IMG/VR virus record: IMGVR_UViG_3300045988_121717
Length of the DNA: 58,909 bases
Source of the DNA: a virus
Reading direction: 5' to 3' (one strand)
Made by a program: the position numbers and the translations under genes. A model generated the notes under the pieces. That model was not told the DNA's origin and did not search any database. It saw only the letters and a list, made by a program, of their open reading frames with translations. Below, one piece after another: positions 1 to 58,909 of the stretch. Every line of letters starts with the position of its first letter. Positions within the stretch are counted from its first letter, which is position 1.

Positions 1-50
1 CAAATATCGCAAAAAGCGCGAATTTTGTATCAGACTATCAGCATAGCATC
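1..50 (+). repeat. Terminal direct repeat, copy 1 (identical to 58860-58909)
   Basis: Exact 50-bp match, caaatatcgcaaaaagcgcgaattttgtatcagactatcagcatagcatc, at both window ends. Confidence 0.95.
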
Positions 51-168
51 GCCAACGTGTCGGAAACGTACAGGATCTCTGCATTCTGCGATTTCTTTTA
101 CGCTGAAAAAATAAGGTCGAGTCGTCCTATACATTTTACTACGAAAAAGTAATCCTTTCAAGGGTCAA

Positions 169-480
169 TCACAGGCGGTTCGCTTTTTTGACCTTCTGAA
201 TCTCGGTCAGCGGCGGTGCGATGACGACTTTCTTCATGCCTTCGTAGAGCGGCTTGGCAGCAGGGTTGTTCTTCTCAATCTCATCGGCGATGTGTCGGAG
301 GGCAAAGACGAGAAGACCAGCATCGCTCTCGGAATACGGTGTCAAGGCGCGGAGAATCAGGTCGGAGTAGTGCTGGAGGCCCTGCGTGATGAGCTTCATG
401 GCCTCCTTGGTCTTCCCTTCTGCAATGAGCTTGTTGCCCCGGTCAACGAAGCTGCTCATGCGTTTCTCAAAAATGCTCAT
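169..480 (-). CDS. Hypothetical protein (103 aa, MSIFEKRM...)
   Basis: ORF track 169-543. The internal ATG at 480 follows AAAGGAGAACCACC. The start overlaps the stop of the upstream small ORF. Confidence 0.6.
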   Translation of the reverse strand: MSIFEKRMSSFVDRGNKLIAEGKTKEAMKLITQGLQHYSDLILRALTPYSESDAGLLVFALRHIADEIEKNNPAAKPLYEGMKKVVIAPPLTEIQKVKKANRL

Positions 481-619
481 GGTGGTTCTCCTTTTTCTCG
501 ATGATGAAGTAGATGAGCTGGCAGAGAGCCAGCGCAACGGCAACGATGATGGCGGCGTAGGACAGCCAGTTCGTAAGGCTCTGGAGCATCACATCGAGCT
601 GGCACAAAAATTCGTACAT
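467..619 (-). CDS. Small membrane protein (50 aa, MYEFLCQLDVMLQSLTNWLSYAAIIVAVALALCQLIYFII...)
   Basis: Hand-translated ORF below the track cutoff. It has RBS GAGAGGAA 6 nt upstream and one clear hydrophobic helix. Confidence 0.5.
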   Translation of the reverse strand: MYEFLCQLDVMLQSLTNWLSYAAIIVAVALALCQLIYFIIEKKENHHEHF

Positions 620-631
620 GGCTGATTCCTC

Positions 632-838
632 TCAATCTTTATCGTGGCCTTTGAACTTCCGCTTCATGTTGCGGTTGGTCTCGTGGTGGGTCCAGCGGCA
701 ACAGTACGGATTCATGTTCTTGGCCTCATATTCTTCGAGCTGCTTCTTTCTGGCGGAAGACTTCTCGGCGTACTCCTCACAGTGGTCGTGGCATCCGGGA
801 TGCCGGCGGGCGCAGTCAGGCTGGCAGATGACGGCCAT
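632..838 (-). CDS. Cys/His-rich small protein (68 aa)
   Basis: ORF track. Contains CQPDC...HPGCHDHC...CC, suggesting zinc binding. Packed in the same-strand gene array. Confidence 0.55.
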   Translation of the reverse strand: MAVICQPDCARRHPGCHDHCEEYAEKSSARKKQLEEYEAKNMNPYCCRWTHHETNRNMKRKFKGHDKD

Positions 839-841
839 AGG

Positions 842-1520
842 TCACGCCCTCTTGAGCTTTCCAATGCGCCGGTCGATCTCGCTCTGGCTGAGGACAGCGA
901 TGGGAACGGAACGGTCCTTGCGGGCAAGATGTACGGCAGTCATAATCTCGCCGTAGTCATGGGGCGTAATGCCGGATACGGACAGGAACTCGGTGCGCTT
1001 GCTCTCATCGGCAACCTTCAGCTCCTCCTGCAATGCCTGTTCGACGATGCGGCAGAGCTTGTTCACGGCGTACTCGTGGTCTTCGGCATCCCATTCGAGG
1101 AACTGCCGGTAGTTGGCGAGCGATTCGTTCAGGAGCCGGGTCAGCCGATCTTTGCCGAACTTGAACGTGGTGCGGCAGGTGGCAGCCATGACAAGCCATG
1201 CAATCTTGCCGCCTTGGTCGCGGGCCATACGGAGCTGTTCTTCCCTGCGGTTGCGGGGGGGCTTTCAGAACAGGCAGCCGGATATCGAGGTCGCACAGGC
1301 CGGTCAGGTCCTTCCGCATTGCATCGGTGGCAGCTTCCCTGCCGCCGTAACGGATGGCCGTGGCGTACTTGGCCTCGAACTCCTCCATCTCATTGCAAGC
1401 CTTCATCAGCCGGTTTGCTCCGATGCCTTCGTTCTGGTGCATGGCAGCCACAATGCACCAGCAGAACACCTGCATTGCGTAGTCGCGGGCATCAATGCGC
1501 TCCTGATTGAAGTTACTCAT
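842..1520 (-). pseudogene. Two-domain gene split by a frameshift at a G7 (coding-strand C7) tract
   Basis: ORFs 1005-1550 (start MSNFNQ at 1520 after AAGGAGGA) and 842-1228 are adjacent frames meeting at the homopolymer 1255-1261. Removing one base gives a continuous ~225-aa protein with two similar halves. Confidence 0.6.
1255..1261 (+). repeat. G7 homopolymer at the frameshift point
   Basis: ttgcGGGGGGGctttc read directly from the sequence. Confidence 0.9.
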
Positions 1521-1956
1521 CTTCGTCCTCCTTATAATCATCCGGGTCAATATCGAACTTCTTCAGCCGCTTGCCGATGAACTCATCCATGGAGTCGTAG
1601 TCGAACATGACATCGCTATCATCGTACAGCGACCAAACAATGTCATCCACAACGCTCGGAGTGAGCAGGTCTTCAGGGATGCAGAAAATCTCCTTCAGCC
1701 GGAACGGAACTTCCTGCTTGATGAATCCAAGCAGCGGATGTACGTTCTCATCATCAGAGTCTTTCGTTCGCGCATTCCAGAGCTTTGCAGCCTGACCCTG
1801 TGCAATGAGCTTCGTACTATGCCATTTTTTAACGAAAACTCGCCCGCTTCTGGCTCCACAGCCAGAGCAAACGACGCGGTAGCTGTTTTCGCCAGCGTTC
1901 TCGATGTGGGCGCTTTTTCCGCAGAACGGGCATGACTTCAATTCAAAATTTGCCAT
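1513..1956 (-). CDS. Lar-family (restriction alleviation)-like zinc-ribbon protein with an acidic C-terminal extension
   Basis: N-terminus CPFCG...VVCSGCGA...AAKLWNAR matches the Lar/zinc-ribbon pattern. The C-terminal ~70 aa are very D/E-rich. Start MANFELK follows GTGAGGAGC. Confidence 0.55.
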   Translation of the reverse strand: MANFELKSCPFCGKSAHIENAGENSYRVVCSGCGARSGRVFVKKWHSTKLIAQGQAAKLWNARTKDSDDENVHPLLGFIKQEVPFRLKEIFCIPEDLLTPSVVDDIVWSLYDDSDVMFDYDSMDEFIGKRLKKFDIDPDDYKEDEDE

Positions 1957-1964
1957 AGTGCTCC

Positions 1965-2495
1965 TCACTTTCTGTCAATCAAATTCATGCACAACTCCTT
2001 GTAAACGTCACGCTGCGCACACACCATAATGTACTCGTGGTCGTCGTGGCTGCTGGAAGCCCCCCCTACGGAGATGTCGGTCTTTTCGGCGGGTGCTTCG
2101 GGGACCGCAGGAACGGTCGTGGCTGCCCTCTCCTTTTCCTTTGCGGCAGCAAGGTAGGAATCGAGGCCAAGGCTGATGAGCATACCAGTTTCGATCTCGC
2201 TCATCTCGTTCTTTGTGAGCTTGCCAACGTAGTCGTTCATGCGGAGCTTGTCAACCGTGAAGACCTGCTCGCAGATTGCGGTGGAGGGCAGACGCGCGGT
2301 TTCGATGTGGATGTGCGTGGGAAGAGGCTTCTTCTCCTTCGTAGTCAGGTAGACGACCTCCAGAGTGCTGGAATACTTGTTGTTCTGGTCGTTGCTGACG
2401 ATGATGCCGGGGCGACCGCTGTGCTGCTCACTGCAAATCTCGCAGCCTTCAGGCAGGACATAGTAAATTTCTCCGCGATAAAACATACCATTCAT
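1965..2495 (-). CDS. PemK/MazF-family toxin-like protein with a ~60-aa C-terminal extension
   Basis: RGEIYYV...CSEQHSGRPGIIVSND...PTHIHI...ICEQVFTVDKLR...G matches the MazF/PemK fold pattern. RBS AAAGGAGAA. Confidence 0.7.
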   Translation of the reverse strand: MNGMFYRGEIYYVLPEGCEICSEQHSGRPGIIVSNDQNNKYSSTLEVVYLTTKEKKPLPTHIHIETARLPSTAICEQVFTVDKLRMNDYVGKLTKNEMSEIETGMLISLGLDSYLAAAKEKERAATTVPAVPEAPAEKTDISVGGASSSHDDHEYIMVCAQRDVYKELCMNLIDRK

Positions 2496-2515
2496 AGTTC
2501 GGTTCTCCTTTCAAT

Positions 2516-3124
2516 TCAGTGCAAGATGTAGCTCTTGCCGTTGTAGGTGATGATGTACTGGCCATACACGCGGCCATCTTCACGGCGGATTGCGTGGCGA
2601 ACATTGAGCTTCGCGCGGTTCGGGTGCTTGGTTCCTGCAATGCGGCGGACATATCGTTCGGCGGCATGGATGGCATTGTCGCCGGTCATGTCGTCCTTGG
2701 AGACGACGTAATAGCCTTTCTGCGCTCTGCGGGCAACCCTGACGTTACTTGCTGAAATGGCCTCATCGCGGTTTCCGAACCATACTGCATAGCCATTCCG
2801 CTTACAGATCTCGTAGAACTCCCGGCGGTACACGACATCGAGGCGGTTGTTCCAGATGGTTCCCGCTGCATTCTCAGGCGGCTGATTTGCACCGATGGTG
2901 CTCCGGGTGCTGCCTACGATGATTTCGTAACCATCGTTGAAGAAGTCATCCTTGCAGAAGAAGCTCTGGAGCAGGATGCGGATGACATTCTTCCCATCAT
3001 TCAGGTCTACGCGGGCAATCTCGCACTGGCTGCCGCCCATGGTGGCAGTGTTGAAGGTGTACCCGGCCTTGAGGTAGCCAGCCACGATTTCAGTGAACTG
3101 GCGGTTGATGTCTGCGTACTTCAT
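2516..3124 (-). CDS. Hypothetical protein (202 aa)
   Basis: ORF track 2516-3154. Start MKYADIN follows GGAGGGGAG. Confidence 0.6.
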   Translation of the reverse strand: MKYADINRQFTEIVAGYLKAGYTFNTATMGGSQCEIARVDLNDGKNVIRILLQSFFCKDDFFNDGYEIIVGSTRSTIGANQPPENAAGTIWNNRLDVVYRREFYEICKRNGYAVWFGNRDEAISASNVRVARRAQKGYYVVSKDDMTGDNAIHAAERYVRRIAGTKHPNRAKLNVRHAIRREDGRVYGQYIITYNGKSYILH

Positions 3125-3138
3125 GTACTCCCCTCCTA

Positions 3139-3462
3139 TCAGTAGCAGATGCAACGAATCATCTTCTTGATGGCCTCGTCCAACGGGCAGTTCAGGAACG
3201 GCATCTCATTGTCGGTCACAATTTCGCTCTCCATGGTGTCACCGTTCTCGTCCTTGGCATGAATCCAGCATCCGTTGCCGGTATCTTCAAGCTCGACCGT
3301 GTAGTACGGTTCAGGCTGGTTGCAGTATTCGAGGTAACTCCAGAAGATGCGAACTTTGGTCCTTTCGATGGATTCGACAGACCACTCCCATTTGATGCTT
3401 TTTTCGTCGGCCTCAGCTACCAAGCTGTGAATCAGGTCCTTGTGCTCACGCAGGTCAAACAT
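3139..3462 (-). CDS. Hypothetical protein (107 aa)
   Basis: ORF track 3139-3468. The ATG at 3462 lies 7 nt after GAGGAGG. Confidence 0.6.
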   Translation of the reverse strand: MFDLREHKDLIHSLVAEADEKSIKWEWSVESIERTKVRIFWSYLEYCNQPEPYYTVELEDTGNGCWIHAKDENGDTMESEIVTDNEMPFLNCPLDEAIKKMIRCICY

Positions 3463-3464
3463 AT

Positions 3465-3713
3465 TCATTCCTCCTCAAAATCCACTTCGTCGTCAGGCAC
3501 TTCGTAGTCGGCATCGGGGTCGTTGTACTTGCACTCGCTGAAGCTGTCCTCGTCGATATTACCGAACGTGTAGCCGCTGTCGTTGTTCAGGTAGATGGGC
3601 AGGTCGCCATCGAACTGGCTCAGGAAGTCGATCATCTCGGAAACGGTCATCGTCTTGCCGCACTGGTCAGGGTCATAGCCGTTCCGACGGCCTTCAATGT
3701 ACAGAACGTTCAT
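3465..3713 (-). CDS. Hypothetical acidic protein (82 aa)
   Basis: ORF track. RBS GGAGGAA 7 nt upstream. Confidence 0.6.
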   Translation of the reverse strand: MNVLYIEGRRNGYDPDQCGKTMTVSEMIDFLSQFDGDLPIYLNNDSGYTFGNIDEDSFSECKYNDPDADYEVPDDEVDFEEE

Positions 3714-3728
3714 TGCTTTTCCTCCGTA

Positions 3729-3896
3729 TCAGCCAAAATACTTGCTTGCGAACTGAGCCTTGCTGAGTGTCTTCATATCGTAGACGTACTCAACAGCATC
3801 GGCGACATCCATGTCCGCGCCGGTGACGAGCTCATTTACCAGACCGGTGAAGTTGTGCTCGCGGATATAGGACTTCATAGCTTCGAGATTTTTCAT
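3729..3896 (-). CDS. Small hypothetical protein (55 aa, MKNLEAMKSYIREHNF...)
   Basis: Hand-translated. RBS CAGGAGGGAA upstream. First gene after promoter module 1. Confidence 0.5.
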   Translation of the reverse strand: MKNLEAMKSYIREHNFTGLVNELVTGADMDVADAVEYVYDMKTLSKAQFASKYFG

Positions 3897-3940
3897 TGCA
3901 ATTCCCTCCTGTTTTTTACGGTGGTATGTTGTTTTCTGTA

Positions 3941-4010
3941 ATTATATTATCGCACAGGGGGCTTGCTTTTGTCAATCGAAAAATCTACGGTTTTACATAT
4001 TTTTTTACCA
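3941..4010 (-). promoter_or_regulatory. Early promoter module 1 (-35 TTGACA, TGC-GATAAT extended -10, upstream CGTAGATTTTTCG motif and A-tract)
   Basis: Minus strand reads aaaaaaatatgtaaaaccgtagatttttcgaTTGACAaaagcaagccccctgTGcGATAATat. It is one of four similar modules. Confidence 0.65.
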
Positions 4011-4062
4011 TTACAGTAAATACAGTCAACGTGTGAGACAATCGCACGATGACTGTATATCG

Positions 4063-4497
4063 TTATGCTTCCGATGCCTTTTTCTTGAAGATTCGTTCAA
4101 GGCGGTGTAGATTGGCGTAGGCAATGGCATCAGCAGATGCTCGACGAAGCCTGTCCAGAATGGCTTCGTCCTTCCTCAGATCACGGACGTACTCCTCCGG
4201 CGGGTTTCTGAGGTCTTCCTGCTCAGACAGGATGACCTCGTTCGCATGGCGGCAGAACTCAACGACCTGCCAAATCTTGTTGACATCCTCGCCGGAGTCC
4301 TCGTCAGTGCTCTGGTTGTCGTGGATGCGCAGGACTTCGCAGTCGAGCCTGTCGTCAAATCGGTGGAGTAGACAGAAATCAGAGCCTTCGAGATAGCCAA
4401 GCATGATCTCGGCCTCGATTGGCTTCAATTTCAGGCCATAGCTCTCGTCGGCGATTGCAATGAACAGTTCGGGCGTTTTTACGATGTCCATGTTCAT
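4063..4497 (-). CDS. Hypothetical protein (144 aa)
   Basis: ORF track 4063-4605. Start MNMDIVK at 4497 overlaps the upstream stop (ATGA coupling). Confidence 0.6.
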   Translation of the reverse strand: MNMDIVKTPELFIAIADESYGLKLKPIEAEIMLGYLEGSDFCLLHRFDDRLDCEVLRIHDNQSTDEDSGEDVNKIWQVVEFCRHANEVILSEQEDLRNPPEEYVRDLRKDEAILDRLRRASADAIAYANLHRLERIFKKKASEA

Positions 4498-4820
4498 TTT
4501 TCCTCCGGCGGCTTGGGCAACGGCATCCAGAACGGAACGTCCACAGGGTGAAAAATTGCATTCTCCCAATATGTGATGCCGACGTGCTTGACCGCGGCTC
4601 CCCAAACAATGATTCTTCCGAGTCTGTCAGCATCAGCTTCTGTCGGCGGGTCATACTTGGAATTTCTCCAGCATTGACCGGCCACTTCCTGCGGGGTAGC
4701 TTCTGGCTGGGTGTCGATATAGTTCTCAACATCCCGTAATGCGTGGATATGGCCTACCTTCATACCCATGCGCAGGAACTCTTTCAGCATCTCAGCTTCA
4801 AGATACCGTTTCTTACTCAT
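4494..4820 (-). CDS. DUF551-like phage protein (108 aa)
   Basis: The C-terminus W...PP...WMPLPKPPEE resembles the DUF551 pattern. Coupled to the upstream gene. Confidence 0.5.
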   Translation of the reverse strand: MSKKRYLEAEMLKEFLRMGMKVGHIHALRDVENYIDTQPEATPQEVAGQCWRNSKYDPPTEADADRLGRIIVWGAAVKHVGITYWENAIFHPVDVPFWMPLPKPPEEK

Positions 4821-5494
4821 AAGGCGTCGTCCTCCTCTGCCTCAGCAACGTAGCACCAGCTCTGCGGAGGGCGTTTCAGATAGCACCCTTCAATGGCGCA
4901 TTCTGGCGGCTGCATCCAACTGTCGGATGGCATATAATTCTCGCATTCCGTGTTTCCACAAATATTCGTTCCGTTCATGCTTTGAAAATTGAAGCGGACG
5001 AACTCGTGCAGATTGCGGGGCTTATCGTAGATTTTGAGGTTGGAAATATGCCAGCAGTACGCATCGTGGCAGTCAGCCAAACGCATCCACCCTTTCCAGC
5101 CCGCGTAGGCCTCTACCTGCTGCGCTGTAAGGCAACTTCCAAAAATCCTTTCTTCGAGATTTCCCGGAATAGAGCTTGTAAGCGGCGTAATTCTATCAAT
5201 ATCGTCGCAGGTGAACTCCCCAATAACCATCTGGGTCTTATCACGAACACTATCCGGCAGGTACTTATCACACTTCAAAAATACAGGCTTTCCGTGGTGG
5301 ATTTCTCCGTCCACCGTTTCTTCGCCATCCTTGAAAATGGTGATAAGATGCTGCGGAGCTTTCGTGCAGTAGATGTACGCCTTGAACGGCGTTTCCAACT
5401 TCGGACGGGTCTTGCGCACCTCAATAGTTTTCTTGCCAAGCACGATGAGGTCGCACCACTTAGGCTTGATGCTGATTAGGACAGCTTTATCCAT
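4817..5494 (-). CDS. ASCH (PUA-like) domain protein with a Cys-rich C-terminus
   Basis: N-terminus AVLISIKPKWCDLIVLGKKTIEVRKTRP matches the ASCH pattern. RBS GAGGAGGAAG. Confidence 0.65.
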   Translation of the reverse strand: MDKAVLISIKPKWCDLIVLGKKTIEVRKTRPKLETPFKAYIYCTKAPQHLITIFKDGEETVDGEIHHGKPVFLKCDKYLPDSVRDKTQMVIGEFTCDDIDRITPLTSSIPGNLEERIFGSCLTAQQVEAYAGWKGWMRLADCHDAYCWHISNLKIYDKPRNLHEFVRFNFQSMNGTNICGNTECENYMPSDSWMQPPECAIEGCYLKRPPQSWCYVAEAEEDDAL

Positions 5495-5786
5495 TTTCTA
5501 CTTCCTCCTCTGGCGATTCAGGGTAGGGCATCCATGCAAAAATGTCATCACCATCGTAAATTCGGTCCCAGACATATTTCCATCGGTAGACCGTTTTACC
5601 TCGAATGACAGCACGTTCATAAATCATCGGGCCGGACTTCTTGCTGCCTTTTTTAGCTGCTATCACAGATACATGAGCCCATGATTTTTCATCGCCCGGA
5701 ATATCGGGCATTCTGTCAGCAGTTCTTACCCACTGATTTCCAAGCTCAACCGTGGGAGCTTCGCTCGCAATGTCAGCCATTTCCAT
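5487..5786 (-). CDS. DUF551-like phage protein (~99 aa)
   Basis: ORF track 5487-5912. Internal start MEMADI follows AAAGGTGGTG. C-terminus ...IFAWMPYPESPEEE. Confidence 0.5.
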   Translation of the reverse strand: MEMADIASEAPTVELGNQWVRTADRMPDIPGDEKSWAHVSVIAAKKGSKKSGPMIYERAVIRGKTVYRWKYVWDRIYDGDDIFAWMPYPESPEEEVENG

Positions 5787-6090
5787 CACCACCTTTCGCC
5801 TGACGCTTGAACTCGGAGGCATCAACGACAATGCTGTCGGTACGGCTGTAAATGGTGTCGGCAAGTGCCTTTCCGTTGGGGCCAAGCATAGACTCAAGCG
5901 CATTGACAGCAACCTTCATGGCGACAATAACGAACGGCAAGTCGTCAAACGGATAGCTCTGGGCAAACTCAAGAGCACCATTGCCCATTTCGGCAAGAGC
6001 GTGACCAATGACGTCGTGTGCCTCATCGCTTTTGCCAGCCAGAATTGCAAACTGCACCTGCGTGTTGTAGGGAACTTTCTTCTTGTTCAT
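5773..6090 (-). CDS. Hypothetical protein (105 aa)
   Basis: ORF track. RBS GGAGG 9 nt upstream. Confidence 0.6.
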   Translation of the reverse strand: MNKKKVPYNTQVQFAILAGKSDEAHDVIGHALAEMGNGALEFAQSYPFDDLPFVIVAMKVAVNALESMLGPNGKALADTIYSRTDSIVVDASEFKRQAKGGDGNG

Positions 6091-6105
6091 AGTCTCAAAC
6101 CTCCA

Positions 6106-6357
6106 TCAAAGATACTGTGCCATGTGCTCCTCGAATCTGTCGCGGTTGCCATTGCACAGGTGAATTAGCCATTCGGACGAGAGTGCGAAAAACAGATGCC
6201 AGATGATAGCTTCGTATACGGCGGATGACACGACCAAATCATGGTGGATGCAGTAGGCGGTCCAGAGGGCGTAGAGCTGCTGCCTGTTCTTCTCGCAGGT
6301 CGGGTCATTGTCCTTCGTGAATGCCACGATGGCGCAATATTCGGTGTTTTCATCCAT
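6106..6357 (-). CDS. Hypothetical protein (83 aa)
   Basis: ORF track. RBS GAGAGGATG. Overlaps the upstream stop. Confidence 0.55.
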   Translation of the reverse strand: MDENTEYCAIVAFTKDNDPTCEKNRQQLYALWTAYCIHHDLVVSSAVYEAIIWHLFFALSSEWLIHLCNGNRDRFEEHMAQYL

Positions 6358-6565
6358 TCAAGTCACATCCTCTCAGCCAGTCAAAGCAGGCTTCTTTCGA
6401 GTCGAACTCCTCTGTCCATGCATCATGCGTCGTGTTGTCGATACCGATGTATTTCTCGCCATCTTTGAGCCAATAGAGGCCGTCATCGACCTCGTGAGAG
6501 TGCATAATGATGAAAAACGCATCTTTCTCAGTAATCTCGGTAATCAAAGAGTCAGTGCGAGTCAT
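6350..6565 (-). CDS. Hypothetical protein (71 aa, MTRTDSLITEITEKD...)
   Basis: Internal start of ORF 6350-6817, following TTGGAGGCGG. Confidence 0.55.
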   Translation of the reverse strand: MTRTDSLITEITEKDAFFIIMHSHEVDDGLYWLKDGEKYIGIDNTTHDAWTEEFDSKEACFDWLRGCDLNG

Positions 6566-7193
6566 CCAAACCGCCTCCAATCTTGTAGGTCTTGCTCTGC
6601 TCCTTGCCGGTCCCTTTTCGGTATTCGGCAATCCAGACGGTCTTCCCGCTCCTGTAATGCCGGAAGTGGCCGCGAACAGTGAAGGAGCAGCTTGGGCTTG
6701 CGTGGTGGCCTTTGGGAGCCACAGAGAGCCGCTTTCCAGACGAGTGAAGGATGTAAGTAGTGCCGACAGGATTCCACCTTGTAGAGCGTTTGTGGCCGGT
6801 GTGAGTTTTCGGCTCATGCTCCGCTTCGGTGGCAGCAGGAGCTTCGGATGCGCCGTAGGCCATCAGGGCCATCAAGGAGCCGTACACGGTCAAAGCACCC
6901 TGTTCGGTTTCGGCTGGGTTGCAATCAGCAGGGAGCGTACTCGCTTTCTTCTTCCACAAGCCGTTGCCGAGCGGTGCGAAGACAACGTGGCCGAGCTTCC
7001 GAGTCGGACCGTCGAGGTAGAACTTCAGCTTCTTGTCGGAGCGGAAGCACTTGATGGAGATACCGCTCTCGACAATCTGGATTTTCACCTCTCGCAGAGG
7101 AACCGGCATCGAACGAACCAAATCGTTGTGTTCATCTCGCCATGCGAGGAGCTTTTCGATGTCCGCTGCCGTGACAACGATTCTGTCCATCAT
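6552..7193 (-). CDS. Hypothetical protein (213 aa)
   Basis: ORF track. Start coupled to the upstream stop. Confidence 0.6.
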   Translation of the reverse strand: MMDRIVVTAADIEKLLAWRDEHNDLVRSMPVPLREVKIQIVESGISIKCFRSDKKLKFYLDGPTRKLGHVVFAPLGNGLWKKKASTLPADCNPAETEQGALTVYGSLMALMAYGASEAPAATEAEHEPKTHTGHKRSTRWNPVGTTYILHSSGKRLSVAPKGHHASPSCSFTVRGHFRHYRSGKTVWIAEYRKGTGKEQSKTYKIGGGLDDSH

Positions 7194-7471
7194 CGTGCAT
7201 CCCTCCCAACAAAGATACCGGCGTAGAGCTTGTCGCCGATCAGGTAGTGGTAGAACTCATGGCCTTTCGGAATAGCTTTCTGTGTGATTCCTGCTGGACG
7301 CAGGACGAGCGGATGACCGGCAACGTGGATGACGTACTCACCGTTCGGGACGAGACCGGTCATCCATGTTTCGATAGGCGTTGCGGACGCAAGCCCCCGG
7401 CCAAAGCAGCAAATCGCGGTGGTCGGCTCCATGCTCATCGTGAACATGGAGAGCTGTTCGTAGCAGCTCAT
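7190..7471 (-). CDS. Hypothetical protein (93 aa)
   Basis: ORF track 7190-7504. Start MSCYEQL has an ATGA overlap with the upstream gene. Confidence 0.55.
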   Translation of the reverse strand: MSCYEQLSMFTMSMEPTTAICCFGRGLASATPIETWMTGLVPNGEYVIHVAGHPLVLRPAGITQKAIPKGHEFYHYLIGDKLYAGIFVGRDAR

Positions 7472-7620
7472 TTTGCCACAGCCTTTTTGATGGTGAGCTT
7501 CCACTCAGGTCCGAAGGCCATGCGGTACTCAGCGAGCATCTTTAGAGCTTCGGACCGGGTGTCAAACTCGTCGATGTCCTCCCACGGCTGGCCGGGATAT
7601 TTACCCCTGATTTTGTACAC
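7468..7620 (-). CDS. Small hypothetical protein (50 aa, VYKIRGKYPGQPWEDIDEF...)
   Basis: GTG start 6 nt after GGAGGTGG, within ORF 7468-7650. Confidence 0.5.
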   Translation of the reverse strand: MYKIRGKYPGQPWEDIDEFDTRSEALKMLAEYRMAFGPEWKLTIKKAVAK

Positions 7621-8260
7621 TGAAGCCCACCTCCTTGACAGCCGTGCCATTCGTGTCGCACCAGACTTCCTTGTTGCCGAGCTTACGTTTGACGTAGCCC
7701 TTTACAACGTGCATTTGGTAGTCCTCCTCGGCCTGCGGGTCGTGCCACTGCAAGCCACGAGCTTTGTACAACGGCTTCCAATGCTCCTCATAGAAGCTGT
7801 ATCCAGCTCCGTCGATTCCGAAGAAATAGCCGAACTCCTCAGATTCGTAAATGCGGAAGCCGCAGTCGGACATCACCCTGATGCCATCGTCTTCCTCAAG
7901 CCACCAATCATCTGCGGAATCGCCGAACGACCACATCGTTCCCCACATAGGGAGTACCCCGTCGTATTCGACTTCAAAGTCGTCAGCTTCAGCAGATACG
8001 AGCTTTCCATCATCCAGCTCGATGCAGTACAGCTCGCTTTCGCCGTTGTAGCTCTTGACTTCTCCCTCATGCGTGGTGCTGTCAACCTCATCAGGGATTT
8101 CGTAAACATACACCCGGTCGCCGGTGCTGGGCTTGGTGACCTCAGCCCAGTCATCGGGGTTCATTCCCATCAGTTTCTCAATCATCCCCTGCGGGATGGC
8201 GTTCATTTCGTGCACCCATGCTTCAGTAGCATCGCGCACAGTCCGATACTCAACGGTCAT
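7601..8260 (-). CDS. Hypothetical protein (219 aa), acidic and Trp-rich
   Basis: ORF track. RBS GAGGAGGAA. Confidence 0.6.
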   Translation of the reverse strand: MTVEYRTVRDATEAWVHEMNAIPQGMIEKLMGMNPDDWAEVTKPSTGDRVYVYEIPDEVDSTTHEGEVKSYNGESELYCIELDDGKLVSAEADDFEVEYDGVLPMWGTMWSFGDSADDWWLEEDDGIRVMSDCGFRIYESEEFGYFFGIDGAGYSFYEEHWKPLYKARGLQWHDPQAEEDYQMHVVKGYVKRKLGNKEVWCDTNGTAVKEVGFSVQNQG

Positions 8261-8273
8261 AGCAAATTCCTCC

Positions 8274-8498
8274 TCAGTCTCCGATGCTCAAGTATTCGGA
8301 GTAAACGGTGTCATCTTCCTCGCAGTAGTAATAGCTGCGGTCGCCGTAGGCTTCCTGATCGAGAAAGATGAAGACAAGTTTCTTGCCGCTCCGCGCGGCA
8401 TCAATGGCAGTCGGGAGAGACTTGTACTTGTGCGTCTTCAGAAACTCAAGGAGAGCGTCTTTCGACGGAAGTACGGAGTTCGAGGCGTTGTCGTCCAT
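8274..8498 (-). CDS. Hypothetical protein (74 aa)
   Basis: ORF track 8274-8531. The ATG at 8498 lies 6 nt after GGAGGA. First gene after promoter module 2. Confidence 0.5.
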   Translation of the reverse strand: MDDNASNSVLPSKDALLEFLKTHKYKSLPTAIDAARSGKKLVFIFLDQEAYGDRSYYYCEEDDTVYSEYLSIGD

Positions 8499-8564
8499 AT
8501 CAATTCCTCCATTTTCAAAGTCCAAAATCACTCTTGCAGGTAACGAGGTTGTTGATTTTGGTAA

Positions 8565-8632
8565 CTTTATCTTCGCACAGATGCCGACCGTTTGACAAGC
8601 AAATGGTCTATGATTTCACAGATTATTTTTCG
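8565..8632 (-). promoter_or_regulatory. Early promoter module 2 (-35 TTGTCA, TGC-GAAGAT -10, diverged upstream motif)
   Basis: Minus strand reads gcgaaaaataatctgtgaaatcatagaccatttgcTTGTCAaacggtcggcatctgTGcGAAGATaaagttacc, colinear with modules 1, 3 and 4. Confidence 0.55.
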
Positions 8633-8855
8633 CAGGGTCGAGCTTTTCCACTTCCCCGCTCTCCCGGTCGATGACAGCAACATCGTAGCCGAGGGCATCA
8701 GCGTACTTGCAGAAACGCTCCACCTTGATGTCATCCATGCGCCGGAGCTGCTGGTTGATCTGCCGAGGGTTCTCGTTCAGACTGGCGGCAACGGTCTTCT
8801 GCCGGAGTTTCTTTTTCTTCATGCAGCGGCAGATGGTATCGGCGGCAACGCCCAT
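8616..8855 (-). CDS. XRE-family helix-turn-helix protein (79 aa)
   Basis: C-terminal part of ORF 8616-9155. ICRCMKKKKLRQKTVAASLNENPRQINQQLRR fits an HTH_XRE pattern. Confidence 0.55.
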   Translation of the reverse strand: MGVAADTICRCMKKKKLRQKTVAASLNENPRQINQQLRRMDDIKVERFCKYADALGYDVAVIDRESGEVEKLDPAKNNL

Positions 8856-8871
8856 GTTCTCATCTCCCCTC

Positions 8872-9273
8872 TCAGCCAAATACCAGCTCGCCGAACAGGG
8901 CGTACTGGATGATTGCGTCGGCGCACAGAGCATCAATTTGGCCGCAGTCAACGGAACCATCGGAGTAGTCGATTGCGTCATAGCTGTCTCCGTCGTTCTC
9001 GGCCCACAGCTTGAAGCCGGCAAGGAACTTGTCACGGTCGAGCATATAGCAGGTCTTGTCATCCTCAAACGGCTCATCGAGCCAGACAGCGAGCTTCCCG
9101 CCGCGCGAAATCTGCTCGCTGGCGTACTCACCGAGGTAGTTGCCCTGCACGACAACGCGCCTGCACCAGTAGTTGATGCCGCCTTCGAGGGCAGACACCA
9201 TGATGTCGTCGATGTCCTGCTGGGTCAGTGCAGCACGAATCTGAACCAAAACTTCAAATTTCTTTTCAGGCAT
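8872..9273 (-). CDS. Hypothetical protein (133 aa; alternative start at 9348)
   Basis: ORF track 8872-9348. The ATG at 9273 follows GAAGGAGAAAAG. Confidence 0.55.
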   Translation of the reverse strand: MPEKKFEVLVQIRAALTQQDIDDIMVSALEGGINYWCRRVVVQGNYLGEYASEQISRGGKLAVWLDEPFEDDKTCYMLDRDKFLAGFKLWAENDGDSYDAIDYSDGSVDCGQIDALCADAIIQYALFGELVFG

Positions 9274-9344
9274 CTCACTTTTCTCCTTCAATTTCAAAAG
9301 CGATTTGATATTTCGCTCGAACGATTTAACATTCGGCACAAGCA

Positions 9345-9491
9345 TCACAATCGAACCTCCTTGCGGAGTTCTTCGGCGGCGACATCGGCGGTAAATCGGT
9401 CAACGCCGAGCTTTTCCAGCCGCCGGTAGGCTGCCTCCTTCTCCTTCGGGGTCTTTGCCCGGATGAGGTCAGTAATCAGGTCACTCAGCAT
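9345..9491 (-). CDS. Small hypothetical protein (48 aa, MLSDLITDLIRAKTPKEKE...)
   Basis: Internal start of ORF 9345-9677, following GAGAGGAGG. Overlaps the upstream stop. Confidence 0.5.
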   Translation of the reverse strand: MLSDLITDLIRAKTPKEKEAAYRRLEKLGVDRFTADVAAEELRKEVRL

Positions 9492-10012
9492 AAGCCAGCC
9501 TCCTCTCTCGTGATGATTCCGTGCGTCCACGGCCCGGTGTAGATGCCGATGCTTGGGAACAGCCACAGCAGAATCTTCTTCATGGCATCGAGGTAGATGC
9601 GATACAAGGCATTCTGCGAGTTCAGGTCGAGATCGGAGTCGGTGTCTTTCTGAATCAGCTCGACAGCGGTGGACCATTCATTGTCCTCAACGGCAACGTA
9701 GAACAGTGGGCTTTCGAGAATCGCTCGCCGAGTCCTTGAAATATTCTCGTTCGTTTTGCTGAAATCAGGAAACCGATTCACGAAGTCATCGGAGAACGAT
9801 CGCAGGTCACAATCTTCCTCATCGACGCTTTCGCACTCATCGTACTCCCAGCCCTTTTCTTCGGGAGAATCGGTGCCGAACCAGTAGCGGAGCTTGCGGT
9901 CATCCATGTCGTCATCGGCGGCATTGACCTTCCGGTAAACAGCCGTGTAGTCATTGTCGATGTAGAACACCCCTTCGTAGGGGCCATCAGGGTGAACATT
10001 TCCGCGTCCCAT
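9485..10012 (-). CDS. Hypothetical protein (175 aa)
   Basis: ORF track 9485-10066. Start MGRGNVH follows GAAAGGAGC. Confidence 0.6.
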   Translation of the reverse strand: MGRGNVHPDGPYEGVFYIDNDYTAVYRKVNAADDDMDDRKLRYWFGTDSPEEKGWEYDECESVDEEDCDLRSFSDDFVNRFPDFSKTNENISRTRRAILESPLFYVAVEDNEWSTAVELIQKDTDSDLDLNSQNALYRIYLDAMKKILLWLFPSIGIYTGPWTHGIITREEAGLC

Positions 10013-10026
10013 ATCGCATGCTCCTT

Positions 10027-10224
10027 TCAAATAACACCGCCGTCGGCGGTAATAATGCAGTAACAACCATCTTTGCTGTAATCACCACAGTATTCATTAC
10101 CAGCTTCATCAATCCACAGCGGGTAGTGACTCTTATTATCCACACCGTAATAAACGTCCGGCAAGCGTTTCAGCTTTCCAACCACCTCAAAACCCTTCAA
10201 TTTTGAATACTCACGAACGGTCAT
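10027..10224 (-). CDS. Hypothetical protein (65 aa)
   Basis: ORF track. GAGAGGAG upstream. Confidence 0.5.
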   Translation of the reverse strand: MTVREYSKLKGFEVVGKLKRLPDVYYGVDNKSHYPLWIDEAGNEYCGDYSKDGCYCIITADGGVI

Positions 10225-10241
10225 TGCTCATGCATCTCCTC

Positions 10242-10451
10242 TCAGAACATGGTGCAGATGACGAACAGGACGAGTGCGAGGTCCAGAGCCGCGATGCCGA
10301 CGGTCTTGAGGGCCGAGATCAGGCGGGTGCGGTATGCATCCTGCTGACGGCGGGCTGCACGGCGGCGCTGCTGCTCGCGGCTGTCGAGGAGCCGGATGAA
10401 GCAAGCCTCATCGTTGGCGTTAAAGGCGGGTGCGTTATTTGCGTTCAACAT
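10242..10451 (-). CDS. Small C-terminally membrane-anchored protein (69 aa)
   Basis: ORF track. RBS TTGGAGGAAAAAAAGT. Arg-rich middle segment, then the hydrophobic tail VGIAALDLALVLFVICTMF. Confidence 0.55.
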   Translation of the reverse strand: MLNANNAPAFNANDEACFIRLLDSREQQRRRAARRQQDAYRTRLISALKTVGIAALDLALVLFVICTMF

Positions 10452-10496
10452 ACTTTTTTTCCTCCAAAAATCTGTTGTTTGATAGATTGTAACTTT

Positions 10497-10568
10497 ATTC
10501 TAGCTGGAATTTTCCAATTTGTCAACCGATTTTTCCAGCTATGTTGAAAATTATCTGGAAAAATCCAG
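10497..10568 (-). promoter_or_regulatory. Repressor-controlled promoter (duplicate of the switch promoter) with CTGGA-N4-TCCAG operators
   Basis: Minus strand reads TTGACA(10520-10525)-aattggaaaattccagc-TAGAAT(10497-10502). Operators are at 10504-10517 (in the spacer) and 10555-10568, with a half-site at 10527-10539. Confidence 0.7.
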
Positions 10569-10569
10569 C

Positions 10570-11307
10570 TCACCGGGGAAGGCTCCGTGCATCAGCCGGG
10601 AAAACTTTGGCGACAAGCTCCTGCATCGCGCCGCAGCCACCGGCGATGTTCACGAGCTTCTTGTACTTCGAGATTTCTTCGAGGTACAGATCACAGGCGG
10701 TGCGGTTCAGGCGGTAGAAGGTCGTCTTCTTGTGCTGGGAGTTGAAGCCGCGCACGAGCTGGAAGTTCTTCCGGGTCTCGCTGTCGAGATACGGCATGAT
10801 GCGCTCATCAATGCGCCGCACAACCTTGAAGTTGCTGGTGCTGAACAGTTCGGCAATCTGCTTCGTGGTGATGCAGCCAGCAACAGGCTTGTCAACGCAC
10901 CTGTCATCCTCGACATCACGCAGAAGCGGCGCAGAGGGCGCAGGAGCGGACTTTGCGGGTTCGGGCTGGAGTTTCCTTGTCGGAGGCTCGGAGGCGCGTT
11001 CTGGGGCTTCTGCGGGCGGCTCAGGCGCACCATGCAGGAACATCATAACAGCCCAGCGGAAACCGGCGATGAATCCGCTCTCCTCATACTCCACAGCAAA
11101 ATCCATTGCCTTTTCGAGCAGGGCGTTCTGGACGGTGTTGCTGCTCCGGGTCTCGTTCTCGACGTAATAGGCGAAGACATCGTAGTCACGGACTGCGGCG
11201 GCGGTGTGCCGCTCCTTGCAGTTCGTGGAATCAACGTAGTCGCAGAACATCCTGCTGATGGCCTGATCGCTGTACACAGGCAGCGTCATAGGGTTCTGGT
11301 TGGTCAT
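10570..11307 (-). CDS. Rha-family-like phage regulatory protein (245 aa) with an unknown N-terminal domain
   Basis: The C-terminal half ITTKQIAELFSTSNFKVVRRIDERI... resembles the Rha/pRha regulatory domain. Ala/Pro-rich linker. RBS AAGGAGATG. Confidence 0.5.
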   Translation of the reverse strand: MTNQNPMTLPVYSDQAISRMFCDYVDSTNCKERHTAAAVRDYDVFAYYVENETRSSNTVQNALLEKAMDFAVEYEESGFIAGFRWAVMMFLHGAPEPPAEAPERASEPPTRKLQPEPAKSAPAPSAPLLRDVEDDRCVDKPVAGCITTKQIAELFSTSNFKVVRRIDERIMPYLDSETRKNFQLVRGFNSQHKKTTFYRLNRTACDLYLEEISKYKKLVNIAGGCGAMQELVAKVFPADARSLPR

Positions 11308-11321
11308 AGGGTGTCATCTCC

Positions 11322-11483
11322 TTACTGAATCTGGTCGTACCATGCGGTCAGACCGGCCTTGGTCAGCTCCTGCTCCTTGGCAATGGCGGCAGCCTCAGAC
11401 TGCGTGATGAGGCAAACGGTGCACAGCGGCTCGCCATCGAGGGGCGAAACGCCGGTCTGGTAGTAGACGGCATACAGTGCCAT
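11322..11483 (-). CDS. Small hypothetical protein (53 aa)
   Basis: Internal start MALYAVYY of ORF 11322-11510, following GAAAGGAGAG. Confidence 0.5.
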   Translation of the reverse strand: MALYAVYYQTGVSPLDGEPLCTVCLITQSEAAAIAKEQELTKAGLTAWYDQIQ

Positions 11484-11497
11484 GTAAATCTCTCCTT

Positions 11498-11671
11498 TCA
11501 GCGGGACCACTTCGTGTTGTAGAAGCGGAATGCGTAAACCTTGCGGTAACGACGAATCTCAGCGTAGAAGCCATTGAACTCCTCAAGCTGTTCATCAGCA
11601 TACCGTTTCATGTATGGCAGGTAGTTGCTCTCAAAGATGGTCTTGCCATCAAGAACGAGCGAATACGGCAT
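11498..11671 (-). CDS. Small hypothetical protein (57 aa, MPYSLVLDGKTIFESNYLPYMKRY...)
   Basis: Hand-translated. It fills the gap between neighbouring genes, but the RBS is weak. Confidence 0.35.
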   Translation of the reverse strand: MPYSLVLDGKTIFESNYLPYMKRYADEQLEEFNGFYAEIRRYRKVYAFRFYNTKWSR

Positions 11672-11682
11672 TTTGTGGGCAA

Positions 11683-12030
11683 TCAGACGTTCACCTCCCC
11701 CGGAACATTCAGGCAGATGTAGAAGCGGCCATCGAGGTCATCGACTTCCCAGAACCAGCCGCCGGTGTACTTGTCATCCACCATTTCCTTGTCCTTGCAG
11801 ATGCCGTTCAGCATCGCTTCGTAGATGGTGGAGTCCCAGCCCTCAAACCGAGGGTCGCTGCCGAGGACGTTGAAGAAGCGGCGGAACGCGGTCTGCCAGC
11901 GGCGGCAGTCGGTGATGAAGTCGGCGCAGACATAGCCGTTCGGCTTGCCGACGATGCAGATCAGGTCAACGTCCTGACGGTGGGGGTCGCGCTCGTAATG
12001 GTCGAAATCGACGTATTCTTTAACTTTCAT
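11683..12030 (-). CDS. Hypothetical protein (115 aa)
   Basis: ORF track 11683-12111. Start MKVKEYVDF follows AAGAGG. Confidence 0.55.
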   Translation of the reverse strand: MKVKEYVDFDHYERDPHRQDVDLICIVGKPNGYVCADFITDCRRWQTAFRRFFNVLGSDPRFEGWDSTIYEAMLNGICKDKEMVDDKYTGGWFWEVDDLDGRFYICLNVPGEVNV

Positions 12031-12065
12031 CGTAAACCTCTTGATTTCTCCTGCCGGCCTTGTTA

Positions 12066-12152
12066 AAATTAAAAAGCGGACTAGGAGGGCAGGTCTCCTA
12101 GTCGCTTCCAAGGGCTTAGGCTTCCGTTCCTCTCACGTTCGGGAAGCCTAGG
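12066..12152 (-). terminator. Two tandem hairpins; the distal one is followed by a T-run
   Basis: Stems are CTTAGGCTTCC/GGAAGCCTAGG (12115-12152) and GACTAGGAG/CTCCTAGTC (12079-12103). cgctttttaatttt follows on the minus strand. Confidence 0.55.
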
Positions 12153-12155
12153 CTC

Positions 12156-12308
12156 TTACTTTTTCTCCGGGGTCTTGGGTGCGGGGGTCTTGTCTTGTGC
12201 TATGTACTTCAGGCAGTCCAGAACATCCTGTGCCGTGTGGCCGTGGCTTTTCAGCCAGTCGGACAGCCTATCCATTTCCTTTGCGCTCATGCTATCAGCT
12301 TCTTTCAT
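12156..12308 (-). CDS. Small hypothetical protein (50 aa, MKEADSMSAKEMDRLSDWLKSHGH...)
   Basis: Hand-translated. RBS GCAGGAGGTG upstream. Confidence 0.5.
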   Translation of the reverse strand: MKEADSMSAKEMDRLSDWLKSHGHTAQDVLDCLKYIAQDKTPAPKTPEKK

Positions 12309-12429
12309 TTTTCGTACACCTCCTGCCTAGATGTTGAGCGGTCAAGCCGTTTTGGGCGGCCAGCGCGCTCTGTGCGGAATTTCCATGCAGTTACCTCCTC
12401 AGTGGATTTTTGGTGTTGTTTTGGTAACT

Positions 12430-12492
12430 TTATTATCGCACAAGTTCATTCGTTTGACAAGCGAAAATCTACGATTTGACGTATTTTTTTGC
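12430..12492 (-). promoter_or_regulatory. Early promoter module 3 (-35 TTGTCA, TGC-GATAAT -10, CGTAGATTTTCG motif, A-tract)
   Basis: Minus strand reads gcaaaaaaatacgtcaaatcgtagattttcgcTTGTCAaacgaatgaacttgTGcGATAATaaagttacc. Confidence 0.6.
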
Positions 12493-12531
12493 AAAAAGTG
12501 AGCGCATCTATCGGGCTGGATAGGTGCGCTC
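12492..12531 (-). terminator. Rho-independent terminator after gene 12539-12874
   Basis: 13-bp stem GAGCGCACCTATC/GATAGATGCGCTC with one mismatch, followed by ACTTTTTGC on the minus strand. Confidence 0.6.
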
Positions 12532-12538
12532 TGATCTC

Positions 12539-12874
12539 TTATTCGGGGGTCTTTTCGTCAGCGTCCTTCAGGTAGCAGTAGTCAACGACCCAGCCGTTCT
12601 TGTTGCCGAAGTCATTCATGTACCAATCGAGACGAACCATCTGGTCAGTGCCGTCCAAGCAGGAACCGAACAGGCTGGCAGAACAGCAGCTAGGCCGGAA
12701 TGCCTTGTTGTCGCTGCTGATCTCGTAGGTACGGCTGCGCTCAGGGTAGTGGCGGTTGGGCCAGTTGCTCTCCGAGAACACGATGAACGCGGTCATGGGG
12801 TCGCCAAGGTGCTCCTTGTTGTGCTCAACAAACAGATCCCGCAGTTCGGGATAGGTCATACGATTGCTTTTCAT
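12539..12874 (-). CDS. Hypothetical protein (111 aa)
   Basis: ORF track. RBS GGAGG 7 nt upstream. Confidence 0.6.
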   Translation of the reverse strand: MKSNRMTYPELRDLFVEHNKEHLGDPMTAFIVFSESNWPNRHYPERSRTYEISSDNKAFRPSCCSASLFGSCLDGTDQMVRLDWYMNDFGNKNGWVVDYCYLKDADEKTPE

Positions 12875-12987
12875 AGTGAAACCTCCATTGTGTCAATTTA
12901 CTTGCGGTTGGCTCCCGCGACCATTCCGGCGGCGTTGCCGGGATGGTTTCGGCTGTTGCCAGCAGCCATCGTCAGGCGGGTAATGGG

Positions 12988-13281
12988 TCAGACCAAGCAT
13001 TCAGTGCGGCTCTCAAGTTCTCTTGCCTGATCTTCAAATCCCCAGCGGTGGAACCAGTTGATGTACTCCTCATACATGGCCTTGAAGTACTTGTCGTCAA
13101 ACCACAGGCCTTCGGTGAAGCCATCAAGAAGGTCGCTGACGACCATGTTGGCGAACTCCATGTGACCAGCCATAATCTGCGCACGCAGGTAGGCGTTGAT
13201 GAGGTTGTTGATTTCCTTCCATTCGACGCTCTGGAAATCGTATTCGTTGCGGCGGGCGAGCAGTTCACGGTAAGTAGTCAT
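12988..13281 (-). CDS. Hypothetical protein (97 aa)
   Basis: ORF track 12988-13359. Start MTTYRELL follows ACGGAGGAAAACGCT. First gene after promoter module 4. Confidence 0.55.
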   Translation of the reverse strand: MTTYRELLARRNEYDFQSVEWKEINNLINAYLRAQIMAGHMEFANMVVSDLLDGFTEGLWFDDKYFKAMYEEYINWFHRWGFEDQARELESRTECLV

Positions 13282-13326
13282 AGCGTTTTCCTCCGTTTTC
13301 TTTCGTAGGTGTGTTGTTTTTGTACT

Positions 13327-13392
13327 TATATCTTCGCACAGGTGGCGGGCTTTTGTCAACCGAAAAATCTACGTTTTTACAGATTTTTTTGC
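13327..13392 (-). promoter_or_regulatory. Early promoter module 4 (-35 TTGACA, TGC-GAAGAT -10, CGTAGATTTTTCG motif, A-tract)
   Basis: Minus strand reads gcaaaaaaatctgtaaaaacgtagatttttcggTTGACAaaagcccgccacctgTGcGAAGATataag. It is divergent from the + strand promoter at 13401. Confidence 0.6.
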
Positions 13393-13400
13393 TAAATCTG

Positions 13401-13429
13401 TTGACCTCGTTACCTCCAGCGTTTATACT
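13401..13429 (+). promoter_or_regulatory. Sigma70-type promoter for the + strand island
   Basis: TTGACC (13401-13406), a 17-bp spacer, then TATACT (13424-13429), about 48 nt upstream of the HTH gene ATG. Confidence 0.6.
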
Positions 13430-13477
13430 GAAGGCAAACAAAGAGGCGGCAATGATGCTGCCGGAGAGGAGAATACT

Positions 13478-13687
13478 ATGACAACGGAGCAGCTTATCAA
13501 GGTGGCACTCAGCTATGCCGGCATGACGCAGGCGGAGCTGGCAGACAAGATCGGGATGAACAAGTCAAACTTCAACGCCCGCATGAAGCGCGAATCGTTC
13601 AGCCGGATAGAGATGGAGCAGATTGCCAAGGCATTGGGGATGGAGTTCGTCTACACGTTCAAGATGCCGGACGGCAAGACAATTTGA
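13478..13687 (+). CDS. XRE-family helix-turn-helix regulator (69 aa)
   Basis: LSYAGMTQAELADKIGMNKSNFNARMKR is a typical HTH_XRE pattern. RBS GGAGAGGAGAA. Confidence 0.75.
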   Translation: MTTEQLIKVALSYAGMTQAELADKIGMNKSNFNARMKRESFSRIEMEQIAKALGMEFVYTFKMPDGKTI

Positions 13688-14017
13688 CCCGATTGACCCA
13701 GTTCATTTGACCATATATAACTAATATACTTTTTCTCTTATTCTTTATGGTCACGGACGTTCCATTGGACTGTCCGCGTGACATTTGACCCTAAATGCGT
13801 GGAACTACGGATTTTTCCAACAGAAGTCCATGGAAAATGCAACATTTTCGTCGGGTCAAATTTCGGGTCAAAAAATGCGTCCGAATTTTGTCCGCGTGAC
13901 CGTCCCTGTGACCGTCCGCGTGACATTTGACCCAAAATCCTCGGAATTACAGATTTTTCGGCTGGTTCACTGCGTCCGCGTGACGTCACACGGACTGTCC
14001 AATGGACGCGGTTGACC
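13682..14017 (+). repeat. Repeat-dense non-coding spacer: TTTGACC(C) iterons, GTCCGCGTGAC repeats and palindromes, an AT-rich block
   Basis: TTGACC occurs about 8 times on both strands. GTCCGCGTGAC occurs 4 times, plus variants. A ~46-bp direct repeat lies at about 13771-13817 and 13912-13958. A near-palindrome GTCCGCGTGAC|GTCACACGGAC sits at 13975-13996. The AT-rich block spans 13713-13748. Confidence 0.85.
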
Positions 14018-14040
14018 AGCCGTTTTGAGCATCACAAAAT
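14012..14040 (+). promoter_or_regulatory. Putative promoter of the DUF262/DUF1524 gene
   Basis: TTGACC, a 17-bp spacer, then CAAAAT, ending 21 nt before the ATG. RBS GGAGGAAC. Confidence 0.45.
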
Positions 14041-14061
14041 CAAAACTGGAGGAACAAAATC

Positions 14062-15861
14062 ATGGGGCAAACCAATATCAGGTACACCGATGAGAGCATC
14101 AACACGGCGTTCAGTGCCTTCTACGTCATCCCGGAATACCAGCGCGAGTACGTCTGGGAGAAAACGCAGGTCAAGCAGCTTATGGAGGACCTGCTGGATG
14201 CCTACACAAGCGACAAGAACAAGGCGTACTTCCTTGGCACGATCGTAACGTGCAGTGCCAATGGCAATTTCGAGTTGGTGGATGGGCAGCAGCGGTTGAC
14301 CACGTTCTTTATCATCCTCTGTATCGTGAAGAAGCTGTACGCGGAGTACGGCATCCCGACAGCATCCATCGACCAGCTCATCTGCGGAACGAGCCTCAAT
14401 CAGTACGGCGTTCCTGTCACGCGGTATCGGCTGGAGCTTCAGCACCAGAACGTCACAAACTGCCTTGAACTGATTGCAAAGGGCGAGCCTCGACCGAGCG
14501 ATGTTTCAAAAACAGGAGGCCGCCTTTTCGATGCAGCGGAAGCCGTCGAGCAGTTCATGCGGGATAACTTCGCCGATATCACAGCTTTCGGTCCGTTCGC
14601 GGCATTTCTGCTGTACAAGTCCAGCTTCGTGCGTATCGACACGCAGAACGTGGTGGACGCGCTGAAAATGTTCGAGACCATCAACGAGCGCGGCAAGAAC
14701 CTCGACCCTATCGACCTGCTGAAGAATATGCTGTTCACAAACGTGCAGCCGAACCAGTTCGCCGCGCTGAACGCAGAATGGAAATCGGTCATCAACGAGC
14801 TGGAGAGGATTGATGAGAAGCCACTCCGCTTCCTGCGCTACTTCATCATGGCAAAGTACGACGTTTCAAAAGAGCCGAATGGTGTTCTGCGTGAAGACCG
14901 CATTTTCGCATGGCTCAAAGCAAACAAGAGCCAGTGTCCATACGCCTCCGCTCCGTTCAAATTTGTCCAAACAATGAAGGATTCTGCCACTTTCTATGCA
15001 AATTGCAAGAAGCCTGCAAATTCAGTCGGGGGGGGGGTACGAAGCCTAAAAAATATTCCCCTGCTGGCTGGCCTCTCCTACCGCCTGCATTTGATGCTTT
15101 TGCTGGCAGCCTCAAATATGGAGCCTGCCGTTCTTGACCGTTTCGAGGTGCTGGTGGAGTCCATCGTTTACTACACGGTCATCAACCATGTGACGACGAA
15201 CGACATCGAGCGCATTTTCGTCAAGTGGTGCGGTCAGGTCCGGGGTATCAAAACAGCCGATGAGCTGGACACGTTCATCAGCACCGCAGTCCTGCCGGAA
15301 GTCACGCGCTGGAAAACGGACAACGAGGCAAACTTCATGCGGCTCGGCCTGAACAGTATGCAGCAGTACAGAGTCAAGTTCATCATGGCAAAGCTCGCTG
15401 CCTATGTGAACGGTCTTCGCACAGGCAACGGCATGACCGATGAGCCGACCAGCGAGGAACTGTCTCGCCTCATTCCTTGGTCGTTCGAGATCGAGCACAT
15501 CATGCCGCAGACCTGTGCAGACAAGGCGCAGTACGGCGTAGATGAGGACGAGTTCTCCATCATCGTAAACCGACTTGGCAACCTCACGCTGCTGGAAAGC
15601 ACCATCAACCGCTCGATTCGCAATAGCACCTATCAGGACAAATGCGTGGATTACAGGCAGTCCACAGTGTACCTTACATCCTCCCTGCCGGAGCTGGTGG
15701 ACGTTGGCAAAAACAACGCCATCACGAAGGCAAACGAGAAGCTGAAGGCGTGGCCAGAATGGAACAAGACCTCCATCATGGAGCGTCAGGCCATGCTGTA
15801 CAAGCTGAGCGAGGAAATCTGGATGAGTGATGCCATCTGGAATCCGAAGAAATCTGCATAA
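14062..15861 (+). CDS. DUF262 (ParB/Srx-like NTPase) + DUF1524 (His-Me/HNH-like nuclease) protein, GmrSD-like type IV restriction/defence enzyme
   Basis: N-terminus YVIPEYQREYVWEK...LGTIV...LVDGQQRLTTFFI. C-terminus FEIEHIMPQ...LGNLTLLESTINRSIRN. 599 aa. Confidence 0.8.
   Translation: MGQTNIRYTDESINTAFSAFYVIPEYQREYVWEKTQVKQLMEDLLDAYTSDKNKAYFLGTIVTCSANGNFELVDGQQRLTTFFIILCIVKKLYAEYGIPTASIDQLICGTSLNQYGVPVTRYRLELQHQNVTNCLELIAKGEPRPSDVSKTGGRLFDAAEAVEQFMRDNFADITAFGPFAAFLLYKSSFVRIDTQNVVDALKMFETINERGKNLDPIDLLKNMLFTNVQPNQFAALNAEWKSVINELERIDEKPLRFLRYFIMAKYDVSKEPNGVLREDRIFAWLKANKSQCPYASAPFKFVQTMKDSATFYANCKKPANSVGGGVRSLKNIPLLAGLSYRLHLMLLLAASNMEPAVLDRFEVLVESIVYYTVINHVTTNDIERIFVKWCGQVRGIKTADELDTFISTAVLPEVTRWKTDNEANFMRLGLNSMQQYRVKFIMAKLAAYVNGLRTGNGMTDEPTSEELSRLIPWSFEIEHIMPQTCADKAQYGVDEDEFSIIVNRLGNLTLLESTINRSIRNSTYQDKCVDYRQSTVYLTSSLPELVDVGKNNAITKANEKLKAWPEWNKTSIMERQAMLYKLSEEIWMSDAIWNPKKSA
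15028..15037 (+). repeat. G10 homopolymer inside the DUF262/DUF1524 ORF (encodes GGG)
   Basis: cagtcGGGGGGGGGGtac read directly. The frame is currently open. Confidence 0.9.
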
Positions 15862-15863
15862 AC

Positions 15864-15908
15864 AAAAAAGACCCCCTCCGGCCATATAGGTCAGAGGGGG
15901 TCTTGCTA
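15864..15908. terminator. Bidirectional rho-independent terminator between convergent genes
   Basis: Stem AGACCCCCTC/GAGGGGGTCT, with an A-run on one side and a T-run on the other. It closes both the + island and the minus-strand late operon. Confidence 0.75.
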
Positions 15909-16009
15909 TACCATTATGCCGAGGGTGGCAAAATGGTCATCCATCGCGGTGGAGCCACCGGGATGGTCGATTTTGTTGAGGTCAACAAAATGGTGGCATC
16001 AACAAATCA

Positions 16010-16264
16010 TCAGAAGCCGTTCTGCTTCATGCGGTCGTAGGTCTTATCGGCCTCCATCGCCGCCTGAGTGAAGCTGTTGTTGTACCACCAGTTGATGAGG
16101 GCGGTGACAGTGGTGATGCCGGTGGTCACCAACTGTTCAACGGTGGAGCTCTCGATGGGCAGTGGGGACTTGCCGAATGCGCTGAGAATCTGGTTTGCCA
16201 GAGCCAGCAGCAGTGCGGCAGTGCGAGCGATGGTGGCGGCGGTAATCTTGTTGGTGTACTTCAT
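16010..16264 (-). CDS. Holin, SPP1-family-like (84 aa)
   Basis: Two hydrophobic segments and the motif WWYNNSFTQAAMEAD, typical of SPP1-type holins. Lies downstream of the endolysin gene, after the holin-like ORF. Confidence 0.65.
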   Translation of the reverse strand: MKYTNKITAATIARTAALLLALANQILSAFGKSPLPIESSTVEQLVTTGITTVTALINWWYNNSFTQAAMEADKTYDRMKQNGF

Positions 16265-16284
16265 GGTATTATTCCTTTCTCAAA

Positions 16285-16572
16285 TCAGTTGTCGTGAATA
16301 GGCAGGGCCTTGGCTCTGTTAAAAAGTTCCGTCCCGGTCCCATTTCCGCCTAAAGCGTGGTAGCTTCGGTAGAGGTATTCGAGGTTTTTCAGGCCAGCCA
16401 TGTCGATATACCCCTGCTGGATATAATGCTGGCAAGCCTGATAAATGCGGTCGTGCAGAATCGCCAGTACGCCGTTGAGTAGAGCTTTGTACTTGATGGC
16501 CACCGCGATGACAGCAGTACCGAGAAGCCCAAACGCCCACTCAGCCCAATACTGGATGATGAAATCCCACAT
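16285..16572 (-). CDS. Putative second holin or holin-like membrane protein (95 aa)
   Basis: N-terminal TM helix WAEWAFGLLGTAVIAVAI, between the endolysin and holin genes. The ATG at 16572 follows GAGGGGG. Confidence 0.5.
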   Translation of the reverse strand: MWDFIIQYWAEWAFGLLGTAVIAVAIKYKALLNGVLAILHDRIYQACQHYIQQGYIDMAGLKNLEYLYRSYHALGGNGTGTELFNRAKALPIHDN

Positions 16573-16587
16573 CGGTATCACCCCCTC

Positions 16588-17247
16588 TCACAGATACTTG
16601 CTTGCGCCAGACAGTGCGGTCCAGCTCTTAGGACCGCAGATGCCATCGGGCACGAGGCCGTGCTTCTGCTGGGCGAGCATCAGAGCCTTGGTCGTACCAG
16701 AGCCAAAGATGCCGTCAGCGTTGACCTTCAGGAGCTTCTGGAGCATGATGGTCGCGCTGCGATTTGCAGCTCCAGAGCACCCCTGTTTGATGGTCGGGAG
16801 GATGAATGCGTTGTAGCTGGTACTGGGGTACTGTCCGGGCGTGGTGCAGAGCCATGTGGCCTTGCCGCCCCGCGTGTCGGTGTGTACGAATGCTCCCCTG
16901 CTGTGCCAGTAGATGCCGATGCCGCCAAACCCAGCTTTCTGGGCCAGAATGCCAAGGCAGACAGGGTTGACGGAGCGGTCTTCCGTTCTCCAGTCGGCAG
17001 CGATGCCGTACAGATGACGGCTCTGCTTGCTGCCGCCGACTTTCTTGCTGGCGTTGTGGCTGACACAGCGGTAGCCGCTGGTGATACGGATTTTCTTGCC
17101 GAGCTTGTCCCGGATGCCCTGAATCTTATCGGCAAGCTCCTGCTCGATCATCTGCGAGTTGCATCCGCAAGGGCAAGCAAACTCGCTGCGTGTGAAGTTC
17201 TCGGTCAGGGCGGTCTTATCGCCGCTCTTGAATGTGACAATACTCAC
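16588..17247 (-). CDS. Endolysin: peptidase M15-like domain + C-terminal peptidoglycan-binding domain
   Basis: SGYRCVSHNASKKVGGSKQSRHLYGIAAD...HTD is the zinc peptidase M15 pattern. The C-terminus has a DGIFG...DGICGPKSW PG_binding_1-like repeat. GTG start after AGGAGG. Confidence 0.75.
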   Translation of the reverse strand: MSIVTFKSGDKTALTENFTRSEFACPCGCNSQMIEQELADKIQGIRDKLGKKIRITSGYRCVSHNASKKVGGSKQSRHLYGIAADWRTEDRSVNPVCLGILAQKAGFGGIGIYWHSRGAFVHTDTRGGKATWLCTTPGQYPSTSYNAFILPTIKQGCSGAANRSATIMLQKLLKVNADGIFGSGTTKALMLAQQKHGLVPDGICGPKSWTALSGASKYL

Positions 17248-17268
17248 CTTGAGCCTCCTGTATCTGGC

Positions 17269-17493
17269 TCACCGCAGAGCGAACGGCGAGCTTTCTTCGG
17301 ATTCGGCCAAACGTTCTGCTTCGTCCATGATGGCATCGGTCACATCATCCTTGCCGCGCTCATACGACTTCCAGATGAGGTGATTATGGAGGTTCAACAC
17401 CTTCTCCTCGTTCTCCTTGGTGCGCTGGAGGCCGAGGATGCCGTAGGCTGCCATTTCGAGCAGGTCGTGGCTGTAATACTCGCCCTTACGCAT
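17269..17493 (-). CDS. Hypothetical protein (74 aa)
   Basis: Internal start MRKGEYY of ORF 17269-17580, overlapping the upstream stop. Confidence 0.45.
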   Translation of the reverse strand: MRKGEYYSHDLLEMAAYGILGLQRTKENEEKVLNLHNHLIWKSYERGKDDVTDAIMDEAERLAESEESSPFALR

Positions 17494-17593
17494 CGGCTTT
17501 GAGAAGGGCTTTAACGGCGGCCTGATAACGCTCAGGCACGTCGTCAATCGTGATCTTGTGCATCCTGATCTGCATAGCATAGAACTTAGCCAT
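17486..17593 (-). CDS. XkdX-like small phage protein (35 aa, MAKFYAMQIRMHKITIDDVPERYQAAVKALL...)
   Basis: Start follows GGAGGTGG. Size, position after the fibre genes and the I..DDVP...V pattern resemble XkdX-type proteins. Confidence 0.45.
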   Translation of the reverse strand: MAKFYAMQIRMHKITIDDVPERYQAAVKALLKADA

Positions 17594-17963
17594 TGAGAAC
17601 CACCTCCACAAACTCCATAAAGGCACCTTCCAGTGCCTCGACGCGCTCAGACAGCGTAGGCTCATCATTGCGCTTGGCATCGTCGTCTTCGGCCTCCTGC
17701 TGGGTCTTGCCGCTGGCAATGTCCCACCAGTAATCGAACTTGGCAGTCACCTCATCGGCAGTCACTTCACCGCGATAGCGGTACTGCATCTCCTCGCAGG
17801 AGAACGCAGTGGACTCCTGCTCGACGGAGTTGCCGTCGTCATCGGTGACGGTGTTGGTCAGGGTGCATTCCTTGATGTCACGGCGCAGAATGATGTCCGT
17901 GCCAGTGCTGACAGGATGCACCTCAACAGCCAGAGGCTGCAACGAGTAGAATTCTTTGCTCAT
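17586..17963 (-). CDS. Hypothetical acidic protein (125 aa), in the XkdW-like position
   Basis: ORF track. RBS AAAGGAG. Overlaps the RT 3' end by 41 nt. Confidence 0.55.
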   Translation of the reverse strand: MSKEFYSLQPLAVEVHPVSTGTDIILRRDIKECTLTNTVTDDDGNSVEQESTAFSCEEMQYRYRGEVTADEVTAKFDYWWDIASGKTQQEAEDDDAKRNDEPTLSERVEALEGAFMEFVEVVLNG

Positions 17964-19164
17964 TTTTCACATACTCCTTTCGGCCATGTGTACTAACGCT
18001 CTGACGAGCGAGCTTCAATAACGGATAAAAGCGATATGCTACGGCGAACTTCACACTATCGGAGAACTTCACCCAGCCCTTGTAGGCCGTGATGCGGCAA
18101 GCTCTCCACCACGGCAGATAGCCGAGCCGCTTGATGTCATTCCATGCTCGCAGGACTTGCTTGCGGATGCGTAGGAAAATGCGGCCTCGGATGATGGTGT
18201 AGGTTCTGCGAATGACAAAACCCATCATGTCCACGCCTTCGGTGCGCCGGTGGCTGCCAGCGGCTCTCTCGCGGTGTACCTCTTTCTCCTTATCGAACGT
18301 GTCTGGCCGGTAAATCTGCCACGCAGGTTTGATATTGATGCCGAGGTGGTCCTTAGCCCACTTGGTCGATTTTCGTATGACCTTGACGAGCTGCGAATAG
18401 AATCCGAACAAAGAAAAATCGTCCGCATAGCAGACGACGGCTTTGACGTATGCGGTTCGCACTCCACGGCGGCATTGAGCAAGGCTCATTGCATACCGCA
18501 GAACATAGGACATGACGTAGTTGAACAGCCATGTGGAGAGGTAGCTGCCAATGCAGAGATGGTCGCCCGGATAGTTCTCCATCAACGCGCCGACAAACCA
18601 CAGCAGCGGCTTATTCTTACCGATGTCGCGGTTCAGCAGGGTCATGGAGCATTCGACAGTGACAGAGGGGTACGCCTTCTTGACATCGCCTTTCGCAACG
18701 GTGATTTTGCATTTCAGCTTGATGCGGAGAATGCGTTCGATTTTCCGTTTGCCGAGGACTTGGCCGCGTCCGGGGATACTGCCGTATTGAACCGGGAGCA
18801 GTTTGGCGCGGAACAGGGGCATCAACGCTTCAACAGCGATGTACTCCAAGACCTGCTGTTTCGGGCTTTCTTGGCAGATGTCACGGAGCTTCTGCGTAAG
18901 ACCGTCAACACGCTGGAAGCAGCGAATCGGCTTCAGGCCAAGGTTTCGCTCGTTGATGCAGGATGTGAGATAGTCGTTGTAGGCGGCGATGGCTGCGTTG
19001 GTTTTTGGCCGGTCATTGTGCTTGTCCAGCCGCTCAAAAGCAATCTCGCTTTTCTTTATCAGGCCAGTATGAACCAGTTCGCGCTGGAAGTCGTTCCGTT
19101 TCAACTTGCCCTTGAATGCTTTAACGGTAGCAGGAAGATTGAATGCTGCGGAGTCAATGTTCAC
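17923..19164 (-). CDS. Reverse transcriptase of a diversity-generating retroelement
   Basis: VVCYADDFSLFG (YxDD motif), SIPGRGQ, IGSYLSTWLFNYV (DGR-type motif 4-like). Lies immediately 3' of the template repeat. GTG start. Confidence 0.85.
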   Translation of the reverse strand: MNIDSAAFNLPATVKAFKGKLKRNDFQRELVHTGLIKKSEIAFERLDKHNDRPKTNAAIAAYNDYLTSCINERNLGLKPIRCFQRVDGLTQKLRDICQESPKQQVLEYIAVEALMPLFRAKLLPVQYGSIPGRGQVLGKRKIERILRIKLKCKITVAKGDVKKAYPSVTVECSMTLLNRDIGKNKPLLWFVGALMENYPGDHLCIGSYLSTWLFNYVMSYVLRYAMSLAQCRRGVRTAYVKAVVCYADDFSLFGFYSQLVKVIRKSTKWAKDHLGINIKPAWQIYRPDTFDKEKEVHRERAAGSHRRTEGVDMMGFVIRRTYTIIRGRIFLRIRKQVLRAWNDIKRLGYLPWWRACRITAYKGWVKFSDSVKFAVAYRFYPLLKLARQSVSTHGRKEYVKNEQRILLVAASGC

Positions 19165-19338
19165 CTCCGCTGGTTTGCATCTCGTGATCGTACTTTGCTA
19201 CCTTCTTTCTGTATATCATCTGGTTACTATCGGTGGTCTTCCCTTTCAGTACCAACCTCCGCCGGTTTCAAGCAATTTTCGCACATAAGCGAGGATGCTG
19301 TGGTGCAATGATTTTCGGATATACATTCCGCTCGTAAC

Positions 19339-19492
19339 CAGTTGCGCCAAGAGAGCCGTTCCAGTTCGCGTTCCCGACCGAATTGTTCGAGTTGCGGCAA
19401 GCCACACCGTCATTGCCACCGTCATTGAGGTTGCCGAAGCACCACCCAGCACGGAGACCAGAGGTGGACGGTTCGCAGTTGAAGCCGGCCTT
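19339..19492 (-). repeat. DGR template repeat (TR), non-coding
   Basis: 154 bp with 139/154 identity to 19598-19751. All 15 differences have T on the + strand (A on the minus strand) in this copy. Confidence 0.9.
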
Positions 19493-19521
19493 CTTAATCA
19501 CCACAGTACCCTTTTCGTTTC

Positions 19522-19556
19522 TTGTACAAAAAACGATGAGGGGCTTGCTGCCCCTC
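19522..19556 (-). terminator. GC-rich hairpin plus T-run downstream of the DGR target gene (terminator and/or DGR homing hairpin)
   Basis: GAGGGGC-agcaa-GCCCCTC, followed by atcgtttttt on the minus strand, about 27 nt after the target stop codon. Confidence 0.65.
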
Positions 19557-19583
19557 TTGTCCAGAGGACAATTCACCCCGCCG

Positions 19584-21284
19584 TTACCCGGCAATGTCAG
19601 GTGCGCCAAGAGAGCCGGACCAGTCCGCGTACCCGACCGAATTGTCCGAGTTGCGGCAAGCCACACCGTCACTGCCACCGCCAAGGAGGCCGCCGAAGCA
19701 CCACCCAGCACGGAGACCAGAGGGGGACGGTCCGCAGTAGAAGCCGGCCTTACAGCCGACTCCACTGCCGCTTGCCTGAACGCCAGTGGGCCACTCGATG
19801 TCTCCGCAGTCGGTATCCTCGATATACTGCCAGTGCCAAGAGGTCATAAGGTCTTTCGGCAGAGTCAGCGTCAGACCTTCCTGCTTGACATAATCCTCGG
19901 TGATGGCAGCGCCGCTGACCTTGCTCTGGTCCTTGCAGACGTAGCAGTCAAAGGTGAAGTCCTCATTGGCATCCTTGCCCCACTGCCACAGCTCATCGCT
20001 GATGATGAGGTAGGAGCCGTTCATAAACTCGACCTTCTGGAGCAGGCCGGGTTCCTTGCCGTTGGTGGCATTGTACTTGCTGCCGTCGGTACCAAGAACG
20101 TCGTCGTTCCAGCCGGAGAAGTACGGCATAGTGCTCAGGAGAGTCTGGTCTTTCACGGTATCAAACGTGTCGGTGACATTGACATACACGGCAGAATACT
20201 GGCTGTCAGCGATAGTCACAGGCTCAATGGCGGTAATGCGGACCTCGGTAGCAATATCGTGAACATCGGCCACGTTGCGGTCAGTAGAGCCATCGGTGTC
20301 AGTGCCGATAGACACCGCACTGCCAACGAACAGGTTCGCGGCCTGAGCTACGGTCAGAATGAACCGCTTAACGCCGGTCTCTGCAACGGCTGCCTTGTAC
20401 TGGTAGTTGTAGGAGGTGCAGCCCTCGATGGTGCCGGAGTTGCCCTTGCGAGCGTACTTCAGGCGCATCATGCGGTCGAGGAATTTCATCAAAGACCCAG
20501 AGCCGCCGGAATACTGAGTGCCGCGAGTGCGCCACAGGGTTACGCCGGAGGTATGACTGGTGTAGTTGATTGGTGCGAGGCCGGTGCCGCAGGTGGCCTT
20601 GCCGCCAACCTTGCCAGCGTAATACTTCGGGTGGGCGATATAGGCGTAGACATGGCCGGTGCGGTCCTTGCCCTCGCGCCACTGCTTGAAGCCGGTGGTC
20701 TGGTGGCACTTCATCTGGAGGTGCTGGTAGCCGTCAGCCCGCCATTCACGGACAAAGGTGTTCTTCTGCAACACCCAGCACAGGTGCTCGCCAGAGCGAA
20801 CATCGTCCAGATCGTCGATATGCTCGACGTAGAAGATTTCGTGGCTGCCGTCTTCCTTCTTCTCGGCAGCGACCTCAACGCACCAGAACTGGGGCAGGTG
20901 TGCGAAGTCGTCGCGGCCCGGAGTGGATGCGGTAGACGGAGTGCAGACGAGGCCAACGCTGTCATCGGTCAGCTCGCCGATAGCACTGGTGCTGGTGGCA
21001 TACAACGGAACGGTGCAGCCGTGAACGCGGTCATCGTCCAGCACGTTGCCAAACCAGCGTTCGAGCATCTGAACCTTGCTGTACTTGCTGGAATCGTACT
21101 GAGCCTTCCACCATTCGATGAACAGGCTGTCCACCTCATCCTTGGTGGTAGCCTGAGCGACGAGGTACTTATAGCACAGGTCAGCCGTGCCGGGGGTGGT
21201 ACAGCCGGCAGCGATAGCCCGCTGGATTTCGTTGGCGTGTTTCAGCGTGGTGTCGCGGGGGAAATTGATTACCTGATCTGCCAT
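19584..21284 (-). CDS. Tail fibre / receptor-binding protein, DGR target with a C-terminal variable (C-type-lectin-like) region
   Basis: 566 aa, located after the baseplate genes. The C-terminus GLRAGWCFGGLLGGGSDGVACRNSDNSVGYADWSG carries the VR. RBS AAGGAGGA. Confidence 0.8.
   Translation of the reverse strand: MADQVINFPRDTTLKHANEIQRAIAAGCTTPGTADLCYKYLVAQATTKDEVDSLFIEWWKAQYDSSKYSKVQMLERWFGNVLDDDRVHGCTVPLYATSTSAIGELTDDSVGLVCTPSTASTPGRDDFAHLPQFWCVEVAAEKKEDGSHEIFYVEHIDDLDDVRSGEHLCWVLQKNTFVREWRADGYQHLQMKCHQTTGFKQWREGKDRTGHVYAYIAHPKYYAGKVGGKATCGTGLAPINYTSHTSGVTLWRTRGTQYSGGSGSLMKFLDRMMRLKYARKGNSGTIEGCTSYNYQYKAAVAETGVKRFILTVAQAANLFVGSAVSIGTDTDGSTDRNVADVHDIATEVRITAIEPVTIADSQYSAVYVNVTDTFDTVKDQTLLSTMPYFSGWNDDVLGTDGSKYNATNGKEPGLLQKVEFMNGSYLIISDELWQWGKDANEDFTFDCYVCKDQSKVSGAAITEDYVKQEGLTLTLPKDLMTSWHWQYIEDTDCGDIEWPTGVQASGSGVGCKAGFYCGPSPSGLRAGWCFGGLLGGGSDGVACRNSDNSVGYADWSGSLGAPDIAG
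19598..19751 (-). repeat. DGR variable repeat (VR), within the last ~56 codons of the target gene
   Basis: Counterpart of the TR. It ends 11 nt before the stop codon. TR Asn (AAC) codons correspond to Tyr/Gly/Leu/Ser/Asp in the VR. Confidence 0.9.
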
Positions 21285-21287
21285 GGG

Positions 21288-21515
21288 TTAGTCCTCCTTG
21301 ATGATAAAATTCAGGCCGCCATCAGTTTCATCGAATGCGGCATGTACCTTGCGGTTTTCGATAGCGATGATGCGCCGGTGGTTTTCTGCCGTGTTTGCCA
21401 TCAACTGCTTGGGAGCCTGATTGATGTTGTCGGCATGGTTGGTATCGGTCGTCTCGGTAATCTCGATGGACTCCGAATAGGCCGCCGTCTTAGGGTCAAC
21501 GGTGTATTTCTTCAT
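21288..21515 (-). CDS. Hypothetical tail-associated protein (75 aa)
   Basis: ORF track. RBS GGAAGGAG. Confidence 0.55.
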   Translation of the reverse strand: MKKYTVDPKTAAYSESIEITETTDTNHADNINQAPKQLMANTAENHRRIIAIENRKVHAAFDETDGGLNFIIKED

Positions 21516-21536
21516 CCTGTACTCCTTCCTGCCGGC

Positions 21537-21920
21537 TTAGAACACATCGTCCAGCGTGTAGGTCATCTGGATGTCGTCGTCCTTGCCCTTGGCCGTGAAG
21601 GTCTTGATGCAGACGAGGTCGTTGCTTGCATCATACAGGCCGATCTCGCTGATGCTCTTACCTGCCAGCTCGCTTTCGGTCAGGGTGCATTCGTAGCGGA
21701 TGGAGGTGTCGGACAGAACGCTGTAACCGTCGATTTTCTTGCGGTACATCTCAGCGGTCAGGGTGGTCTGGTTGTCAGTCGGCGGGACGACCTCGCCTTT
21801 GCTGTTCACGCCGCCAGAACCAAAAGCCATACCGACGATTTTGGGCAGGGAGATGATACCTGCTCTCGCCTGTACGAGCTTCTTTCTGGCGGTCTTGGTG
21901 ATGATGACATTTTTCGCCAT
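21537..21920 (-). CDS. Tail-collar fibre-like protein (127 aa)
   Basis: N-terminus ITKTARKKLVQARAGIISLPKIVGMAFGSGG resembles the phage tail-collar fibre (DUF3751-like) pattern. RBS AAGGAGG. Confidence 0.5.
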   Translation of the reverse strand: MAKNVIITKTARKKLVQARAGIISLPKIVGMAFGSGGVNSKGEVVPPTDNQTTLTAEMYRKKIDGYSVLSDTSIRYECTLTESELAGKSISEIGLYDASNDLVCIKTFTAKGKDDDIQMTYTLDDVF

Positions 21921-23195
21921 TTAGATAGCCTCCTTGTGATACTCAGAATCAAGAATCCTTGTGCCGTCCAGCCTGAGAGAGCCGTTCAGGTACGCAAGGT
22001 CCTTTCGGGTGATGAGTGTGACATCTTCCATTTCCTCGGAAATACGAGGGGTCGTAGATGCCACCGCAGCGGATACAGGCCACGGCTGCCGGGACTTATC
22101 CAGCAGCTCGCTGCCGTCCAGTTTGGCAGAGCCGTCCAGCTTCAGCGTGGTCCAGAAGTGGACTTCTCCGTCATACTCAACCCTGCCGCTGGCATAGTCC
22201 TCGGAAAGCTCGGTTTTCAGCGGAATACGGAGCCGTCGGATGATGGCTTCATTCTGCGTAAAGAGTCGTCCGAGCCTATACTTGATAGCCGCCGGCCAGT
22301 CTTGCCTAGACCAGTTGAGCGTTTCGGAACCATCCAGAAGGACGGAGCCGTCAAGCCGCAGAGCTGGCCAGAAATACACGGCCATTTCTTGCCGCGATCT
22401 CAGCCCGGTATACTGCTCGGTCACGCCGTACTGGAGCCAAATCCTCATTCTGTTCAGGTCGATGCTCTGCGGGGTGTAGAACTCACCCTGCCGGTACATC
22501 AGGCCAAGAATCAGGTCGTACTCGCGCATGGAATCAAGCAGCATGGAGCCGTCGAGGTATCCGCTGCCATCAAGCAAAGCCGCCCTCCAGAACAGAACGG
22601 CGGCTTTGATGTTGATATTCCGCAGGAGCATCTGTTCAAGCGTGGTACAGTCGAGAACAGTGTCCATGCGGTCGATGATTGTGTAGGTCGTGTGCGACTG
22701 CTTGGCGGAATCAAGCAGCCGCTTCACAGCCTTGGTGTTCAGCGAGCCATCGCCTACGAATACAGCGATGAATGCGTTCGGGTGGCTGACCTTATAGCCA
22801 TACTTGCCGCCATCGTGGATGTCTGCGATGTTCGCCCAGAAGCCGGTGACGTTCGCCAGCATGGTCTCCATGCGGTACGGAGTCATCGGTGCGCGTTGGT
22901 CGCGCTTCTCGTAGATGAGCTTCCTGCGCTCGTCATAGGAGAGATAGTCGCGCACAGGCAGCCCCCACTTGAGCTCATGGTACATCAAGCCCCATGTGGC
23001 GGTTTCAGGGAAGAACTGGAGAGGAAGCTCTTCTGCAATAAGCCGCTCGGCCTCGTCAAATTCAAGACCCATGACTTGATACAGCCACTTGCCAACGTAG
23101 GACTGGTCGTAGAATCCGGGGGTGACCGTGGCAAGCATATTCTGTGCGCTTTGGCTGGTGGGAAAGTTTTCAAGGTCAATTTTCTTAGCCCTCAT
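21921..23195 (-). CDS. Baseplate protein (XkdU/gpI-like, DUF2313-like N-terminus) with C-terminal LDGS repeats
   Basis: Follows the baseplate J gene. The C-terminal half carries 3-4 repeats of FW..L.LDGS..LDGS..L. Confidence 0.6.
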   Translation of the reverse strand: MRAKKIDLENFPTSQSAQNMLATVTPGFYDQSYVGKWLYQVMGLEFDEAERLIAEELPLQFFPETATWGLMYHELKWGLPVRDYLSYDERRKLIYEKRDQRAPMTPYRMETMLANVTGFWANIADIHDGGKYGYKVSHPNAFIAVFVGDGSLNTKAVKRLLDSAKQSHTTYTIIDRMDTVLDCTTLEQMLLRNINIKAAVLFWRAALLDGSGYLDGSMLLDSMREYDLILGLMYRQGEFYTPQSIDLNRMRIWLQYGVTEQYTGLRSRQEMAVYFWPALRLDGSVLLDGSETLNWSRQDWPAAIKYRLGRLFTQNEAIIRRLRIPLKTELSEDYASGRVEYDGEVHFWTTLKLDGSAKLDGSELLDKSRQPWPVSAAVASTTPRISEEMEDVTLITRKDLAYLNGSLRLDGTRILDSEYHKEAI

Positions 23196-23208
23196 TCAGT
23201 GATACCTC

Positions 23209-24330
23209 CTAGCTGAACTTCACAGTGCCGGTGGCAGGATATTCGATGTTCGCCAGCGTGATGTTGTTCATGCTGCCGTTCATCATAAATTCCGAGAAGT
23301 CAGTCACGCCAGAGATGTCGGCCAGCAGCGGGCGAATATCGTTGTACCGAAGGACGTTGTTGGCCTTGGCCTCCTCGTACTTCGTCTTGACCAACGCCTC
23401 AAACTGCGCCGTGATTTCCTCGATGGAGGTGTGCTCACTGTCGTAGATGAGGCCGGTACAGGTGTAGTTCACGCTAACAGTCGTGGCCGCTGCACAGGTC
23501 AGTTCTGCGCAGCCGGTGGGCAACAGGCGGGCTGCCCGGTCTGCCGGCGACACGATATGGTTGAACACTGCGTCGATCAGCTCCTTGTTCGCGGGCTGGC
23601 CGTTTCCATCAACCAGAACAAGCCGGACAGTGCCGGGGCCTTTCCATGCGGGGTCAACGATGCAGTCCCCTGCCCCAGCTTCTTTCGCCCACCGCTTGTA
23701 GTCGGTGTCGTTGCCGAGGTAGGTCATGCTGTTGCTGTACTCCACCGCGATGCGGTCATAGAAGTCATCGTCGGTTTCACGCTCGGTGCCGCCGGTGATG
23801 CCGTCCTTGTTCGTGATGGACGTGATGTTGTTGATGGGCCTCATCAACAGGATAACGGTGTCGGCCTTGACATTGGAGTTGGTTCCGGCCTCCACAGCAG
23901 TCACATTGATGTCGATGCTCCCGCCTTCAGGGATAGCGGCATCTGCATCAGACTGAAACTCGATAGAGGGTCCGTCGTTGGTGGCCGTGGTGCAGAAGAC
24001 TGTCCCTGCCGGCAGCTCTGTGCCAGCGGAGCCGGTAACGGTGACAACGCCGGTAGCGTGGGCAGCCTCATGCCGCGTCAGGTGGACCTGCTGGCCATGG
24101 AGGTCCAGCCACTCATCCCATGCGTACTGCGGGTACGCGATCATCAAGGCTCTCAGCAGGTGGAAGTTGATGAGCTCGGACTTCTCAATGGCCGTTGGGC
24201 GGGTCATATCGTAGGGGAAGCCACCGGGCATATCGTCGATGTCGTCGGGCAGCTCGGCCATCATTCTGCGGTGAATGTCATCGGCAGATGTTCCATCCAT
24301 GAAGTCAGGCCGGGTAAATTCAGGTTGCAT
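23209..24330 (-). CDS. Baseplate J-like protein (XkdT-like)
   Basis: 373 aa. The N-terminal pattern ...MPGGFPYDMTRPTAIE...YPQYAWDEWLDLHG and its position match baseplate J. Confidence 0.7.
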   Translation of the reverse strand: MQPEFTRPDFMDGTSADDIHRRMMAELPDDIDDMPGGFPYDMTRPTAIEKSELINFHLLRALMIAYPQYAWDEWLDLHGQQVHLTRHEAAHATGVVTVTGSAGTELPAGTVFCTTATNDGPSIEFQSDADAAIPEGGSIDINVTAVEAGTNSNVKADTVILLMRPINNITSITNKDGITGGTERETDDDFYDRIAVEYSNSMTYLGNDTDYKRWAKEAGAGDCIVDPAWKGPGTVRLVLVDGNGQPANKELIDAVFNHIVSPADRAARLLPTGCAELTCAAATTVSVNYTCTGLIYDSEHTSIEEITAQFEALVKTKYEEAKANNVLRYNDIRPLLADISGVTDFSEFMMNGSMNNITLANIEYPATGTVKFS

Positions 24331-24343
24331 ATCATCACTTCCT

Positions 24344-24778
24344 TTACACTGAAATTTGGAACTCGTCGTCCCATCCGATGCCCTTTATCACACAAGAGCA
24401 GTGCAGCTCATCGGCATCCCATGTGAACTCGAAGTTCCGTACATACTCGGTGCGGGGGTTGACCTTCAGGGCTTCCGTGATGGTGCGCTCCACCATGGAC
24501 TGCTCGACATCGTGGTCGTTGTCCTTGATGGACTCCATCTCAGTGCCGATTGAGCGCGGGTACGCAAGGCACTGGTAACGCTCGGTCTGCGCCGCCTTGA
24601 AGCACCAGATCATAAACGCCTCGCGGCCATCGCACTCCAGAACGCGATTGGAGCCATCGCGCACGAAGTCACCTTTTTCGGGGTCCCACTTCATACTGCG
24701 GTGGTATTCCTTGTCGATCTGGGCTTCCTCATTGATGACTTCAGGCACATCGAAGGTCGGATACAATTTCTGTGACAT
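24344..24778 (-). CDS. Baseplate wedge protein (XkdS/DUF2634, gp25/W-like)
   Basis: 144 aa, located between the XkdR-like and J-like genes. RBS AAGGAGGG. Confidence 0.6.
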   Translation of the reverse strand: MSQKLYPTFDVPEVINEEAQIDKEYHRSMKWDPEKGDFVRDGSNRVLECDGREAFMIWCFKAAQTERYQCLAYPRSIGTEMESIKDNDHDVEQSMVERTITEALKVNPRTEYVRNFEFTWDADELHCSCVIKGIGWDDEFQISV

Positions 24779-24790
24779 GGTGTGCCCTCC

Positions 24791-25303
24791 TTACGAGCTG
24801 ACGATGATGTCAACAACAACAGCTTCATTCTGCACCCACGCAACCAGCACCCGGTCTCCGGGTTTCAGGCTACGCATTTTTTCGGGAACGAGAACGTGGT
24901 GCTGATGTGCACCTTCAGGTCCACCACTGCCGGCACTGCTCTGCGGTGGGTCTGGCGGGTCTGGCTGCCCAGCAGCGGGTTTGCCAACAATACCAGAGCA
25001 AGGCATTCCGCGAGAATCCAGCAGCGTCTTGGTCTCCTTGTGGTGGTGCTCGCCGCTGCCGGGTTTGCCGATGTTCTGGGTCTTGGCGAGGATGTCGCCG
25101 GTCTTGCCATAGGTGAGCTGCCGCAGAACGTGGTAGTCACCTTTCGGAATCGGGATGGGGAACGTGTTCGTTACCAAGCTCTCGTCATCCTTGATTTCGC
25201 CAAAGTCGAGGACAAGGGAGCTTTCGCCCTCCATGTGCTTGACGATGCGCTTTGCGATAGTCTGCCCCAGCCTGTTTGCGCCGGTGCTGGAGTCCATATC
25301 CAT
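24791..25303 (-). CDS. XkdR-like (DUF2577) baseplate/spike protein
   Basis: The C-terminus HHVLVPEKMRSLKPGDRVLVAWV and its position after the XkdQ-like gene fit this call. The ATG at 25303 lies 9 nt after GGAGG. Confidence 0.55.
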   Translation of the reverse strand: MDMDSSTGANRLGQTIAKRIVKHMEGESSLVLDFGEIKDDESLVTNTFPIPIPKGDYHVLRQLTYGKTGDILAKTQNIGKPGSGEHHHKETKTLLDSRGMPCSGIVGKPAAGQPDPPDPPQSSAGSGGPEGAHQHHVLVPEKMRSLKPGDRVLVAWVQNEAVVVDIIVSS

Positions 25304-25316
25304 AGGCACTCACCTC

Positions 25317-26555
25317 CTAATCGAATGTGCCTTCATCGACCCAGCCATAAACGTTGCTGGAGCTGTCAACGTGGATGAGATGCCACGGATGCGCCCCGCC
25401 ATTCTTACTGCATGATGGGTCTTTCGTGATCTTTGCCTTTCCTGCGGTGGCCTTATAGCCCTTGGCATCAGCGTAGCTGCTGACGTAGTGCATACCGCCG
25501 TGGAAATTTACGATGTCCCCTACCGCGTGTTTTCCGCCAGAATCGCTATCCTCATCAGGGGCTTTCAGGAGGTCGAGGGTCATCGTCATGGAATCAGCGT
25601 TGTGGACAACGCCTCTGGCGTAGTACATCCCATGCGATGTGCCAGCCTTGAGGCAGACAAGGTGTCCTTTGCGGAGCCATGGGATGTCAGGGGCGTTCAC
25701 AGACACCTCCTCAACCACCTTGCCATTCTCATCGAGGATAGCTTGGGCGGCGGACTTGGCATCTGCGAGCTTTTCATCGGACCCGCGCCGGTAGATGCGC
25801 TGGCGCGTTCCGTACTCGGTCAAGCCGGTCAGCGTAGCCTCGACGCTGCTCTGGCCGGATTTATTTTCCTGACCAACGACCTTGACCTTTGTTACAAGGT
25901 CTTCGGTGCTGAGGCTGTTGCTGACAATGAGCGTGTTGTCCAGCTTGAACACATAGACGGAATCGTTGCCGCCGTATGGCACAATATCCGCCTTGCCCTT
26001 CGTGGCACGGATGATGCACTTCTCGCCGCCCTTTTTGACGGCATCGTCCAGCAGTTCAAGAATGATGTCCGAGAGGTACTTGTTCTTGAACGTCAGCTTG
26101 CCGTGGGTGGCGTTGGGGCCTTTGTACTCGCCAATAGGAACCTCCCACTCATCGAGGAGCTTCTGGATGGCAGACTTCGTGCCTGTGCCATCTGGCAGGT
26201 ACAGATTGTCTTGGCTTCGCTGGAGCCGATACATCTCATCATAGCAGATGCAGGATAGGTCGCTGGCAGAGGAACGGTCTTGCGGGTTCCACTTCTCGGC
26301 ATAGCCACGAGCTACCTCCCCATTGAAAGAACCGCCATCGCTGGCGGTCACTACAATGAGGCTTCCGGGTTTCACAAGGCTGGAAAGCTGGCCTTTCGAG
26401 GTATCATCGTTCCGCGCCTTGAACGTCAGGCGCATGGAGATTTCCTTTGAGCTTTCCTCCCAGCCAAGGCCCTGAATGTAGTTCTTGATGTTGTACTGCG
26501 TACCATCATCGCCGATGACGGACACGCTGTATTTAACTTTCGAGATGTCTACCAT
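25317..26555 (-). CDS. Baseplate hub / late control D-like protein (XkdQ-like) with a C-terminal SH3-like segment
   Basis: 412 aa, directly after the LysM tail protein. RBS AGGAGG. Confidence 0.6.
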   Translation of the reverse strand: MVDISKVKYSVSVIGDDGTQYNIKNYIQGLGWEESSKEISMRLTFKARNDDTSKGQLSSLVKPGSLIVVTASDGGSFNGEVARGYAEKWNPQDRSSASDLSCICYDEMYRLQRSQDNLYLPDGTGTKSAIQKLLDEWEVPIGEYKGPNATHGKLTFKNKYLSDIILELLDDAVKKGGEKCIIRATKGKADIVPYGGNDSVYVFKLDNTLIVSNSLSTEDLVTKVKVVGQENKSGQSSVEATLTGLTEYGTRQRIYRRGSDEKLADAKSAAQAILDENGKVVEEVSVNAPDIPWLRKGHLVCLKAGTSHGMYYARGVVHNADSMTMTLDLLKAPDEDSDSGGKHAVGDIVNFHGGMHYVSSYADAKGYKATAGKAKITKDPSCSKNGGAHPWHLIHVDSSSNVYGWVDEGTFD

Positions 26556-26565
26556 TTCGGGCCTC

Positions 26566-27255
26566 CTACGGAATAATCAACGAAACACCGGGATAAATCC
26601 ATTTGCCGCTGTCGCTGCTCTTTTTGCCGTACTTCTTGGCAGCAGACTCAATAGCGTCCTTGTTGGCATCGTAGATTTTCTTCCACTGCGAACCATCTCC
26701 ATATTGCTTCTGCGCTATCTTCCAAAGGCTGTCTCCCTTGACGATGGTGTAGTTCTGGCCGGAGCCAGTGGTGGCCGCAGCAAGGTCGATGCGCGGGATG
26801 GTCTTCTTCGCATAGGAATCGGTGTTCAGCTCATCCGTGGTGTAGATTTCGAGGGGCTTTTTCTGCTCGAACGTGATGGAGTATTTGAGATTGCCGAACG
26901 CGCCGTAGCCTGTGACCTCGAACGAGGATACGGTAACGTCGATGTTCAGCCAGATGTCCGTGACGATGAGGGTCAACACGGTTTCGTTCTCGATGTACTC
27001 CTCGATGATGCTCCTGCAAGCCGCAGGGGGCATCCAGAGCAGCCGATTGACGATGGGCTCGTTTCGCCGCTTGAATCCAAAAAACTCGCTGCTCCACGAA
27101 ACGCTGGTCACATCCGTGCCGCGCGGGACCTTGACAGTGCCGCGAGAGATGGTGTCGAAGGTCTGGTACTTGGCTCCGTACTTGACCGCGATCTGCTCAG
27201 GCATAATGGAAAAGAGGAACGGAGTTCCGTTCCCTCCCGGTATCAGGCAAATCAT
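26566..27255 (-). CDS. LysM-domain tail protein (XkdP-like)
   Basis: The C-terminus YTIVKGDSLWKIAQKQYGDGSQWKKIYDANK is a LysM motif. ATGA overlap with the tape measure stop. Confidence 0.7.
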   Translation of the reverse strand: MICLIPGGNGTPFLFSIMPEQIAVKYGAKYQTFDTISRGTVKVPRGTDVTSVSWSSEFFGFKRRNEPIVNRLLWMPPAACRSIIEEYIENETVLTLIVTDIWLNIDVTVSSFEVTGYGAFGNLKYSITFEQKKPLEIYTTDELNTDSYAKKTIPRIDLAAATTGSGQNYTIVKGDSLWKIAQKQYGDGSQWKKIYDANKDAIESAAKKYGKKSSDSGKWIYPGVSLIIP

Positions 27256-30200
27256 ACGCCCACCCCCTTCAGCGGCATATTGGCGAACACTTCTTCCAAC
27301 TTAGAAGCAATCTTGCCGCACAACTCATCGGTAACGTCCCCCATGTGCCGCCGGATGACGGCCACGATTTCGTCGTCGGACTGGCCGCCGCCGGAGATGT
27401 TGAACTCCGGGCTGACCTCGACCTTGACGGTGACGTTCGGCTGCACTGCGGTCTGCTGGGTGCTGGACTGAGTATTGGAATTGTTGATGGAACTGGAGTA
27501 GTCCTCAGAGAGCGCATGAGAGTCGATAGGAGCCTCGTTTACGCTCTGGGTGAGATAGTTTAGTGTTTCGGAGGAAATCGCGTTGTAGGACGTGAGAGAG
27601 CCGGTAGAGCCAGTACCAACAAGACCGCCGTTTGCGTGGGCGGTGATGCCGAGGATTTCACCGGCCTGCTGGTACAGCTCAACCGCCCGCTCCCTTCTGC
27701 CGGGAACAAGCGGAATGATCATCTCCGGGCCTTCCTCGCCGACCCACGACAGCTCGCGGCCATTGACCATGCCGCCAGACGCATGGCCGCCAATGCTCAT
27801 GCTGTGGTTTCCAGCAACGTAGGGCGTGACGGTCTTGCCGGTGACAGGGCTGGTGTAGCTGTAAGAGCTGCTTGCGGCAGGGCTGGAGGAGAACAATCCA
27901 GAGGATGCGGAGTAGGTCGAACTGACAGTGACATGGGGTTTGACGTTGACGTAAGCATCCTTCTCGAACGGCGTGTCGGAGATAGCATCCAGCTCATCGC
28001 TGGTGGCATCTCTGGCAGCATCTCCGAGGCCGCTGCCCCGGATGGAGTCAGCGAACGAAGCGGGCATGGAGTCAGCAACGGATTTCAGCAGGTCGATGAC
28101 GGCGGCTTGCGTTTCAGCATCCATTCCGTTCAGGTCGAACCACTCCACAACATCAGAGTTAGTCCACTCTGCCACGTTGGGGTTGTCCTTCAGCGCGGCA
28201 TCCATGGCCTGTTGCAGTTTTTCGGAGGTCGTGCCTTTCAGGTTGGGAAGGATGCCGTCGAGGGCATCGCTGTATGCCTCAGCAATGGAATCGAGCTGGA
28301 ACGATTCGACTCGTACCTGAAGGTCGGAGATTTGAGCGTGGTAGCCATCGGTCAACGTCTGGACCTGACGATAGAACTCGTCTTGGTCGATTGCGCCGGT
28401 ATCGAGCTGGAGCCGGAGGTTGGTAAGGCTGACTTCCAGTGCATCATCGTACTGGCTGGTCATGCTGCTGACCGCGTTCTTCAACTCCTCCTGCATACTG
28501 GTGAACGACTCAGCGTCCAGAGCCGCGCCGCCGTACTTGATCTTGATGGCATCGAACTTGGCGTTTTCCTCTGCCGTGCTGACTTGGCTGGTGATGTCCT
28601 GAATCTGCTGTTGCAGACTGAGGATTTCGCTGTCGCCGTCGAGCTTCAGAACGCCGCCGTTCAGCTTGATATTCGCGTCGATGGCCGTGGAGAGCTTATC
28701 GCTCAGGTCATCGAGCTGATTTCTGAAGGATGCGTAGGTGCTGTCCAGCATGGTAGTGTCGGCAGCGTCTCCCATGATGAGCTTCAGGGCGAGATTCGCC
28801 TCATAGTGCTTATTCTGGAGGTAGTCTGCGGTGCTGGACACCATCGTGGACACGCTGGAGCGGTACTCCTTGATGTCGGCCTCGGTTACGGTCATGCCGA
28901 GGCTCATCTTCCAGTTTTCTTTGTCAAGATCGCTGACAGCTGCTTTCAGCGAAGTCAACGTGCTCTGGGCTTTCTGAGCCTGAGCGGTATAGCTGTCGAA
29001 CTTGCCTTCCATTCCGTCAAAAACGATGGTGGAGGCGGCTTCCTTGATTTCCTCAAGGGAGAGGTGCAGGTCGCCAAAATGCTCGACAATATCGTTGGAC
29101 ACTGCATTTTGCAGCATACTACCGAACTGCTCTGCGCTTACGTCAGCATCGTTCATGGCATCGGTGAGAGCCTGAGTTTTGAAGTTCACGTTCTCAACGG
29201 AATACCCGGTGAGGTCATAGACCTTCTGCATCTTCTCGGTAACGAGGGTGGACGCTTTCGCGCTCTCCTCGTATTCCTTCTTGATGCGCTTGCTCTCGGC
29301 GAAACCTGCGATACCGCCAAGGCCAGCTCCGATGAGGCCGCCAACAGCCGTTCCAACGCCGGGAACGATGGAGCCGATCATCGCGCCTGCGGCAGCACCA
29401 CCAGCAACGCCGGTGAGCTTTGCCGCTCCTGCGGAGGTGTAGGCTTTCTGGTACTCCTCATCGTTGGACCGCTGGGCTTTGTACAGGTCGATGATGCCGC
29501 TGATGGCAGATACGCCGCCGGTGGCTCCTCCAGCGATAGCACCAAGGCCGAGCGCACCAAGCGCACCGGCTCCAAGAGATGCAGTGGCGGAGAGGTTTCC
29601 TGCGCCGAGGCCAATGGCTGCGTTCGCGCCAAGACCCATCAGGCCAGTGCCGACGTTTGCAGAGCCGAGGATTGTTCCTGCAAGCGATGCTCCGCCGAGG
29701 GATTCCTGTGCGCCGAACACGCTCTTGCCTACTTTCAAAACGTCGCCGCCGATGCTCATAACCGGCATGGCGGCCTTTGCGATGATGGCCGCAGACACAA
29801 TAGAGCCGAGGTCTGCGCTCTTGCCGCCCGGAAGCAGCTTCCCTGCGCTGGACACCAGATTGCCGAGACCAGAGAACAGGTGCTCCTTGATGGTATCAAA
29901 GTCAAAGCCCTCAGCAAAGCCGGTAGCGAACGCCTTACCGACGCTCGCTCCATCGTTTACAGAATCAGAAACGTCGATGCCGAGGAGCATCATCAGCCCT
30001 GCGCTAAGGCCGGAACCGATGCCAGAGCCGATGTCGGACGCAATGCCAGAAAGGATGGATTTGCCGGTCGTTCCCCACCACTCCTTGAAGGGGTCGGCAA
30101 CGATCTCATTCCATGCGATGCTGACCTTGCCGCCGAAGTCTGCATTCTGCCATTCCTCGGTAGCGGTCATGTCCTTCACCTTGGCCTGAAGACGGTCATA

Positions 30201-31604
30201 CTTGCGGTCTACGAAATCCATAAAATCGTTCAGGGCAGATTCAATCTGAGGCATGGATGCCGTCAGACCGTCTGCAATGGAGCGAACATACGGATTCAGC
30301 CGCTTGCCGAAGCTGATCTTCACGCCATCCACCGCGCTTTGCAGCAGGGTGATAGAGCCAGACAGGTTGTCGAGCTGGGTGTCGGCCATGCGCTCGGACG
30401 CGCCAGCAGCATTGTCGATGGCGTTGGCCAGCTTGTTGTAGTCGGTCTCAGATGCGTTCAGGATGGCCAGCAAGCCCTTCTGCGCACCAGTGCCAGCAAT
30501 GGCATTTGCCACACTGGATTTCTGCTCATCGTTCATGTTGGCGGTGGCATCGCGCAGCTCCTCGATGACATCAGCCAGAGCGCGGGCATTGCCCTTGCTG
30601 TCAAAGAACTGGATGCCGAGGCTTTGCAAGGTGTCGAGGGCGTGGCCGGTGTTCGTGGACAGGCGGGTCATAATCATGTTCAGCGACGTACCAGCCATAG
30701 ATGCCTTGATGCCGCTGTTCGCCATCAGGCCGGTCATCAGGGCCACATCCTGAATGGAGTAGCCGAGAGAACCAGCCATAGACGCAGCGTACTTGAATGT
30801 TTCGCCCATCATGCTGACGTTCGTGTTGGCGTTGGAGGACGCTGCGGCCAGAACGTCGGAGAACATACCGGCATCCGATGCTTTCAGCCCGAAGGCAGTC
30901 AGGGCATCGGTTACGATGTCGGAGGTCGTACCGAGGTCCTCATTCGATGCGGCGGCCAAATTCAGGATGCCTTCAATGCCATCCATCATGTCCTCGGTCT
31001 TCCAACCGGCCATCGCCATGTAGTTGAACGCCTCAGCGGATTCGGTTGCGGTGAACTTTGTCGTTGCGCCCATTCGTTCAGCTTTCTTCGTGAGCTGGGT
31101 CAACTCATCGCCGGTGGCTCCGCTGACAGCCTGAACCTGAGACATCGCTGCCTCAAAGTCTTTCTGGGTGTTGACGGTATCGGCAAGGCCGAAGCTGACT
31201 CCAAAGAAAGCTCCAGCCTGAAGAAGCGGATTCTTGAGCAGATTGAGGACGGTACGGATGGGCGTGGTGGCAAAATCGAGAGCCTTCAGCGTGAAGCTCC
31301 ATGTTTTGCTTGTGAGCGACTTCAGACTGCCGCCGAGGGTACTAAGGACTGGCGAGATGCGTTCCTTGGCTTCAAGCGCGATCTCGTACTTCTCCTTGGC
31401 CCATTTTGCGAGCGACTTCTGGGTCTTATCGGCCTGTTCGTCGAACTTGGTGACATACCTGCGGGTACTATCTACGGACTTCCCAGCTTTATCAGCGGCA
31501 TCGCTGAACTTGTCCATTTTCTTGGTGACGTTGGACAAGGCAGGGTCGGTGTTGTCAATGGTTTCGATGGGAATTTCAATGCGAATGGTTTCAGCCGTTG
31601 TCAT
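27252..31604 (-). CDS. Tail tape measure protein (1450 aa)
   Basis: Very long, Ala/Gly-rich helical ORF directly after the chaperone pair, with internal glycine-rich hydrophobic stretches. Confidence 0.9.
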   Translation of the reverse strand: MTTAETIRIEIPIETIDNTDPALSNVTKKMDKFSDAADKAGKSVDSTRRYVTKFDEQADKTQKSLAKWAKEKYEIALEAKERISPVLSTLGGSLKSLTSKTWSFTLKALDFATTPIRTVLNLLKNPLLQAGAFFGVSFGLADTVNTQKDFEAAMSQVQAVSGATGDELTQLTKKAERMGATTKFTATESAEAFNYMAMAGWKTEDMMDGIEGILNLAAASNEDLGTTSDIVTDALTAFGLKASDAGMFSDVLAAASSNANTNVSMMGETFKYAASMAGSLGYSIQDVALMTGLMANSGIKASMAGTSLNMIMTRLSTNTGHALDTLQSLGIQFFDSKGNARALADVIEELRDATANMNDEQKSSVANAIAGTGAQKGLLAILNASETDYNKLANAIDNAAGASERMADTQLDNLSGSITLLQSAVDGVKISFGKRLNPYVRSIADGLTASMPQIESALNDFMDFVDRKYDRLQAKVKDMTATEEWQNADFGGKVSIAWNEIVADPFKEWWGTTGKSILSGIASDIGSGIGSGLSAGLMMLLGIDVSDSVNDGASVGKAFATGFAEGFDFDTIKEHLFSGLGNLVSSAGKLLPGGKSADLGSIVSAAIIAKAAMPVMSIGGDVLKVGKSVFGAQESLGGASLAGTILGSANVGTGLMGLGANAAIGLGAGNLSATASLGAGALGALGLGAIAGGATGGVSAISGIIDLYKAQRSNDEEYQKAYTSAGAAKLTGVAGGAAAGAMIGSIVPGVGTAVGGLIGAGLGGIAGFAESKRIKKEYEESAKASTLVTEKMQKVYDLTGYSVENVNFKTQALTDAMNDADVSAEQFGSMLQNAVSNDIVEHFGDLHLSLEEIKEAASTIVFDGMEGKFDSYTAQAQKAQSTLTSLKAAVSDLDKENWKMSLGMTVTEADIKEYRSSVSTMVSSTADYLQNKHYEANLALKLIMGDAADTTMLDSTYASFRNQLDDLSDKLSTAIDANIKLNGGVLKLDGDSEILSLQQQIQDITSQVSTAEENAKFDAIKIKYGGAALDAESFTSMQEELKNAVSSMTSQYDDALEVSLTNLRLQLDTGAIDQDEFYRQVQTLTDGYHAQISDLQVRVESFQLDSIAEAYSDALDGILPNLKGTTSEKLQQAMDAALKDNPNVAEWTNSDVVEWFDLNGMDAETQAAVIDLLKSVADSMPASFADSIRGSGLGDAARDATSDELDAISDTPFEKDAYVNVKPHVTVSSTYSASSGLFSSSPAASSSYSYTSPVTGKTVTPYVAGNHSMSIGGHASGGMVNGRELSWVGEEGPEMIIPLVPGRRERAVELYQQAGEILGITAHANGGLVGTGSTGSLTSYNAISSETLNYLTQSVNEAPIDSHALSEDYSSSINNSNTQSSTQQTAVQPNVTVKVEVSPEFNISGGGQSDDEIVAVIRRHMGDVTDELCGKIASKLEEVFANMPLKGVGV

Positions 31605-31764
31605 CCCCTCCCTTCTGCATGGATTCGATGGCTATTCGCGTTGATGCGAGCATAAAAGCCTGTACGCCGCGAGGCTTTTTGTAGAACTCGTCAGGGGTCA
31701 TGCCGGTCTTCTGGAAGATGTGATGCAGGAGGCACAGCTTCCCGCCGGACCGAATCAGTTTTTT
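31591..31764 (-). CDS. -1 frameshift extension of the tail assembly chaperone (G/GT-type)
   Basis: Slippery heptamer A_AAA_AAC (31758-31764) sits in the zero frame just before the stop. The -1 frame stays open for 55 codons (KKLIRSGGKLCLLHHIFQKTGMTPDEFYKKPRG...) and ends overlapping the tape-measure ATG. Confidence 0.75.
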   Translation of the reverse strand, partial: KKLIRSGGKLCLLHHIFQKTGMTPDEFYKKPRGVQAFMLASTRIAIESMQKGGDDNG

Positions 31765-32312
31765 GCGACTTCCTCCAGATTGGTGTCGAAGCCGCTCAAC
31801 TGGTCGATGGCCTCCAGAACACGGTCCTTCTCACCTGCCAGCAGAGAGTATTCGATGACATCCAGCGGTCCCATGATCTGAACATCGCGGTCGCGCAGGG
31901 CTTCCCAGACGGTCTTGTTGTCCCACAGCTTCTCGCGGTCCTCCTTGACGGTGGCCCGATAGATGATTTCGGAACGGTACTTGGTGCTGTCCGTGTTCTC
32001 CGGGAGCTTCATACCGAGCTGCTTATTGCGGACGTACTTGGTGTGCTTCTCGCGGCAGCGGTTGTAGTCATCGGCGTTCAGCGGATGGATGCGGAATGCG
32101 AAGAACAGGCGGCCGCCACGAACGATCTCGATGCGCTGGGTTTCGGTATTGCCAAAGCCAACGGCATCAATGAGGCCCTGAATGAAGGTCTCCTCGTTGG
32201 CCTTGATGACGCTCTTGGCCTCCTCCTCGGTGTACTCGGTATTGTCGATTTCGGTTTCAGCGGCTTCAGCGGCATTGCTCATAAGGGAAACGCTTTTCTT
32301 AAAGTCAGCCAT
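31755..32312 (-). CDS. Tail assembly chaperone (XkdN-like)
   Basis: ORF track 31755-32357. Start MADFKK follows AAAGGAGATT. Located between the tube and tape measure genes. Confidence 0.7.
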   Translation of the reverse strand: MADFKKSVSLMSNAAEAAETEIDNTEYTEEEAKSVIKANEETFIQGLIDAVGFGNTETQRIEIVRGGRLFFAFRIHPLNADDYNRCREKHTKYVRNKQLGMKLPENTDSTKYRSEIIYRATVKEDREKLWDNKTVWEALRDRDVQIMGPLDVIEYSLLAGEKDRVLEAIDQLSGFDTNLEEVAKN

Positions 32313-32394
32313 TTCAGTAATCTCCTTTGCATAAAACAAAAATGAGAGGAGGCTCATTGCCTCCCCTCATGCGGGTCAAATGGTGTGTTTCAGG

Positions 32395-32856
32395 TTAGCG
32401 GCCAGTGCCAAGCAGACTTGCCAGCTTGGGCGGATTGTTGACCGTGCAGTTGAACTGCCGCTTGATGTTGTCACCAACGGACAGGTTGTGCAGGTCGATG
32501 TCGCCATCGGGAATGACATCGCGGTACATGATGCGCTCCTCGGAACCGTTGCGGCCCTGAATAGAACCCTGAAAGTTCCAGCGAGGAGAATCGCCAGCTT
32601 CCATAGCGTCCATGATGTCGGTGAAGAACTCATCGCTCTCGATGACCAGCTCGGTGAAGCTCAGGGACACCTTGTAGCTGCCGGGAGTAACGTGCTCCTG
32701 CATATCGCCCAGAACCTTGTAGCTGGCATTGGAGAAGTTGACGGTGGACTTGTAGGTTTCAACGGAGGCCACCATCACGCCGTTGTCGTTGTAGAACGCG
32801 CCGTCTTTGCCGGTTCTGGTGAAGCGGGAGTCGGCTGCGGACGAAGTATTGAGCAT
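32395..32856 (-). CDS. Tail tube protein (XkdM-like)
   Basis: 153 aa, immediately after the sheath gene. RBS AAAGGAGGAAG. Confidence 0.7.
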   Translation of the reverse strand: MLNTSSAADSRFTRTGKDGAFYNDNGVMVASVETYKSTVNFSNASYKVLGDMQEHVTPGSYKVSLSFTELVIESDEFFTDIMDAMEAGDSPRWNFQGSIQGRNGSEERIMYRDVIPDGDIDLHNLSVGDNIKRQFNCTVNNPPKLASLLGTGR

Positions 32857-32870
32857 TTATGCTTCCTCCT

Positions 32871-34289
32871 TTACTCGCTGTCCGTGGTGTTGAAACGGAA
32901 CTTGAAATCGGTGTAGATGTGTTCAGCGGAATCCTTGTCGATTACGTCGATCAGGAACCATGCGCTGTCGCCGTCAGGGGAATATGCAGGGTTCAGGCTG
33001 ACGGTGCCGGAGGTCAGCTTGCTCTCAGCGATCATCTCGTTGACGATGGACTGGAGCGCACCGATGATGGCTGCGCGGCCAGCGTTGTCGTTATCGACCT
33101 TGCCGACCATGTTGTCGTTGGTGGTGTTGCACCGGCGAATCAGCTCGTAGCGGGTCTTGGTGCGGCGAATCTTCTTCCAGCCATCATCGCGGTCTGCGGG
33201 CGGGGTGACAAGGGTGTTGATTGCCTTGTCAATCCAGACCTGACCGCTCTTGTTCATGGTGAGGACGATGCAGCCGCTCTGCTCAGCCTTGATGATTTTG
33301 GTGTTGGACAGAGGCTCGCCCAGCCCAGAGAAACCGTTGATAACGGTGTGGGTCAGCGAGGAGCTGGATGCAGTGGAGCCAATCAGACCAGCCAAACGTG
33401 CGGCGGTCTGGTAGCCGTCCAGCATGGTGCTGCCATACGGAACAGAGCCGTTCAGGACGTACATCATGCGCTCGTCGTTGAAGGCTGCCGCGTGGCTCAT
33501 GCGGGTGTCGAAGTCAGTATCCTTCTTCTCGCCGACCACAGCGGTCATCAGAGAGCCAACATCCATCATGCGGGACATGAAGGACTGGACCAGCAGATGC
33601 ACAGCATTGTCCTCGGTGTCAACGCACAGCGTATTGATCTCGTAAGGCTCGGTCTGCTCCATGGCATCGGAGTACGCGCCGTTGTTGACGGTCGGGTTCG
33701 TGCCGGCGGTGAACATGGTCTGAGAGGTATCGGCCAGTTCCTTGGCGGTCTGGCCGCTCTTGGCGGTAGCGATGAAGTTGCTGGAATTGGCAAACGCCTC
33801 AGCCAGCGCACCGGCCTCGCCAGAGCCAGCAGCAAACTCGACCTTTTCAATCTGCTTGGTGCCAGAGTAGATGATGCACTCCTTGATGCTCTCGTCAGCC
33901 AGCGTCTTACGGACGGTGCAGGTCAGGGGCTTTGCGCCGGGGTACTTGGCGGTCAGGGTGACAGCAGCAGCCGGGCTTTCGCCAGAGCTTTTCAGGTCGA
34001 GGGTGGCTGCCGTACCGCCAGTGCCAACACGCACGGCGATGATGGTCTTTGCGCCGCCAGCGATGGCCTGTGCAATGGCATCGGTGGTCAGTGCATCGCC
34101 GAACACGTCCGTGTAGTCCTCATCGGAGGACATCTCAACAGCGGTGCAGAGCGGGCCGAAGTCTGCACGGAACAGAACAGCAGTCACGCCGTTCACAGCA
34201 CCAGCGGTTGCACCAGTGCCCTTCTTGCCGATGTGATAGTGCGCACCGGGGCGGATTTTCTTCTCGCCGGGAATATAGGAATCAGCCAT
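32871..34289 (-). CDS. Contractile tail sheath protein
   Basis: 472 aa. N-terminus MADSYIPGEKKIRPGAHYHI... and the sheath-tube-chaperone-TMP gene order support the call. Confidence 0.8.
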   Translation of the reverse strand: MADSYIPGEKKIRPGAHYHIGKKGTGATAGAVNGVTAVLFRADFGPLCTAVEMSSDEDYTDVFGDALTTDAIAQAIAGGAKTIIAVRVGTGGTAATLDLKSSGESPAAAVTLTAKYPGAKPLTCTVRKTLADESIKECIIYSGTKQIEKVEFAAGSGEAGALAEAFANSSNFIATAKSGQTAKELADTSQTMFTAGTNPTVNNGAYSDAMEQTEPYEINTLCVDTEDNAVHLLVQSFMSRMMDVGSLMTAVVGEKKDTDFDTRMSHAAAFNDERMMYVLNGSVPYGSTMLDGYQTAARLAGLIGSTASSSSLTHTVINGFSGLGEPLSNTKIIKAEQSGCIVLTMNKSGQVWIDKAINTLVTPPADRDDGWKKIRRTKTRYELIRRCNTTNDNMVGKVDNDNAGRAAIIGALQSIVNEMIAESKLTSGTVSLNPAYSPDGDSAWFLIDVIDKDSAEHIYTDFKFRFNTTDSE

Positions 34290-34290
34290 A

Positions 34291-34500
34291 TTAGTTGACC
34301 TCCTTGTTCAGAAAAGCTGCCACGACTTCCTTGGCCTTGGAAACGGTGCAGCTCTTGATGTTTGCGGACTTCATGGCAGCCTCGACGCACTCCTTCCGTG
34401 CGCCAAACAGTGCCGTGGCGTTCGCAGCGAACTCGCTCACGCTGTACTCGGCCTCAACAGGGGTCGGAGCAGCGTCAGCAGAAGCATTTTTGCTTGCCAT
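34291..34500 (-). CDS. Small hypothetical protein (69 aa)
   Basis: ORF track. RBS TAGGAGGT. Confidence 0.55.
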   Translation of the reverse strand: MASKNASADAAPTPVEAEYSVSEFAANATALFGARKECVEAAMKSANIKSCTVSKAKEVVAAFLNKEVN

Positions 34501-34512
34501 AGGTCTTACCTC

Positions 34513-35385
34513 CTAGTAGGTGATGTTGGGGTGTCTAAGCGGATAGCCGACTGCCTTGTAGCGGAGCAGACCGTACCGTGCAGTAACGAAAATCTGTCCA
34601 TCCTTCAGGTAGTCGGATTTCAAATCTGCGGTCATGTGGTCGATGTACATGGGCGACTCATCCAGCATCTCGACCTCTCCATCGAGAGAGAGGCTGTTGC
34701 CAACAGCGGCGGCCATCTTCAGGCGCGTGGGGCTGTCGGGGCAAAGCAGGGACACGGCGATCTTGCCGTTCATCCAGACGACGGTGTTGGTTTCCTCCAG
34801 CTTGTCGATGGATGTCAGACGGCAATAAAAGACCGGGGCTTCTTTCGATGCCTCGGTCTCGTCGTCCATGTGGTCGATGCCTACAACAATGCTGTCCGGG
34901 TACATTCCCTTGATGTACCGTGCCATTGCCACAATCGGGTCAGGGTCGGTGGTTTCCTGACAGGGGTATTCGATGATGTCAAACCTGATTTCGGAGCCGA
35001 TGAGCAGTTCGTTCTTCTCCTCAGTCATGGAGAAACCGTCCGTTCTGGCCCATGCGAACGCATACAGCGTGTCGCTGTCGTCCTTGAGCAGAACGTCCTT
35101 CAAGCATTCCCTGACTGCCGGCTCGATGAGTTCGGGGACAGCATCGGAGTCGTTGCGGCAAATCAGGGAGACCAGAAGCGTTCCTGCGCTCTTGCGCTCG
35201 CCATCGGTCTGCATATCAAAGTTGAACACGATTCTGGGGTACTGCGTGGTCGTTCCCCATCCGACGGCTCTATCGCCGGGAGCTTCAGGAGTGAATACAG
35301 CGGGTTTGCCGCCGAACGTGGTCAAGTGCTTGGTGAGGTCCTTGGTCTCAGACAGCCGCTTGTAAATCAAGTTCTCAAGATTCAT
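34513..35385 (-). CDS. Neck/tail-completion protein with two tandem DUF3168-like halves
   Basis: 290 aa. Both halves end in ...G(T/K)(L/I)(L/A)VSL(I/L)C after a similar beta-rich segment. Positioned before the sheath gene. Confidence 0.45.
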   Translation of the reverse strand: MNLENLIYKRLSETKDLTKHLTTFGGKPAVFTPEAPGDRAVGWGTTTQYPRIVFNFDMQTDGERKSAGTLLVSLICRNDSDAVPELIEPAVRECLKDVLLKDDSDTLYAFAWARTDGFSMTEEKNELLIGSEIRFDIIEYPCQETTDPDPIVAMARYIKGMYPDSIVVGIDHMDDETEASKEAPVFYCRLTSIDKLEETNTVVWMNGKIAVSLLCPDSPTRLKMAAAVGNSLSLDGEVEMLDESPMYIDHMTADLKSDYLKDGQIFVTARYGLLRYKAVGYPLRHPNITY

Positions 35386-35662
35386 TCTGTGCCTCCGGCA
35401 TCAGCTCGTTCACGGTGGTGAGGTCTTTCGACCAACGAACGTCCCACTCCCCTTTTTCGACCTCGCCAATGGGGATGATGAAGTGGTTGATGACGTTGCC
35501 AATGCCGGGATGGAACAGGGCCACGAGGGTGGTATCTGTGACTGCGGTGACAATTCCAGTCTTGCCCTCATCCCACGAAGCGTGTTTGCCGTAGATGGCA
35601 TACCCGGCCTTGATGACGTTTGCATCAAACCGGGCGCGGTTCTCTTTGATGATAAGTTCCAT
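35375..35662 (-). CDS. Hypothetical neck-region protein (95 aa)
   Basis: ORF track. RBS GGGAGAAAG. Confidence 0.5.
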   Translation of the reverse strand: MELIIKENRARFDANVIKAGYAIYGKHASWDEGKTGIVTAVTDTTLVALFHPGIGNVINHFIIPIGEVEKGEWDVRWSKDLTTVNELMPEAQNES

Positions 35663-35673
35663 TGTCTTTCTCC

Positions 35674-36111
35674 CTAGTCATATTTCTCGTGGTAAATCCG
35701 CTCGATCTCAGGCATGGCCTTCTCAGAAATCGGTTGCTTGAACGGACGCGGAGCCATACGGCGTGTTCCGTTTTCGAGGTAGGTAGAGTATCGCTCCTGA
35801 CTTTCAAGAACGGCAGTGACCCGCAGACCTGAGCCGGTGCTGGAACTTTCTACGGTTCCATTCCAGTTCAGGCGCAGGTTGCCGGTTCTTCTCGCAGGGG
35901 GCTCTCCAGGTGCGGATGCGGTGTAGTGGGACTTGGTGTGCGGTTTGCGGTAGACGCGGCCAGAACGCTTTCCGCGCAGAACTTCAAGCTCTGCGTTGCG
36001 GATGGCGTTGACGGCTCGCATACCCCTTGAGGCAGCCTCCCGATTGACCTTTTTGACGGTATCGTCAACGGCAATCTTGAGCCGACCAGAGGCTTTCTTA
36101 GGCGTGGTCAC
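35674..36111 (-). CDS. HK97 gp10-family neck protein
   Basis: 145 aa. The pattern ...SAPGEPPARRTGNLR...YSTYLENGTRRMAPRPF is typical of the gp10 family. Confidence 0.65.
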   Translation of the reverse strand: MTTPKKASGRLKIAVDDTVKKVNREAASRGMRAVNAIRNAELEVLRGKRSGRVYRKPHTKSHYTASAPGEPPARRTGNLRLNWNGTVESSSTGSGLRVTAVLESQERYSTYLENGTRRMAPRPFKQPISEKAMPEIERIYHEKYD

Positions 36112-36458
36112 TTCACATCAGTCCTTTCCTCAGCGTAATACAGAGTCGAAACTCCGAGCGAGCCGGTATCGTCAATATCGACGATGTAGAACACCCTGTT
36201 GCCGAGGATGAGCCTGTCGGTACGTTCGGCGCGGGGCTTGCCGCGCTGCACGATGACGTGGGTGATGATGTGGTCAGCCGTGCCGTGGGCCTTGTCCACC
36301 TCATTGGCAGATGCAAGGCATCCGCGCAGGAAGTCTGTGCCATCTCCTTCATACGAAACAGAAGGGCGGCCGCTTTTCAGGTCGCTCTTGCTGTGCTCGA
36401 TGATGAAGTCCTTGAACAGATTTCCGGGGCGCAGGTACATGAGCCGTCCATTAACCAT
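36108..36458 (-). CDS. Head-tail adaptor / head closure protein
   Basis: 116 aa, positioned between the connector-like and gp10-like genes. RBS TGGAGG. Confidence 0.5.
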   Translation of the reverse strand: MVNGRLMYLRPGNLFKDFIIEHSKSDLKSGRPSVSYEGDGTDFLRGCLASANEVDKAHGTADHIITHVIVQRGKPRAERTDRLILGNRVFYIVDIDDTGSLGVSTLYYAEERTDVK

Positions 36459-36870
36459 GCCGATGCCTCCAGTCGTCAGCAGCCCGCTCGTTTTCCATCA
36501 TGCCAGCATAGAAGTACGGAGGCTTCTTGCAGCATTCTGGTGGCTGCTCAATGGATACGGAACTGAAGGAGACCTCTTTCTTCAGGTCTTCATACATCTC
36601 CTTCCAGAGCTTTGCGCGGGCTTGCAGGGAGAGCGTAAGCGGACCGGTCTTGGTGTCAACCTCATAAGAGAACCTGCGGAACAGGCTCTCAAGGAGCATC
36701 AGCTTTGCCCTTTTCCACGACTTGGGGTAGGCAGAGAGGGCAGCCTCGATTTCCTCGTCGGTCAGCGCAGTAGTGTCGGGTCCACCCTCGACCATCGTGT
36801 CGCCAAGCTCAAACCGCATCCTGTCCTTTCCGTATTCGGCGACAGCCGCAGGGTCGTAGTTGTATACCAT
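36451..36870 (-). CDS. Putative head-tail connector protein (139 aa)
   Basis: ORF track. Located downstream of the capsid gene. RBS AAGGAGC. Confidence 0.4.
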   Translation of the reverse strand: MVYNYDPAAVAEYGKDRMRFELGDTMVEGGPDTTALTDEEIEAALSAYPKSWKRAKLMLLESLFRRFSYEVDTKTGPLTLSLQARAKLWKEMYEDLKKEVSFSSVSIEQPPECCKKPPYFYAGMMENERAADDWRHRHG

Positions 36871-36902
36871 ACAATGCGCTCCTTGTTGGATAGATGGTAG
36901 GT

Positions 36903-37190
36903 TTAGCCTTTACAGCTCGTGGAATGCCGCTGGGAAGCCGTAGAAGCCTTGTTTCCGGCCTTAGTGGTATGGGAGGATGCCCGGCCTTTGGCTTCGGTTT
37001 TGACCTTTTTGGGCTCGTCGTTGTGGTCAGCAGGTTCCTCTGTCGCCTCGGCTGCGGGAGCATCGGCGATGTAGCCGCAGGTGATGAGTGCACGGACGCG
37101 GGTGCTGAGAACAGATTCAGTCGGGATGATGTCTCCCGGCTGATACGGCTTTCCGAACAGTTTGACGGCCTTCTTGCAGAGATAGCTCAT
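36903..37190 (-). CDS. Hypothetical protein (95 aa)
   Basis: ORF track. RBS TGGAGGTGG. Confidence 0.5.
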   Translation of the reverse strand: MSYLCKKAVKLFGKPYQPGDIIPTESVLSTRVRALITCGYIADAPAAEATEEPADHNDEPKKVKTEAKGRASSHTTKAGNKASTASQRHSTSCKG

Positions 37191-37202
37191 AAGCCACCTC
37201 CA

Positions 37203-38228
37203 TTACACGCACTTGGACATATAGCAAGCCAGATCGTCGCAGGTCTTACGCATATCGGTGGACATCAGGCCCTCAACGAACTCGCTGTGAGTGCCCGGCT
37301 CTCCCTCGAACTGATCGGTAGCCATATAGCTGCCGTTGCCAAGCATATCCCAAGTGAAGATATAGCCGGCAGAAGGCTCGTCGATCTGCGGGCTGTTGGT
37401 GACGTAGCACATCAGTGCGCCGTCGCTCTCGCAGATGAAGTCCATGTCATCGGGCTGACCTTCATCGGCCTTGTTGTAGGTGGCCATCAGAACGGTGACC
37501 TCATCAAAGCCGAGGAGCTGTGCGATGACGTTCTCGTTGACGGTGGCGGGGTTCGGGGTGGAACCGCCGTACTTCACACGCTCCAGAATGTCAGGATGCT
37601 GCTTCAGGGCGAGGAAGGTGTCATAGCCGAGGCACAGCTTGTTCGGGGTGCGGCGGCCTTCCAGACGAATCTCGCGCTTACGAGCGTCGAAGAATGCGAT
37701 GGGGTCGAAGTTGGCATCGGTGAACTTCAGCATTTGGTTGCTGCCGGGGGTGCTGTCAACGCCGGTGAACTCGTTCTGCCACACGCCGGTCTTGAAGAAC
37801 TTTTCTGCAAAGGTCAGGTCCAGATGCAGGAGCATCTGGTCGTTGATGAAGCGGACGCTGGAGCGGCGCGGGTCGATGGATGCAGGAACGCCAGAGCGGG
37901 TGTAGTCCAGCGCATTGATGCTGTCGATGCCGGTGATGACCTGATCGACATCACACTTGTAGGTGTTGTCGGTGTGGCCGCGCTTTGCGGGCTGGACCTT
38001 ACCGAATGCGGGCTTGCGCTGAACATTGTCGCGGGCCAGATCACCCTTCAGGAACTCATAGTAGAAGCCAGTGGAGTTCTGCACCGGGCAGATGGGGAAA
38101 ATCTTGGTCGCAACGTAGTCAGCGTTGTTGTTGAAGAACGCCATGCTCATGTTGGACAGGTAGCGGTTGGGCTTCCAGCCTTTAGCAATAGCTGCCATGA
38201 TTGCGGCGTTGCTGTTCATGTTTCTCAT
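37203..38228 (-). CDS. Major capsid protein (lambda gpE-like family)
   Basis: 341 aa, preceded by the decoration and scaffold genes. The N-terminal pattern ...YVATKIFPICPVQNSTGFYYEF... resembles capsid E-family proteins. Confidence 0.75.
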   Translation of the reverse strand: MRNMNSNAAIMAAIAKGWKPNRYLSNMSMAFFNNNADYVATKIFPICPVQNSTGFYYEFLKGDLARDNVQRKPAFGKVQPAKRGHTDNTYKCDVDQVITGIDSINALDYTRSGVPASIDPRRSSVRFINDQMLLHLDLTFAEKFFKTGVWQNEFTGVDSTPGSNQMLKFTDANFDPIAFFDARKREIRLEGRRTPNKLCLGYDTFLALKQHPDILERVKYGGSTPNPATVNENVIAQLLGFDEVTVLMATYNKADEGQPDDMDFICESDGALMCYVTNSPQIDEPSAGYIFTWDMLGNGSYMATDQFEGEPGTHSEFVEGLMSTDMRKTCDDLACYMSKCV

Positions 38229-38251
38229 GTTGTCTTACCTTCCTTTCTTGG

Positions 38252-38653
38252 TCAGGATGCCTTGGGCTTGTAGCCGGACTTGGTGAGCTGGACAGAGACG
38301 ACAGTGCCAGCCTTGGCCGCTGCGCTCAGTGCAATGCCGACGATGAACGCGCCATCGGTGGCCTTGACAGCCTTGCCAGCAGCATCCGTGGCCAGCTCGT
38401 CGCCGACTGCGATGGCCTCGCCAGCGACCCACTTGCCAATATCCTTCACCTGAACGGTCAGAGAGCCGCCAGCTTCAACGTTCTCATCGTTGGTGAACAG
38501 GGACAGGCCGATGACGTTCGCGCCAGCAGAGGGCTTTGCAAGCTTGCCAGCGGTGATTGCCAGTGCGATGCCCTGAACATCTTCGAGCTTTGCTCCGGCT
38601 TCCATGATGATGGTGGGGCTTTCGTTGATAGAGGTTCCAAAGTAGGTTGCCAT
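38252..38653 (-). CDS. Head decoration protein (DUF2190-like)
   Basis: ORF track 38252-38677. Start MATYFG follows AAAGGAGGG. Gly/Ala-rich beta protein immediately upstream of the capsid gene. Confidence 0.6.
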   Translation of the reverse strand: MATYFGTSINESPTIIMEAGAKLEDVQGIALAITAGKLAKPSAGANVIGLSLFTNDENVEAGGSLTVQVKDIGKWVAGEAIAVGDELATDAAGKAVKATDGAFIVGIALSAAAKAGTVVSVQLTKSGYKPKAS

Positions 38654-38658
38654 AGCGT

Positions 38659-39897
38659 TTAACCCTCCTTTTCGCACTCAGCACGCAGGGCGGGGTCGTT
38701 CAGCAGGACCTCGTCGATGGCCTGAGCCTTGGTGACATTCTTGGACTTCATGATCTCTGCGGCCTTCGCCTCAGCGCGGGCCCATGCGTCCGGGGCTTCG
38801 CCGCCGCGCTTGCCGATTTCCTTGAACGTGCCGGAGCTTTCGGCGAACTTGACGGCCTCGTCCAGTGCAGCCACATAGGTGTCGTAGGCAGTACCGCCAG
38901 CGGCCTTCATGGACTTCAGAACCGGGAACAGCTCGTCTTCCTTCTTACCGATGAGGGTATACCGCTTGGCCACATCATGCAGCTCGCGGTCCTCGTAGCT
39001 CTCACGGAACTTGCGCAGGGAGTCCAGCTCGGCCTGAACGCGGGGGTCGATAGGCGCGGGGTCGGTGTTGGTCTTCAGGCCCTTGGTCACATCAGCCGTG
39101 GGAGCGGGAGTGCCGCCATCTGCGGGTGCGGCGGGTGCAGGGGGATTATCAGCCGGGGGCGGGGTCTGACCTGCGGGAGTGCCGGGGACCTCTGCTTCGC
39201 CATAACGCTTCTCGATCTCCTCATAGAAAGCGCGCTCGGCAGGGGTCATCTTGGACTTGTCGATTTTCATATCGTCTTCTCCTTTCGACTTATCGTCGTC
39301 TTTCTTGGTTGCGGTGTCCTTGGTTACGTCATCGTTCTCACAGTGACCATGCTTCTCGATCTGCTCGTTCAGGGCATCAACTGCCGCTTTAGCGAGAGCG
39401 CGGGTAGCATCATCCATGGGAACATTCTTCAACACGACGTTGGCGGTCTTGCCAGCGGACCACTGTTCGATGGAGTCCTTCGCAACCGAATCGAACTCCT
39501 CAAGGCTCTCCAACATCGCGGTTCGGGCGGCTGCTCCATCCAGTGCCCCATCACCAAGGATGGAGCAGAGGGACTGGTTCAGCGCGAGGCAGACATCCCA
39601 GACCTCATCGCAGACCCGACGTTCCTTGGCTTCGCCATAGGCTTCATCGAAACTGGCCGAGTTTTTCTGGACTTCCGTTTCCGCGCTCTCCGGCTCCTGC
39701 GCCAGACCAAACATTTTTGCCAAGCTGGAGGAAAGCCGCTTGAAGAATCCAGCACCGTCGGAGTTGGGGTCCTCAGTGCCGGGTTCGGCAGCGGCTTCGT
39801 CTCTGCGCTTGTACAGCCTGATATGGGCATCGGGGTTCGCGCCCTCATCTACAAAGTCAACGGATGTGACCTTGAGATGCTTTAACTTTGTTGCCAC
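38659..39897 (-). CDS. Putative scaffolding protein (412 aa)
   Basis: Charged, helical protein with an Ala/Pro-rich linker, between the protease-like and decoration genes. GTG start after AGGAGGAAG. Confidence 0.5.
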   Translation of the reverse strand: MATKLKHLKVTSVDFVDEGANPDAHIRLYKRRDEAAAEPGTEDPNSDGAGFFKRLSSSLAKMFGLAQEPESAETEVQKNSASFDEAYGEAKERRVCDEVWDVCLALNQSLCSILGDGALDGAAARTAMLESLEEFDSVAKDSIEQWSAGKTANVVLKNVPMDDATRALAKAAVDALNEQIEKHGHCENDDVTKDTATKKDDDKSKGEDDMKIDKSKMTPAERAFYEEIEKRYGEAEVPGTPAGQTPPPADNPPAPAAPADGGTPAPTADVTKGLKTNTDPAPIDPRVQAELDSLRKFRESYEDRELHDVAKRYTLIGKKEDELFPVLKSMKAAGGTAYDTYVAALDEAVKFAESSGTFKEIGKRGGEAPDAWARAEAKAAEIMKSKNVTKAQAIDEVLLNDPALRAECEKEG

Positions 39898-39968
39898 GTT
39901 CTTCCTCCTTTCTTTGGGGTTGATATAATTACAGCCGGGCGCGGGTGCACTCGGCTGAATTACCGTGA

Positions 39969-40424
39969 TTAGATTTCGACGCGCTCAGCCTCTCCACCAA
40001 TGGAGAACATACTGTACTCGCCGTTCTTGACCTTCTCCCAGACCTCCGGGTCGGTGACATGGAATCCAATCCACCAGCCGACAGGGAGCGTTCCGGGAGG
40101 GATGCCAATGGCTTCCTGCTTCTCCTCGGTGAAGACCACGCTTTCGATGAGGACGGCGACATCGCCTTTTTCGTGCATCTCCCCGCCTTCGCGGTACAGC
40201 TCCACAAAATTGTAGGCAGCCGACTCAAGGTCTTCGGGGTCGATCATGTCGTTCTGCCAGTCCTCGATCTGCTCGCCGTCCACGCGGATGGCTACGCTTG
40301 CCCAGCCAAAGGCGAGTCTGCGCTCATCATCCATCTTGGCGATGGTGAGCTTCCGCTTCTCTATGCCCGCCGGGGGCGCAGGAGGTGGAGATGTGGGGGT
40401 AATCATATCTTTGAACGAGATCAT
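39969..40424 (-). CDS. XkdF-like putative prohead serine protease
   Basis: 151 aa. RLAFGWASVAIRVDGEQIEDWQNDMIDPEDLESAAYNFV...H fits the Peptidase_S78_2/XkdF pattern. Confidence 0.55.
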   Translation of the reverse strand: MISFKDMITPTSPPPAPPAGIEKRKLTIAKMDDERRLAFGWASVAIRVDGEQIEDWQNDMIDPEDLESAAYNFVELYREGGEMHEKGDVAVLIESVVFTEEKQEAIGIPPGTLPVGWWIGFHVTDPEVWEKVKNGEYSMFSIGGEAERVEI

Positions 40425-40445
40425 CTGGTTCCTTTCTGCCGGCTG

Positions 40446-41402
40446 TCAGGCGTACCTGAAGACCGGCGATTCAATGTACTCAACGGCGCAGGCGCAGCGC
40501 GGGTGTGCCGGCGGGAGCAGCCTTTGTTCTGGGAACAGGAGCTTTCCAGCATAAGCGAACGAGTCGTCCATGCCGATTTCCGTTCCATCGAGAGCAGCGC
40601 ACATATCGCAGACAGCATCATCGCCGGACGTGCGCCAGACCTTGAGCATGGGACCGAGCAGCCCTTCAGCCTGTGCTTGACGTATGCCTTCATCGGCTCC
40701 TTGGTTATAGGCGGTGGCAAGCTCGGTCTGCGCGATGGTCACGGCCCTGTATCGGTGCGCTTTCTCAGCATAGCGAGAAGCCGCGGTCAATGCCTTCTTT
40801 CGGGCGGTATCGGCCTTCATGCGGGGGTGTTCCGATTTGAGGGCAGACAATACGCTGTCGTAGTATTTGACCGTAGCTGCCGACTGCGCGGCGGTCAGGC
40901 CGACGCAGGGACGAATAAGCCGCGCCAGCTCGTCAACGGTGTGGCTTTCGACCACCTTGTTGGCGAGCAGTGCGCGGATGGCTTCTTTCTGCTGTTCAGA
41001 GCATCGGGTCACGAACTGTGCGCTGCGGCTGTTTATCCAATTCGCCACGCCGGGGTTTTGGGTCTCAAAATGGAATGAGGAGAGCCTTCCGATGATGGGC
41101 TGGGCTTGCGCTCCTGCGCTGAGGGCTTTGCTCCAGACGGAGGCGAACCTGTCCGCGATGAAGATGGAGTAGTCCTGTGCGAACTCATCGTATAGGGTTT
41201 CCGTGAAGTCACCGGCAATGACGGCATCTCTGATCTCGCGGTAGGTCAGTGCAGCTTTCTGGTCATCCCACAGGCTGCACAACAGCTCGATGGGGTCGTC
41301 CTGCTCATCATGCAGATACCGCTCAAGCCGCTGGAGCACGATGTTCTTTGGTCTCGCCTTTGCCACTCTGCCGGGGTGAGGAACATTCACCAGCATGGTC
41401 AT
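40446..41402 (-). CDS. Head morphogenesis protein (SPP1 gp7 / Mu F-like)
   Basis: 318 aa after the portal gene. The C-terminus ...DDAVCDMCAALDGTE...PPAHPRCACAV is typical of the gp7 family. An alternative start exists at 41396. Confidence 0.7.
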   Translation of the reverse strand: MTMLVNVPHPGRVAKARPKNIVLQRLERYLHDEQDDPIELLCSLWDDQKAALTYREIRDAVIAGDFTETLYDEFAQDYSIFIADRFASVWSKALSAGAQAQPIIGRLSSFHFETQNPGVANWINSRSAQFVTRCSEQQKEAIRALLANKVVESHTVDELARLIRPCVGLTAAQSAATVKYYDSVLSALKSEHPRMKADTARKKALTAASRYAEKAHRYRAVTIAQTELATAYNQGADEGIRQAQAEGLLGPMLKVWRTSGDDAVCDMCAALDGTEIGMDDSFAYAGKLLFPEQRLLPPAHPRCACAVEYIESPVFRYA

Positions 41403-42802
41403 TCCCTCCCAAGACGCTTCCGGGCTGCGCTCACATGGCCGCCGTTGTCTTCAAAGCCTTCTTCTCCATCGTGGCCCTTCCCTGCTGCGGTTTCAGGTTC
41501 AGGCGGCTCGTTACCCTGCTGCTGGGCGGCTCTCCGGGCTTCCATCGGAACGGTATCCGTGGTGCGCTTGGGGAGCTTTCCGAGCTGACGAACGTAATCC
41601 TCAAGAGATTCATCCGGGATAATAACGCCGATGCTGGTCATGTCCTTGATGAACGTGGCCATGGTTGCAAGGTCAACATCCTCGATGTCGCCGTGGGTCA
41701 GCCGGGGGTAATCGGTCACTCCGGCAAAGTGGTCGCCGTTGATGTCGATGAGAGCCGGGATGCCTTGGCTGTTGAAGGTCTGGCAGATGATGTCGAGAAA
41801 CGCGCATATCGCCATGGAGAAAAGGTTGGTCTTGTCGCTGGAAAGAGCGAACGAGCCAACGCTTTCGTGGCCGAGCTGGATGAAGTCGGCAAGAACGGTC
41901 TGGCTTATCTTGGTGTCATACCGCGCGATAATGGAGTTGGTGTCGAACTGCCGGGAGCCGCCGGTGCTGGTCAGCTCGAACGTATAGCCGAATGGCAGGA
42001 CCAGACCTTCCGTAGAATCGCGGCGGATGTTTTTGACCATGGCTTCCAGCCCGGCGCGGATGGCGTTCATGTCCTCGTCATCCTTGTCCCAGATGTCCAT
42101 ACCTTCAGGCGTGGTGATGACAGGCAGACCGGCGAGGTCGCGCTCGATGCCGATGCCCTCGATTTCCTGTATGCGGCGTTTGAAATACCATGAGCGGTAC
42201 GCCGTGCGTAGGATGGAGCGGCCTTCGGGGTTGTCCTTGCGGCTCCGGGTGCGGAACAGCATGGCCTTGTTCATGGGAATCGTGATAAGGCCAAAATCGG
42301 GAGGCGGCATCTGCGTCATCCCGATAAGGTTGTCCTGATCGTCATACTCCCACTGGTACAGGGTCTCCTGAGAGCGGATGGGGAGTTTCATCCAGCCAAT
42401 CAGCCCATCGTCATACTTGCTGGACGTTCGGTTGTCCTTGGTGCGGCCCATTCTGCGCTTATACACGATTTCGTGGAAGCTCCAGCCGTAGGTCAGGAAG
42501 GACAGAATCTCGGATATGGTGTCAATCCATGTCTGCTGCATATCGTCCATGCAGCTCTTGACGAACTCTGCAGCCTCGCGGTCCTTTGCCGTGCTTCCAC
42601 CGGGCTCGACATTCCAGCTCGCCTGACGCACAAGCATCTCGATGGCGAACAGAATGGCTCCGATGGTCTCATCGTTGTTCGACATCTCGGTGAAAACTTC
42701 TGCTCCCTTCCTGCCTCTCAGTTCGGAAAGAAACTCCTCGTAGAAAATTCCGCCGTACCTGCGCTGTCCGACGCGACCGATTTCCTTTGAATCATTGCTC
42801 AT
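41399..42802 (-). CDS. Portal protein (Mu gp29/DUF935-like)
   Basis: 467 aa, directly after the terminase gene. RBS TAGGAGGTG. Confidence 0.75.
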   Translation of the reverse strand: MSNDSKEIGRVGQRRYGGIFYEEFLSELRGRKGAEVFTEMSNNDETIGAILFAIEMLVRQASWNVEPGGSTAKDREAAEFVKSCMDDMQQTWIDTISEILSFLTYGWSFHEIVYKRRMGRTKDNRTSSKYDDGLIGWMKLPIRSQETLYQWEYDDQDNLIGMTQMPPPDFGLITIPMNKAMLFRTRSRKDNPEGRSILRTAYRSWYFKRRIQEIEGIGIERDLAGLPVITTPEGMDIWDKDDEDMNAIRAGLEAMVKNIRRDSTEGLVLPFGYTFELTSTGGSRQFDTNSIIARYDTKISQTVLADFIQLGHESVGSFALSSDKTNLFSMAICAFLDIICQTFNSQGIPALIDINGDHFAGVTDYPRLTHGDIEDVDLATMATFIKDMTSIGVIIPDESLEDYVRQLGKLPKRTTDTVPMEARRAAQQQGNEPPEPETAAGKGHDGEEGFEDNGGHVSAARKRLGRE

Positions 42803-42825
42803 AGCCGCTCACCTCCTATCTTTCA

Positions 42826-44613
42826 TTACTTGTTCCAGTAGCTATCCTTCGACAGCCCGGTGCTTGCCGGGCGGCTGACGGAGTAGCCGTTTTCGATCTC
42901 TGCAAAGGCAGAGGAGCTTGCATCGACCATATCCTTGAACTTGGACTCAGGGAACGATTCAAGCTCGGTGAAGTACATCTCATTCCAGTCTGCCAGCAGG
43001 ACATCCACATTGCCGTGCTGCCACTGGGCTGCAAACGGCTCGGCGCGTGTTTCCTTACTGCCGGACTCGGCGATGGTCTTAACGACAAAACCGGCCAGCA
43101 TTTTGACGAAGGACTGAGCCTGCGCCTTACCTGCTTGGCCGGGGTCTTTGGGCAGTCGTTCGACGACCCGCTTATACTTCTTCTTGTCGATTTGGGCTGT
43201 CTGCTTGATGTGAGTGCGCACATCGTCCGCAGACAGGCGTTGGTTCGTGACGTTGGCGACAATGTACCGGCCATTGCGCCGCTTGCCGATAAGGACGCTG
43301 GCAGTGTATGCCGGGTCGCCATTCTCGTCCTCCGAGGTGGCGGCCAAGTCCCAGCCACGCGCCCATGTGATGACATCATTGGGCAGTTCATCAAGAAGCG
43401 TGACCTGACTGCGCTTGAAGAACATACCGGCGGCGGGCTTGATCTTCCAGTTGCCGTTGAGCAGACGCTCTCGTTCGACCTCAAGCAACGCATTCAGGTT
43501 GGCGATGTATCCGGGGTCACTCTCCATCAGCACCTTGTTATCCTGAAGGCGAGAAGCGATGAACGTGACGCTCTTGCACTGCTCGATGGGAATGTCATGC
43601 TCCTCGGCCAGTTTTTCAGCGGTATCTGCGAAGTAGATGGTGTCGTTGAGGACACACATATACCGCACGAGGCCGCTGCGCTCAGGAATCGGGTAGCCGG
43701 TCTCTTGGTCAATCCACCACGAGATGAAGTCGGCCACCCAGCTATCCGCATCAGGGTTGCAGGTGGCACGGACATAGGGCCGGATGCCGCAGGTGGTACG
43801 GTTTCGGGACAGCATATACAGGAACTGCTTGCGGGTGAAATGGGTCAGCTCGTCAAAGCCAAGGTAACAGATTTCTGTACCCTGCCAACTGCTAAGGTCA
43901 TCGTCGCAACTGATGTGGGCGAAGTTCAGTCTCCCTCCCCCGCCGAATGTCCAGTGCAGTTTCGGAGTCTTGCCGGGGGTGGCATCTGGAACGAGATCAT
44001 AGATTTTATGGCTCGCATCCCACAGGCCGCCCTCAGCCGTAATCTGGTTGTAGTTGTGGCGGAAGATAACGCCGCCCCAGCCTTTCACATTGCGGTTTCG
44101 TAGTCCCTCCAGCAGAAGCGCATAGGTTTTACCACCACCGGCAGCTCCACCGTATATCACGATGTCTGCTTTCGAGGCCATGAACGCGGTCTGCGGTCCG
44201 GCCTGTGGCGAGAGCGTTTTTTCGGTACGCTTGTCGCGGCCGTTGTCGGGGATGCAGATGGGAGGATATTCGACCTCGAATACCGTATCATCGCCAGCTC
44301 CGACGGCTCCGCCGAAGTCTCCAGTCAATTCTCCGAGAAGCCTGATGGCTCCAGTGTCGCCTTCGAGCAATGCCTTCTGCATGAGCCGGACAACGATGGC
44401 AGTGTTGTAGTTCTGGTCTTCAGACTGAACTCCAAAGTTCTTGAGGTTCTGCTTGTTGGTCTCGCCGACGACAGGCATCTCCATGAGCATCTTTGCCATC
44501 TGCTTCATGTTCTTCTTAGCCCGCCGCGCCTCGCCAGAAGCTATTCCGCCCTTTCGACCGTTCTCGCTGGCCTGTTCAGACGTAGGCACTATCAGGTTGC
44601 TCGGATTTGACAC
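42826..44613 (-). CDS. terL: Terminase large subunit with a fused TerS-like N-terminal region
   Basis: Walker A IVIYGGAAGGGKTYALLLEG lies at about residue 160. The first ~120 aa (...SEQASENGRKGGIASGEARRAKKNMK...) resemble small-subunit N-termini. GTG start at 44613 follows AGGGGTGAG (track ORF runs to 44643). Confidence 0.8.
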   Translation of the reverse strand: MSNPSNLIVPTSEQASENGRKGGIASGEARRAKKNMKQMAKMLMEMPVVGETNKQNLKNFGVQSEDQNYNTAIVVRLMQKALLEGDTGAIRLLGELTGDFGGAVGAGDDTVFEVEYPPICIPDNGRDKRTEKTLSPQAGPQTAFMASKADIVIYGGAAGGGKTYALLLEGLRNRNVKGWGGVIFRHNYNQITAEGGLWDASHKIYDLVPDATPGKTPKLHWTFGGGGRLNFAHISCDDDLSSWQGTEICYLGFDELTHFTRKQFLYMLSRNRTTCGIRPYVRATCNPDADSWVADFISWWIDQETGYPIPERSGLVRYMCVLNDTIYFADTAEKLAEEHDIPIEQCKSVTFIASRLQDNKVLMESDPGYIANLNALLEVERERLLNGNWKIKPAAGMFFKRSQVTLLDELPNDVITWARGWDLAATSEDENGDPAYTASVLIGKRRNGRYIVANVTNQRLSADDVRTHIKQTAQIDKKKYKRVVERLPKDPGQAGKAQAQSFVKMLAGFVVKTIAESGSKETRAEPFAAQWQHGNVDVLLADWNEMYFTELESFPESKFKDMVDASSSAFAEIENGYSVSRPASTGLSKDSYWNK

Positions 44614-44683
44614 ATCTATCTCACCCCTATTCTCCGGCAGCAATAGAAAAAGCCGAGGCGGTCAGGCCCCGGCTTATCAGCGG

Positions 44684-45403
44684 TTACTTCTTGTACTTTT
44701 CGTAGGTTTCAGGTGTCCATTCGGTTCCGCCGTTGGTCGGGTCAACCGGCCCTCGGTCTGATTGGAACTTCTGAAGGCGGCGTTCATCGTTCGGCTTCAT
44801 GTATCCTTGGCTGCGCTGATGGTTGTACCAGCCGTCGTAGTTGCCGTAGTCGAACAGGTTCATTTGCCGGGGTTCCAGAGCTTCGTTCTCCTCTCTGAAG
44901 AAATCCATCTGCGTTGCGCCGTTTCTGCGGCCACGCCGGGTGTGGACATCAAAGACGTAATCGGGAACATCGAACTGCGAAACAGCCTTCAGCCGCTCGA
45001 CTTCGTGGTAATCAACGAACGCTTCATACTCGGCATCGCTGAGGGGCTGGTCGCCCCACATGAAGTTACAGGCAACATAGTCGGCATCGCGGTTCTTCTT
45101 GGCCATGCACAGCAGTACAACGGCCTTTGCGATAAACAGGTCGTTGGTTTCACCGGGCTTGTTCCGCTGATTCACATAGTCGTCAGCCTCTTTCAAGGCC
45201 ATGATCTCCTTGGTCATAATGCCGTAGCAGTCCTCAGCGGAAACGGTCAGCAGCCGCTTCCACAGGTACGCCCTGTATTTGACGGACATCTCATTTGCGG
45301 CGTATGCTGCATGAGGGATGTCACACCGGCGAATCGCCTTCTGAATCATCGAGGACATTTCAAACAGGTTATACCCATTTTTCGTCAATGCTTCAAATGC
45401 CAT
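44684..45403 (-). CDS. MgsA/RarA C-terminal-domain-like protein lacking the AAA+ module
   Basis: FEMSSMIQKAIRRCDIPHAAYAANEM...LLTVSAEDCYG...LFIAKAVVLLCMAKKNRDADYV parallels the MgsA_C pattern (SA.qKSiRGSD.dAAlYW...AsEDIG...KSN). The ATG at 45403 lies 9 nt after GGAGG. Confidence 0.5.
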   Translation of the reverse strand: MAFEALTKNGYNLFEMSSMIQKAIRRCDIPHAAYAANEMSVKYRAYLWKRLLTVSAEDCYGIMTKEIMALKEADDYVNQRNKPGETNDLFIAKAVVLLCMAKKNRDADYVACNFMWGDQPLSDAEYEAFVDYHEVERLKAVSQFDVPDYVFDVHTRRGRRNGATQMDFFREENEALEPRQMNLFDYGNYDGWYNHQRSQGYMKPNDERRLQKFQSDRGPVDPTNGGTEWTPETYEKYKK

Positions 45404-45468
45404 GAACAAAAACCTCCAATTTTTTTGTTTGTTTATAGTATAATTCTACCAAAGGAGGTCTGCGTCCG

Positions 45469-46704
45469 TCAAGCATTTTTCATACGATGTTCCGATGTTT
45501 TTTCGAGATAACGACCAAACATATCAGTGAATCCCTCAGCCTCGCGCAGCACTTCTCCAGTGACCTCAGAAACCACTTTCGGGCGGGGTACGATGAACTG
45601 GCGGGACGAGCTGATGGAGTATGCGCCAACATTGTCAAAGACCAGCCTATCGCCGATTGCAAACTCGCCAGAGATGCCTTTGACGAGATAGTCATATTCG
45701 AGGCAGGTGTCGCCGCCGATGATGACATCAGTGAATGTGCAGGTGTTGTCATTCATGTGGACGACTTCAGGAACGAGCTTCTTCATGTCGGCAATGACAC
45801 CCATGTGGTTGGATGCGCAGTTTGCTGTGAGGTAAATCTGCCCGCGCACGAACTTGATGTTGGTGATGGTGGCAGCCATCTTCATGGTGTTGCCGACAAG
45901 CGCAGTGCCGGGTTCGATCATCAGCATCACATCCTCATCGGGGAACGCTTTCTTCATCGCGCCGGCAATAATCTGAGCGTACTCCTCATAGCCGCCGTAG
46001 GCATAGCCATTGAACTGCTCTGCCAACTCAGGAGCCATCGGGCCGAACATACCGCCGCCAAGGTCGATATACTTCGCGCCGTAGGTCTTGGCCAGCTCAA
46101 TCATGCGGTCGATCTTGTTCCTCCAGTATTTCGGCTGGCGGGCGGACCCGATATGGCACTGGAAGCCACGGAACTCAAGGTGCGTGTTATGCTGGAAAAA
46201 GGCCATCGCGCCACTGAAGTCATCACTGTCAATGTCAATGCCAAACCGGGACTTCAGGTCATTCCCGGCATCGAACGTAACGCGGATGCCGATAGGAATG
46301 GTTACGCCCTGCTCCTTGGCCATGAAGTAGATGTCCCGCAGCTCATCGTAGTTGTCAACATTGACGAAGCCGCCGCAGGATGCCAGCTTGACCTTTTCTG
46401 CGGTGTTCGGGATGACACCATTGTAGACGATGCGGTCCGGCGTGAAGCCAAGCTCCATTGCGTACATCCGCTCATACGGAGAAACGACCTCAGCCAGCAG
46501 ACCAGCCTCGTTCACGATCTGGCAGATGTCTGCGAGGTAGTTGGTCTTGAAGCTGTACGCGGCGTAGGTGTTGCCGTAGTAGTGGTGGAACGCCTTTCCC
46601 ATGTTCACGATGTTCTCGTAGAGAGTGTTCTCGTTGAACAGGTACATGGGCGAATCATCTCTTGACCATAATTCGCGCAAAATTTCGTTTGTAGTTGTAG
46701 TCAT
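45469..46704 (-). CDS. Fold-type III PLP-dependent decarboxylase (Orn/DAP/Arg/carboxynorspermidine decarboxylase family)
   Basis: Motifs YSFKTN (PLP lysine), CHIGS, DLGGG, EPGTALV and GGDTCLEYDYL appear in the canonical order. 411 aa. Confidence 0.75.
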   Translation of the reverse strand: MTTTTNEILRELWSRDDSPMYLFNENTLYENIVNMGKAFHHYYGNTYAAYSFKTNYLADICQIVNEAGLLAEVVSPYERMYAMELGFTPDRIVYNGVIPNTAEKVKLASCGGFVNVDNYDELRDIYFMAKEQGVTIPIGIRVTFDAGNDLKSRFGIDIDSDDFSGAMAFFQHNTHLEFRGFQCHIGSARQPKYWRNKIDRMIELAKTYGAKYIDLGGGMFGPMAPELAEQFNGYAYGGYEEYAQIIAGAMKKAFPDEDVMLMIEPGTALVGNTMKMAATITNIKFVRGQIYLTANCASNHMGVIADMKKLVPEVVHMNDNTCTFTDVIIGGDTCLEYDYLVKGISGEFAIGDRLVFDNVGAYSISSSRQFIVPRPKVVSEVTGEVLREAEGFTDMFGRYLEKTSEHRMKNA

Positions 46705-47380
46705 AGTACTTCCCCCATTTGTTCTTCATGGCCTCGACGAGAATCATGTGGCCTTCTCTCGTGCGGCTCGCGCCTTCGTTCAGGTCCATGCCGGCCTTGG
46801 CGCACAGGTAGCGCGGCTGGAGGATAATGCGGTTGTGCAGAAGCTCCTGCATCATCATGTCAACATCGGAGGCCGCAGGGTCATCCGGGTCGTAGGTGGC
46901 CTTCAGAGCCTTCTTGTTTATCCAGCGGATGTGACCGGGCATCCCGACGAACTTAAACTCGCAGTCATACGCATAGGGAGCCATCGTAGGCTGGTCAAAT
47001 GCGTAGCCGATGCCGAGGTCGTAGATGAGCTGGGCAATGCGCTCGATCTCAGCCGTCACGCGCTCCTTGTCGGGGCGTTTATCGGGCAACTCAAGGTAGG
47101 TCGTATCGCTCATGCGGTAGACGAACTTTTCGATGTCGTCATCAGCAATGAATATCACATCTTCCGGCGTGTTGTGGATTATCCAGTAGAGGGTAGACAT
47201 GAAGCTGCGTACAGCTCCATCGGGGATGACGAGAAGGTCATCGACACCGGCGGCTCTATACGCAGCTTCTTCTTCCTGTCTTACGACGTAGGTACAATAT
47301 TCAAACTGGTGCTTCGTCAAAATCTTGTTCGGTCGGCGGTACGACATACAGTAGATGTTAAACGAAGTATTCCGACTCAT
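46655..47380 (-). CDS. Unknown enzyme-like protein with a DDD motif (possible GT-A-like nucleotidyl/glycosyl-transferase fold)
   Basis: 241 aa. Contains VIFIADDDIEKF. It overlaps both neighbours (23 and 50 nt), implying translational coupling. Confidence 0.4.
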   Translation of the reverse strand: MSRNTSFNIYCMSYRRPNKILTKHQFEYCTYVVRQEEEAAYRAAGVDDLLVIPDGAVRSFMSTLYWIIHNTPEDVIFIADDDIEKFVYRMSDTTYLELPDKRPDKERVTAEIERIAQLIYDLGIGYAFDQPTMAPYAYDCEFKFVGMPGHIRWINKKALKATYDPDDPAASDVDMMMQELLHNRIILQPRYLCAKAGMDLNEGASRTREGHMILVEAMKNKWGKYYDYNYKRNFARIMVKR

Positions 47381-48383
47381 AGTTCTTGCTCATGCGGAGC
47401 TTGTAGTTGATTTCAGGGTGGATGTTCTCGACATCATAGCCGAGGAGCTGGCGGCACCGCAGGTACGGCAGGTTCAGGCCAGCCTTGGCGATGAACGGCA
47501 GGGATGCACTCAGGCGCGGGTTGGTCTCCAGCAGCTTCACGCTGCCATCTTCCTTCAGGATGAAGTCGAAGCACACATTGCCGTCCAGCCCGGTGTCAGC
47601 GACGATCTGCTTGGCAATGGCGAGAGCCTGTTCGTTCTGCTTGATGCCAGCGAACATCGCGCTGCCAAAGGCCATCAGGTAGCCCTCAAAGCCGAGGGCG
47701 TGGAGGACGCGGCCATGGTCTGCCAGTACGCACATACTGTAATCCAGACCTTCCTCATACTCCTGCATGATGATGTCCTCATGGCAGTTCTTTGCCAGCT
47801 CCAGCAGCATATCGAACGTGATATAGCGGTTCATGCCGAACTTGTTGTAGATGGTCAGGTCGCGGCCCTTCTCCTCGTCAATGATGCAGAAACCGAGGCC
47901 GCCGCAGCGGTTCGGGAGCTTGCAGCACATGGGCTTCTTCGGGTAGCCAATCTCATCAGCAAACTGGAAGAAGTCGAGGGGCTTCTTGCAGACCATCTGC
48001 TTCGGCATCAGGTCGGGGTAGTGCTTTGCCAGCTCGACCTTGTTGCCAGAGGCCAGAATGGACTCCATAGAGGAGATGGACACCTTAACGCCGTGGCTCT
48101 CAAGCAGCTCGCGGTTCTCTGCCATGATAGGCAGCTCTGCGGTGATGAACGGCAGGATGACATCGACCTTCTCCTTCTCGCAGATGTCGATGACGGTCGG
48201 GATATAGCTTTCCTCGGTGATGCGAGGAACAACATAGCCAGCGTCAACGCCCTTTCGGAGCAGCGCAGTGTCATCGCAGTTGATGCCGACGACGTAGATT
48301 TCCTCGCCGTCGTAGTTGTCCTTCAATGCACGGATGAGGTCATACGAGTGCATCGAGCAGCCGGTAATCAGGACTCTAATCAT
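47358..48383 (-). CDS. ATP-grasp family ligase
   Basis: 341 aa. N-terminal Rossmann-like MIRVLITG, a central K..P..CGGLGFCII, and the C-terminal LLETNPRLSASL typical of ATP-grasp enzymes. Confidence 0.7.
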   Translation of the reverse strand: MIRVLITGCSMHSYDLIRALKDNYDGEEIYVVGINCDDTALLRKGVDAGYVVPRITEESYIPTVIDICEKEKVDVILPFITAELPIMAENRELLESHGVKVSISSMESILASGNKVELAKHYPDLMPKQMVCKKPLDFFQFADEIGYPKKPMCCKLPNRCGGLGFCIIDEEKGRDLTIYNKFGMNRYITFDMLLELAKNCHEDIIMQEYEEGLDYSMCVLADHGRVLHALGFEGYLMAFGSAMFAGIKQNEQALAIAKQIVADTGLDGNVCFDFILKEDGSVKLLETNPRLSASLPFIAKAGLNLPYLRCRQLLGYDVENIHPEINYKLRMSKNYESEYFV

Positions 48384-49032
48384 TTTCTTCCTCTTTCTCC
48401 GGGTTTTCCGGGTTTTCCGGGTCTGTTTGTGGAGCGTCTTCCTTGGGTACGATTTGGGCTTTCATATCGTCATACCAGACGGCTCTTGCCTTTATCCTCC
48501 GCTGCTTGGCAACAAGCACTTTCGCGCCGTCGATGCCGAGTGCGCGGATAAGATTCAGGTAGTCAACCTCATTCCGGCAGACGATCATAACATAGTCATA
48601 TTTCTCATAGCGAATCGGCTCGATGTCCTTGATCTTCCGCTCGTCAGGATTCTTTTCGAGCATATCGAGGCCGAGGTCCACTGTGAGGTCGGCAGTCCAG
48701 TCGGCGAGCAGGTCGAGGTCCCATTCACCGGCGTGGGTGTTGTCCTTGATGTTGATGGCCCGCAGCTCTGCATCGGTGTAGCCAATGAGCCGCTTGCAGT
48801 CCACCATGATGTCAGGGTCTTTCTTAGTGAGGATGATGCTGCGTTGATTTCCGGCAATCACGTTGTCGTTCTCGTCGATGAGGAAGATGCCAAAGTCGCC
48901 GAACATCTCAAGCGAGCGTTCCAGCTCCTCGGCCTTTTTCTTCGTGATCTTTCTGGGGTTTCCAAAACCGTGCTTCAGGTCACCAACGCGCATTTTTTCA
49001 CATCTGATGCACCGTTCCTTGCGTTCTTCCAT
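48376..49032 (-). CDS. ParB/Srx N-terminal-domain protein (218 aa)
   Basis: GNPRKI...LERSLEMFGDFGIFLIDENDNVIAGNQR matches the ParB-like nuclease/NTPase domain seen at the N-termini of phage DNA-modifying enzymes. No methylase domain follows. Confidence 0.6.
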   Translation of the reverse strand: MEERKERCIRCEKMRVGDLKHGFGNPRKITKKKAEELERSLEMFGDFGIFLIDENDNVIAGNQRSIILTKKDPDIMVDCKRLIGYTDAELRAINIKDNTHAGEWDLDLLADWTADLTVDLGLDMLEKNPDERKIKDIEPIRYEKYDYVMIVCRNEVDYLNLIRALGIDGAKVLVAKQRRIKARAVWYDDMKAQIVPKEDAPQTDPENPENPEKEEEND

Positions 49033-49042
49033 AGCGTTCTCC

Positions 49043-49076
49043 TAAAACAAAAAGACAGCTCGTAATGAGCTGTCTT
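49043..49076 (-). terminator. Intrinsic terminator abutting the RBS of the ParB-like gene
   Basis: AAGACAGCTC-attac-GAGCTGTCTT, followed by TTTGTTTT and then AGGAGAA-N6-ATG on the minus strand. Confidence 0.7.
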
Positions 49077-49091
49077 GGGTTTTTGCGAGGT

Positions 49092-49128
49092 GCACACCCG
49101 GCCATGCCTGCTGTCGAACCGGGTGTGC
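49092..49128 (-). other. Strong leader hairpin (10-bp GC-rich stem)
   Basis: GCACACCCGG / CCGGGTGTGC with a 17-nt loop, between the candidate late promoter and the terminator. Confidence 0.6.
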
Positions 49129-49191
49129 TGCTCACAAACAGATGATGGAGGAATCCTTGAGCATCAGGCAGCCTCGTTACTGCCATTTACT

Positions 49192-49220
49192 ATTCTAAAG
49201 CCTGTCAACTGAAATTACAA
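49192..49220 (-). promoter_or_regulatory. Candidate late promoter
   Basis: Minus strand reads TTGTAA (49215-49220), a 17-bp spacer, then TAGAAT (49192-49197), just after the ArpU-like gene stop. Confidence 0.45.
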
Positions 49221-49236
49221 TGACAGCGTTTTGACA

Positions 49237-49827
49237 TTATTGCTCAGAAAACCTCACTCCGTCGATGCCGAAGAACAAAACAGCGAGTTCTTCGTAGGCG
49301 GTCTTGATGTCGCGGAATACCGTGCGGACGACTACATTCTCCATCTCGGCAATGTCCTCGGCGGTCTTAGACTCGTCCTCAGACAGGTACATCCAGTAGA
49401 TGACCCTGTACCGCCGCTGGCCTTCAGGGGACCTGTTGCAGTCCTTCTTGTAGACCTCCAGCATTGCGTCAATGTGCTCGATCATCAGCTCGGTACGAGC
49501 CACCCGGTCTTTGATGCTGACGACCTCAAGTTCCCCGCTGCGGTAGATTCCCTGCATCAGCTCCAGCAGCTCAACAAGGGTCTCGTTGGTGCTGGTGTCC
49601 TTGCCGTACACGCTGCTCACGGTCATCTTCTTGAACCGCCGGTAGTTTTTCAGCAGCATCTTCGCGCTGTTCACAACGCGGTGATGCCGCTCTCTGCGGG
49701 CTTTGCCATCCTGCTCCTGCTGCCGCTCAAGTTCCTTTCGGTACGATTCGACAGCGGTTTCGGATGCCAGCCGGACGATGGCTTCCAGCTCAGGTGTGAG
49801 CTGCCGGGCGTTGTTTTCTGGCTCCAT
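49237..49827 (-). CDS. ArpU/RinA-like late transcription regulator (sigma70 region-4-like HTH)
   Basis: The C-terminus SKTAEDIAEMENVVVRTVFRDIKTAYEEL is sigma region-4-like. It is the last gene before the packaging region. The ATG at 49827 follows GAAGGAGGTG. Confidence 0.6.
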   Translation of the reverse strand: MEPENNARQLTPELEAIVRLASETAVESYRKELERQQEQDGKARRERHHRVVNSAKMLLKNYRRFKKMTVSSVYGKDTSTNETLVELLELMQGIYRSGELEVVSIKDRVARTELMIEHIDAMLEVYKKDCNRSPEGQRRYRVIYWMYLSEDESKTAEDIAEMENVVVRTVFRDIKTAYEELAVLFFGIDGVRFSEQ

Positions 49828-49858
49828 GGGAACCACCTCCTTCTCTTACAGCGAGAAC

Positions 49859-50320
49859 TTACTGGCAGTTCTCGTACTGGTAATCCTCCTGCCGCTCATC
49901 CTCGCCGGGAGCGTCGCGCTCAATGGGCGCAGAGTCCATGTCGTCATCGAACATACTGCGCTGGGCGGTGTTGACAATCGGTCTCATTTCATAGTTGCCG
50001 GTGTCGGCATTGTAATACAACTCATCGGTTTCATTGTGCGTAGCTCCGTGCATCTCATTGTTGATTTTGACGCTGGAGGTAATCTTGTGGAAGAACTGCG
50101 GCATATAGACCTCGCGCTCAGGAGCGTCAATTTCCGCATCATAGTTCTGGATGGTCTCGCTGCGGAAACCAACGTCCAGCTTCATGGTGATGCTCCCCTC
50201 TTTTGCTCCGCAGCCGACCATAGTTCCGAGAAGTTTCTGAAGTACGGTATTCAGACTTTCTTTGGCATCGGAAAACGTGTCGCAGTCAAAGTTCAACTCG
50301 CGGATATAGGCTTTATCCAT
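49859..50320 (-). CDS. Hypothetical protein (153 aa)
   Basis: ORF track. GGAAAGG upstream. Confidence 0.55.
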   Translation of the reverse strand: MDKAYIRELNFDCDTFSDAKESLNTVLQKLLGTMVGCGAKEGSITMKLDVGFRSETIQNYDAEIDAPEREVYMPQFFHKITSSVKINNEMHGATHNETDELYYNADTGNYEMRPIVNTAQRSMFDDDMDSAPIERDAPGEDERQEDYQYENCQ

Positions 50321-50323
50321 AAT

Positions 50324-51268
50324 TCACTCTACCTTTCCATACTTGATGTGGTTATCTTTCATATACTGCCGGAGAGCCATAAGCTGCTCCTTCGTGCCGA
50401 TGGCGCGGAAGCTCATAGCGTACAGCTTTTCGGGGGATTCTGCGGGTGCAGGGGCAGGAGCGGGAGTAGTTGCGGCGGCTTTCTCCGCTGCCGCAACGAA
50501 CGAGCTGGTCTGCGGTACAGGCTGGACAGGCGCGGCGGGCTTGGGCGGCTCAACTGCGGGAGCGGAAGGAGCCGGTGCAGGGGTGGCAGCCTTGGCCTTT
50601 TCAGCTTCAGCGGCCAGCTCTGCCTTTCGGCGGTCTTCCTGCTCCATGCGCTGTGCCAGCTTCATAGACCCGGCCAGCTTCATGGTCTGGAGGTAATTCG
50701 CAACAGCAAAGGAGCGGTACGGCTCACTGACGACAGTGTTGATGGTTTCGATGTTCGTCCTGATTTGCTGGACACCATCAGCGATGCCCTCCTTGGCCTT
50801 TTTCATAGAGGTCGAAGCGTTCACCATCTTGGGGTCGAACACGCGCTCAAAGGTGACGGATTCGGCCAGATCGCCGATGATACTGTCGAAGTATGCGACG
50901 AGTTGCTTCTTCTTGTCAGCTTTCTGGTTTTCGTCGTGGGTCTTGATGGCCTCGTCGATGGGCTTCACTGCCTCGATGATGAGATTCGTCACTTCAGCGA
51001 CCTCGGCCTCGAAACGGTCATACGGAGCCATGATAGCTTTCTTGACACGGATGCGGCTGTCTGAGATGGTGTTCTTGAGAGCGTTCAGCTCAGCCCGGTC
51101 GGTTCGGGCGTCCGTGATGTCGTCATCGGTATAGATGCGGCCATCGTACTTCTCCGTGATGGAACGAACGTACTTCAAAAGCTCATCCTTATTCCAATCA
51201 ATGTGGACATTTTCGTCAAGCGAGTGTTCGTTGTTGATAATAAGGCCAAATTCTTCACTCATGCTCAT
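50324..51268 (-). CDS. DUF1351-like phage protein
   Basis: DARTDRAELNALKNTISDSRIRVKKAI matches the DUF1351 pattern. Ala/Pro-rich linker. Located near the recombination genes. Confidence 0.55.
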   Translation of the reverse strand: MSMSEEFGLIINNEHSLDENVHIDWNKDELLKYVRSITEKYDGRIYTDDDITDARTDRAELNALKNTISDSRIRVKKAIMAPYDRFEAEVAEVTNLIIEAVKPIDEAIKTHDENQKADKKKQLVAYFDSIIGDLAESVTFERVFDPKMVNASTSMKKAKEGIADGVQQIRTNIETINTVVSEPYRSFAVANYLQTMKLAGSMKLAQRMEQEDRRKAELAAEAEKAKAATPAPAPSAPAVEPPKPAAPVQPVPQTSSFVAAAEKAAATTPAPAPAPAESPEKLYAMSFRAIGTKEQLMALRQYMKDNHIKYGKVE

Positions 51269-51692
51269 TTTCCTTTCCAATCTGTTTGATGATGATGACC
51301 GTGCGCGGCTGCTCGGAATAGAATTTGCGGCACTGGCAGTCCACGATCTGCGTGTCGTCGCGGTATGCGACCTGATTCAAAGCGTCAGCTACAAGCTTGA
51401 CCACGTTGTCCATGTCGGGCTTCTTGGTCGGTCGGATAAAACCTTCAAGCTTGGCAGCTCTCTTTGCTTTGCTGTCACCTTTCGGGACGGAATAGTACGC
51501 CAGAATCCGCATATCGAGCATCGCGGTGTCAGGGAAACGGAATGTACCGCACTGGCGGCGGTATTCATATCCGACGAGGGCTTCCATGCTCTCGGTCTTC
51601 TCAGGGGTGTGTGCAGTCCCGGTAAATCTGTTGAACCGGGGCCGCCCTTTGCCATACGGCTCACCAAGAACGGTGAACTGGATGCTGTTCAT
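51255..51692 (-). CDS. rusA: RusA-family Holliday junction resolvase
   Basis: FTVLGEPYGKGRPRF...KPDMDNVVKLVADALNQVAYRDDTQIV is the RusA signature. Confidence 0.8.
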   Translation of the reverse strand: MNSIQFTVLGEPYGKGRPRFNRFTGTAHTPEKTESMEALVGYEYRRQCGTFRFPDTAMLDMRILAYYSVPKGDSKAKRAAKLEGFIRPTKKPDMDNVVKLVADALNQVAYRDDTQIVDCQCRKFYSEQPRTVIIIKQIGKENEHE

Positions 51693-51709
51693 GTACTCTC
51701 GCCTCCCGG

Positions 51710-51886
51710 TTATTTCTCTGCACTGCCGTCATCGGCATACAGCTTCAGCGTGTAGTCCACGCTCTTGCCGTTTGGCGTTTTCTGACGTTTGCCGGGACCA
51801 ACGGTATATCCGTTGTCAACGAGGATGCCGGCAACCGTCTTGCGGTCTTCCTTCGAGAAAATCTTGATCTCTGCAATAAGCTCCAT
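51710..51886 (-). CDS. Small hypothetical protein (58 aa)
   Basis: ORF track 51710-51895. ATG follows AGGTGAG. Confidence 0.45.
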   Translation of the reverse strand: MELIAEIKIFSKEDRKTVAGILVDNGYTVGPGKRQKTPNGKSVDYTLKLYADDGSAEK

Positions 51887-51887
51887 A

Positions 51888-52667
51888 TCACTCACCTAAC
51901 AATTTCTTCATCTCATCGAACTGCCGGACCGCGCTGCGCTTGCGCCACGACAGCCCGGTCAGCTCAACCGGGTAGCACATCTCGAACAGGCGGTCAAAGA
52001 TGCGGCTGTACCGAATATCGGTGCACTTCTTCATGTGGTCGAGAGACAAGTTCGTGGTAAGGATGATGGGACGCTTACTGCGGTAGCGGTCGTCGATGAC
52101 CTTGTACATCTGCTCAAGGGCAAAATCGGTGCTGCGCTCTGCACCGAGATCGTCTATGACGAGCAGTTCGGCACGGCTGGCAAAATCGAGGCTGTTGCTG
52201 TCGAAGTCGAGGGCGCGTTCGAGGATGTTCGGGAACGAGGTCATCACTACGGTGTGCAGCTCTGCCATCAGCTCATTGGCAATGGCTGCAGCGATATACG
52301 ACTTCCCGGTCCCGACATCGCCGTAAAACATTACGCCCTGCCCGGTGGCCTTGAGGTCATCGAACTTGGCAACATACCGGGTGGCGATTTTCAATGCCCG
52401 CGCATTGCCATCGGTCTGCTCACAGCTTTCAAACGTGACGTTCTGGGCTTTGGCATCTATCAGGCTAAGGCTGCGGAGCCGTTCAACTTCACGCTTGCGG
52501 CTGTACAGCTCCATCTGCCGTTTGAGCTCTTCCTCCTTTTTCAAAGAGCAGACGCACCGTTTTGGCACGATACGCTTTACCGTCTTGCCGGTGCCATCGA
52601 AGGTCGGGAAGTCAATCTCAAACTCCACAGTGTCACCGCACAAGGGACATTTTTTCAGTTCAGGCAC
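51888..52667 (-). CDS. DnaC/IstB-like AAA+ helicase loader with an N-terminal zinc ribbon
   Basis: Walker A GDVGTGKSY and Walker B LLVIDDLG. N-terminal CPLCG...CVC. GTG start after TGGAGG. Confidence 0.8.
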   Translation of the reverse strand: MPELKKCPLCGDTVEFEIDFPTFDGTGKTVKRIVPKRCVCSLKKEEELKRQMELYSRKREVERLRSLSLIDAKAQNVTFESCEQTDGNARALKIATRYVAKFDDLKATGQGVMFYGDVGTGKSYIAAAIANELMAELHTVVMTSFPNILERALDFDSNSLDFASRAELLVIDDLGAERSTDFALEQMYKVIDDRYRSKRPIILTTNLSLDHMKKCTDIRYSRIFDRLFEMCYPVELTGLSWRKRSAVRQFDEMKKLLGE

Positions 52668-52670
52668 GAG

Positions 52671-53402
52671 TTACCTCCAATCTGCGTATGGGTCGTTGCT
52701 TGCGGCGGCAGAGACCGTTGGCTCGGCGTGTTTCAGGTAGTCGGTGAACGGCGTAGCGTCGGACAGGAACGTCTTCGGGTGCTTTATGAACTGCTTGTCG
52801 GTCTTGTTCTGCTCAACGCTCACAGCGTAAGCTACGGCGGCCTCAAGCAACTCATTCTCTCCCCATCCATCGTTGACACGCGCACAATATTTCTTGTACG
52901 CTTCCCCTTTGCCGACCTTCCGTGGGTAGGCATCCCAGAATTTCTCAAAGCCTTCCGGGTAGGATGCCTTGGGAACGGTTTTTGCAGGAGTAGCGGGTTC
53001 GCTGGGCGGGACAGGGGCGGGAGCTTTCTTGCGGGCGCGTTCTGCACGTTTCCGCTCTGCATCCTTCCCGCGCCGTTCAGCGTCCTTGTACCACTGTGCT
53101 TGCCACTCTCCCCAGTCGTGAAGGCCGATACGGCCATCTTCAACATCGAGCCAGCCGGAATCTTTCATCGCACGAATGACAGTTTTGGATGAATACCTAT
53201 TGTCGAGGCCAGTTTGGATGACAGCCTCGATGTCGGCTTCACTCCCGCCGATGATTTCACCGGCAGCATTGACATTTCGGATGCCCCAGACCCACAGCCG
53301 AACGAGAATGCCGAGGGCTTCGTTCTGAGAGCAGCCAATGTCGTTTGCAAGCGTTCGGAGCTTGGGGCCGATAACGGCTTCATACACCTTGACCCAAGCC
53401 AT
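52671..53402 (-). CDS. Phage replisome organizer / DnaD-like replication initiation protein
   Basis: N-terminus MAWVKVYEAVIGPKLRTLANDIG...LVRLWVWG resembles the replisome-organizer N-terminal region. Located upstream of the DnaC-like gene. Confidence 0.6.
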   Translation of the reverse strand: MAWVKVYEAVIGPKLRTLANDIGCSQNEALGILVRLWVWGIRNVNAAGEIIGGSEADIEAVIQTGLDNRYSSKTVIRAMKDSGWLDVEDGRIGLHDWGEWQAQWYKDAERRGKDAERKRAERARKKAPAPVPPSEPATPAKTVPKASYPEGFEKFWDAYPRKVGKGEAYKKYCARVNDGWGENELLEAAVAYAVSVEQNKTDKQFIKHPKTFLSDATPFTDYLKHAEPTVSAAASNDPYADWR

Positions 53403-53431
53403 AGATACCACCCCCTTTCCGGCTATAATAG

Positions 53432-54238
53432 TCAAATAGAGGCATTCAGCGCACTAAGACTGATGGGGGCGGTCAGAATGCGGTGATGACGGCAGCAGTC
53501 ACACATCTCACAGCGGTCAGGCTCGACATCGCCATTGCGGAGCTGGACAATGCGCGGCATATTCGATTCCACAGCAGCCAGAGCTTCATCAAGGAAGTTC
53601 TGCTCGATCTGGATGACGCGGATGTCAGGTTCTTCTTCCTTGGATACGCCAGAGATATAGAACGGCAGCCGCAGACCGGTGTTCTGCCGAACGATTTCCT
53701 GATACACAGCACCCTGAATGTCGTAGCCCCAGTAACGGATAAATTCAAGGTAGCCGAGGTCCTTGACCCACTTGTGCTCGGTCAGGGATGCCATGACCTT
53801 CAGGTCAACGATGGCAGTGCCGGGCAAATAGCTGTCCATCTTGATCTTCCACTTGGCACCAAAAAGCTCGCCGGTCATAATGACCTGCTTCTCGCCAGCC
53901 AGCGTAGACATGAAGAAGGGGTCGCGCTCAATGCGGGCAATGACCTGCTCAGCCTTGGCGAAGTCAGCCTTCAGGGTTCCGTCTTTCTTGAAGATTTCAG
54001 GGTTGTTCTTCTTGAACTCGTCCAGCGTACCCTCGACGTAGCTGTCAACGTAGCTGCCGATCATCATGCCAGAGTTCTTCTTCTGCTGCCAGCGGCCATT
54101 CAGTTCCTCAAGCGCAGTAAACTCGCACCCACGGCGGCCATACGTTCCGACGAACTGCTTATACTGGCTTACGCTCAGGTATTCCTTGTTGGCTTCCTGC
54201 GAGTAGTAGTTCTCCGAGGTCAACACAAATGCTCCCAT
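53432..54238 (-). CDS. PD-(D/E)XK (Cas4/RecB-like) exonuclease, RecT partner
   Basis: IVDLKV core motif and a C-terminal Cys cluster CEMCDCC. Located directly downstream of recT. Confidence 0.7.
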   Translation of the reverse strand: MGAFVLTSENYYSQEANKEYLSVSQYKQFVGTYGRRGCEFTALEELNGRWQQKKNSGMMIGSYVDSYVEGTLDEFKKNNPEIFKKDGTLKADFAKAEQVIARIERDPFFMSTLAGEKQVIMTGELFGAKWKIKMDSYLPGTAIVDLKVMASLTEHKWVKDLGYLEFIRYWGYDIQGAVYQEIVRQNTGLRLPFYISGVSKEEEPDIRVIQIEQNFLDEALAAVESNMPRIVQLRNGDVEPDRCEMCDCCRHHRILTAPISLSALNASI

Positions 54239-54243
54239 GTTCC

Positions 54244-55152
54244 TTATTCCTCCATAATATCAAGCTCTTCCAGCGTTTCGACTTCAGGCACAGGCTGGAT
54301 TTCATTTTTCGGGGCTTCGATGGCGGGCGGCGTGAACGGATTCTCGGCCTCAGCGACATCAGGCTGGTTGTCGCTGTACTGCTCGGTGCTGTCCACCTCA
54401 TACACCTTCTGGTCGTCCTCAATGGCCTTCTGCATCTCGACGGACAAGATGCCCCACTTGCTCAGCAGGAGCTTGATGACAGTTTTCTTTGCCATCGCGT
54501 CAAAATCAGTAGACCACCGGCTGGACTGCTTGCCATCGTTGATGTCGTAGCGGTACGACTGGCTGTATTTCTGCGCGTGGTTGTTGATTTCGGCCTTGCT
54601 CATATACAGCTCCTTGGTGAAGCCGGAGCGGAGCCGGAACCATGCGTAGTAGCCGATAATCTTGTCGGTCTTGCCATCATTGCGGAACTTGCAAGCCGAG
54701 AAGTCGTCAACAAACCGGCATTCGCCGGTGATGGGGTTGTAGCTGACAAGCTCGTCCGCATAAACCTCAGCGCAGTTCATCTTCTCATACTCGCCGCTGC
54801 GGATAGCGAGCTGGATATAGCCCTTGTACATCATCTGGAACTGGGCGAGGCTCTGCTTCACCCACTGGCCATTGATGCAAGTCTTTTTGCTGAACGGAAC
54901 GATGGCACTGAAGCCGAGGTTGCTGTCGATAGGCAGGTCGAACGACGCGGCGACAAATGCGGCAGCCATGATCGAGTTTGGTTCGGACGCTTTAAGCTGC
55001 GGGGATGCGGCCACGACGTTCACGAGCGAGGCCATGAACTGGCTGGACTTCTTGCCGAGGATGTCGTTGAAGCGGGTCTTGATGTCGTCCCGCGCAAGCA
55101 TTCCCTTGATGCTGGCAACGGTGGCGAGCTGGTTATTTTTCGGTGCGGGCAT
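54244..55152 (-). CDS. recT: RecT-family single-strand annealing protein
   Basis: ORF track 54244-55260. Start MPAPKNNQLATV follows AAAGGAG. The RecT-like pattern continues through ...GFSAIVPF...QFQMMYKGYIQLA. Confidence 0.75.
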   Translation of the reverse strand: MPAPKNNQLATVASIKGMLARDDIKTRFNDILGKKSSQFMASLVNVVAASPQLKASEPNSIMAAAFVAASFDLPIDSNLGFSAIVPFSKKTCINGQWVKQSLAQFQMMYKGYIQLAIRSGEYEKMNCAEVYADELVSYNPITGECRFVDDFSACKFRNDGKTDKIIGYYAWFRLRSGFTKELYMSKAEINNHAQKYSQSYRYDINDGKQSSRWSTDFDAMAKKTVIKLLLSKWGILSVEMQKAIEDDQKVYEVDSTEQYSDNQPDVAEAENPFTPPAIEAPKNEIQPVPEVETLEELDIMEE

Positions 55153-55294
55153 TGCGGACTCCTTTCTGCTTGATGGGTGTCGTGAACAGGCCGATGTTGA
55201 GCGGTTCCATCCTTTCAACAGCATCGTACAGCTCCTCATCGGAGCAGATGCCGTATTCAATACGAAGGATTTCTCTCAGCTTGTCGGCGTTCAT
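55133..55294 (-). CDS. Small hypothetical protein (53 aa, MNADKLREILRIEYGICSDEELYDAVERM...)
   Basis: Hand-translated ORF filling the gap between the HTH gene and recT. Confidence 0.45.
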   Translation of the reverse strand: MNADKLREILRIEYGICSDEELYDAVERMEPLNIGLFTTPIKQKGVRNARTEK

Positions 55295-55298
55295 TTGA

Positions 55299-55787
55299 CT
55301 ACCCCAGTTCTTTTTCGCAGACGAGCCGGACCTCGTTCATCGCAAGAGCGATCTCGTCCACATTCTTCAAAATCTCAGCGAGTTCAGGCTTCTCGCTGGC
55401 ATCGACCTGTCCATCTGCGGCCACATCAATGATGCGATGGCGCAGACTGTCGATTTTCGAGTCATCCAGCCCTTTCAGCACTTTCAGGGCTGCCATTGCG
55501 ATGCTGCTGGTTTTGGTGCAGAACGGCATACACGCTCCAATCGGGCACTCGTGCTTGCAGTACCCGGTCTTCAGCTCCGGCTGATGGTACAGATCAGCCA
55601 TAAGGACAACCTTGTCAACCGGGACGAATTTGGTGTTGCCGTTTTCGTAATCAGCGAGGGTGGACACGCTTACGCCGAGGAGCTCGGCGGCCTTTTCGCG
55701 GCTGTAAAGCCTGTCGTCGTATTCTGCGGCAGCTTTTCTAGCCTCAAAGTACACATTTCCGCTCGCTTTTGAGCAGTCTCTTCCCAT
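55299..55787 (-). CDS. XRE-family HTH regulator with a Cys-rich C-terminal domain (162 aa)
   Basis: REKAAELLGVSVSTLADYENGNT is the HTH. It is followed by CKHECPIGACMPFC. RBS AGGAGGAA. Confidence 0.7.
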   Translation of the reverse strand: MGRDCSKASGNVYFEARKAAAEYDDRLYSREKAAELLGVSVSTLADYENGNTKFVPVDKVVLMADLYHQPELKTGYCKHECPIGACMPFCTKTSSIAMAALKVLKGLDDSKIDSLRHRIIDVAADGQVDASEKPELAEILKNVDEIALAMNEVRLVCEKELG

Positions 55788-55819
55788 TTTCTTTGGGTTC
55801 CTCCTGTGTTACGATGTAA

Positions 55820-56023
55820 TCACTGATACGGACTGTCAGGGATGTTCAAGGCATCGCTGATGTTCTTGACAGCGGTTTCGGAGTAATTGCGGCCACTGAC
55901 GATGCCAGATGTGTACTGCTTCGTCAGGCCAACGAGCTTTGCGAGGTCAGAAATACTCATATCGCGCCGCACAAGCTCGATTTTGACATTCTTACACCAC
56001 TGCGGCAGGGGTCTTGCCATCAT
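55820..56023 (-). CDS. Cro-like HTH protein (67 aa)
   Basis: DMSISDLAKLVGLTKQYTSGIVSGRN is the HTH. The ATG at 56023 lies 6 nt after GAAGGAGG. First gene of the leftward operon. Confidence 0.7.
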   Translation of the reverse strand: MMARPLPQWCKNVKIELVRRDMSISDLAKLVGLTKQYTSGIVSGRNYSETAVKNISDALNIPDSPYQ

Positions 56024-56131
56024 TTTGCGCCTCCTTCTCATCATTTTTAATTTACTTTTTACAAGTAAAATGATACAATCAGATTACATCCACTTGGTCG
56101 GTGGGATATTTGAGTAAGTGATTGTAACTTA

Positions 56132-56182
56132 ATTATAGCTGGAATCTTCCAGTTAGTCAATATCATTATTGGAATTTTCCAG
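56132..56182. promoter_or_regulatory. Lysis-lysogeny switch: leftward promoter with two CTGGA-N4-TCCAG operators
   Basis: Minus strand reads TTGACT (56155-56160), a 17-bp spacer, then TATAAT (56132-56137). Operator CTGGAATCTTCCAG (56139-56152) lies in the spacer. A second operator, TTGGAATTTTCCAG (56169-56182), lies next to the repressor gene RBS. Confidence 0.75.
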
Positions 56183-56202
56183 CTATTTTTAAGGAGGTTA
56201 TT

Positions 56203-56568
56203 ATGAGTACAATTTTGGAACGCCTTATCATGCTTCAGGAGCAGTCCGGGATGAACCAGAAGCAACTCCAGAAAGAGCTTGGTCTCTCCAACTCGGCATT
56301 CTCCGACTGGAAGAAGGGCAAGGGTCGTCCATCGGTAGAAGCTCTCGTCCGCTTCTCGGAGTTCTTTGGCGTGTCGATGGACTGGCTGGCATTTGGCAAC
56401 GTAGAAACGTCAGGAAATCAGACGAGCGCAGCGAATCCACGCGAGGCCGCTCTCCTGCTGAAGTACAGGTCCATCTCGAACGAGCAGAAGGTCAGGCTCG
56501 AAGCGTATCTTGATGGCATGGTCGATTCCAATGCGGCTCAGGAGGCCGAGGCAAAAGATGTCGGATAA
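56203..56568 (+). CDS. CI-like XRE-family repressor (121 aa)
   Basis: GMNQKQLQKELGLSNSAFSDWKKGKGRPS is the HTH. Divergent from the Cro-like gene. RBS AAGGAGG. Confidence 0.8.
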   Translation: MSTILERLIMLQEQSGMNQKQLQKELGLSNSAFSDWKKGKGRPSVEALVRFSEFFGVSMDWLAFGNVETSGNQTSAANPREAALLLKYRSISNEQKVRLEAYLDGMVDSNAAQEAEAKDVG

Positions 56569-56911
56569 TCAGACTAAGCGATTTCATCGGCTGATCTCGG
56601 AGGGCAGAATCGTCTTCAAAGCTGCGGCCTATACACAGTCAGAGGACGGCGAGCACCCGGAACATATCACGTTCAAGCTGGATTTTTCCAGCAGTGACAG
56701 CGTGGCTGTTTTCGGTGTGTGGCGCGGGATGTCGCCGGGAGACAGCATCGAAAATATGCTGCTCTGGGACTTCTACGTTGCAGACATGAAAGCTGTCGAG
56801 CCATTCGCGCATGACGGCCTCTTGACGCTGCCGATGCTGAAGGAATCTCCTGCTCAAAAATGTTCGTATGCGGAACTTGGCAAGGTTCTGTATACGAAAA
56901 TGGCCGCCTGA
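56558..56911 (+). CDS. Hypothetical lysogeny-module protein (117 aa)
   Basis: Internal start MSDNQTKRF of ORF 56510-56911. Overlaps the repressor stop by 11 nt. Confidence 0.55.
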   Translation: MSDNQTKRFHRLISEGRIVFKAAAYTQSEDGEHPEHITFKLDFSSSDSVAVFGVWRGMSPGDSIENMLLWDFYVADMKAVEPFAHDGLLTLPMLKESPAQKCSYAELGKVLYTKMAA

Positions 56912-57086
56912 CAAAATCAGACGGTCATTTTTGTATGGAGAATTTGAATTTTCAAGCGGGTTAGTCGTATCCGCGCGAGAGAGCCGCATTGAGGGCGTTT
57001 TGGCTCCAGATGTGGGAAAGTTGTTGAATCGGTTGAAGACGGCCTTAGAGGTCCTTATTTTAGCTTTAGATGGAGAGTGACATAGC

Positions 57087-58808
57087 ATGGCAAAGGTAAA
57101 GCTGCCAGATAAGCCCCGCGTGGCAATATACACCCGCGTATCGACCCTGCACCAGATAGACAAGGACTCCCTGCCGATGCAGCGGCAAGACCTCATCAAC
57201 TACGCACGGCTCATCCTGAACACGGAGGACTACGTTGTCTATGAGGATGCGGGCTATTCGGGCAAGAATACAGACCGCCCAAAATTTCAGGAGATGATGC
57301 AGCAGGTCAGGCTGGGGATGTTCACGCATATCCTCGTATGGAAAATCGACCGTATCAGCCGTAACCTGCTGGACTTCGCCACAATGTACAGCGAGCTGAA
57401 GCAGCTTGGAGTGGTCTTCGTCAGCAAGAACGAGCAATTCGACACCAGCTCTGCGATGGGCGAGGCCATGCTCAAAATCATCCTGATATTCGCGGAACTG
57501 GAGCGTAACATGACTTCGGAGCGCGTGACGGCAGCAATGCTGTCCAGAGCAGCAAACGGACAGTGGAACGGTGGCCGCGTCCCGCTGGGCTATGACTATG
57601 ACCCGGAAACCAAGACGTTCACCATCAACGAGAGCGAGGCGGCAGTGGTCAAAATCATCCACGACAAGTACGAGCAGGAGCGGTCGCTGGTTTCTCTCGC
57701 CAGATACCTCAACGGCCATGGCTACCGCACCCGGACAGGCTGTACCTACTCCCCTTCAACCCTGCTCATCATCCTGCGCAACGTCTTCTACTGCGGAGAC
57801 TACCGTTACAACGTCCTGAAGGATGGCGACAGGCAGAAGCGGAAGAAGGAATCGGAGTGGATTACGGTCAAGGACCACCACCCGGCTATCATCAGCCGAG
57901 AGCAAAAGGAAGAAATCGCGCGGATTCTGAAGGAGAACAGGCGGCTTGAATGCGAGCGGCGCGGTATATACTCCAAGAAAAAGAACGTCCATGTTTTCGG
58001 CGGGCTGGTCATCTGCGGCAACTGCGGCCATGCGATGACATCTACCATCAGGCCAGCAGACCAAGACGGCATCCGTTGGTCTGTCTACGTCTGCCCGACA
58101 AAGCGCAGGAGCGAATATCTGTGCAAAGGCAGGGCCACCTCAGAGGTGGTCTTGGGCGAGTTCGTGTTCAACTACATCCTAAATATGCTGAACGTCCAGA
58201 AAAACTTCGACAGCATAAACTCAGTGGAGGATATGGAGAAGATGCTGCTATCAGGCAGTACATTCAGGGATGTCGATGGTATCGAGCGAGCAGGACTGGA
58301 CGATCTCTACAATATGCTGGCCTCCGGGCTGACGGAGAAGGCTCCATTCGACAGCAGCGTTGAGGTCAGGAAGAAGCCTGTCGTGTCAGACATAGAGCTG
58401 GAAAACCTGAATACGGAAAAGACAAAGATCGAGCGGGCGGCGGAACGCCTTCAAAATCTCTACTTGTACTCAGACGACTCCATCTCTCAGAAGGACTACA
58501 TCATCCAGCGAGAGAAGCTGATGAGCCAGCTCGCTGAGGTCAATGAGCAGATCGGCATGGTCATGTCAAACGCGGACGAGAAGGATGTGTCGGACGAGGA
58601 GTTCGTTCATGCGGCATCAAAGTTCATTCTTACACAGAAGCTCGAAGGCCGAACCTATATCTACTACAAGCGGCTGGCGACAACGGTGTCGCGGGAGGTC
58701 CTGCGTTCGTTCGTTATGAGCATCATCGAGAACATCACGATCTACGATGGCCGGGTGCAAACAATCGTGTTCAAGAACGGCCTCTCACACACTTTCATCC
58801 TGAAATGA
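57087..58808 (+). CDS. int: Large serine recombinase (phage integrase)
   Basis: VAIYTRVSTLHQ (catalytic Ser), DRISRN, recombinase domain, zinc ribbon CGNCGH...YVCPTKR...LCKG, and a C-terminal coiled coil. 573 aa. Confidence 0.9.
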   Translation: MAKVKLPDKPRVAIYTRVSTLHQIDKDSLPMQRQDLINYARLILNTEDYVVYEDAGYSGKNTDRPKFQEMMQQVRLGMFTHILVWKIDRISRNLLDFATMYSELKQLGVVFVSKNEQFDTSSAMGEAMLKIILIFAELERNMTSERVTAAMLSRAANGQWNGGRVPLGYDYDPETKTFTINESEAAVVKIIHDKYEQERSLVSLARYLNGHGYRTRTGCTYSPSTLLIILRNVFYCGDYRYNVLKDGDRQKRKKESEWITVKDHHPAIISREQKEEIARILKENRRLECERRGIYSKKKNVHVFGGLVICGNCGHAMTSTIRPADQDGIRWSVYVCPTKRRSEYLCKGRATSEVVLGEFVFNYILNMLNVQKNFDSINSVEDMEKMLLSGSTFRDVDGIERAGLDDLYNMLASGLTEKAPFDSSVEVRKKPVVSDIELENLNTEKTKIERAAERLQNLYLYSDDSISQKDYIIQREKLMSQLAEVNEQIGMVMSNADEKDVSDEEFVHAASKFILTQKLEGRTYIYYKRLATTVSREVLRSFVMSIIENITIYDGRVQTIVFKNGLSHTFILK

Positions 58809-58812
58809 CAAA

Positions 58813-58852
58813 AGACCCGACGGCATAATCGCCATCGGGTCTTTACTTTTTT
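58813..58852 (+). terminator. Rho-independent terminator after the integrase gene
   Basis: AGACCCGA...TCGGGTCT stem followed by TTACTTTTTT. Confidence 0.7.
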
Positions 58853-58859
58853 CTACATA

Positions 58860-58909
58860 CAAATATCGCAAAAAGCGCGAATTTTGTATCAGACTATCAG
58901 CATAGCATC
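58860..58909 (+). repeat. Terminal direct repeat, copy 2 (identical to 1-50)
   Basis: Exact 50-bp identity with the window start. Confidence 0.95.

What the first reader, a model, noticed from the sequence alone, without database searches (positions are those of the whole stretch)
13401..15908. Opposite-strand island: XRE regulator, 374-bp repeat-dense spacer, GmrSD-like DUF262/DUF1524 nuclease
This is the only + strand block outside the lysogeny module. It has its own promoter (TTGACC-17-TATACT), is convergent with the late operon and ends at a bidirectional terminator. It therefore looks like a moron or defence cargo.

The HTH gene and the nuclease gene are separated by an unusually long, highly structured non-coding region. 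This suggests regulated expression (HTH-operator control) of a type IV-restriction-like enzyme. Such an enzyme would target modified DNA, which is notable in a phage that may itself modify a macromolecule (see the operon at 44684-49032).
Basis: partly seen in the sequence, partly recalled or inferred. Interest (0 to 1): 0.65.

Follow-up and report, generated by a model that had tools for sequence, protein, structure and literature searches.

The report
Phage-borne GmrSD nuclease with poly-G switch
A temperate Faecalibacterium phage carries an accessory defence-type DNA nuclease gene behind a small regulator gene and an unusually conserved, repeat-packed non-coding stretch, and a run of ten G's inside the nuclease gene changes length between related phages so that the gene is found switched on or off.

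Summary
A 69-aa XRE-type HTH gene (13478-13687) is followed by a 374-bp non-coding spacer (13688-14061) and a 599-aa DUF262/DUF1524 (GmrSD-family) gene (14062-15861) with intact DGQQR and EIEH...N motifs. All lie on the + strand and end at a strong hairpin.

The block is accessory cargo. It is absent from phage FP_Brigit and from 70 other loci with a related holin. It is present, always as HTH + spacer + nuclease, in every copy of one Brigit-like phage lineage.

- The nuclease ORF holds a G10 tract (15028-15037), the longest homopolymer in the genome. In 8 of 21 related contigs it is G8 or G9, which frameshifts the gene while everything downstream stays intact. The tree requires at least 8 independent changes. 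This looks like a phase-variation switch, but I could not check it at read level.
- The spacer evolves about 3-5 times more slowly than synonymous sites. It is built of 12-nt-periodic GAC-N-GTCC arrays, TTTGACCC boxes and a 24-mer that it shares with neighbouring promoters.

Control of the nuclease by the HTH is plausible but untested. The target (modified DNA or something else) is only a family-level inference.

The parts
13285..13400 (-). Minus-strand promoter module (context, backbone rather than cargo). It holds a -35 TTGACA (reverse complement at 13354-13359) and, directly upstream of it, the palindromic 24-mer AAAATCTACGTTTTTACAGATTTT (13364-13387). It is divergent from the HTH promoter.
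   Evidence: A module of about 100 nt is repeated at 3900-4040, 12384-12524 and 13284-13424, with 77% mean column identity. The 24-mer has 3 exact-pattern matches against 0.01 expected. It is absent from the syntenic 10 kb of FP_Brigit.
13401..13429 (+). Promoter-like site of the island: TTGACC-17-TATACT.
   Evidence: It matches 10 of 12 consensus positions and is the best site in the region. Both hexamers are conserved in all relatives, including the diverged L028 and L038. No transcript data were available.
13478..13687 (+). 69-aa XRE/Cro-CI-type helix-turn-helix protein gene.
   Evidence: Pfam hits HTH_24 (E 6e-7), HTH_26, Phage_CI_repr and HTH_3. PHROGs assigns it to transcriptional repressor families at E 2e-8. 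dN/dS is 0.14-0.19 against diverged alleles. The recognition-helix region MNKSNFNARMKR is identical in the 100%, 88% and 80% alleles.
13688..14061 (.). 374-bp constrained, repeat-dense spacer. It holds three modules, each a 12-nt-periodic GAC-N-GTCC-N4 array ending in GACATTTGACCC (arrays at about 13753-13791, 13886-13933 and 13970-14017). It also holds extra TTTGACC(C) boxes at 13683-13713 (three, direct) and 13853-13872 (two, inverted), and a palindrome TTTTTCCA-N11-TGGAAAA at 13812-13837.
   Evidence: Repeats. Nucleotide diversity is 0.061, against 0.177 at GmrSD third codon positions. It is 80% identical to L032, where dS is 1.0-1.3. Array copy number differs by whole 12-nt units between alleles. 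There is no Rfam match and no conserved ORF with a start codon.
13792..13815 (+). Copy of the 24-mer family (TAAATGCGTGGAACTACGGATTTT), directly after GACATTTGACCC.
   Evidence: The arms AAAAT(C/G)...ATTTT are kept in L028, L032 and L038.
13934..13957 (+). Copy of the 24-mer family (AAAATCCTCGGAATTACAGATTTT), directly after GACATTTGACCC.
   Evidence: In L032 this site reads AAAATCTACGATTTCGTTGATTTT, close to the promoter-module copy at 12464.
13960..14021 (+). Long hairpin-forming inverted repeat followed by UUUU, just upstream of the nuclease RBS. It may act as an attenuator or roadblock in a read-through transcript.
   Evidence: The 110-nt stretch 13955-14064 that contains it folds at -44.4 kcal/mol, z = -5.0. 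The inverted repeats are I2 and I7. Covariation is not convincing.
14062..15861 (+). 599-aa GmrSD-family (DUF262-linker-DUF1524) nuclease gene. Motifs: DGQQR at aa 74-78 (nt 14281-14295), EIEH at aa 476-479 (nt 15487-15498), RLGNLTLLE...N at aa 504-516.
   Evidence: Pfam. PADLOC Orf5 at E 1.7e-87 over 4-552 of 554 model positions, and HEC-06 at E 5e-68. The motif residues are invariant in 29 homologues. PDB by sequence: DndI 9jfl at E 2.6e-11, and SspE. Foldseek: DndI at E 6e-13 and TM 0.51, then SspE, then BrxU.
15028..15037 (+). G10 homopolymer inside the ORF (three GGG Gly codons plus the G of GTA; aa 323-326). It is a candidate slipped-strand on/off switch.
   Evidence: It is the longest homopolymer in the window; all others are 7 nt or shorter. 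Lengths of 8-12 are seen in relatives. 8 of 21 contigs are out of frame, with a stop at aa 326-329, and the downstream 274-275 codons stay open in the five out-of-frame contigs that reach the stop codon. The NJ tree requires at least 8 state changes. GGG is the rarest Gly codon, at 6.6%. The tract is absent from 55%-identical homologues. In the AF2 model it sits in a loop with pLDDT below 50.
15868..15904 (.). Terminator hairpin shared with the convergent lysis operon. It is canonical (with a U-tract) on the - strand and is a hairpin with a weak U-tract on the + strand.
   Evidence: -28.5 and -31.2 kcal/mol; z = -6.2 and -5.5.

Best explanation
The island is accessory ('moron') cargo of a temperate, Brigit-like Faecalibacterium phage.

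**Shown**
- It encodes a full-length GmrSD-family NTPase-nuclease (DUF262 + DUF1524) with all catalytic motifs. This family includes experimentally validated anti-phage nucleases.
- It sits in a cargo hotspot after the lysis genes, on the strand of the repressor and integrase genes.
- It is always linked to a 69-aa XRE-type HTH gene and to a 374-bp non-coding stretch under strong purifying selection.
- A G10 tract inside the ORF differs in length between otherwise near-identical phages. This puts the gene in or out of frame with no other damage.

**Inferred**
- The HTH gene, the spacer and the nuclease gene are one transcription unit driven from the promoter at 13401-13429 and expressed from the prophage.
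- The spacer is a protein-bound control region. Its 12-nt-periodic GAC-N-GTCC arrays, TTTGACCC boxes and two 24-mer palindromes (shared with the promoters of the neighbouring accessory genes) are bound cooperatively. The binder is most simply the adjacent HTH protein. Binding, possibly helped by the 13960-14021 hairpin, sets how much transcription reaches the nuclease gene.
- Slipped-strand mispairing at the G tract adds a heritable, reversible on/off switch. A lysogen population would then contain both defended cells and cells free of the nuclease's cost or self-conflict.
- When on, the enzyme cuts or nicks incoming foreign DNA that it tells apart from host DNA by a modification state. Which state is unknown.
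For: **Family.**. HEC-06 was validated as a defence, with DGQQR and EH mutants dead (bioRxiv 10.1101/2024.01.29.577857).

**Cargo.**
- The island is absent from FP_Brigit and from the 70 other holin-related loci, L067-L136.
- It is present and syntenic in about 35 contigs of one lineage.
- Extra genes are inserted at the same site in some siblings.
- Only 3 of 50,697 deposited phage records hold a full-length homologue.
- The 55%-identical homologues are stand-alone genes, without the HTH or the spacer motifs.

**Temperate phage.** It has a serine integrase and a CI-like repressor gene on the + strand. Brigit is a prophage (PMC5883640).

**Spacer constraint.** Nucleotide diversity is 0.061, against 0.177 and 0.110 at third codon positions of the nuclease and HTH genes. 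The spacer is 80% identical to L032, where dS exceeds 1. The conserved cores have variable 4-nt linkers, and arrays gain or lose whole 12-nt units, as expected of protein-binding sites. The motifs occur nowhere else in the genome.

**Shared 24-mer.**

**Single transcription unit.** The candidate internal promoter at 14012-14040 loses the key A of its -10 hexamer in several relatives, and its -35 hexamer varies.

**G tract.**
- Core evidence.
- Truncated products of 325-330 aa form a 78-member cluster and also occur inside the 599-aa cluster, many on contigs of 16-170 kb.
- An identical G9 allele is found in two samples.
- The L032-type allele is seen with both G9 and G12.
- dN/dS is 0.12 upstream and 0.15 downstream of the frameshift in the out-of-frame L032 allele.
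Against: - No transcript, binding or phenotype data could be obtained.
- Homopolymer length differences in metagenome assemblies can be sequencing or assembly errors, and several contigs have low coverage.
- Some loci from different collections may be the same underlying contig, so 8 of 21 is not a clean frequency.
- Both observed L032-type alleles (G9 and G12) are out of frame although both halves are under purifying selection. This fits a split or slippage-rescued gene as well as a reversible switch.
- The binder of the spacer motifs is unknown. A 52%-identical HTH homologue occurs without the nuclease or the motifs.
- The inverted repeats fold strongly as RNA on both strands (z = -5.8 and -4.3), so an RNA-level role is not excluded.
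- The C-terminal nuclease domain of the AF2 model has low confidence.
Confidence: 0.55

Rival explanations
1. The G-tract length differences are sequencing or assembly errors at a homopolymer. The gene is simply constitutive and in frame everywhere, and the tract is a chance feature.
For: - All evidence comes from metagenome assemblies, some at 1.5-8x coverage (contig names).
- A G10 or C10 run is expected about 0.2 times in 58.9 kb of this composition, so its mere presence is not rare.
- Errors and true slippage give the same scattered pattern on a tree.
Against: - No other indel occurs in 1.8 kb of the ORF in any contig.
- An identical G9 allele is seen in two separate samples.
- One truncated 326-aa product is recorded on 7 contigs, and a 78-member cluster of truncated products exists.
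- Lengths span 8 to 12, not just plus or minus 1.
- The tract is kept in three allele types with different flanks, and it uses the rarest Gly codon three times.
Confidence: 0.2
2. The spacer works mainly as RNA. It could be a long structured leader within an HTH-nuclease transcript, acting as an attenuator or as a processing or stability element, with the 13960-14021 hairpin plus UUUU as a leaky terminator. It could also template an antisense RNA starting near 13837 that covers the HTH gene.
For: - Strong folding on both strands: -126.8 kcal/mol (z = -5.8) and -130.8 kcal/mol (z = -4.3).
- The 110-nt stretch holding the 13960-14021 hairpin folds at -44.4 kcal/mol.
- There is no conserved internal promoter, so the spacer is probably transcribed.
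- A fully conserved minus-strand TTGACC-16-GAAAAT lies at 13871-13844, and a minus-strand terminator-like hairpin lies at 13463-13447.
Against: - There is no Rfam match.
- RNAalifold on 25 distinct sequences gives few two-sided changes and many one-sided breaks. For example, the A-to-C change in the 3' arm of the big hairpin is uncompensated in most relatives.
- A 12-nt periodicity with conserved cores and free 4-nt linkers, and gain or loss of whole units, is typical of protein-binding arrays rather than helices.
Confidence: 0.25
3. The HTH protein is not a dedicated regulator of the nuclease. It is a general regulator of the phage's accessory-arm promoters, or a small immunity or anti-superinfection repressor, and it merely sits next to the nuclease gene.
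For: - The 24-mer beside the -35 hexamer of three minus-strand promoter modules (3980, 12464, 13364) co-occurs with the HTH gene. It is absent from the syntenic region of FP_Brigit, which lacks the HTH gene.
- A 52%-identical homologue stands alone next to a serine recombinase at the end of another prophage.
Against: - HTH, spacer and nuclease are inherited together in all four diverged allele groups.
- Two 24-mer copies lie inside the spacer, so the same regulator would still touch the nuclease's upstream region.
- The two roles are not exclusive.
Confidence: 0.3
4. The frameshifted alleles are still expressed as full-length protein through transcriptional slippage or ribosomal frameshifting on the G run, or they work as a split two-protein enzyme. 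In that case tract length tunes the dose rather than switching the gene off.
For: - Both L032-type alleles seen (G9 and G12) are out of frame, yet both halves show dN/dS of 0.12-0.15.
- GmrSD was first described as separate GmrS and GmrD products, as recounted in bioRxiv 10.1101/2024.01.29.577857.
Against: - Slippage by RNA polymerase is best documented on A or T runs (my own knowledge, not tested here).
- There is no RBS or obvious start codon for the C-terminal half directly after the stop (sequence).
- The original two-gene report was later revised to a single protein.
Confidence: 0.1
5. The 202-bp segment between the 22-nt inverted repeats (13761-13782 and 13985-14006) is an invertible promoter (inverton). 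When flipped, it would point the conserved TTGACC-16-GAAAAT element at the nuclease gene.
For: - Inverted repeats, 91% complementary, flank a promoter-like element directly upstream of the regulated gene.
- The phage encodes a serine recombinase whose N-terminus matches DNA invertases.
Against: - All 25 distinct spacer sequences, plus L137 and L138, are collinear with the window. No inverted copy was seen.
- The inverted-repeat arms are simply copies of the array motif that recur elsewhere in the spacer.
Confidence: 0.04
6. The arrays are iterons of a replication origin or a centromere-like partition site, unrelated to nuclease expression.
For: - Tandem 12-bp units in clusters next to a small winged-HTH-like protein resemble iteron and centromere arrays, such as the 12-bp tubC repeats bound by TubR (my own knowledge).
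- The best Pfam hit of the HTH protein is a winged-helix family.
Against: - There is no partition NTPase or replication initiator next to it.
- The element occurs only together with the cargo genes, and it is missing from related phages that must also replicate.
- The phage integrates by a serine integrase.
Confidence: 0.04

Closest known systems
GmrSD-family stand-alone defence nucleases (Eco CT596 GmrSD; HEC-06 of Payne et al., bioRxiv 10.1101/2024.01.29.577857)
   Same: - Single polypeptide of about 600 aa, with an N-terminal DUF262 carrying DGQQR, a helical linker and a C-terminal DUF1524 with an (E/D)H..P...N His-Me motif.
- Full-length match to PADLOC HEC-06 models at E 5e-68.
- A single-gene effector without a partner methyltransferase.
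   Different: - It is carried by a temperate phage rather than embedded in a Hma, BREX or RM locus.
- It is preceded by an HTH gene and a 374-bp constrained repeat region.
- It contains an in-ORF G10 tract.
- The substrate is unknown.
- The best PADLOC model is 'Orf5' (E 1.7e-87), and I did not identify its parent system.
DndI and SspE (phosphorothioate-sensing DUF262/DUF1524 nickases; PDB 9jfl, 6jiv, 7drs)
   Same: - These are the closest solved structures, by sequence (9jfl at E 2.6e-11) and by fold (9jfl at E 6e-13 and TM 0.51; SspE at E 5e-11).
- Same domain order and motifs.
   Different: - Only 12-15% identity.
- DndI and SspE need dnd or ssp modification genes (PMC11662687). None is adjacent in the island, and the rest of the window and the host were not screened for them.
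- Y25 of DndI and other sensing residues were not compared.
BrxU with its regulator BrxR (GmrSD-family type IV enzyme inside a BREX locus)
   Same: - A GmrSD-family nuclease placed under a nearby DNA-binding regulator.
- BrxU is a fold match at E 1e-4.
   Different: - BrxR is a WYL-domain regulator of a whole defence island (my own knowledge); here the regulator is a 69-aa XRE-type protein.
- BrxU is a more distant relative than DndI or SspE.
- There is no BREX locus here.
Phase-variable restriction-modification genes (homopolymer or short-repeat tracts in type I, type III and type IIG genes; poly-G in Streptomyces pglX)
   Same: - An in-ORF homopolymer whose length sets the reading frame of a defence gene.
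- The gene is otherwise intact and under purifying selection.
- Slipped-strand mispairing in RM systems is well documented (PMC12707154).
   Different: - Here the tract is in a modification-independent, single-gene GmrSD-family nuclease carried by a prophage of a gut Firmicute.
- I found no report of a phase-variable GmrSD or type IV enzyme in the paper library.
- Switching within a clone is not shown.
C-protein (controller) regulation of restriction genes
   Same: A small XRE-type HTH gene lies immediately upstream of, and on the same strand as, a restriction-type nuclease gene. It gives a weak PADLOC hit to 'Control_protein' (E 0.0018).
   Different: - C genes usually abut or overlap the nuclease gene and act at a pair of C-boxes upstream of the C gene (my own knowledge).
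- Here a 374-bp array-rich region separates the two genes.
- There is no methyltransferase whose head start would need protecting.

Membership tests
GmrSD family (DUF262/DUF1524 nucleases) | N-terminal DUF262 (ParB-like NTPase) domain with the DGQQR motif | tested here: met
   PF03235 at E 1.4e-35 over aa 19-225. D74-G75-Q76-Q77-R78 are invariant in 29 homologues.
GmrSD family (DUF262/DUF1524 nucleases) | C-terminal DUF1524 domain with the His-Me finger motif ((D/E)H..P followed by conserved Asn residues) | tested here: met
   PF07510 at E 4e-21 over aa 422-581. E476-I-E-H479-I-M-P482 and N507...N516 are invariant and align to the same motif in DndI and another DUF262 structure. The AF2 confidence for this domain is low, with pLDDT 43-60.
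GmrSD family (DUF262/DUF1524 nucleases) | Both domains in one polypeptide of about 550-650 aa, joined by a helical linker; overall fold like solved members | tested here: met
   The protein is 599 aa. It matches PADLOC Orf5 from end to end, over 4-552 of 554 model positions. The top six Foldseek hits are DndI, SspE and BrxU, at E 6e-13 to 1e-4.
GmrSD family (DUF262/DUF1524 nucleases) | NTP-dependent cleavage or nicking of DNA that depends on its modification state; protection against phages | not testable with these tools
   This needs purified protein and plaque assays.
Phosphorothioate-sensing DndI/SspE subgroup | Genetic coupling to dndBCDE or sspABCD modification genes | tested here: inconclusive
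   No such gene lies in the island. The rest of the window was not systematically screened for dnd or ssp genes, and the host genome was not available for inspection.
Phase-variable (contingency) locus by slipped-strand mispairing | A simple-sequence tract within the ORF or promoter, long enough to slip | tested here: met
   G10 at 15028-15037 is the longest homopolymer in the window.
Phase-variable (contingency) locus by slipped-strand mispairing | Tract-length polymorphism among close relatives that alone switches the frame, in a gene otherwise intact and under selection | tested here: met
   Lengths are G8-G12. 8 of 21 contigs are out of frame, with no other indel or stop. At least 8 independent changes are required. 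dN/dS is 0.12-0.15. Caveat: these are assemblies only.
Phase-variable (contingency) locus by slipped-strand mispairing | High-frequency reversible switching within a clonal population, with a phenotype | not testable with these tools
Controller (C) protein-regulated restriction system | C gene adjacent to or overlapping the nuclease gene, C-box operators upstream of the C gene, and a partner methyltransferase | tested here: not met
   There is a 374-bp gap and no methyltransferase in the island. The inverted repeat at the HTH promoter (ACAGATTT-N7-AAATCTGT) is not conserved in relatives.
Invertible promoter (inverton) | Both orientations of the segment flanked by inverted repeats present in populations | tested here: not met
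   None of about 27 spacer copies is inverted. Power is limited because these are consensus assemblies.
Type III toxin-antitoxin (ToxIN-like) repeat-RNA locus | Tandem array of equal-length repeats, then a terminator, then a ToxN-type endoribonuclease gene | tested here: not met
   The repeats are not a regular tandem array, the downstream gene is a GmrSD-family DNA nuclease, and there is no Rfam hit.

The most novel reading that the evidence does not exclude
A temperate gut phage carries a GmrSD-family nuclease that is phase-variable through an in-ORF poly-G tract. It is also gated by a previously undescribed control region: 12-nt-periodic GAC-N-GTCC arrays, TTTGACCC boxes and 24-mer palindromes that a 69-aa HTH protein polymerises on. 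The on/off switching would resolve a conflict between defending the lysogen and sparing the phage's own DNA at induction, if that DNA is hypermodified. There are weak hints that it is: a TAGT-like glycosyltransferase, an ATP-grasp enzyme, a PLP-dependent decarboxylase and a ParB-like protein are encoded at 44684-49032. This would be the first phase-variable type IV-like defence and a new kind of defence-gene regulator.
Probability: 0.2. Interest if true: 0.7.

Novelty: new variant of a known kind. Interest (0 to 1): 0.5.

Why it matters
Faecalibacterium is one of the most abundant and health-associated gut bacteria. This phage lineage is common in human gut metagenomes: the nuclease cluster alone has more than 2,000 distinct member sequences.

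If the G tract is a real switch, prophage-borne defence in a major commensal is heterogeneous within a strain. That would change how phage resistance, prophage induction and phage-therapy outcomes should be modelled. It would also extend contingency-locus phase variation from RM methyltransferase systems of pathogens to a stand-alone GmrSD-type nuclease on a phage.

The spacer is a rare case of non-coding phage DNA evolving several times more slowly than synonymous sites, with a clear modular grammar but no known binder. It is a tractable entry point to how defence cargo is regulated inside prophages.

If neither feature holds up, what remains is an ordinary defence moron.

Tried and rejected
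- **Rfam.** Searching 13000-16300 at E <= 1 gave only a chance miRNA hit.
- **RNA covariation.** RNAalifold and pair counting on 25 distinct spacers, both strands, gave only two pairs with two-sided changes, both inside the array motifs, and many one-sided breaks. The result is not informative.
- **Coding potential of the spacer.** Several frames are open because the motifs lack stop codons. No frame has a conserved start or RBS, and the ATG at 13831 is ATA in many relatives.
- **Internal promoter TTGACC-17-CAAAAT (14012-14040).** I rejected it as a conserved promoter. A14036, at -10 position 2, is G in several relatives, and the -35 hexamer is TTGGCC or TTAACC in others.
- **Palindrome ACAGATTT-N7-AAATCTGT at the HTH promoter.** It is not conserved.
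- **Spacer with other cargo or in other replicons.**
  - The plasmid collection gave no hit.
  - Three DNA-pattern scans of viral contigs gave only this lineage, apart from 5 single-18-mer matches in other contigs that carry no motif arrays.
  - One scan of genome contigs gave a single contig of the same phage, labelled as a Prevotella MAG.
  - One scan of metagenome contigs also gave only this lineage.
- **Contexts of distant GmrSD homologues.** They are chromosomal after rpmE, or in a conjugative element after parB, and they have no HTH gene and no motifs.
- **Covariation between the HTH recognition helix and the variable 4-nt linkers.** The helix is identical in three allele groups, so this is uninformative.
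- **Inverton, iteron/partition and type III TA readings.** See the rivals and membership tests.
- **Extra cargo genes of sibling phages.** PADLOC and Pfam gave only an XRE-type HTH domain.

Full report
**What is there**

The + strand between 13401 and 15908 holds the following, in order.
- A promoter-like TTGACC-17-TATACT at 13401-13429, matching 10 of 12 consensus positions.
- A 69-aa ORF at 13478-13687 with a good RBS.
- 374 bp with no credible ORF (13688-14061).
- A 599-aa ORF at 14062-15861 with a GGAGG RBS.
- A strong hairpin at 15868-15904.

The small protein is an XRE/Cro-CI-type HTH (Pfam E 6e-7 to 6e-4; PHROGs repressor families at E 2e-8). Some database entries call it as 111 aa. That is an artefact of a 1-nt indel upstream that fuses a spurious frame.

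The large protein has GmrSD_N (E 1.4e-35) and GmrSD_C (E 4e-21). It matches PADLOC models Orf5 (E 1.7e-87) and HEC-06 (E 5e-68) from end to end. DGQQR (aa 74-78), EIEHIMP (aa 476-482) and the NxxGNLTLLE...N stretch are all invariant among 29 homologues.

The hairpin is followed by a U-tract only on the - strand. It is therefore first of all the terminator of the convergent lysis operon, and only a weak intrinsic terminator for the island.

**Genomic setting**

The window is a temperate phage related to Faecalibacterium phage FP_Brigit, with 70-83% nucleotide identity in patches. Brigit is a prophage with a large serine recombinase, RecT and a diversity-generating retroelement (PMC5883640).

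Here a serine integrase (57087-58808) and a CI-like gene (56203-56568) lie on the + strand. The lytic genes run on the - strand down to endolysin and holins at 17247-16010. The window ends repeat (3-26 = 58862-58885), as in a circular assembly.

The island lies between the last holin and the next - strand gene cluster, on the strand of the lysogeny genes. FP_Brigit has only a 428-bp gap at that place. None of 70 other viral contigs with a related holin (49-91% aa identity) has the HTH gene, the spacer or the nuclease gene.

About 35 contigs from IMG/VR, ENA, Logan and JGI carry the island, always in the same place and always as HTH + spacer + nuclease. This includes alleles diverged to 70% (HTH protein) and 78% (nuclease DNA) identity. 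Some siblings have further genes at the same junction:
- a 249-aa - strand gene in L006, L011, L047, L137 and L138;
- three + strand genes, one with an XRE-type HTH domain, in L032.

The nearest other nuclease homologues (about 55% identity) are stand-alone genes. One sits in a chromosome after rpmE and one in a conjugative element after parB. They have no HTH gene and none of the spacer motifs. Only 3 of 50,697 deposited phage genomes hold a full-length homologue.

**What kind of nuclease**

- By sequence, the closest solved structures are DndI (9jfl, E 2.6e-11) and SspE.
- An AlphaFold2 model has mean pLDDT 75. The N-terminal and middle domains are good and the C-terminal domain is poor.
- With that model, Foldseek's top six hits are DndI (E 6e-13, TM 0.51), SspE and BrxU.

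DndI and SspE sense phosphorothioate on self DNA and nick DNA that lacks it (PMC11662687). GmrSD and BrxU cut modified DNA. HEC-06 is a validated stand-alone defence whose DGQQR and EH motifs are essential (bioRxiv 10.1101/2024.01.29.577857).

Membership of the GmrSD family is therefore solid. 'Cuts modified DNA' is one of at least two possibilities within that family.

**The G tract (new)**

Inside the ORF, at 15028-15037, there is a run of ten G's: three GGG codons plus the first base of a Val codon (aa 323-326). It is the longest homopolymer in the 58.9-kb window, where all others are 7 nt or shorter.

Among 21 related contigs that cover it:
- 13 are in frame. These have G10, or G11 by a T>G substitution, or G10AG5 (+6 nt) in L006.
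- 8 are out of frame (six G9, two G8), with a stop at aa 326-329.
- In the five out-of-frame contigs that reach the stop codon, the 274-275 downstream codons contain no stop. No contig has any other indel in the ORF.

On a neighbour-joining tree of the surrounding sequence, the frame state needs at least 8 changes. Near-identical pairs such as L002 and L046 differ only at the tract.

Wider evidence points the same way.
- Truncated products of 325-330 aa form a 78-member cluster. They also occur within the 2,116-member 599-aa cluster, many on contigs of 16-170 kb.
- Two ENA samples carry a 100% identical 2.6-kb island with G9.
- The most diverged allele type is seen with both G9 (L032) and G12 (L139).
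- The tract is retained in three allele types whose flanks differ by compensating indels.
- It uses the rarest Gly codon of this phage three times in a row; GGG makes up 6.6% of Gly codons.
- It lies in a loop with pLDDT below 50 between two helices of the middle domain.
- It is absent from the 55%-identical homologues, which have one residue fewer there and no G run.
- Both halves of the out-of-frame L032 allele show dN/dS of 0.12 and 0.15 at dS above 1. The coding capacity is therefore maintained.

These are the expected marks of a slipped-strand contingency switch, as known for type I, type III and type IIG RM genes (PMC12707154). I found no report of one in a GmrSD or type IV enzyme.

There are three caveats.
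- All of this comes from assemblies, and homopolymer errors would scatter on a tree in the same way.
- Some loci may be duplicates across collections.
- The two L032-type alleles are both out of frame. That would also fit rescue by slippage during expression, or a split enzyme.

I could not look at reads.

**The spacer**

The spacer's nucleotide diversity among 26 sequences is 0.061. Third codon positions show 0.177 in the nuclease gene and 0.110 in the HTH gene. Against the most diverged allele the spacer is 80% identical, although synonymous sites are saturated at dS 1.0-1.3. It is therefore under strong purifying selection.

Its grammar is as follows.
- There are three modules. Each is a run of 12-nt units GAC-N-GTCC-NNNN ending in GACATTTGACCC.
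- The GAC-N-GTCC cores are kept while the 4-nt linkers differ freely between alleles (GCGT, ATCG, AACG, GTTG and others).
- Arrays differ by whole 12-nt units.
- Further TTTGACC(C) boxes stand at the 5' end (three, direct, overlapping the HTH stop codon) and in the middle (two, inverted, in a fully conserved block at 13836-13875).
- Both motifs are essentially confined to these 374 bp of the genome.
- Directly after the TTTGACCC of modules 1 and 2 comes a 24-mer with palindromic arms, AAAAT(C/G)-N12-(A/G/T)ATTTT (13792-13815 and 13934-13957).
- Stronger copies of the same 24-mer sit immediately upstream of the -35 hexamer in a roughly 100-nt - strand promoter module repeated at 3900-4040, 12384-12524 and 13284-13424. 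That module has TTGACA-18-GATAAT at the first copy.
- These modules are absent from the syntenic region of FP_Brigit, which also lacks the HTH gene.
- A second palindrome type, TTTTTCCA...TGGAAAA at 13812-13837, resembles one next to another - strand promoter at 10531-10564.

The spacer thus looks like a control region assembled from operator-type elements that the phage also uses at its accessory-gene promoters, plus arrays of its own.

**DNA-level or RNA-level action**

The inverted repeats make both strands fold far better than shuffles (z = -5.8 and -4.3). A long hairpin at 13960-14021 followed by UUUU sits just before the nuclease RBS.

Against an RNA role:
- covariation is weak, and several helices carry uncompensated changes in most relatives;
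- there is no Rfam match;
- conserved cores with free linkers at a fixed 12-nt period are what protein-binding arrays look like.

The candidate promoter just upstream of the nuclease (14012-14040) is not conserved. The nuclease gene is therefore probably read from the HTH promoter through the spacer. That leaves room for both a protein roadblock and an RNA attenuator.

I rank a protein-bound control region first and an RNA leader or antisense RNA second. An inverton is unlikely, since none of about 27 copies is inverted. An origin or partition site is also unlikely, since the element travels only with the cargo.

**Who binds**

The adjacent HTH protein is the simplest candidate, given its conserved linkage and the co-occurrence with the 24-mer. 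Nothing tests this directly.
- Its recognition helix is identical in three allele groups, so no co-variation with the sites can be read.
- A 52%-identical homologue stands alone at the end of another prophage, without the motifs.

**Context that may matter**

Upstream of the terminase gene, the genes at 44684-49032 encode:
- a PLP-dependent decarboxylase (E 2e-23);
- an ATP-grasp enzyme;
- a protein with a weak match to TET-associated or hmC glycosyltransferases (E 9e-5 and 2e-5, below Pfam's threshold);
- a ParB-like protein.

These are weak hints of DNA hypermodification. If the virion DNA is modified and the nuclease recognises that modification, an on/off switch and tight control would resolve a self-conflict at induction. 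This is speculation.

**Verdict**

HTH control and the substrate remain inferences.

The item is a new variant of a known kind: a GmrSD-family defence moron with a likely phase-variable poly-G tract and an unusually constrained, modular upstream region of unknown binder. Interest is moderate (0.5). It would be higher if switching and binding are demonstrated.

Noticed in passing
window 3-26 and 58862-58885: The two ends of the window carry the same sequence (AATATCGCAAAAAGCGCGAATTTT and its surroundings). This is expected of a circularly assembled or terminally redundant phage genome.
   Followed up: no
window 3900-4040, 12384-12524, 13284-13424: A minus-strand promoter module of about 100 nt is repeated three times in the accessory arm, with 77% mean column identity. 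It consists of a 24-mer palindrome, a -35 TTGACA, a -10 GATAAT-like hexamer and a conserved 5' UTR. It is absent from the syntenic part of FP_Brigit.
   Followed up: partly
window 10460-10570: Another minus-strand promoter (TTGACA-17-TAGAAT) is preceded by a palindrome TTTTTCCAG-N16-CTGGAAAAA. This resembles the TTTTTCCA-N11-TGGAAAA palindrome inside the spacer (13812-13837).
   Followed up: no
window 1513-1968 (-): A 151-aa ORF matches the Lar restriction-alleviation family (PF14354, E 9e-11). The phage would then carry an anti-restriction gene as well as a restriction-type nuclease.
   Followed up: no
window 44684-49032 (-): A gene cluster upstream of the terminase gene encodes a PLP-dependent decarboxylase (E 2e-23), an ATP-grasp enzyme (PylC-like), a ParB-like protein, and a protein with weak matches to TET-associated or hmC glycosyltransferases. 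It may be a DNA hypermodification pathway, but no hydroxymethylase or TET enzyme was identified.
   Followed up: partly
window 19339-19492 and 19598-19751; ORF 17923-19164 (-): Two 154-nt repeats, seen only as cross-matches at about 71-90% identity in related contigs (the window copies were not compared directly), lie next to a 413-aa ORF whose counterpart in sibling contigs carries a weak RVT_1 hit. Brigit encodes a reverse transcriptase at the syntenic position. They look like the template and variable repeats of a diversity-generating retroelement. Several related contigs end here.
   Followed up: no
L006 7865-8614 (-); also L011, L047, L137, L138: Some sibling phages carry an extra 249-aa gene, with no Pfam or PADLOC match, between the nuclease stop codon and the holin. 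Four of these five contigs have the nuclease out of frame. The numbers are too small to interpret.
   Followed up: partly
L032 2650-3967 (+): The most diverged sibling has three extra + strand genes after the nuclease gene (137 aa, 140 aa with an XRE-type HTH domain, 160 aa). This may be a toxin-antitoxin-like module. Only the HTH domain was recognised.
   Followed up: partly
L044 (CAKOVA010000109.1): The only hit in the species-representative genome collection is a 4-kb contig of this phage, binned into a MAG labelled Prevotella. This is probably a binning error, given the Faecalibacterium phage relatives.
   Followed up: no
window 13447-13463: A hairpin in the 5' UTR of the HTH gene has a different sequence, but still a hairpin-forming one, in most relatives (GGCAATGATGCTGCC versus GGCCATGCGGTCGCC). 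On the - strand it scores as a terminator-like site.
   Followed up: no
window 12560-13132: This 572-bp stretch, which includes the 111-aa ORF at 12539-12874, is replaced by an unrelated segment of about 404 bp in nearly all sibling contigs. It is another mosaic joint close to the island.
   Followed up: no

Follow-up and report, generated by a model that had tools for sequence, protein, structure and literature searches.

The window considered here, 58,909 nucleotides of viral DNA (IMG/VR record IMGVR_UViG_3300045988_121717), belongs to a temperate myovirus prophage of gut Oscillospiraceae in which five tightly packed minus-strand genes separate a putative late regulator from the terminase, raising the question of what a set of enzymes might do at this position. 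A preliminary description, made from the sequence alone, had proposed a candidate DNA hypermodification pathway. The five open reading frames are present as described, with a codon-usage gene call backing 5 of 5, and their coordinates reproduce the overlaps of 8, 23 and 50 nt, beyond which come a 59-nt gap and, directly ahead of TerL, a 40-nt gap (Table 1). The true start of the ParB-like frame is probably Met14 (48993). The upstream 199-aa gene had been called ArpU-like, a label that has found no support, with phrog_1558 its only match and none obtained in Pfam, NCBIfam or the PDB. Homologues of this gene (30-43% identity) hold the same position in related loci, and a sigma factor has been annotated there in Microbacterium phages. 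Downstream, the first ~135 aa of TerL form a separate ORF in relatives. The hairpin in the 40-nt gap has a stem of 10 bp, 7 of them GC pairs, and then a T-run; terminator-like sites are, in total, no more numerous in this region than shuffled sequence would lead one to expect, and the hairpin at the upstream end is identified by its position only.

Table 1. The five-gene block and its flanks (positions counted from the first letter of the window).
Feature	Position	Strand	Evidence
Putative late regulator, 199 aa (context, outside the enzyme set)	49237..49836	-	phrog_1558, E 2e-41, family without assigned function
Terminator-like hairpin, interval between regulator and ParB-like gene	49052..49076	-	consensus scan: 10-bp stem, then T-run
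ParB/Srx-like protein, 218 aa (core)	48376..49032	-	phrog_620, phrog_498, family profile
ATP-grasp ligase, 341 aa (accessory, tailoring)	47358..48383	-	PF21360, PF15632, PF02655
TAGT-type GT-A glycosyltransferase, "DDD" protein, 241 aa (core, catalytic)	46655..47380	-	PF20691, AF2 model, structure neighbours
Fold-type III PLP decarboxylase, 411 aa (accessory, tailoring)	45469..46704	-	PF02784, NCBIfam and PDB matches
MgsA_C-like stand-alone helical protein, 241 aa (core)	44684..45409	-	phrog_16866, Foldseek, profile A4
Terminator-like hairpin, 40-nt gap between MgsA_C-like gene and TerL	44650..44675	-	consensus scan, position only
TerL with fused TerS-like N-terminal extension (downstream anchor)	42826..44643	-	Terminase_6N + Terminase_6C; phrog_979, 8e-154

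Comparison of more than 200 related loci, with 91 non-redundant loci counted, has revealed a widespread, undescribed modular phage cassette, of which the block represents one variant; the literature yielded no description of its glycosyltransferase, ParB-like and MgsA_C-like module. Well over 100 independent phage or prophage loci carry the gene set next to the terminase, which indicates that the arrangement is not due to chance, and the cassette always stands at the start of the late/packaging operon. The core comprises the ParB-like protein, a TAGT-like glycosyltransferase (GT) and the MgsA_C-like protein. GT and MgsA_C-like genes occur throughout, in essentially every locus adjacent to each other or with 1-2 tailoring genes between, a co-occurrence partly built in as both served as search queries; the ParB-like gene, which was never a query, is found in 91 of the 91 loci, always beside the terminase. 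A minimal form of three genes exists (loci L162/L163), and the core is kept in very distant relatives, the hosts being Bacillota, Bacteroidota and Spirochaetota, together with those of cultured lytic Microbacterium phages. Homologues were never seen in chromosomal polyamine or peptidoglycan loci, 31 of 31 GTDB matches being terminase-adjacent prophage loci, and none of the loci compared was a cellular polysaccharide locus. The preliminary description was therefore right to see a phage-specific enzyme cassette beside packaging genes, although the five do not make up a single fixed pathway. The ATP-grasp protein is present in 60/91 loci and the decarboxylase in 49/91, where an ATP-grasp is found in all 49, and the two constitute one of several interchangeable sugar-tailoring sets. 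Replacement enzymes in other variants include DegT, 4,6-dehydratase, PglD, PIG-L, WbqC, Glf, a UGDH-like protein and GNATs, in addition to PglF/E/D-like enzymes, a FemAB-like protein and a SAM-methyltransferase-like protein. Since these accessories are nucleotide-sugar and sugar-tailoring enzymes, a sugar would really be transferred and decorated.

At the centre of the system stands the protein whose DDD motif had been noticed initially and left unassigned, and which has turned out to be a TAGT-type GT-A glycosyltransferase. Together with the ParB-like protein, it thus falls into a family relevant to such a pathway, and not into an unrelated, non-enzymatic one. In Pfam it matches PF20691 (TAGT) at 9e-5 and 22.9 bits, under the 27.5 cut-off, and TAGT is the sole GT family matched by its relatives (29 of 35 members). 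This match spans the nucleotide-sugar-binding half only, leaving the C-terminal acceptor-binding half unmatched, and, being below threshold and so confined, it says little on the acceptor. The AF2 model (pLDDT 90.8) resembles GT-A enzymes in the PDB at a TM of about 0.5 (cellular GT-A enzymes 0.45-0.55; top match KdsB), whereas in BFVD it resembles TAGT-domain phage proteins and a beta-glucosyl-HMC-alpha-glucosyltransferase at a TM of 0.66-0.78 (E 1e-13 to 1e-8). With phage TAGT-type proteins as its best structural neighbours, the model suggests membership of the DNA-glycosyltransferase clade. Residues R34 and D80-D82 are invariant in the family alignment, and the GT-A fold and R...DDD motifs are common to it and to the phage 5mYOX(TET)/ThyS-associated GT-A DNA glycosyltransferases (TAGT, base-J JGT-like, T-even alpha-glucosyltransferase). 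Their gene clusters, like the cassette, hold extra sugar-modifying enzymes and have ParB-like and terminase genes nearby (10.1101/2023.12.21.572611). Unlike them, the cassette lacks a dioxygenase, ThyA homologue or methylase by which a hydroxyl acceptor could be formed, its GT is obligatorily coupled to the MgsA_C-like protein, and its hosts are mostly strict anaerobes.

The two remaining core proteins had been correctly recognised. The ParB-like protein matches phrog_620 (5.6e-20) and phrog_498 (2.6e-19), the latter being the N-terminus of ParB-methylase fusions and resembling its N-terminal domain, while the family profile (A3) matches CTP-binding ParB domains, namely those of MxParB (7bnk), Spo0J (6sdk) and Noc (E 2e-6), in an alignment limited to residues 8-98. 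It is laid out as an N-terminal nucleotide-binding domain, followed by a private, family-specific C-terminal domain; a search for an HTH DNA-binding domain in this protein gave no match, and its invariant residues are the N of the NPR motif, GxxR and N85. Phage clade E 5mYOX thymine dioxygenases have been reported to depend on short ParB-like proteins as obligate activators (bioRxiv 10.1101/2025.08.14.668559). These activators, for which MxParB and Spo0J are the nearest solved relatives, likewise combine a CTP-type N-terminal domain with a C-terminal domain, are devoid of an HTH and have their gene next to that of a DNA-modifying enzyme within phage hypermodification clusters. In contrast to them, the partner here is the GT with the MgsA_C-like protein and not a 5mYOX, and CTP binding is predicted from sequence.

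As for the MgsA_C-like protein, the top 14 Foldseek matches in the PDB are RarA/MgsA C-terminal fragments, profile A4 matches 3ctd at 2e-9 and RarA 3pvs at 3e-7 (residues 248-348), and phrog_16866 is matched at 1.8e-42. Its AF2 model is all-helical (pLDDT 80.6), and at E<=1e-3 the family runs to 1659 representative clusters. Homology to the MgsA_C domain of RarA/MgsA, an AAA+ replication-associated recombination protein, covers the N-terminal ~110 residues, with conservation of the SxxQKxIRRxD and SAEDxxG motifs. Unlike RarA/MgsA, the cassette protein has no AAA+ ATPase module, stands alone at 180-450 aa, sometimes carries the domain in duplicate and is, in its stand-alone form, confined to the phage cassette. 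As a domain of a DNA-replication/repair protein, MgsA_C counts in favour of a DNA target.

The accessory pair also bears out its initial assignments. The ATP-grasp protein matches PF21360 (PylC-like_N, 4e-18), PF15632 (ATPgrasp_Ter, 4e-14) and PF02655, with PRK12767-type NCBIfam matches under cut-offs; its variants share 30-75% identity among loci and are sometimes duplicated. The decarboxylase, whose position inside the cassette varies, matches PF02784 (Orn_Arg_deC_N) at 83.6 bits and, below the NCBIfam cut-offs, FslC (N-citrylornithine decarboxylase, 134 bits) and LysA (125), while in the PDB 7kh2 (FslC) reaches 124 bits, DAP and D-Orn/Lys decarboxylases <=65, and BtrK is a weak match. FslC acts as a decarboxylase on an amino acid whose side chain is already bound in an amide. 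In both FslA/FslC (rhizoferrin) and BtrJ/BtrK (butirosin, BtrJ being an ATP-grasp) a ligase attaches an amino acid through the side chain, after which the alpha-carboxylate is taken off by a PLP decarboxylase of fold-type III. Among characterised enzymes, FslC stands nearest to the one encoded in the window, although the score is far under the equivalog cut-off (134 vs 500 bits) and the substrates there are citrate or an acyl-carrier protein, presumably replaced here by a glycan on a macromolecule. The proposal that ligation precedes decarboxylation fits the data, namely the constant presence of an ATP-grasp and the kinship with FslC, and this step order may be retained as predicted from gene content, whereas direct attachment to the base may not.

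Taken together, the best reading, given about an even chance of being correct, is that phage DNA receives a sugar once it has been replicated, and that this sugar is subsequently aminoacylated and decarboxylated. The cassette would act late in infection, glycosylating a macromolecule that is most likely the DNA of the phage itself prior to packaging, with the TAGT-like enzyme moving a sugar from a nucleotide-sugar supplied by host or phage. By analogy with the activators of phage thymine dioxygenases, the ParB-like protein is inferred to act as a nucleotide-gated partner or clamp, which might switch the enzyme on or move it along DNA, and the MgsA_C-like protein could be a third subunit serving as adaptor, as DNA or substrate binder, or in a step making the acceptor available. 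The ATP-grasp would join an amino acid to the sugar, either as an amide to a uronic-acid carboxylate or through a side-chain carboxylate to a sugar amine or hydroxyl, and the FslC-like enzyme would strip the free alpha-carboxylate, leaving a cationic or polar amine on the glycan; other phages carry different tailoring sets in its place.

That DNA is the target is what we infer, and several observations speak against it. As had been remarked, the usual companions are missing: Pfam scans of ~45 ORFs from the length of the prophage revealed no TET/JBP, ThyA-like enzyme, DpdA or C5-methylase. The annotation of Microbacterium phage KaiHaiDragon includes no acceptor-forming enzyme, and the three-gene minimal module has no room for one. 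To our knowledge, every characterised DNA glycosyltransferase uses a hydroxyl acceptor (5hmC, 5hmU, 5hoC), and we know of no precedent for direct glycosylation of a canonical base. Most hosts being strict anaerobes, O2-dependent dioxygenases cannot work there. With pI values of 4.9-6.2, the five range from acidic to neutral, and none resembles a DNA binder by charge. The tailoring chemistry, with bacillosamine-like sugars, galactofuranose and amidated uronates, is of a type usual for glycans on proteins and surfaces. In a survey of phage GT-A enzymes, contigs without 5mYOX or ThyS have been judged "less likely" to modify DNA (10.1101/2023.12.21.572611).

These observations lend some weight to virion-protein glycosylation, the principal competing reading, which nonetheless seems rather unlikely. 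Capsid or tail proteins would bear a diversified glycan, as in some actinobacteriophages, possibly for immune evasion or mucus adhesion, with the ParB-like and MgsA_C-like proteins as chaperone-like or scaffolding partners. The cassette heads the structural operon, its PglF/E/D-like, Glf and uronate-type enzymes are of the kinds that build glycans on proteins and surfaces, cluster EC Microbacterium phages hold the module and a further GT, and both the acidity of all cassette proteins and the missing DNA acceptor-forming enzyme agree with it. However, the specific relatives of the GT are DNA and not protein glycosyltransferases, ParB-like proteins do activate DNA-modifying enzymes and have, with a RarA-derived domain, no known role in protein glycosylation, and the cassette lies upstream of the terminase and not among capsid or tail genes. 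Modification of a host envelope polymer, resembling the TarP glycosylation of teichoic acid or polysaccharide, is improbable. It could block superinfection or keep progeny from adsorbing to debris, it had been raised in the preliminary description itself, phage GT-A enzymes resemble prophage TarP (preprint), and the FemAB-like, PIG-L, DAP-decarboxylase-like and ATP-grasp accessories resemble cell-wall enzymes. Yet membrane or flippase components are absent (0/5 proteins match a membrane-protein family), the genes stand by the terminase in the late operon and not in the lysogeny module, strictly lytic Microbacterium phages hold the module, host envelopes are unrelated (Bacillota, Bacteroidota, Spirochaetota, Actinomycetota), and the ParB-like and MgsA_C-like core would be left unexplained. 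Of similarly low probability is the synthesis of a soluble metabolite (for example a polyamine conjugate, a nucleoside-like molecule or a modified nucleotide-sugar) that might serve anti-defence or enter the capsid with the DNA as its counter-ion. The ATP-grasp matches the "Ter-operon" family linked to nucleoside-like metabolite synthesis, the decarboxylase falls in a polyamine/siderophore family (FslC), the ParB/Srx fold includes small-molecule NTP-dependent enzymes (sulfiredoxin, archaeal serine kinase), and the GT-A fold includes nucleotidyltransferases, with KdsB the top PDB match. Against this, the minimal module has no biosynthetic enzyme besides the GT, whose closest relatives act on DNA, and the extreme diversity of tailoring sets is more in keeping with an arms race over the surface of a recognised macromolecule than with a metabolite.

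The pathway originally favoured, of ViI/M6 type, in which an amino acid is placed directly on a DNA base and then decarboxylated, is very improbable and largely refuted already by gene content: such pathways reportedly use a PLP enzyme to decarboxylate the tethered amino acid, and the dependency of the decarboxylase on the ATP-grasp fits, but a 5-hmdU source, P-loop kinase and amino-acid:DNA transferase are absent, the decarboxylase here is of fold-type III and FslC-like, and it and the ATP-grasp are dispensable accessories of a GT core. As interchangeable tailoring sets on that core, the two enzymes would most likely act on an amino acid borne by the sugar, and not by the base. Parallels for such a sequence exist in mycothiol/bacillithiol-type logic, where a GT is followed by a PIG-L/LmbE deacetylase, an amino-acid ligase and an acetyltransferase, and in capsular glucuronate, which is amidated by ATP-grasp amidoligases (Campylobacter Cj1438). 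Sister cassettes with GT, PIG-L, a ligase or WbqC/FemAB-like protein and GNAT, or with a UGDH-like protein, or with an ATP-grasp, would repeat this order of steps on a sugar. These parallels are drawn from gene content, and the acceptors are inositol, malate and capsule there, as opposed to a phage-specific macromolecule here.

The five-gene block upstream of the large terminase gene (terL) is better described as a conserved glycosylation core, comprising a ParB-like protein, a glycosyltransferase (GT) and an MgsA_C-like protein, combined with an ATP-grasp/decarboxylase tailoring set, and it is widespread in gut prophages. A full-text search of the literature brought up no account of these genes as a set. 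The preliminary description had proposed a hypermodification pathway, an interpretation which holds in part, and the observation behind it has been confirmed, the five open reading frames (ORFs) being present precisely as described in both coordinates and overlaps, with a codon-usage gene call backing all of them. Four of the domain calls were correct, and the fifth protein, which had been left unassigned, has proved to be the GT, the key enzyme. The 199-aa gene upstream, formerly thought to encode an ArpU-like regulator, receives no backing for that role in Pfam, NCBIfam or the PDB, its sole match being phrog_1558, a family of unknown function.

The window is a temperate prophage of about 59 kb with nearly all genes on the minus strand, and a tail sheath, a baseplate J protein and a Mu gp48 homologue identify it as a myovirus type. 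A serine recombinase, a CI-like repressor, RecT with a PDDEXK exonuclease, a DnaC-like protein and RusA are also encoded. Within the block, overlaps of 8, 23 and 50 nt are followed by gaps of 59 and 40 nt up to terL. Two strong terminator-like hairpins have been detected in the gaps flanking the five genes; judged by position only, they suggest a unit under separate regulation or antitermination, or the borders of a cassette. TerL has 605 aa, and its N-terminal extension of approximately 135 aa corresponds to phrog_2412, a standalone small-terminase ORF in related phages, so that the window protein appears to be a TerS-TerL fusion. A role of the MgsA_C-like protein as the small terminase is rejected, in view both of this TerS-like part and of relatives in which a separate TerS lies between the MgsA_C-like protein and TerL.

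Coordinates of the five-gene block and of other features in the window
Feature	Coordinates	Strand	Remark
ParB-like protein	48376-49032	-	
ATP-grasp protein	47358-48383	-	
'DDD' protein (GT)	46655-47380	-	
PLP decarboxylase	45469-46704	-	
MgsA_C-like protein	44684-45409	-	
TerL	42826-44643	-	downstream of block
Terminator-like hairpin	49052-49076	-	
Terminator-like hairpin	44650-44675	-	
Diversity-generating retroelement	17923-21284		
Reverse transcriptase	17923-19164	-	
Template repeat (TR)	19339-19492		
Variable repeat (VR)	19598-19751		
566-aa ORF	19584-21284		
GmrSD-family protein	14062-15861	+	
Lar-like protein	1513-1968	-	
MazF/PemK-type toxin	1965-2495	-	

A search of the PDB with the sequence profile of the GT returned chance galectin matches only (E 0.1), an uninformative result which made a fold comparison necessary. 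The AF2 model (pLDDT 90.8) adopts a GT-A fold with a DxD (DDD) motif and an upstream Arg, and R34 and D80-D82 are invariant among 35 relatives. All Foldseek matches in the PDB are GT-A enzymes, the cellular ones aligning at a TM of about 0.5, and the BFVD neighbours reach TM 0.66-0.78 (E 1e-13 to 4e-9). Most of these are TAGT-domain ('TET-associated glycosyltransferase domain') proteins from phiRSL1 and uncultured phages, a further one being the PKO111 beta-glucosyl-HMC-alpha-glucosyltransferase, a T-even-type hmC-DNA glucosyltransferase. The GT also matches phrog_842, annotated with the same activity. Against the TAGT family itself (PF20691) it scores 22.9 bits, under the gathering threshold of 27.5, with profile positions 2-100 of 205 covered; 29 of the 35 relatives match TAGT (E<=0.05, lowest 4e-7), which is the only glycosyltransferase family matched. 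At the place of EDY/F, the third active-site motif reported for phage GT-A/JGT enzymes, the family carries invariant S171-D172-x-D174 and Q178-E179, as judged from the alignment only.

The two partner proteins have also been placed. The ParB-like protein matches phrog_620 (ParB-like) and phrog_498, a family that represents the N-terminal part of fusions between ParB and a methyltransferase, and a profile of 34 relatives (A3) matches M. xanthus ParB (7bnk), Spo0J (6sdk) and Noc at E values of 2e-6 to 2e-3. These are matches to the CTP-binding N-terminal domains, covering residues 8-98 only. No HTH DNA-binding domain was detected, because the matches to ParB structures are confined to the N-terminal domain and end near residue 98. 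Invariant positions in the family are N12 of the NPR motif, G48-x-x-R51 and N85. PF02195 is matched by just 4 of the 34 members, and the C-terminal portion of about 70 residues (125-190) is a conserved domain that is specific to these proteins. The MgsA_C domain derives from a replication/repair protein. The 14 best PDB fold matches of the 241-aa MgsA_C-like protein are RarA/MgsA C-terminal fragments, and a profile of distant relatives (A4) matches 3ctd at 2e-9 and residues 248-348 of RarA (3pvs) at 3e-7. The protein is all-helical, with no P-loop domain and no AAA+ ATPase module, and family members of 180-450 aa consist of MgsA_C repeats only. Many contain two to four tandem MgsA_C-like domains of approximately 120 aa (P0173, P0182, L079, L084 and L087; 337-450 aa), which suggests an oligomer or a repeat array as the functional unit. 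Among the 150 best representatives, internal duplications were the only multidomain forms, with no fusion to a GT or ParB domain. On one 2-kb metagenomic contig (L200, 1230-2027), too short to reveal its context, a very distant MgsA_C-like gene is followed by a DUF5131 (phage Gp37/Gp68) gene.

The composition of the core has been established by comparing more than 250 loci, fetched around GT or MgsA_C-like homologues from IMG/VR, GTDB genomes and public assemblies and scored with the window proteins and HMMs. At 90% identity the GT family comprises 288 clusters and the MgsA_C-like family 522; at 50% identity the latter has 1659 representative clusters (E<=1e-3). The ParB-like protein, which was never used as a query, is present in 91/91 non-redundant loci that extend far enough upstream. 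The GT and MgsA_C-like genes share a cassette almost everywhere, being adjacent or separated by one or two tailoring genes, and the cassette lies directly upstream of TerS/TerL in phages with at least three terminase types. A minimal ParB-GT-MgsA_C form is found at two loci (L162/L163), and environmental viromes contain very distant MgsA_C relatives around which the order ParB-GT-(UGDH-like)-MgsA_C is kept; for the very distant representatives retrieved by exact look-up, the contigs are too short to give context. A view of the ParB and MgsA_C genes as packaging genes flanking an inserted moron is not supported. Wherever the retrieved sequence extended across the cassette, a recognisable GT or a GT-sized gap lay between them. 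The sole exception is L135, a locus with neither ParB nor GT within 5 kb upstream of the MgsA_C gene.

Around this core, the accessory genes vary. The ATP-grasp gene occurs in 60/91 loci, with 30-75% identity across variants and duplication in some, and the decarboxylase gene in 49/91, always together with ATP-grasp (49/49) and in variable position. The window ATP-grasp protein exceeds the cut-offs of PF21360 (PylC-like_N, 65.7 bits), PF15632 (ATPgrasp_Ter, 52.9) and PF02655 (ATP-grasp_3, 29.3). Its companion is a bona fide fold-type III decarboxylase (PF02784, 83.6 bits, over threshold) with the motifs AYSFKTN, HIGS, DLGGG, EPG and GGDTC. By a wide margin, its nearest characterised relative is the N-citrylornithine decarboxylase FslC (124-134 bits), which is also its best PDB relative at 124 bits, compared with no more than 65 bits for the DAP decarboxylases; the score of 134 bits lies below the FslC equivalog cut-off of 500 in NCBIfam. 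Other variants carry a PglF-like 4,6-dehydratase, a DegT aminotransferase, a PglD-like acetyltransferase, a PIG-L deacetylase, WbqC-like and FemAB-like proteins, a SAM-methyltransferase-like protein, a short UDP-glucose-dehydrogenase-like protein and two kinds of GNAT. None of the accessory sugar enzymes of these variants was found in the window by tblastn. UDP-galactopyranose mutase (Glf), likewise missing from the window, occurs solely in ATP-grasp loci (24/24; e.g., L111, L122 and L172-L194), which hints at galactofuranose as the sugar, or as one sugar, of those variants. Since the accessories act on nucleotide-sugars or tailor sugars, transfer of a sugar would be followed by its decoration, which is under diversifying selection.

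All 31 genome matches (31/31) are prophage loci. Near-identical copies of the prophage, with 93-99% protein identity across the module, reside in Lawsonibacter asaccharolyticus and in a MAG carrying the label Faecalibacterium prausnitzii. Other variants reside in Oscillospiraceae, Lachnospiraceae, Peptostreptococcaceae, Bacteroidales (including the isolate Parabacteroides faecalis AGMB00274) and Prevotella and Treponema bins. Some of the MAG binning may be in error. Among cultured phages, no blastn match to the 6-kb region was obtained in 50,697 GenBank phages, nor a GT tblastn match at 1e-3, and the MgsA_C-like protein is the only module protein which found cultured relatives, in Microbacterium phages. 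Fifty-six cultured Microbacterium phage records (cluster EC, Quhwahvirus), lytic according to the cluster EC description, contain the module. In KaiHaiDragon it is located at the right genome end, adjoining the terminase across the ends, in the order sigma factor, ParB-like gp85, GT gp87, 'UDP-glucose dehydrogenase' gp88 and 'AAA-ATPase' gp89; these genes appear in the genome paper with no function assigned (PMC7302621). The gp89 product is 44% identical to the window MgsA_C-like protein, and the whole length of gp85 aligns with the window ParB-like protein (E 9e-15). An hhalign comparison of the GT family with the KaiHaiDragon GT also extends over the full length with DDD in register and is not significant (E 0.2), so the homology of the latter is positional and structural only.

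Taking these data together, we infer that DNA is the target of glycosylation. The only specific relatives of the GT are DNA glycosyltransferases, the MgsA_C domain originates in a replication/repair protein, and expression of the cassette with the packaging genes provides the right time for post-replication modification. The ParB-like domain is also fused to phage DNA methylases, and the architecture of the ParB-like protein is identical to that of activators of DNA-acting thymine dioxygenases, short proteins with a nucleotide-binding and a C-terminal domain and no HTH that are obligate for those enzymes (bioRxiv 10.1101/2025.08.14.668559). In the proposed mechanism, a complex of the ParB-like, MgsA_C-like and GT proteins would glycosylate the phage DNA. 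In the window, an amino acid would then be joined to the sugar by the ATP-grasp enzyme, the candidate linkages being a uronate amide, a sugar-amine amide or an ester, and its alpha-carboxylate would be removed by the FslC-like decarboxylase to leave an amine. Ligation is placed before decarboxylation because the decarboxylase strictly depends on ATP-grasp, and also because of the FslA/FslC and BtrJ/BtrK precedents. The strongest rival is glycosylation of a virion protein, which would suit tailoring enzymes typical of protein and surface glycans and a cassette heading the structural operon, but would leave the invariant ParB-like and MgsA_C-like partners unexplained. Modification of the cell envelope and synthesis of a soluble metabolite are less likely.

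The principal point against a DNA target is that no acceptor-forming enzyme, whether for 5hmC, 5hmU or 5hoC, has been found with the cassette. The DNA glycosyltransferases characterised so far all act on a hydroxyl that is already in place, in one of these three bases (PMC13326640). A Pfam search of approximately 45 ORFs across the prophage detected no TET/JBP, ThyA homologue, C5-methylase, DpdA or kinase, and none of the components of thymidine hypermodification (5hmdU source, P-loop kinase and AADT/aGPT-Pplase). Seed proteins and gene-order reading revealed no 5mYOX or ThyA homologue within +/-7 kb of more than 200 related loci, the annotation of KaiHaiDragon lists none, and the three-gene minimal module leaves no room for such an enzyme. 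Most hosts are strict anaerobes, in which, to our knowledge, TET-type enzymes cannot act, and we know of no precedent for glycosylation of a canonical base. It follows that the acceptor is a canonical base, that the MgsA_C-like protein supplies it, or that the target is not DNA. A speculative proposal, less likely than not yet of substantial probability, is a new mechanism by which, in phages of strict anaerobes of the gut, the three-protein machine would glycosylate DNA without prior hydroxymethylation or hydroxylation, acting on a canonical base or on an acceptor formed by the MgsA_C-like protein without O2. The ParB-like protein would then be a nucleotide switch, and the tailoring would be lineage-specific, yielding in the window an aminoacylated and then decarboxylated sugar.

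Phage glycosylation clusters linked to TET/ThyS resemble the module in their working and share two component types, a TAGT-like GT and a ParB-like partner. The module differs in having no acceptor-forming enzyme, in a TAGT score that is sub-threshold and limited to the donor-binding half, and in an additional, invariant standalone MgsA_C domain. Similarly, its ParB-like protein has the ParB box N-domain, C-terminal domain and lack of HTH seen in 5mYOX-type ParB-like regulators, but adjoins a GT and an MgsA_C-like protein rather than a 5mYOX. If DNA is the target, the module would represent a type of phage DNA hypermodification that is abundant both in the gut of humans and animals and among cultured actinobacteriophages, and that is missed by pipelines which seek TET or ThyA beside a glycosyltransferase. 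In a preprint on the mining of phage GTs, contigs without a neighbouring 5mYOX or ThyS, about 65% of GT matches, were set aside (10.1101/2023.12.21.572611). The module would also show DNA glycosylation by phages of anaerobes without oxygen-dependent enzymes, give the standalone MgsA_C domain its first function and add a further case to the recently discovered pairing of ParB-like proteins with enzymes that modify DNA. The exchangeable tailoring sets would amount to a natural collection of glycans attached to DNA or to virions, bearing on restriction and CRISPR evasion, Type IV restriction specificity, virome sequencing bias and phage engineering. Even if the target is the virion, the combination of a conserved core of three glycosylation genes with more than six tailoring variants is new, and the module can be tested in the cultured Microbacterium phages, which are BSL-1.

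Additional features have been observed in the window. The prophage carries, on the opposite strand, the gene for a Type IV (modification-dependent) restriction enzyme of the GmrSD family, which would be notable if the phage sugar-modifies its own DNA. Near the left window end, the gene for a Lar-like restriction-alleviation protein adjoins that of a MazF/PemK-type toxin. The diversity-generating retroelement consists of a reverse transcriptase gene and an adjoining 154-nt TR/VR repeat pair, in which each of the 15 differing positions is an adenine in the template; VR lies at the C-terminus of the 566-aa ORF, which is probably a receptor-binding tail protein.
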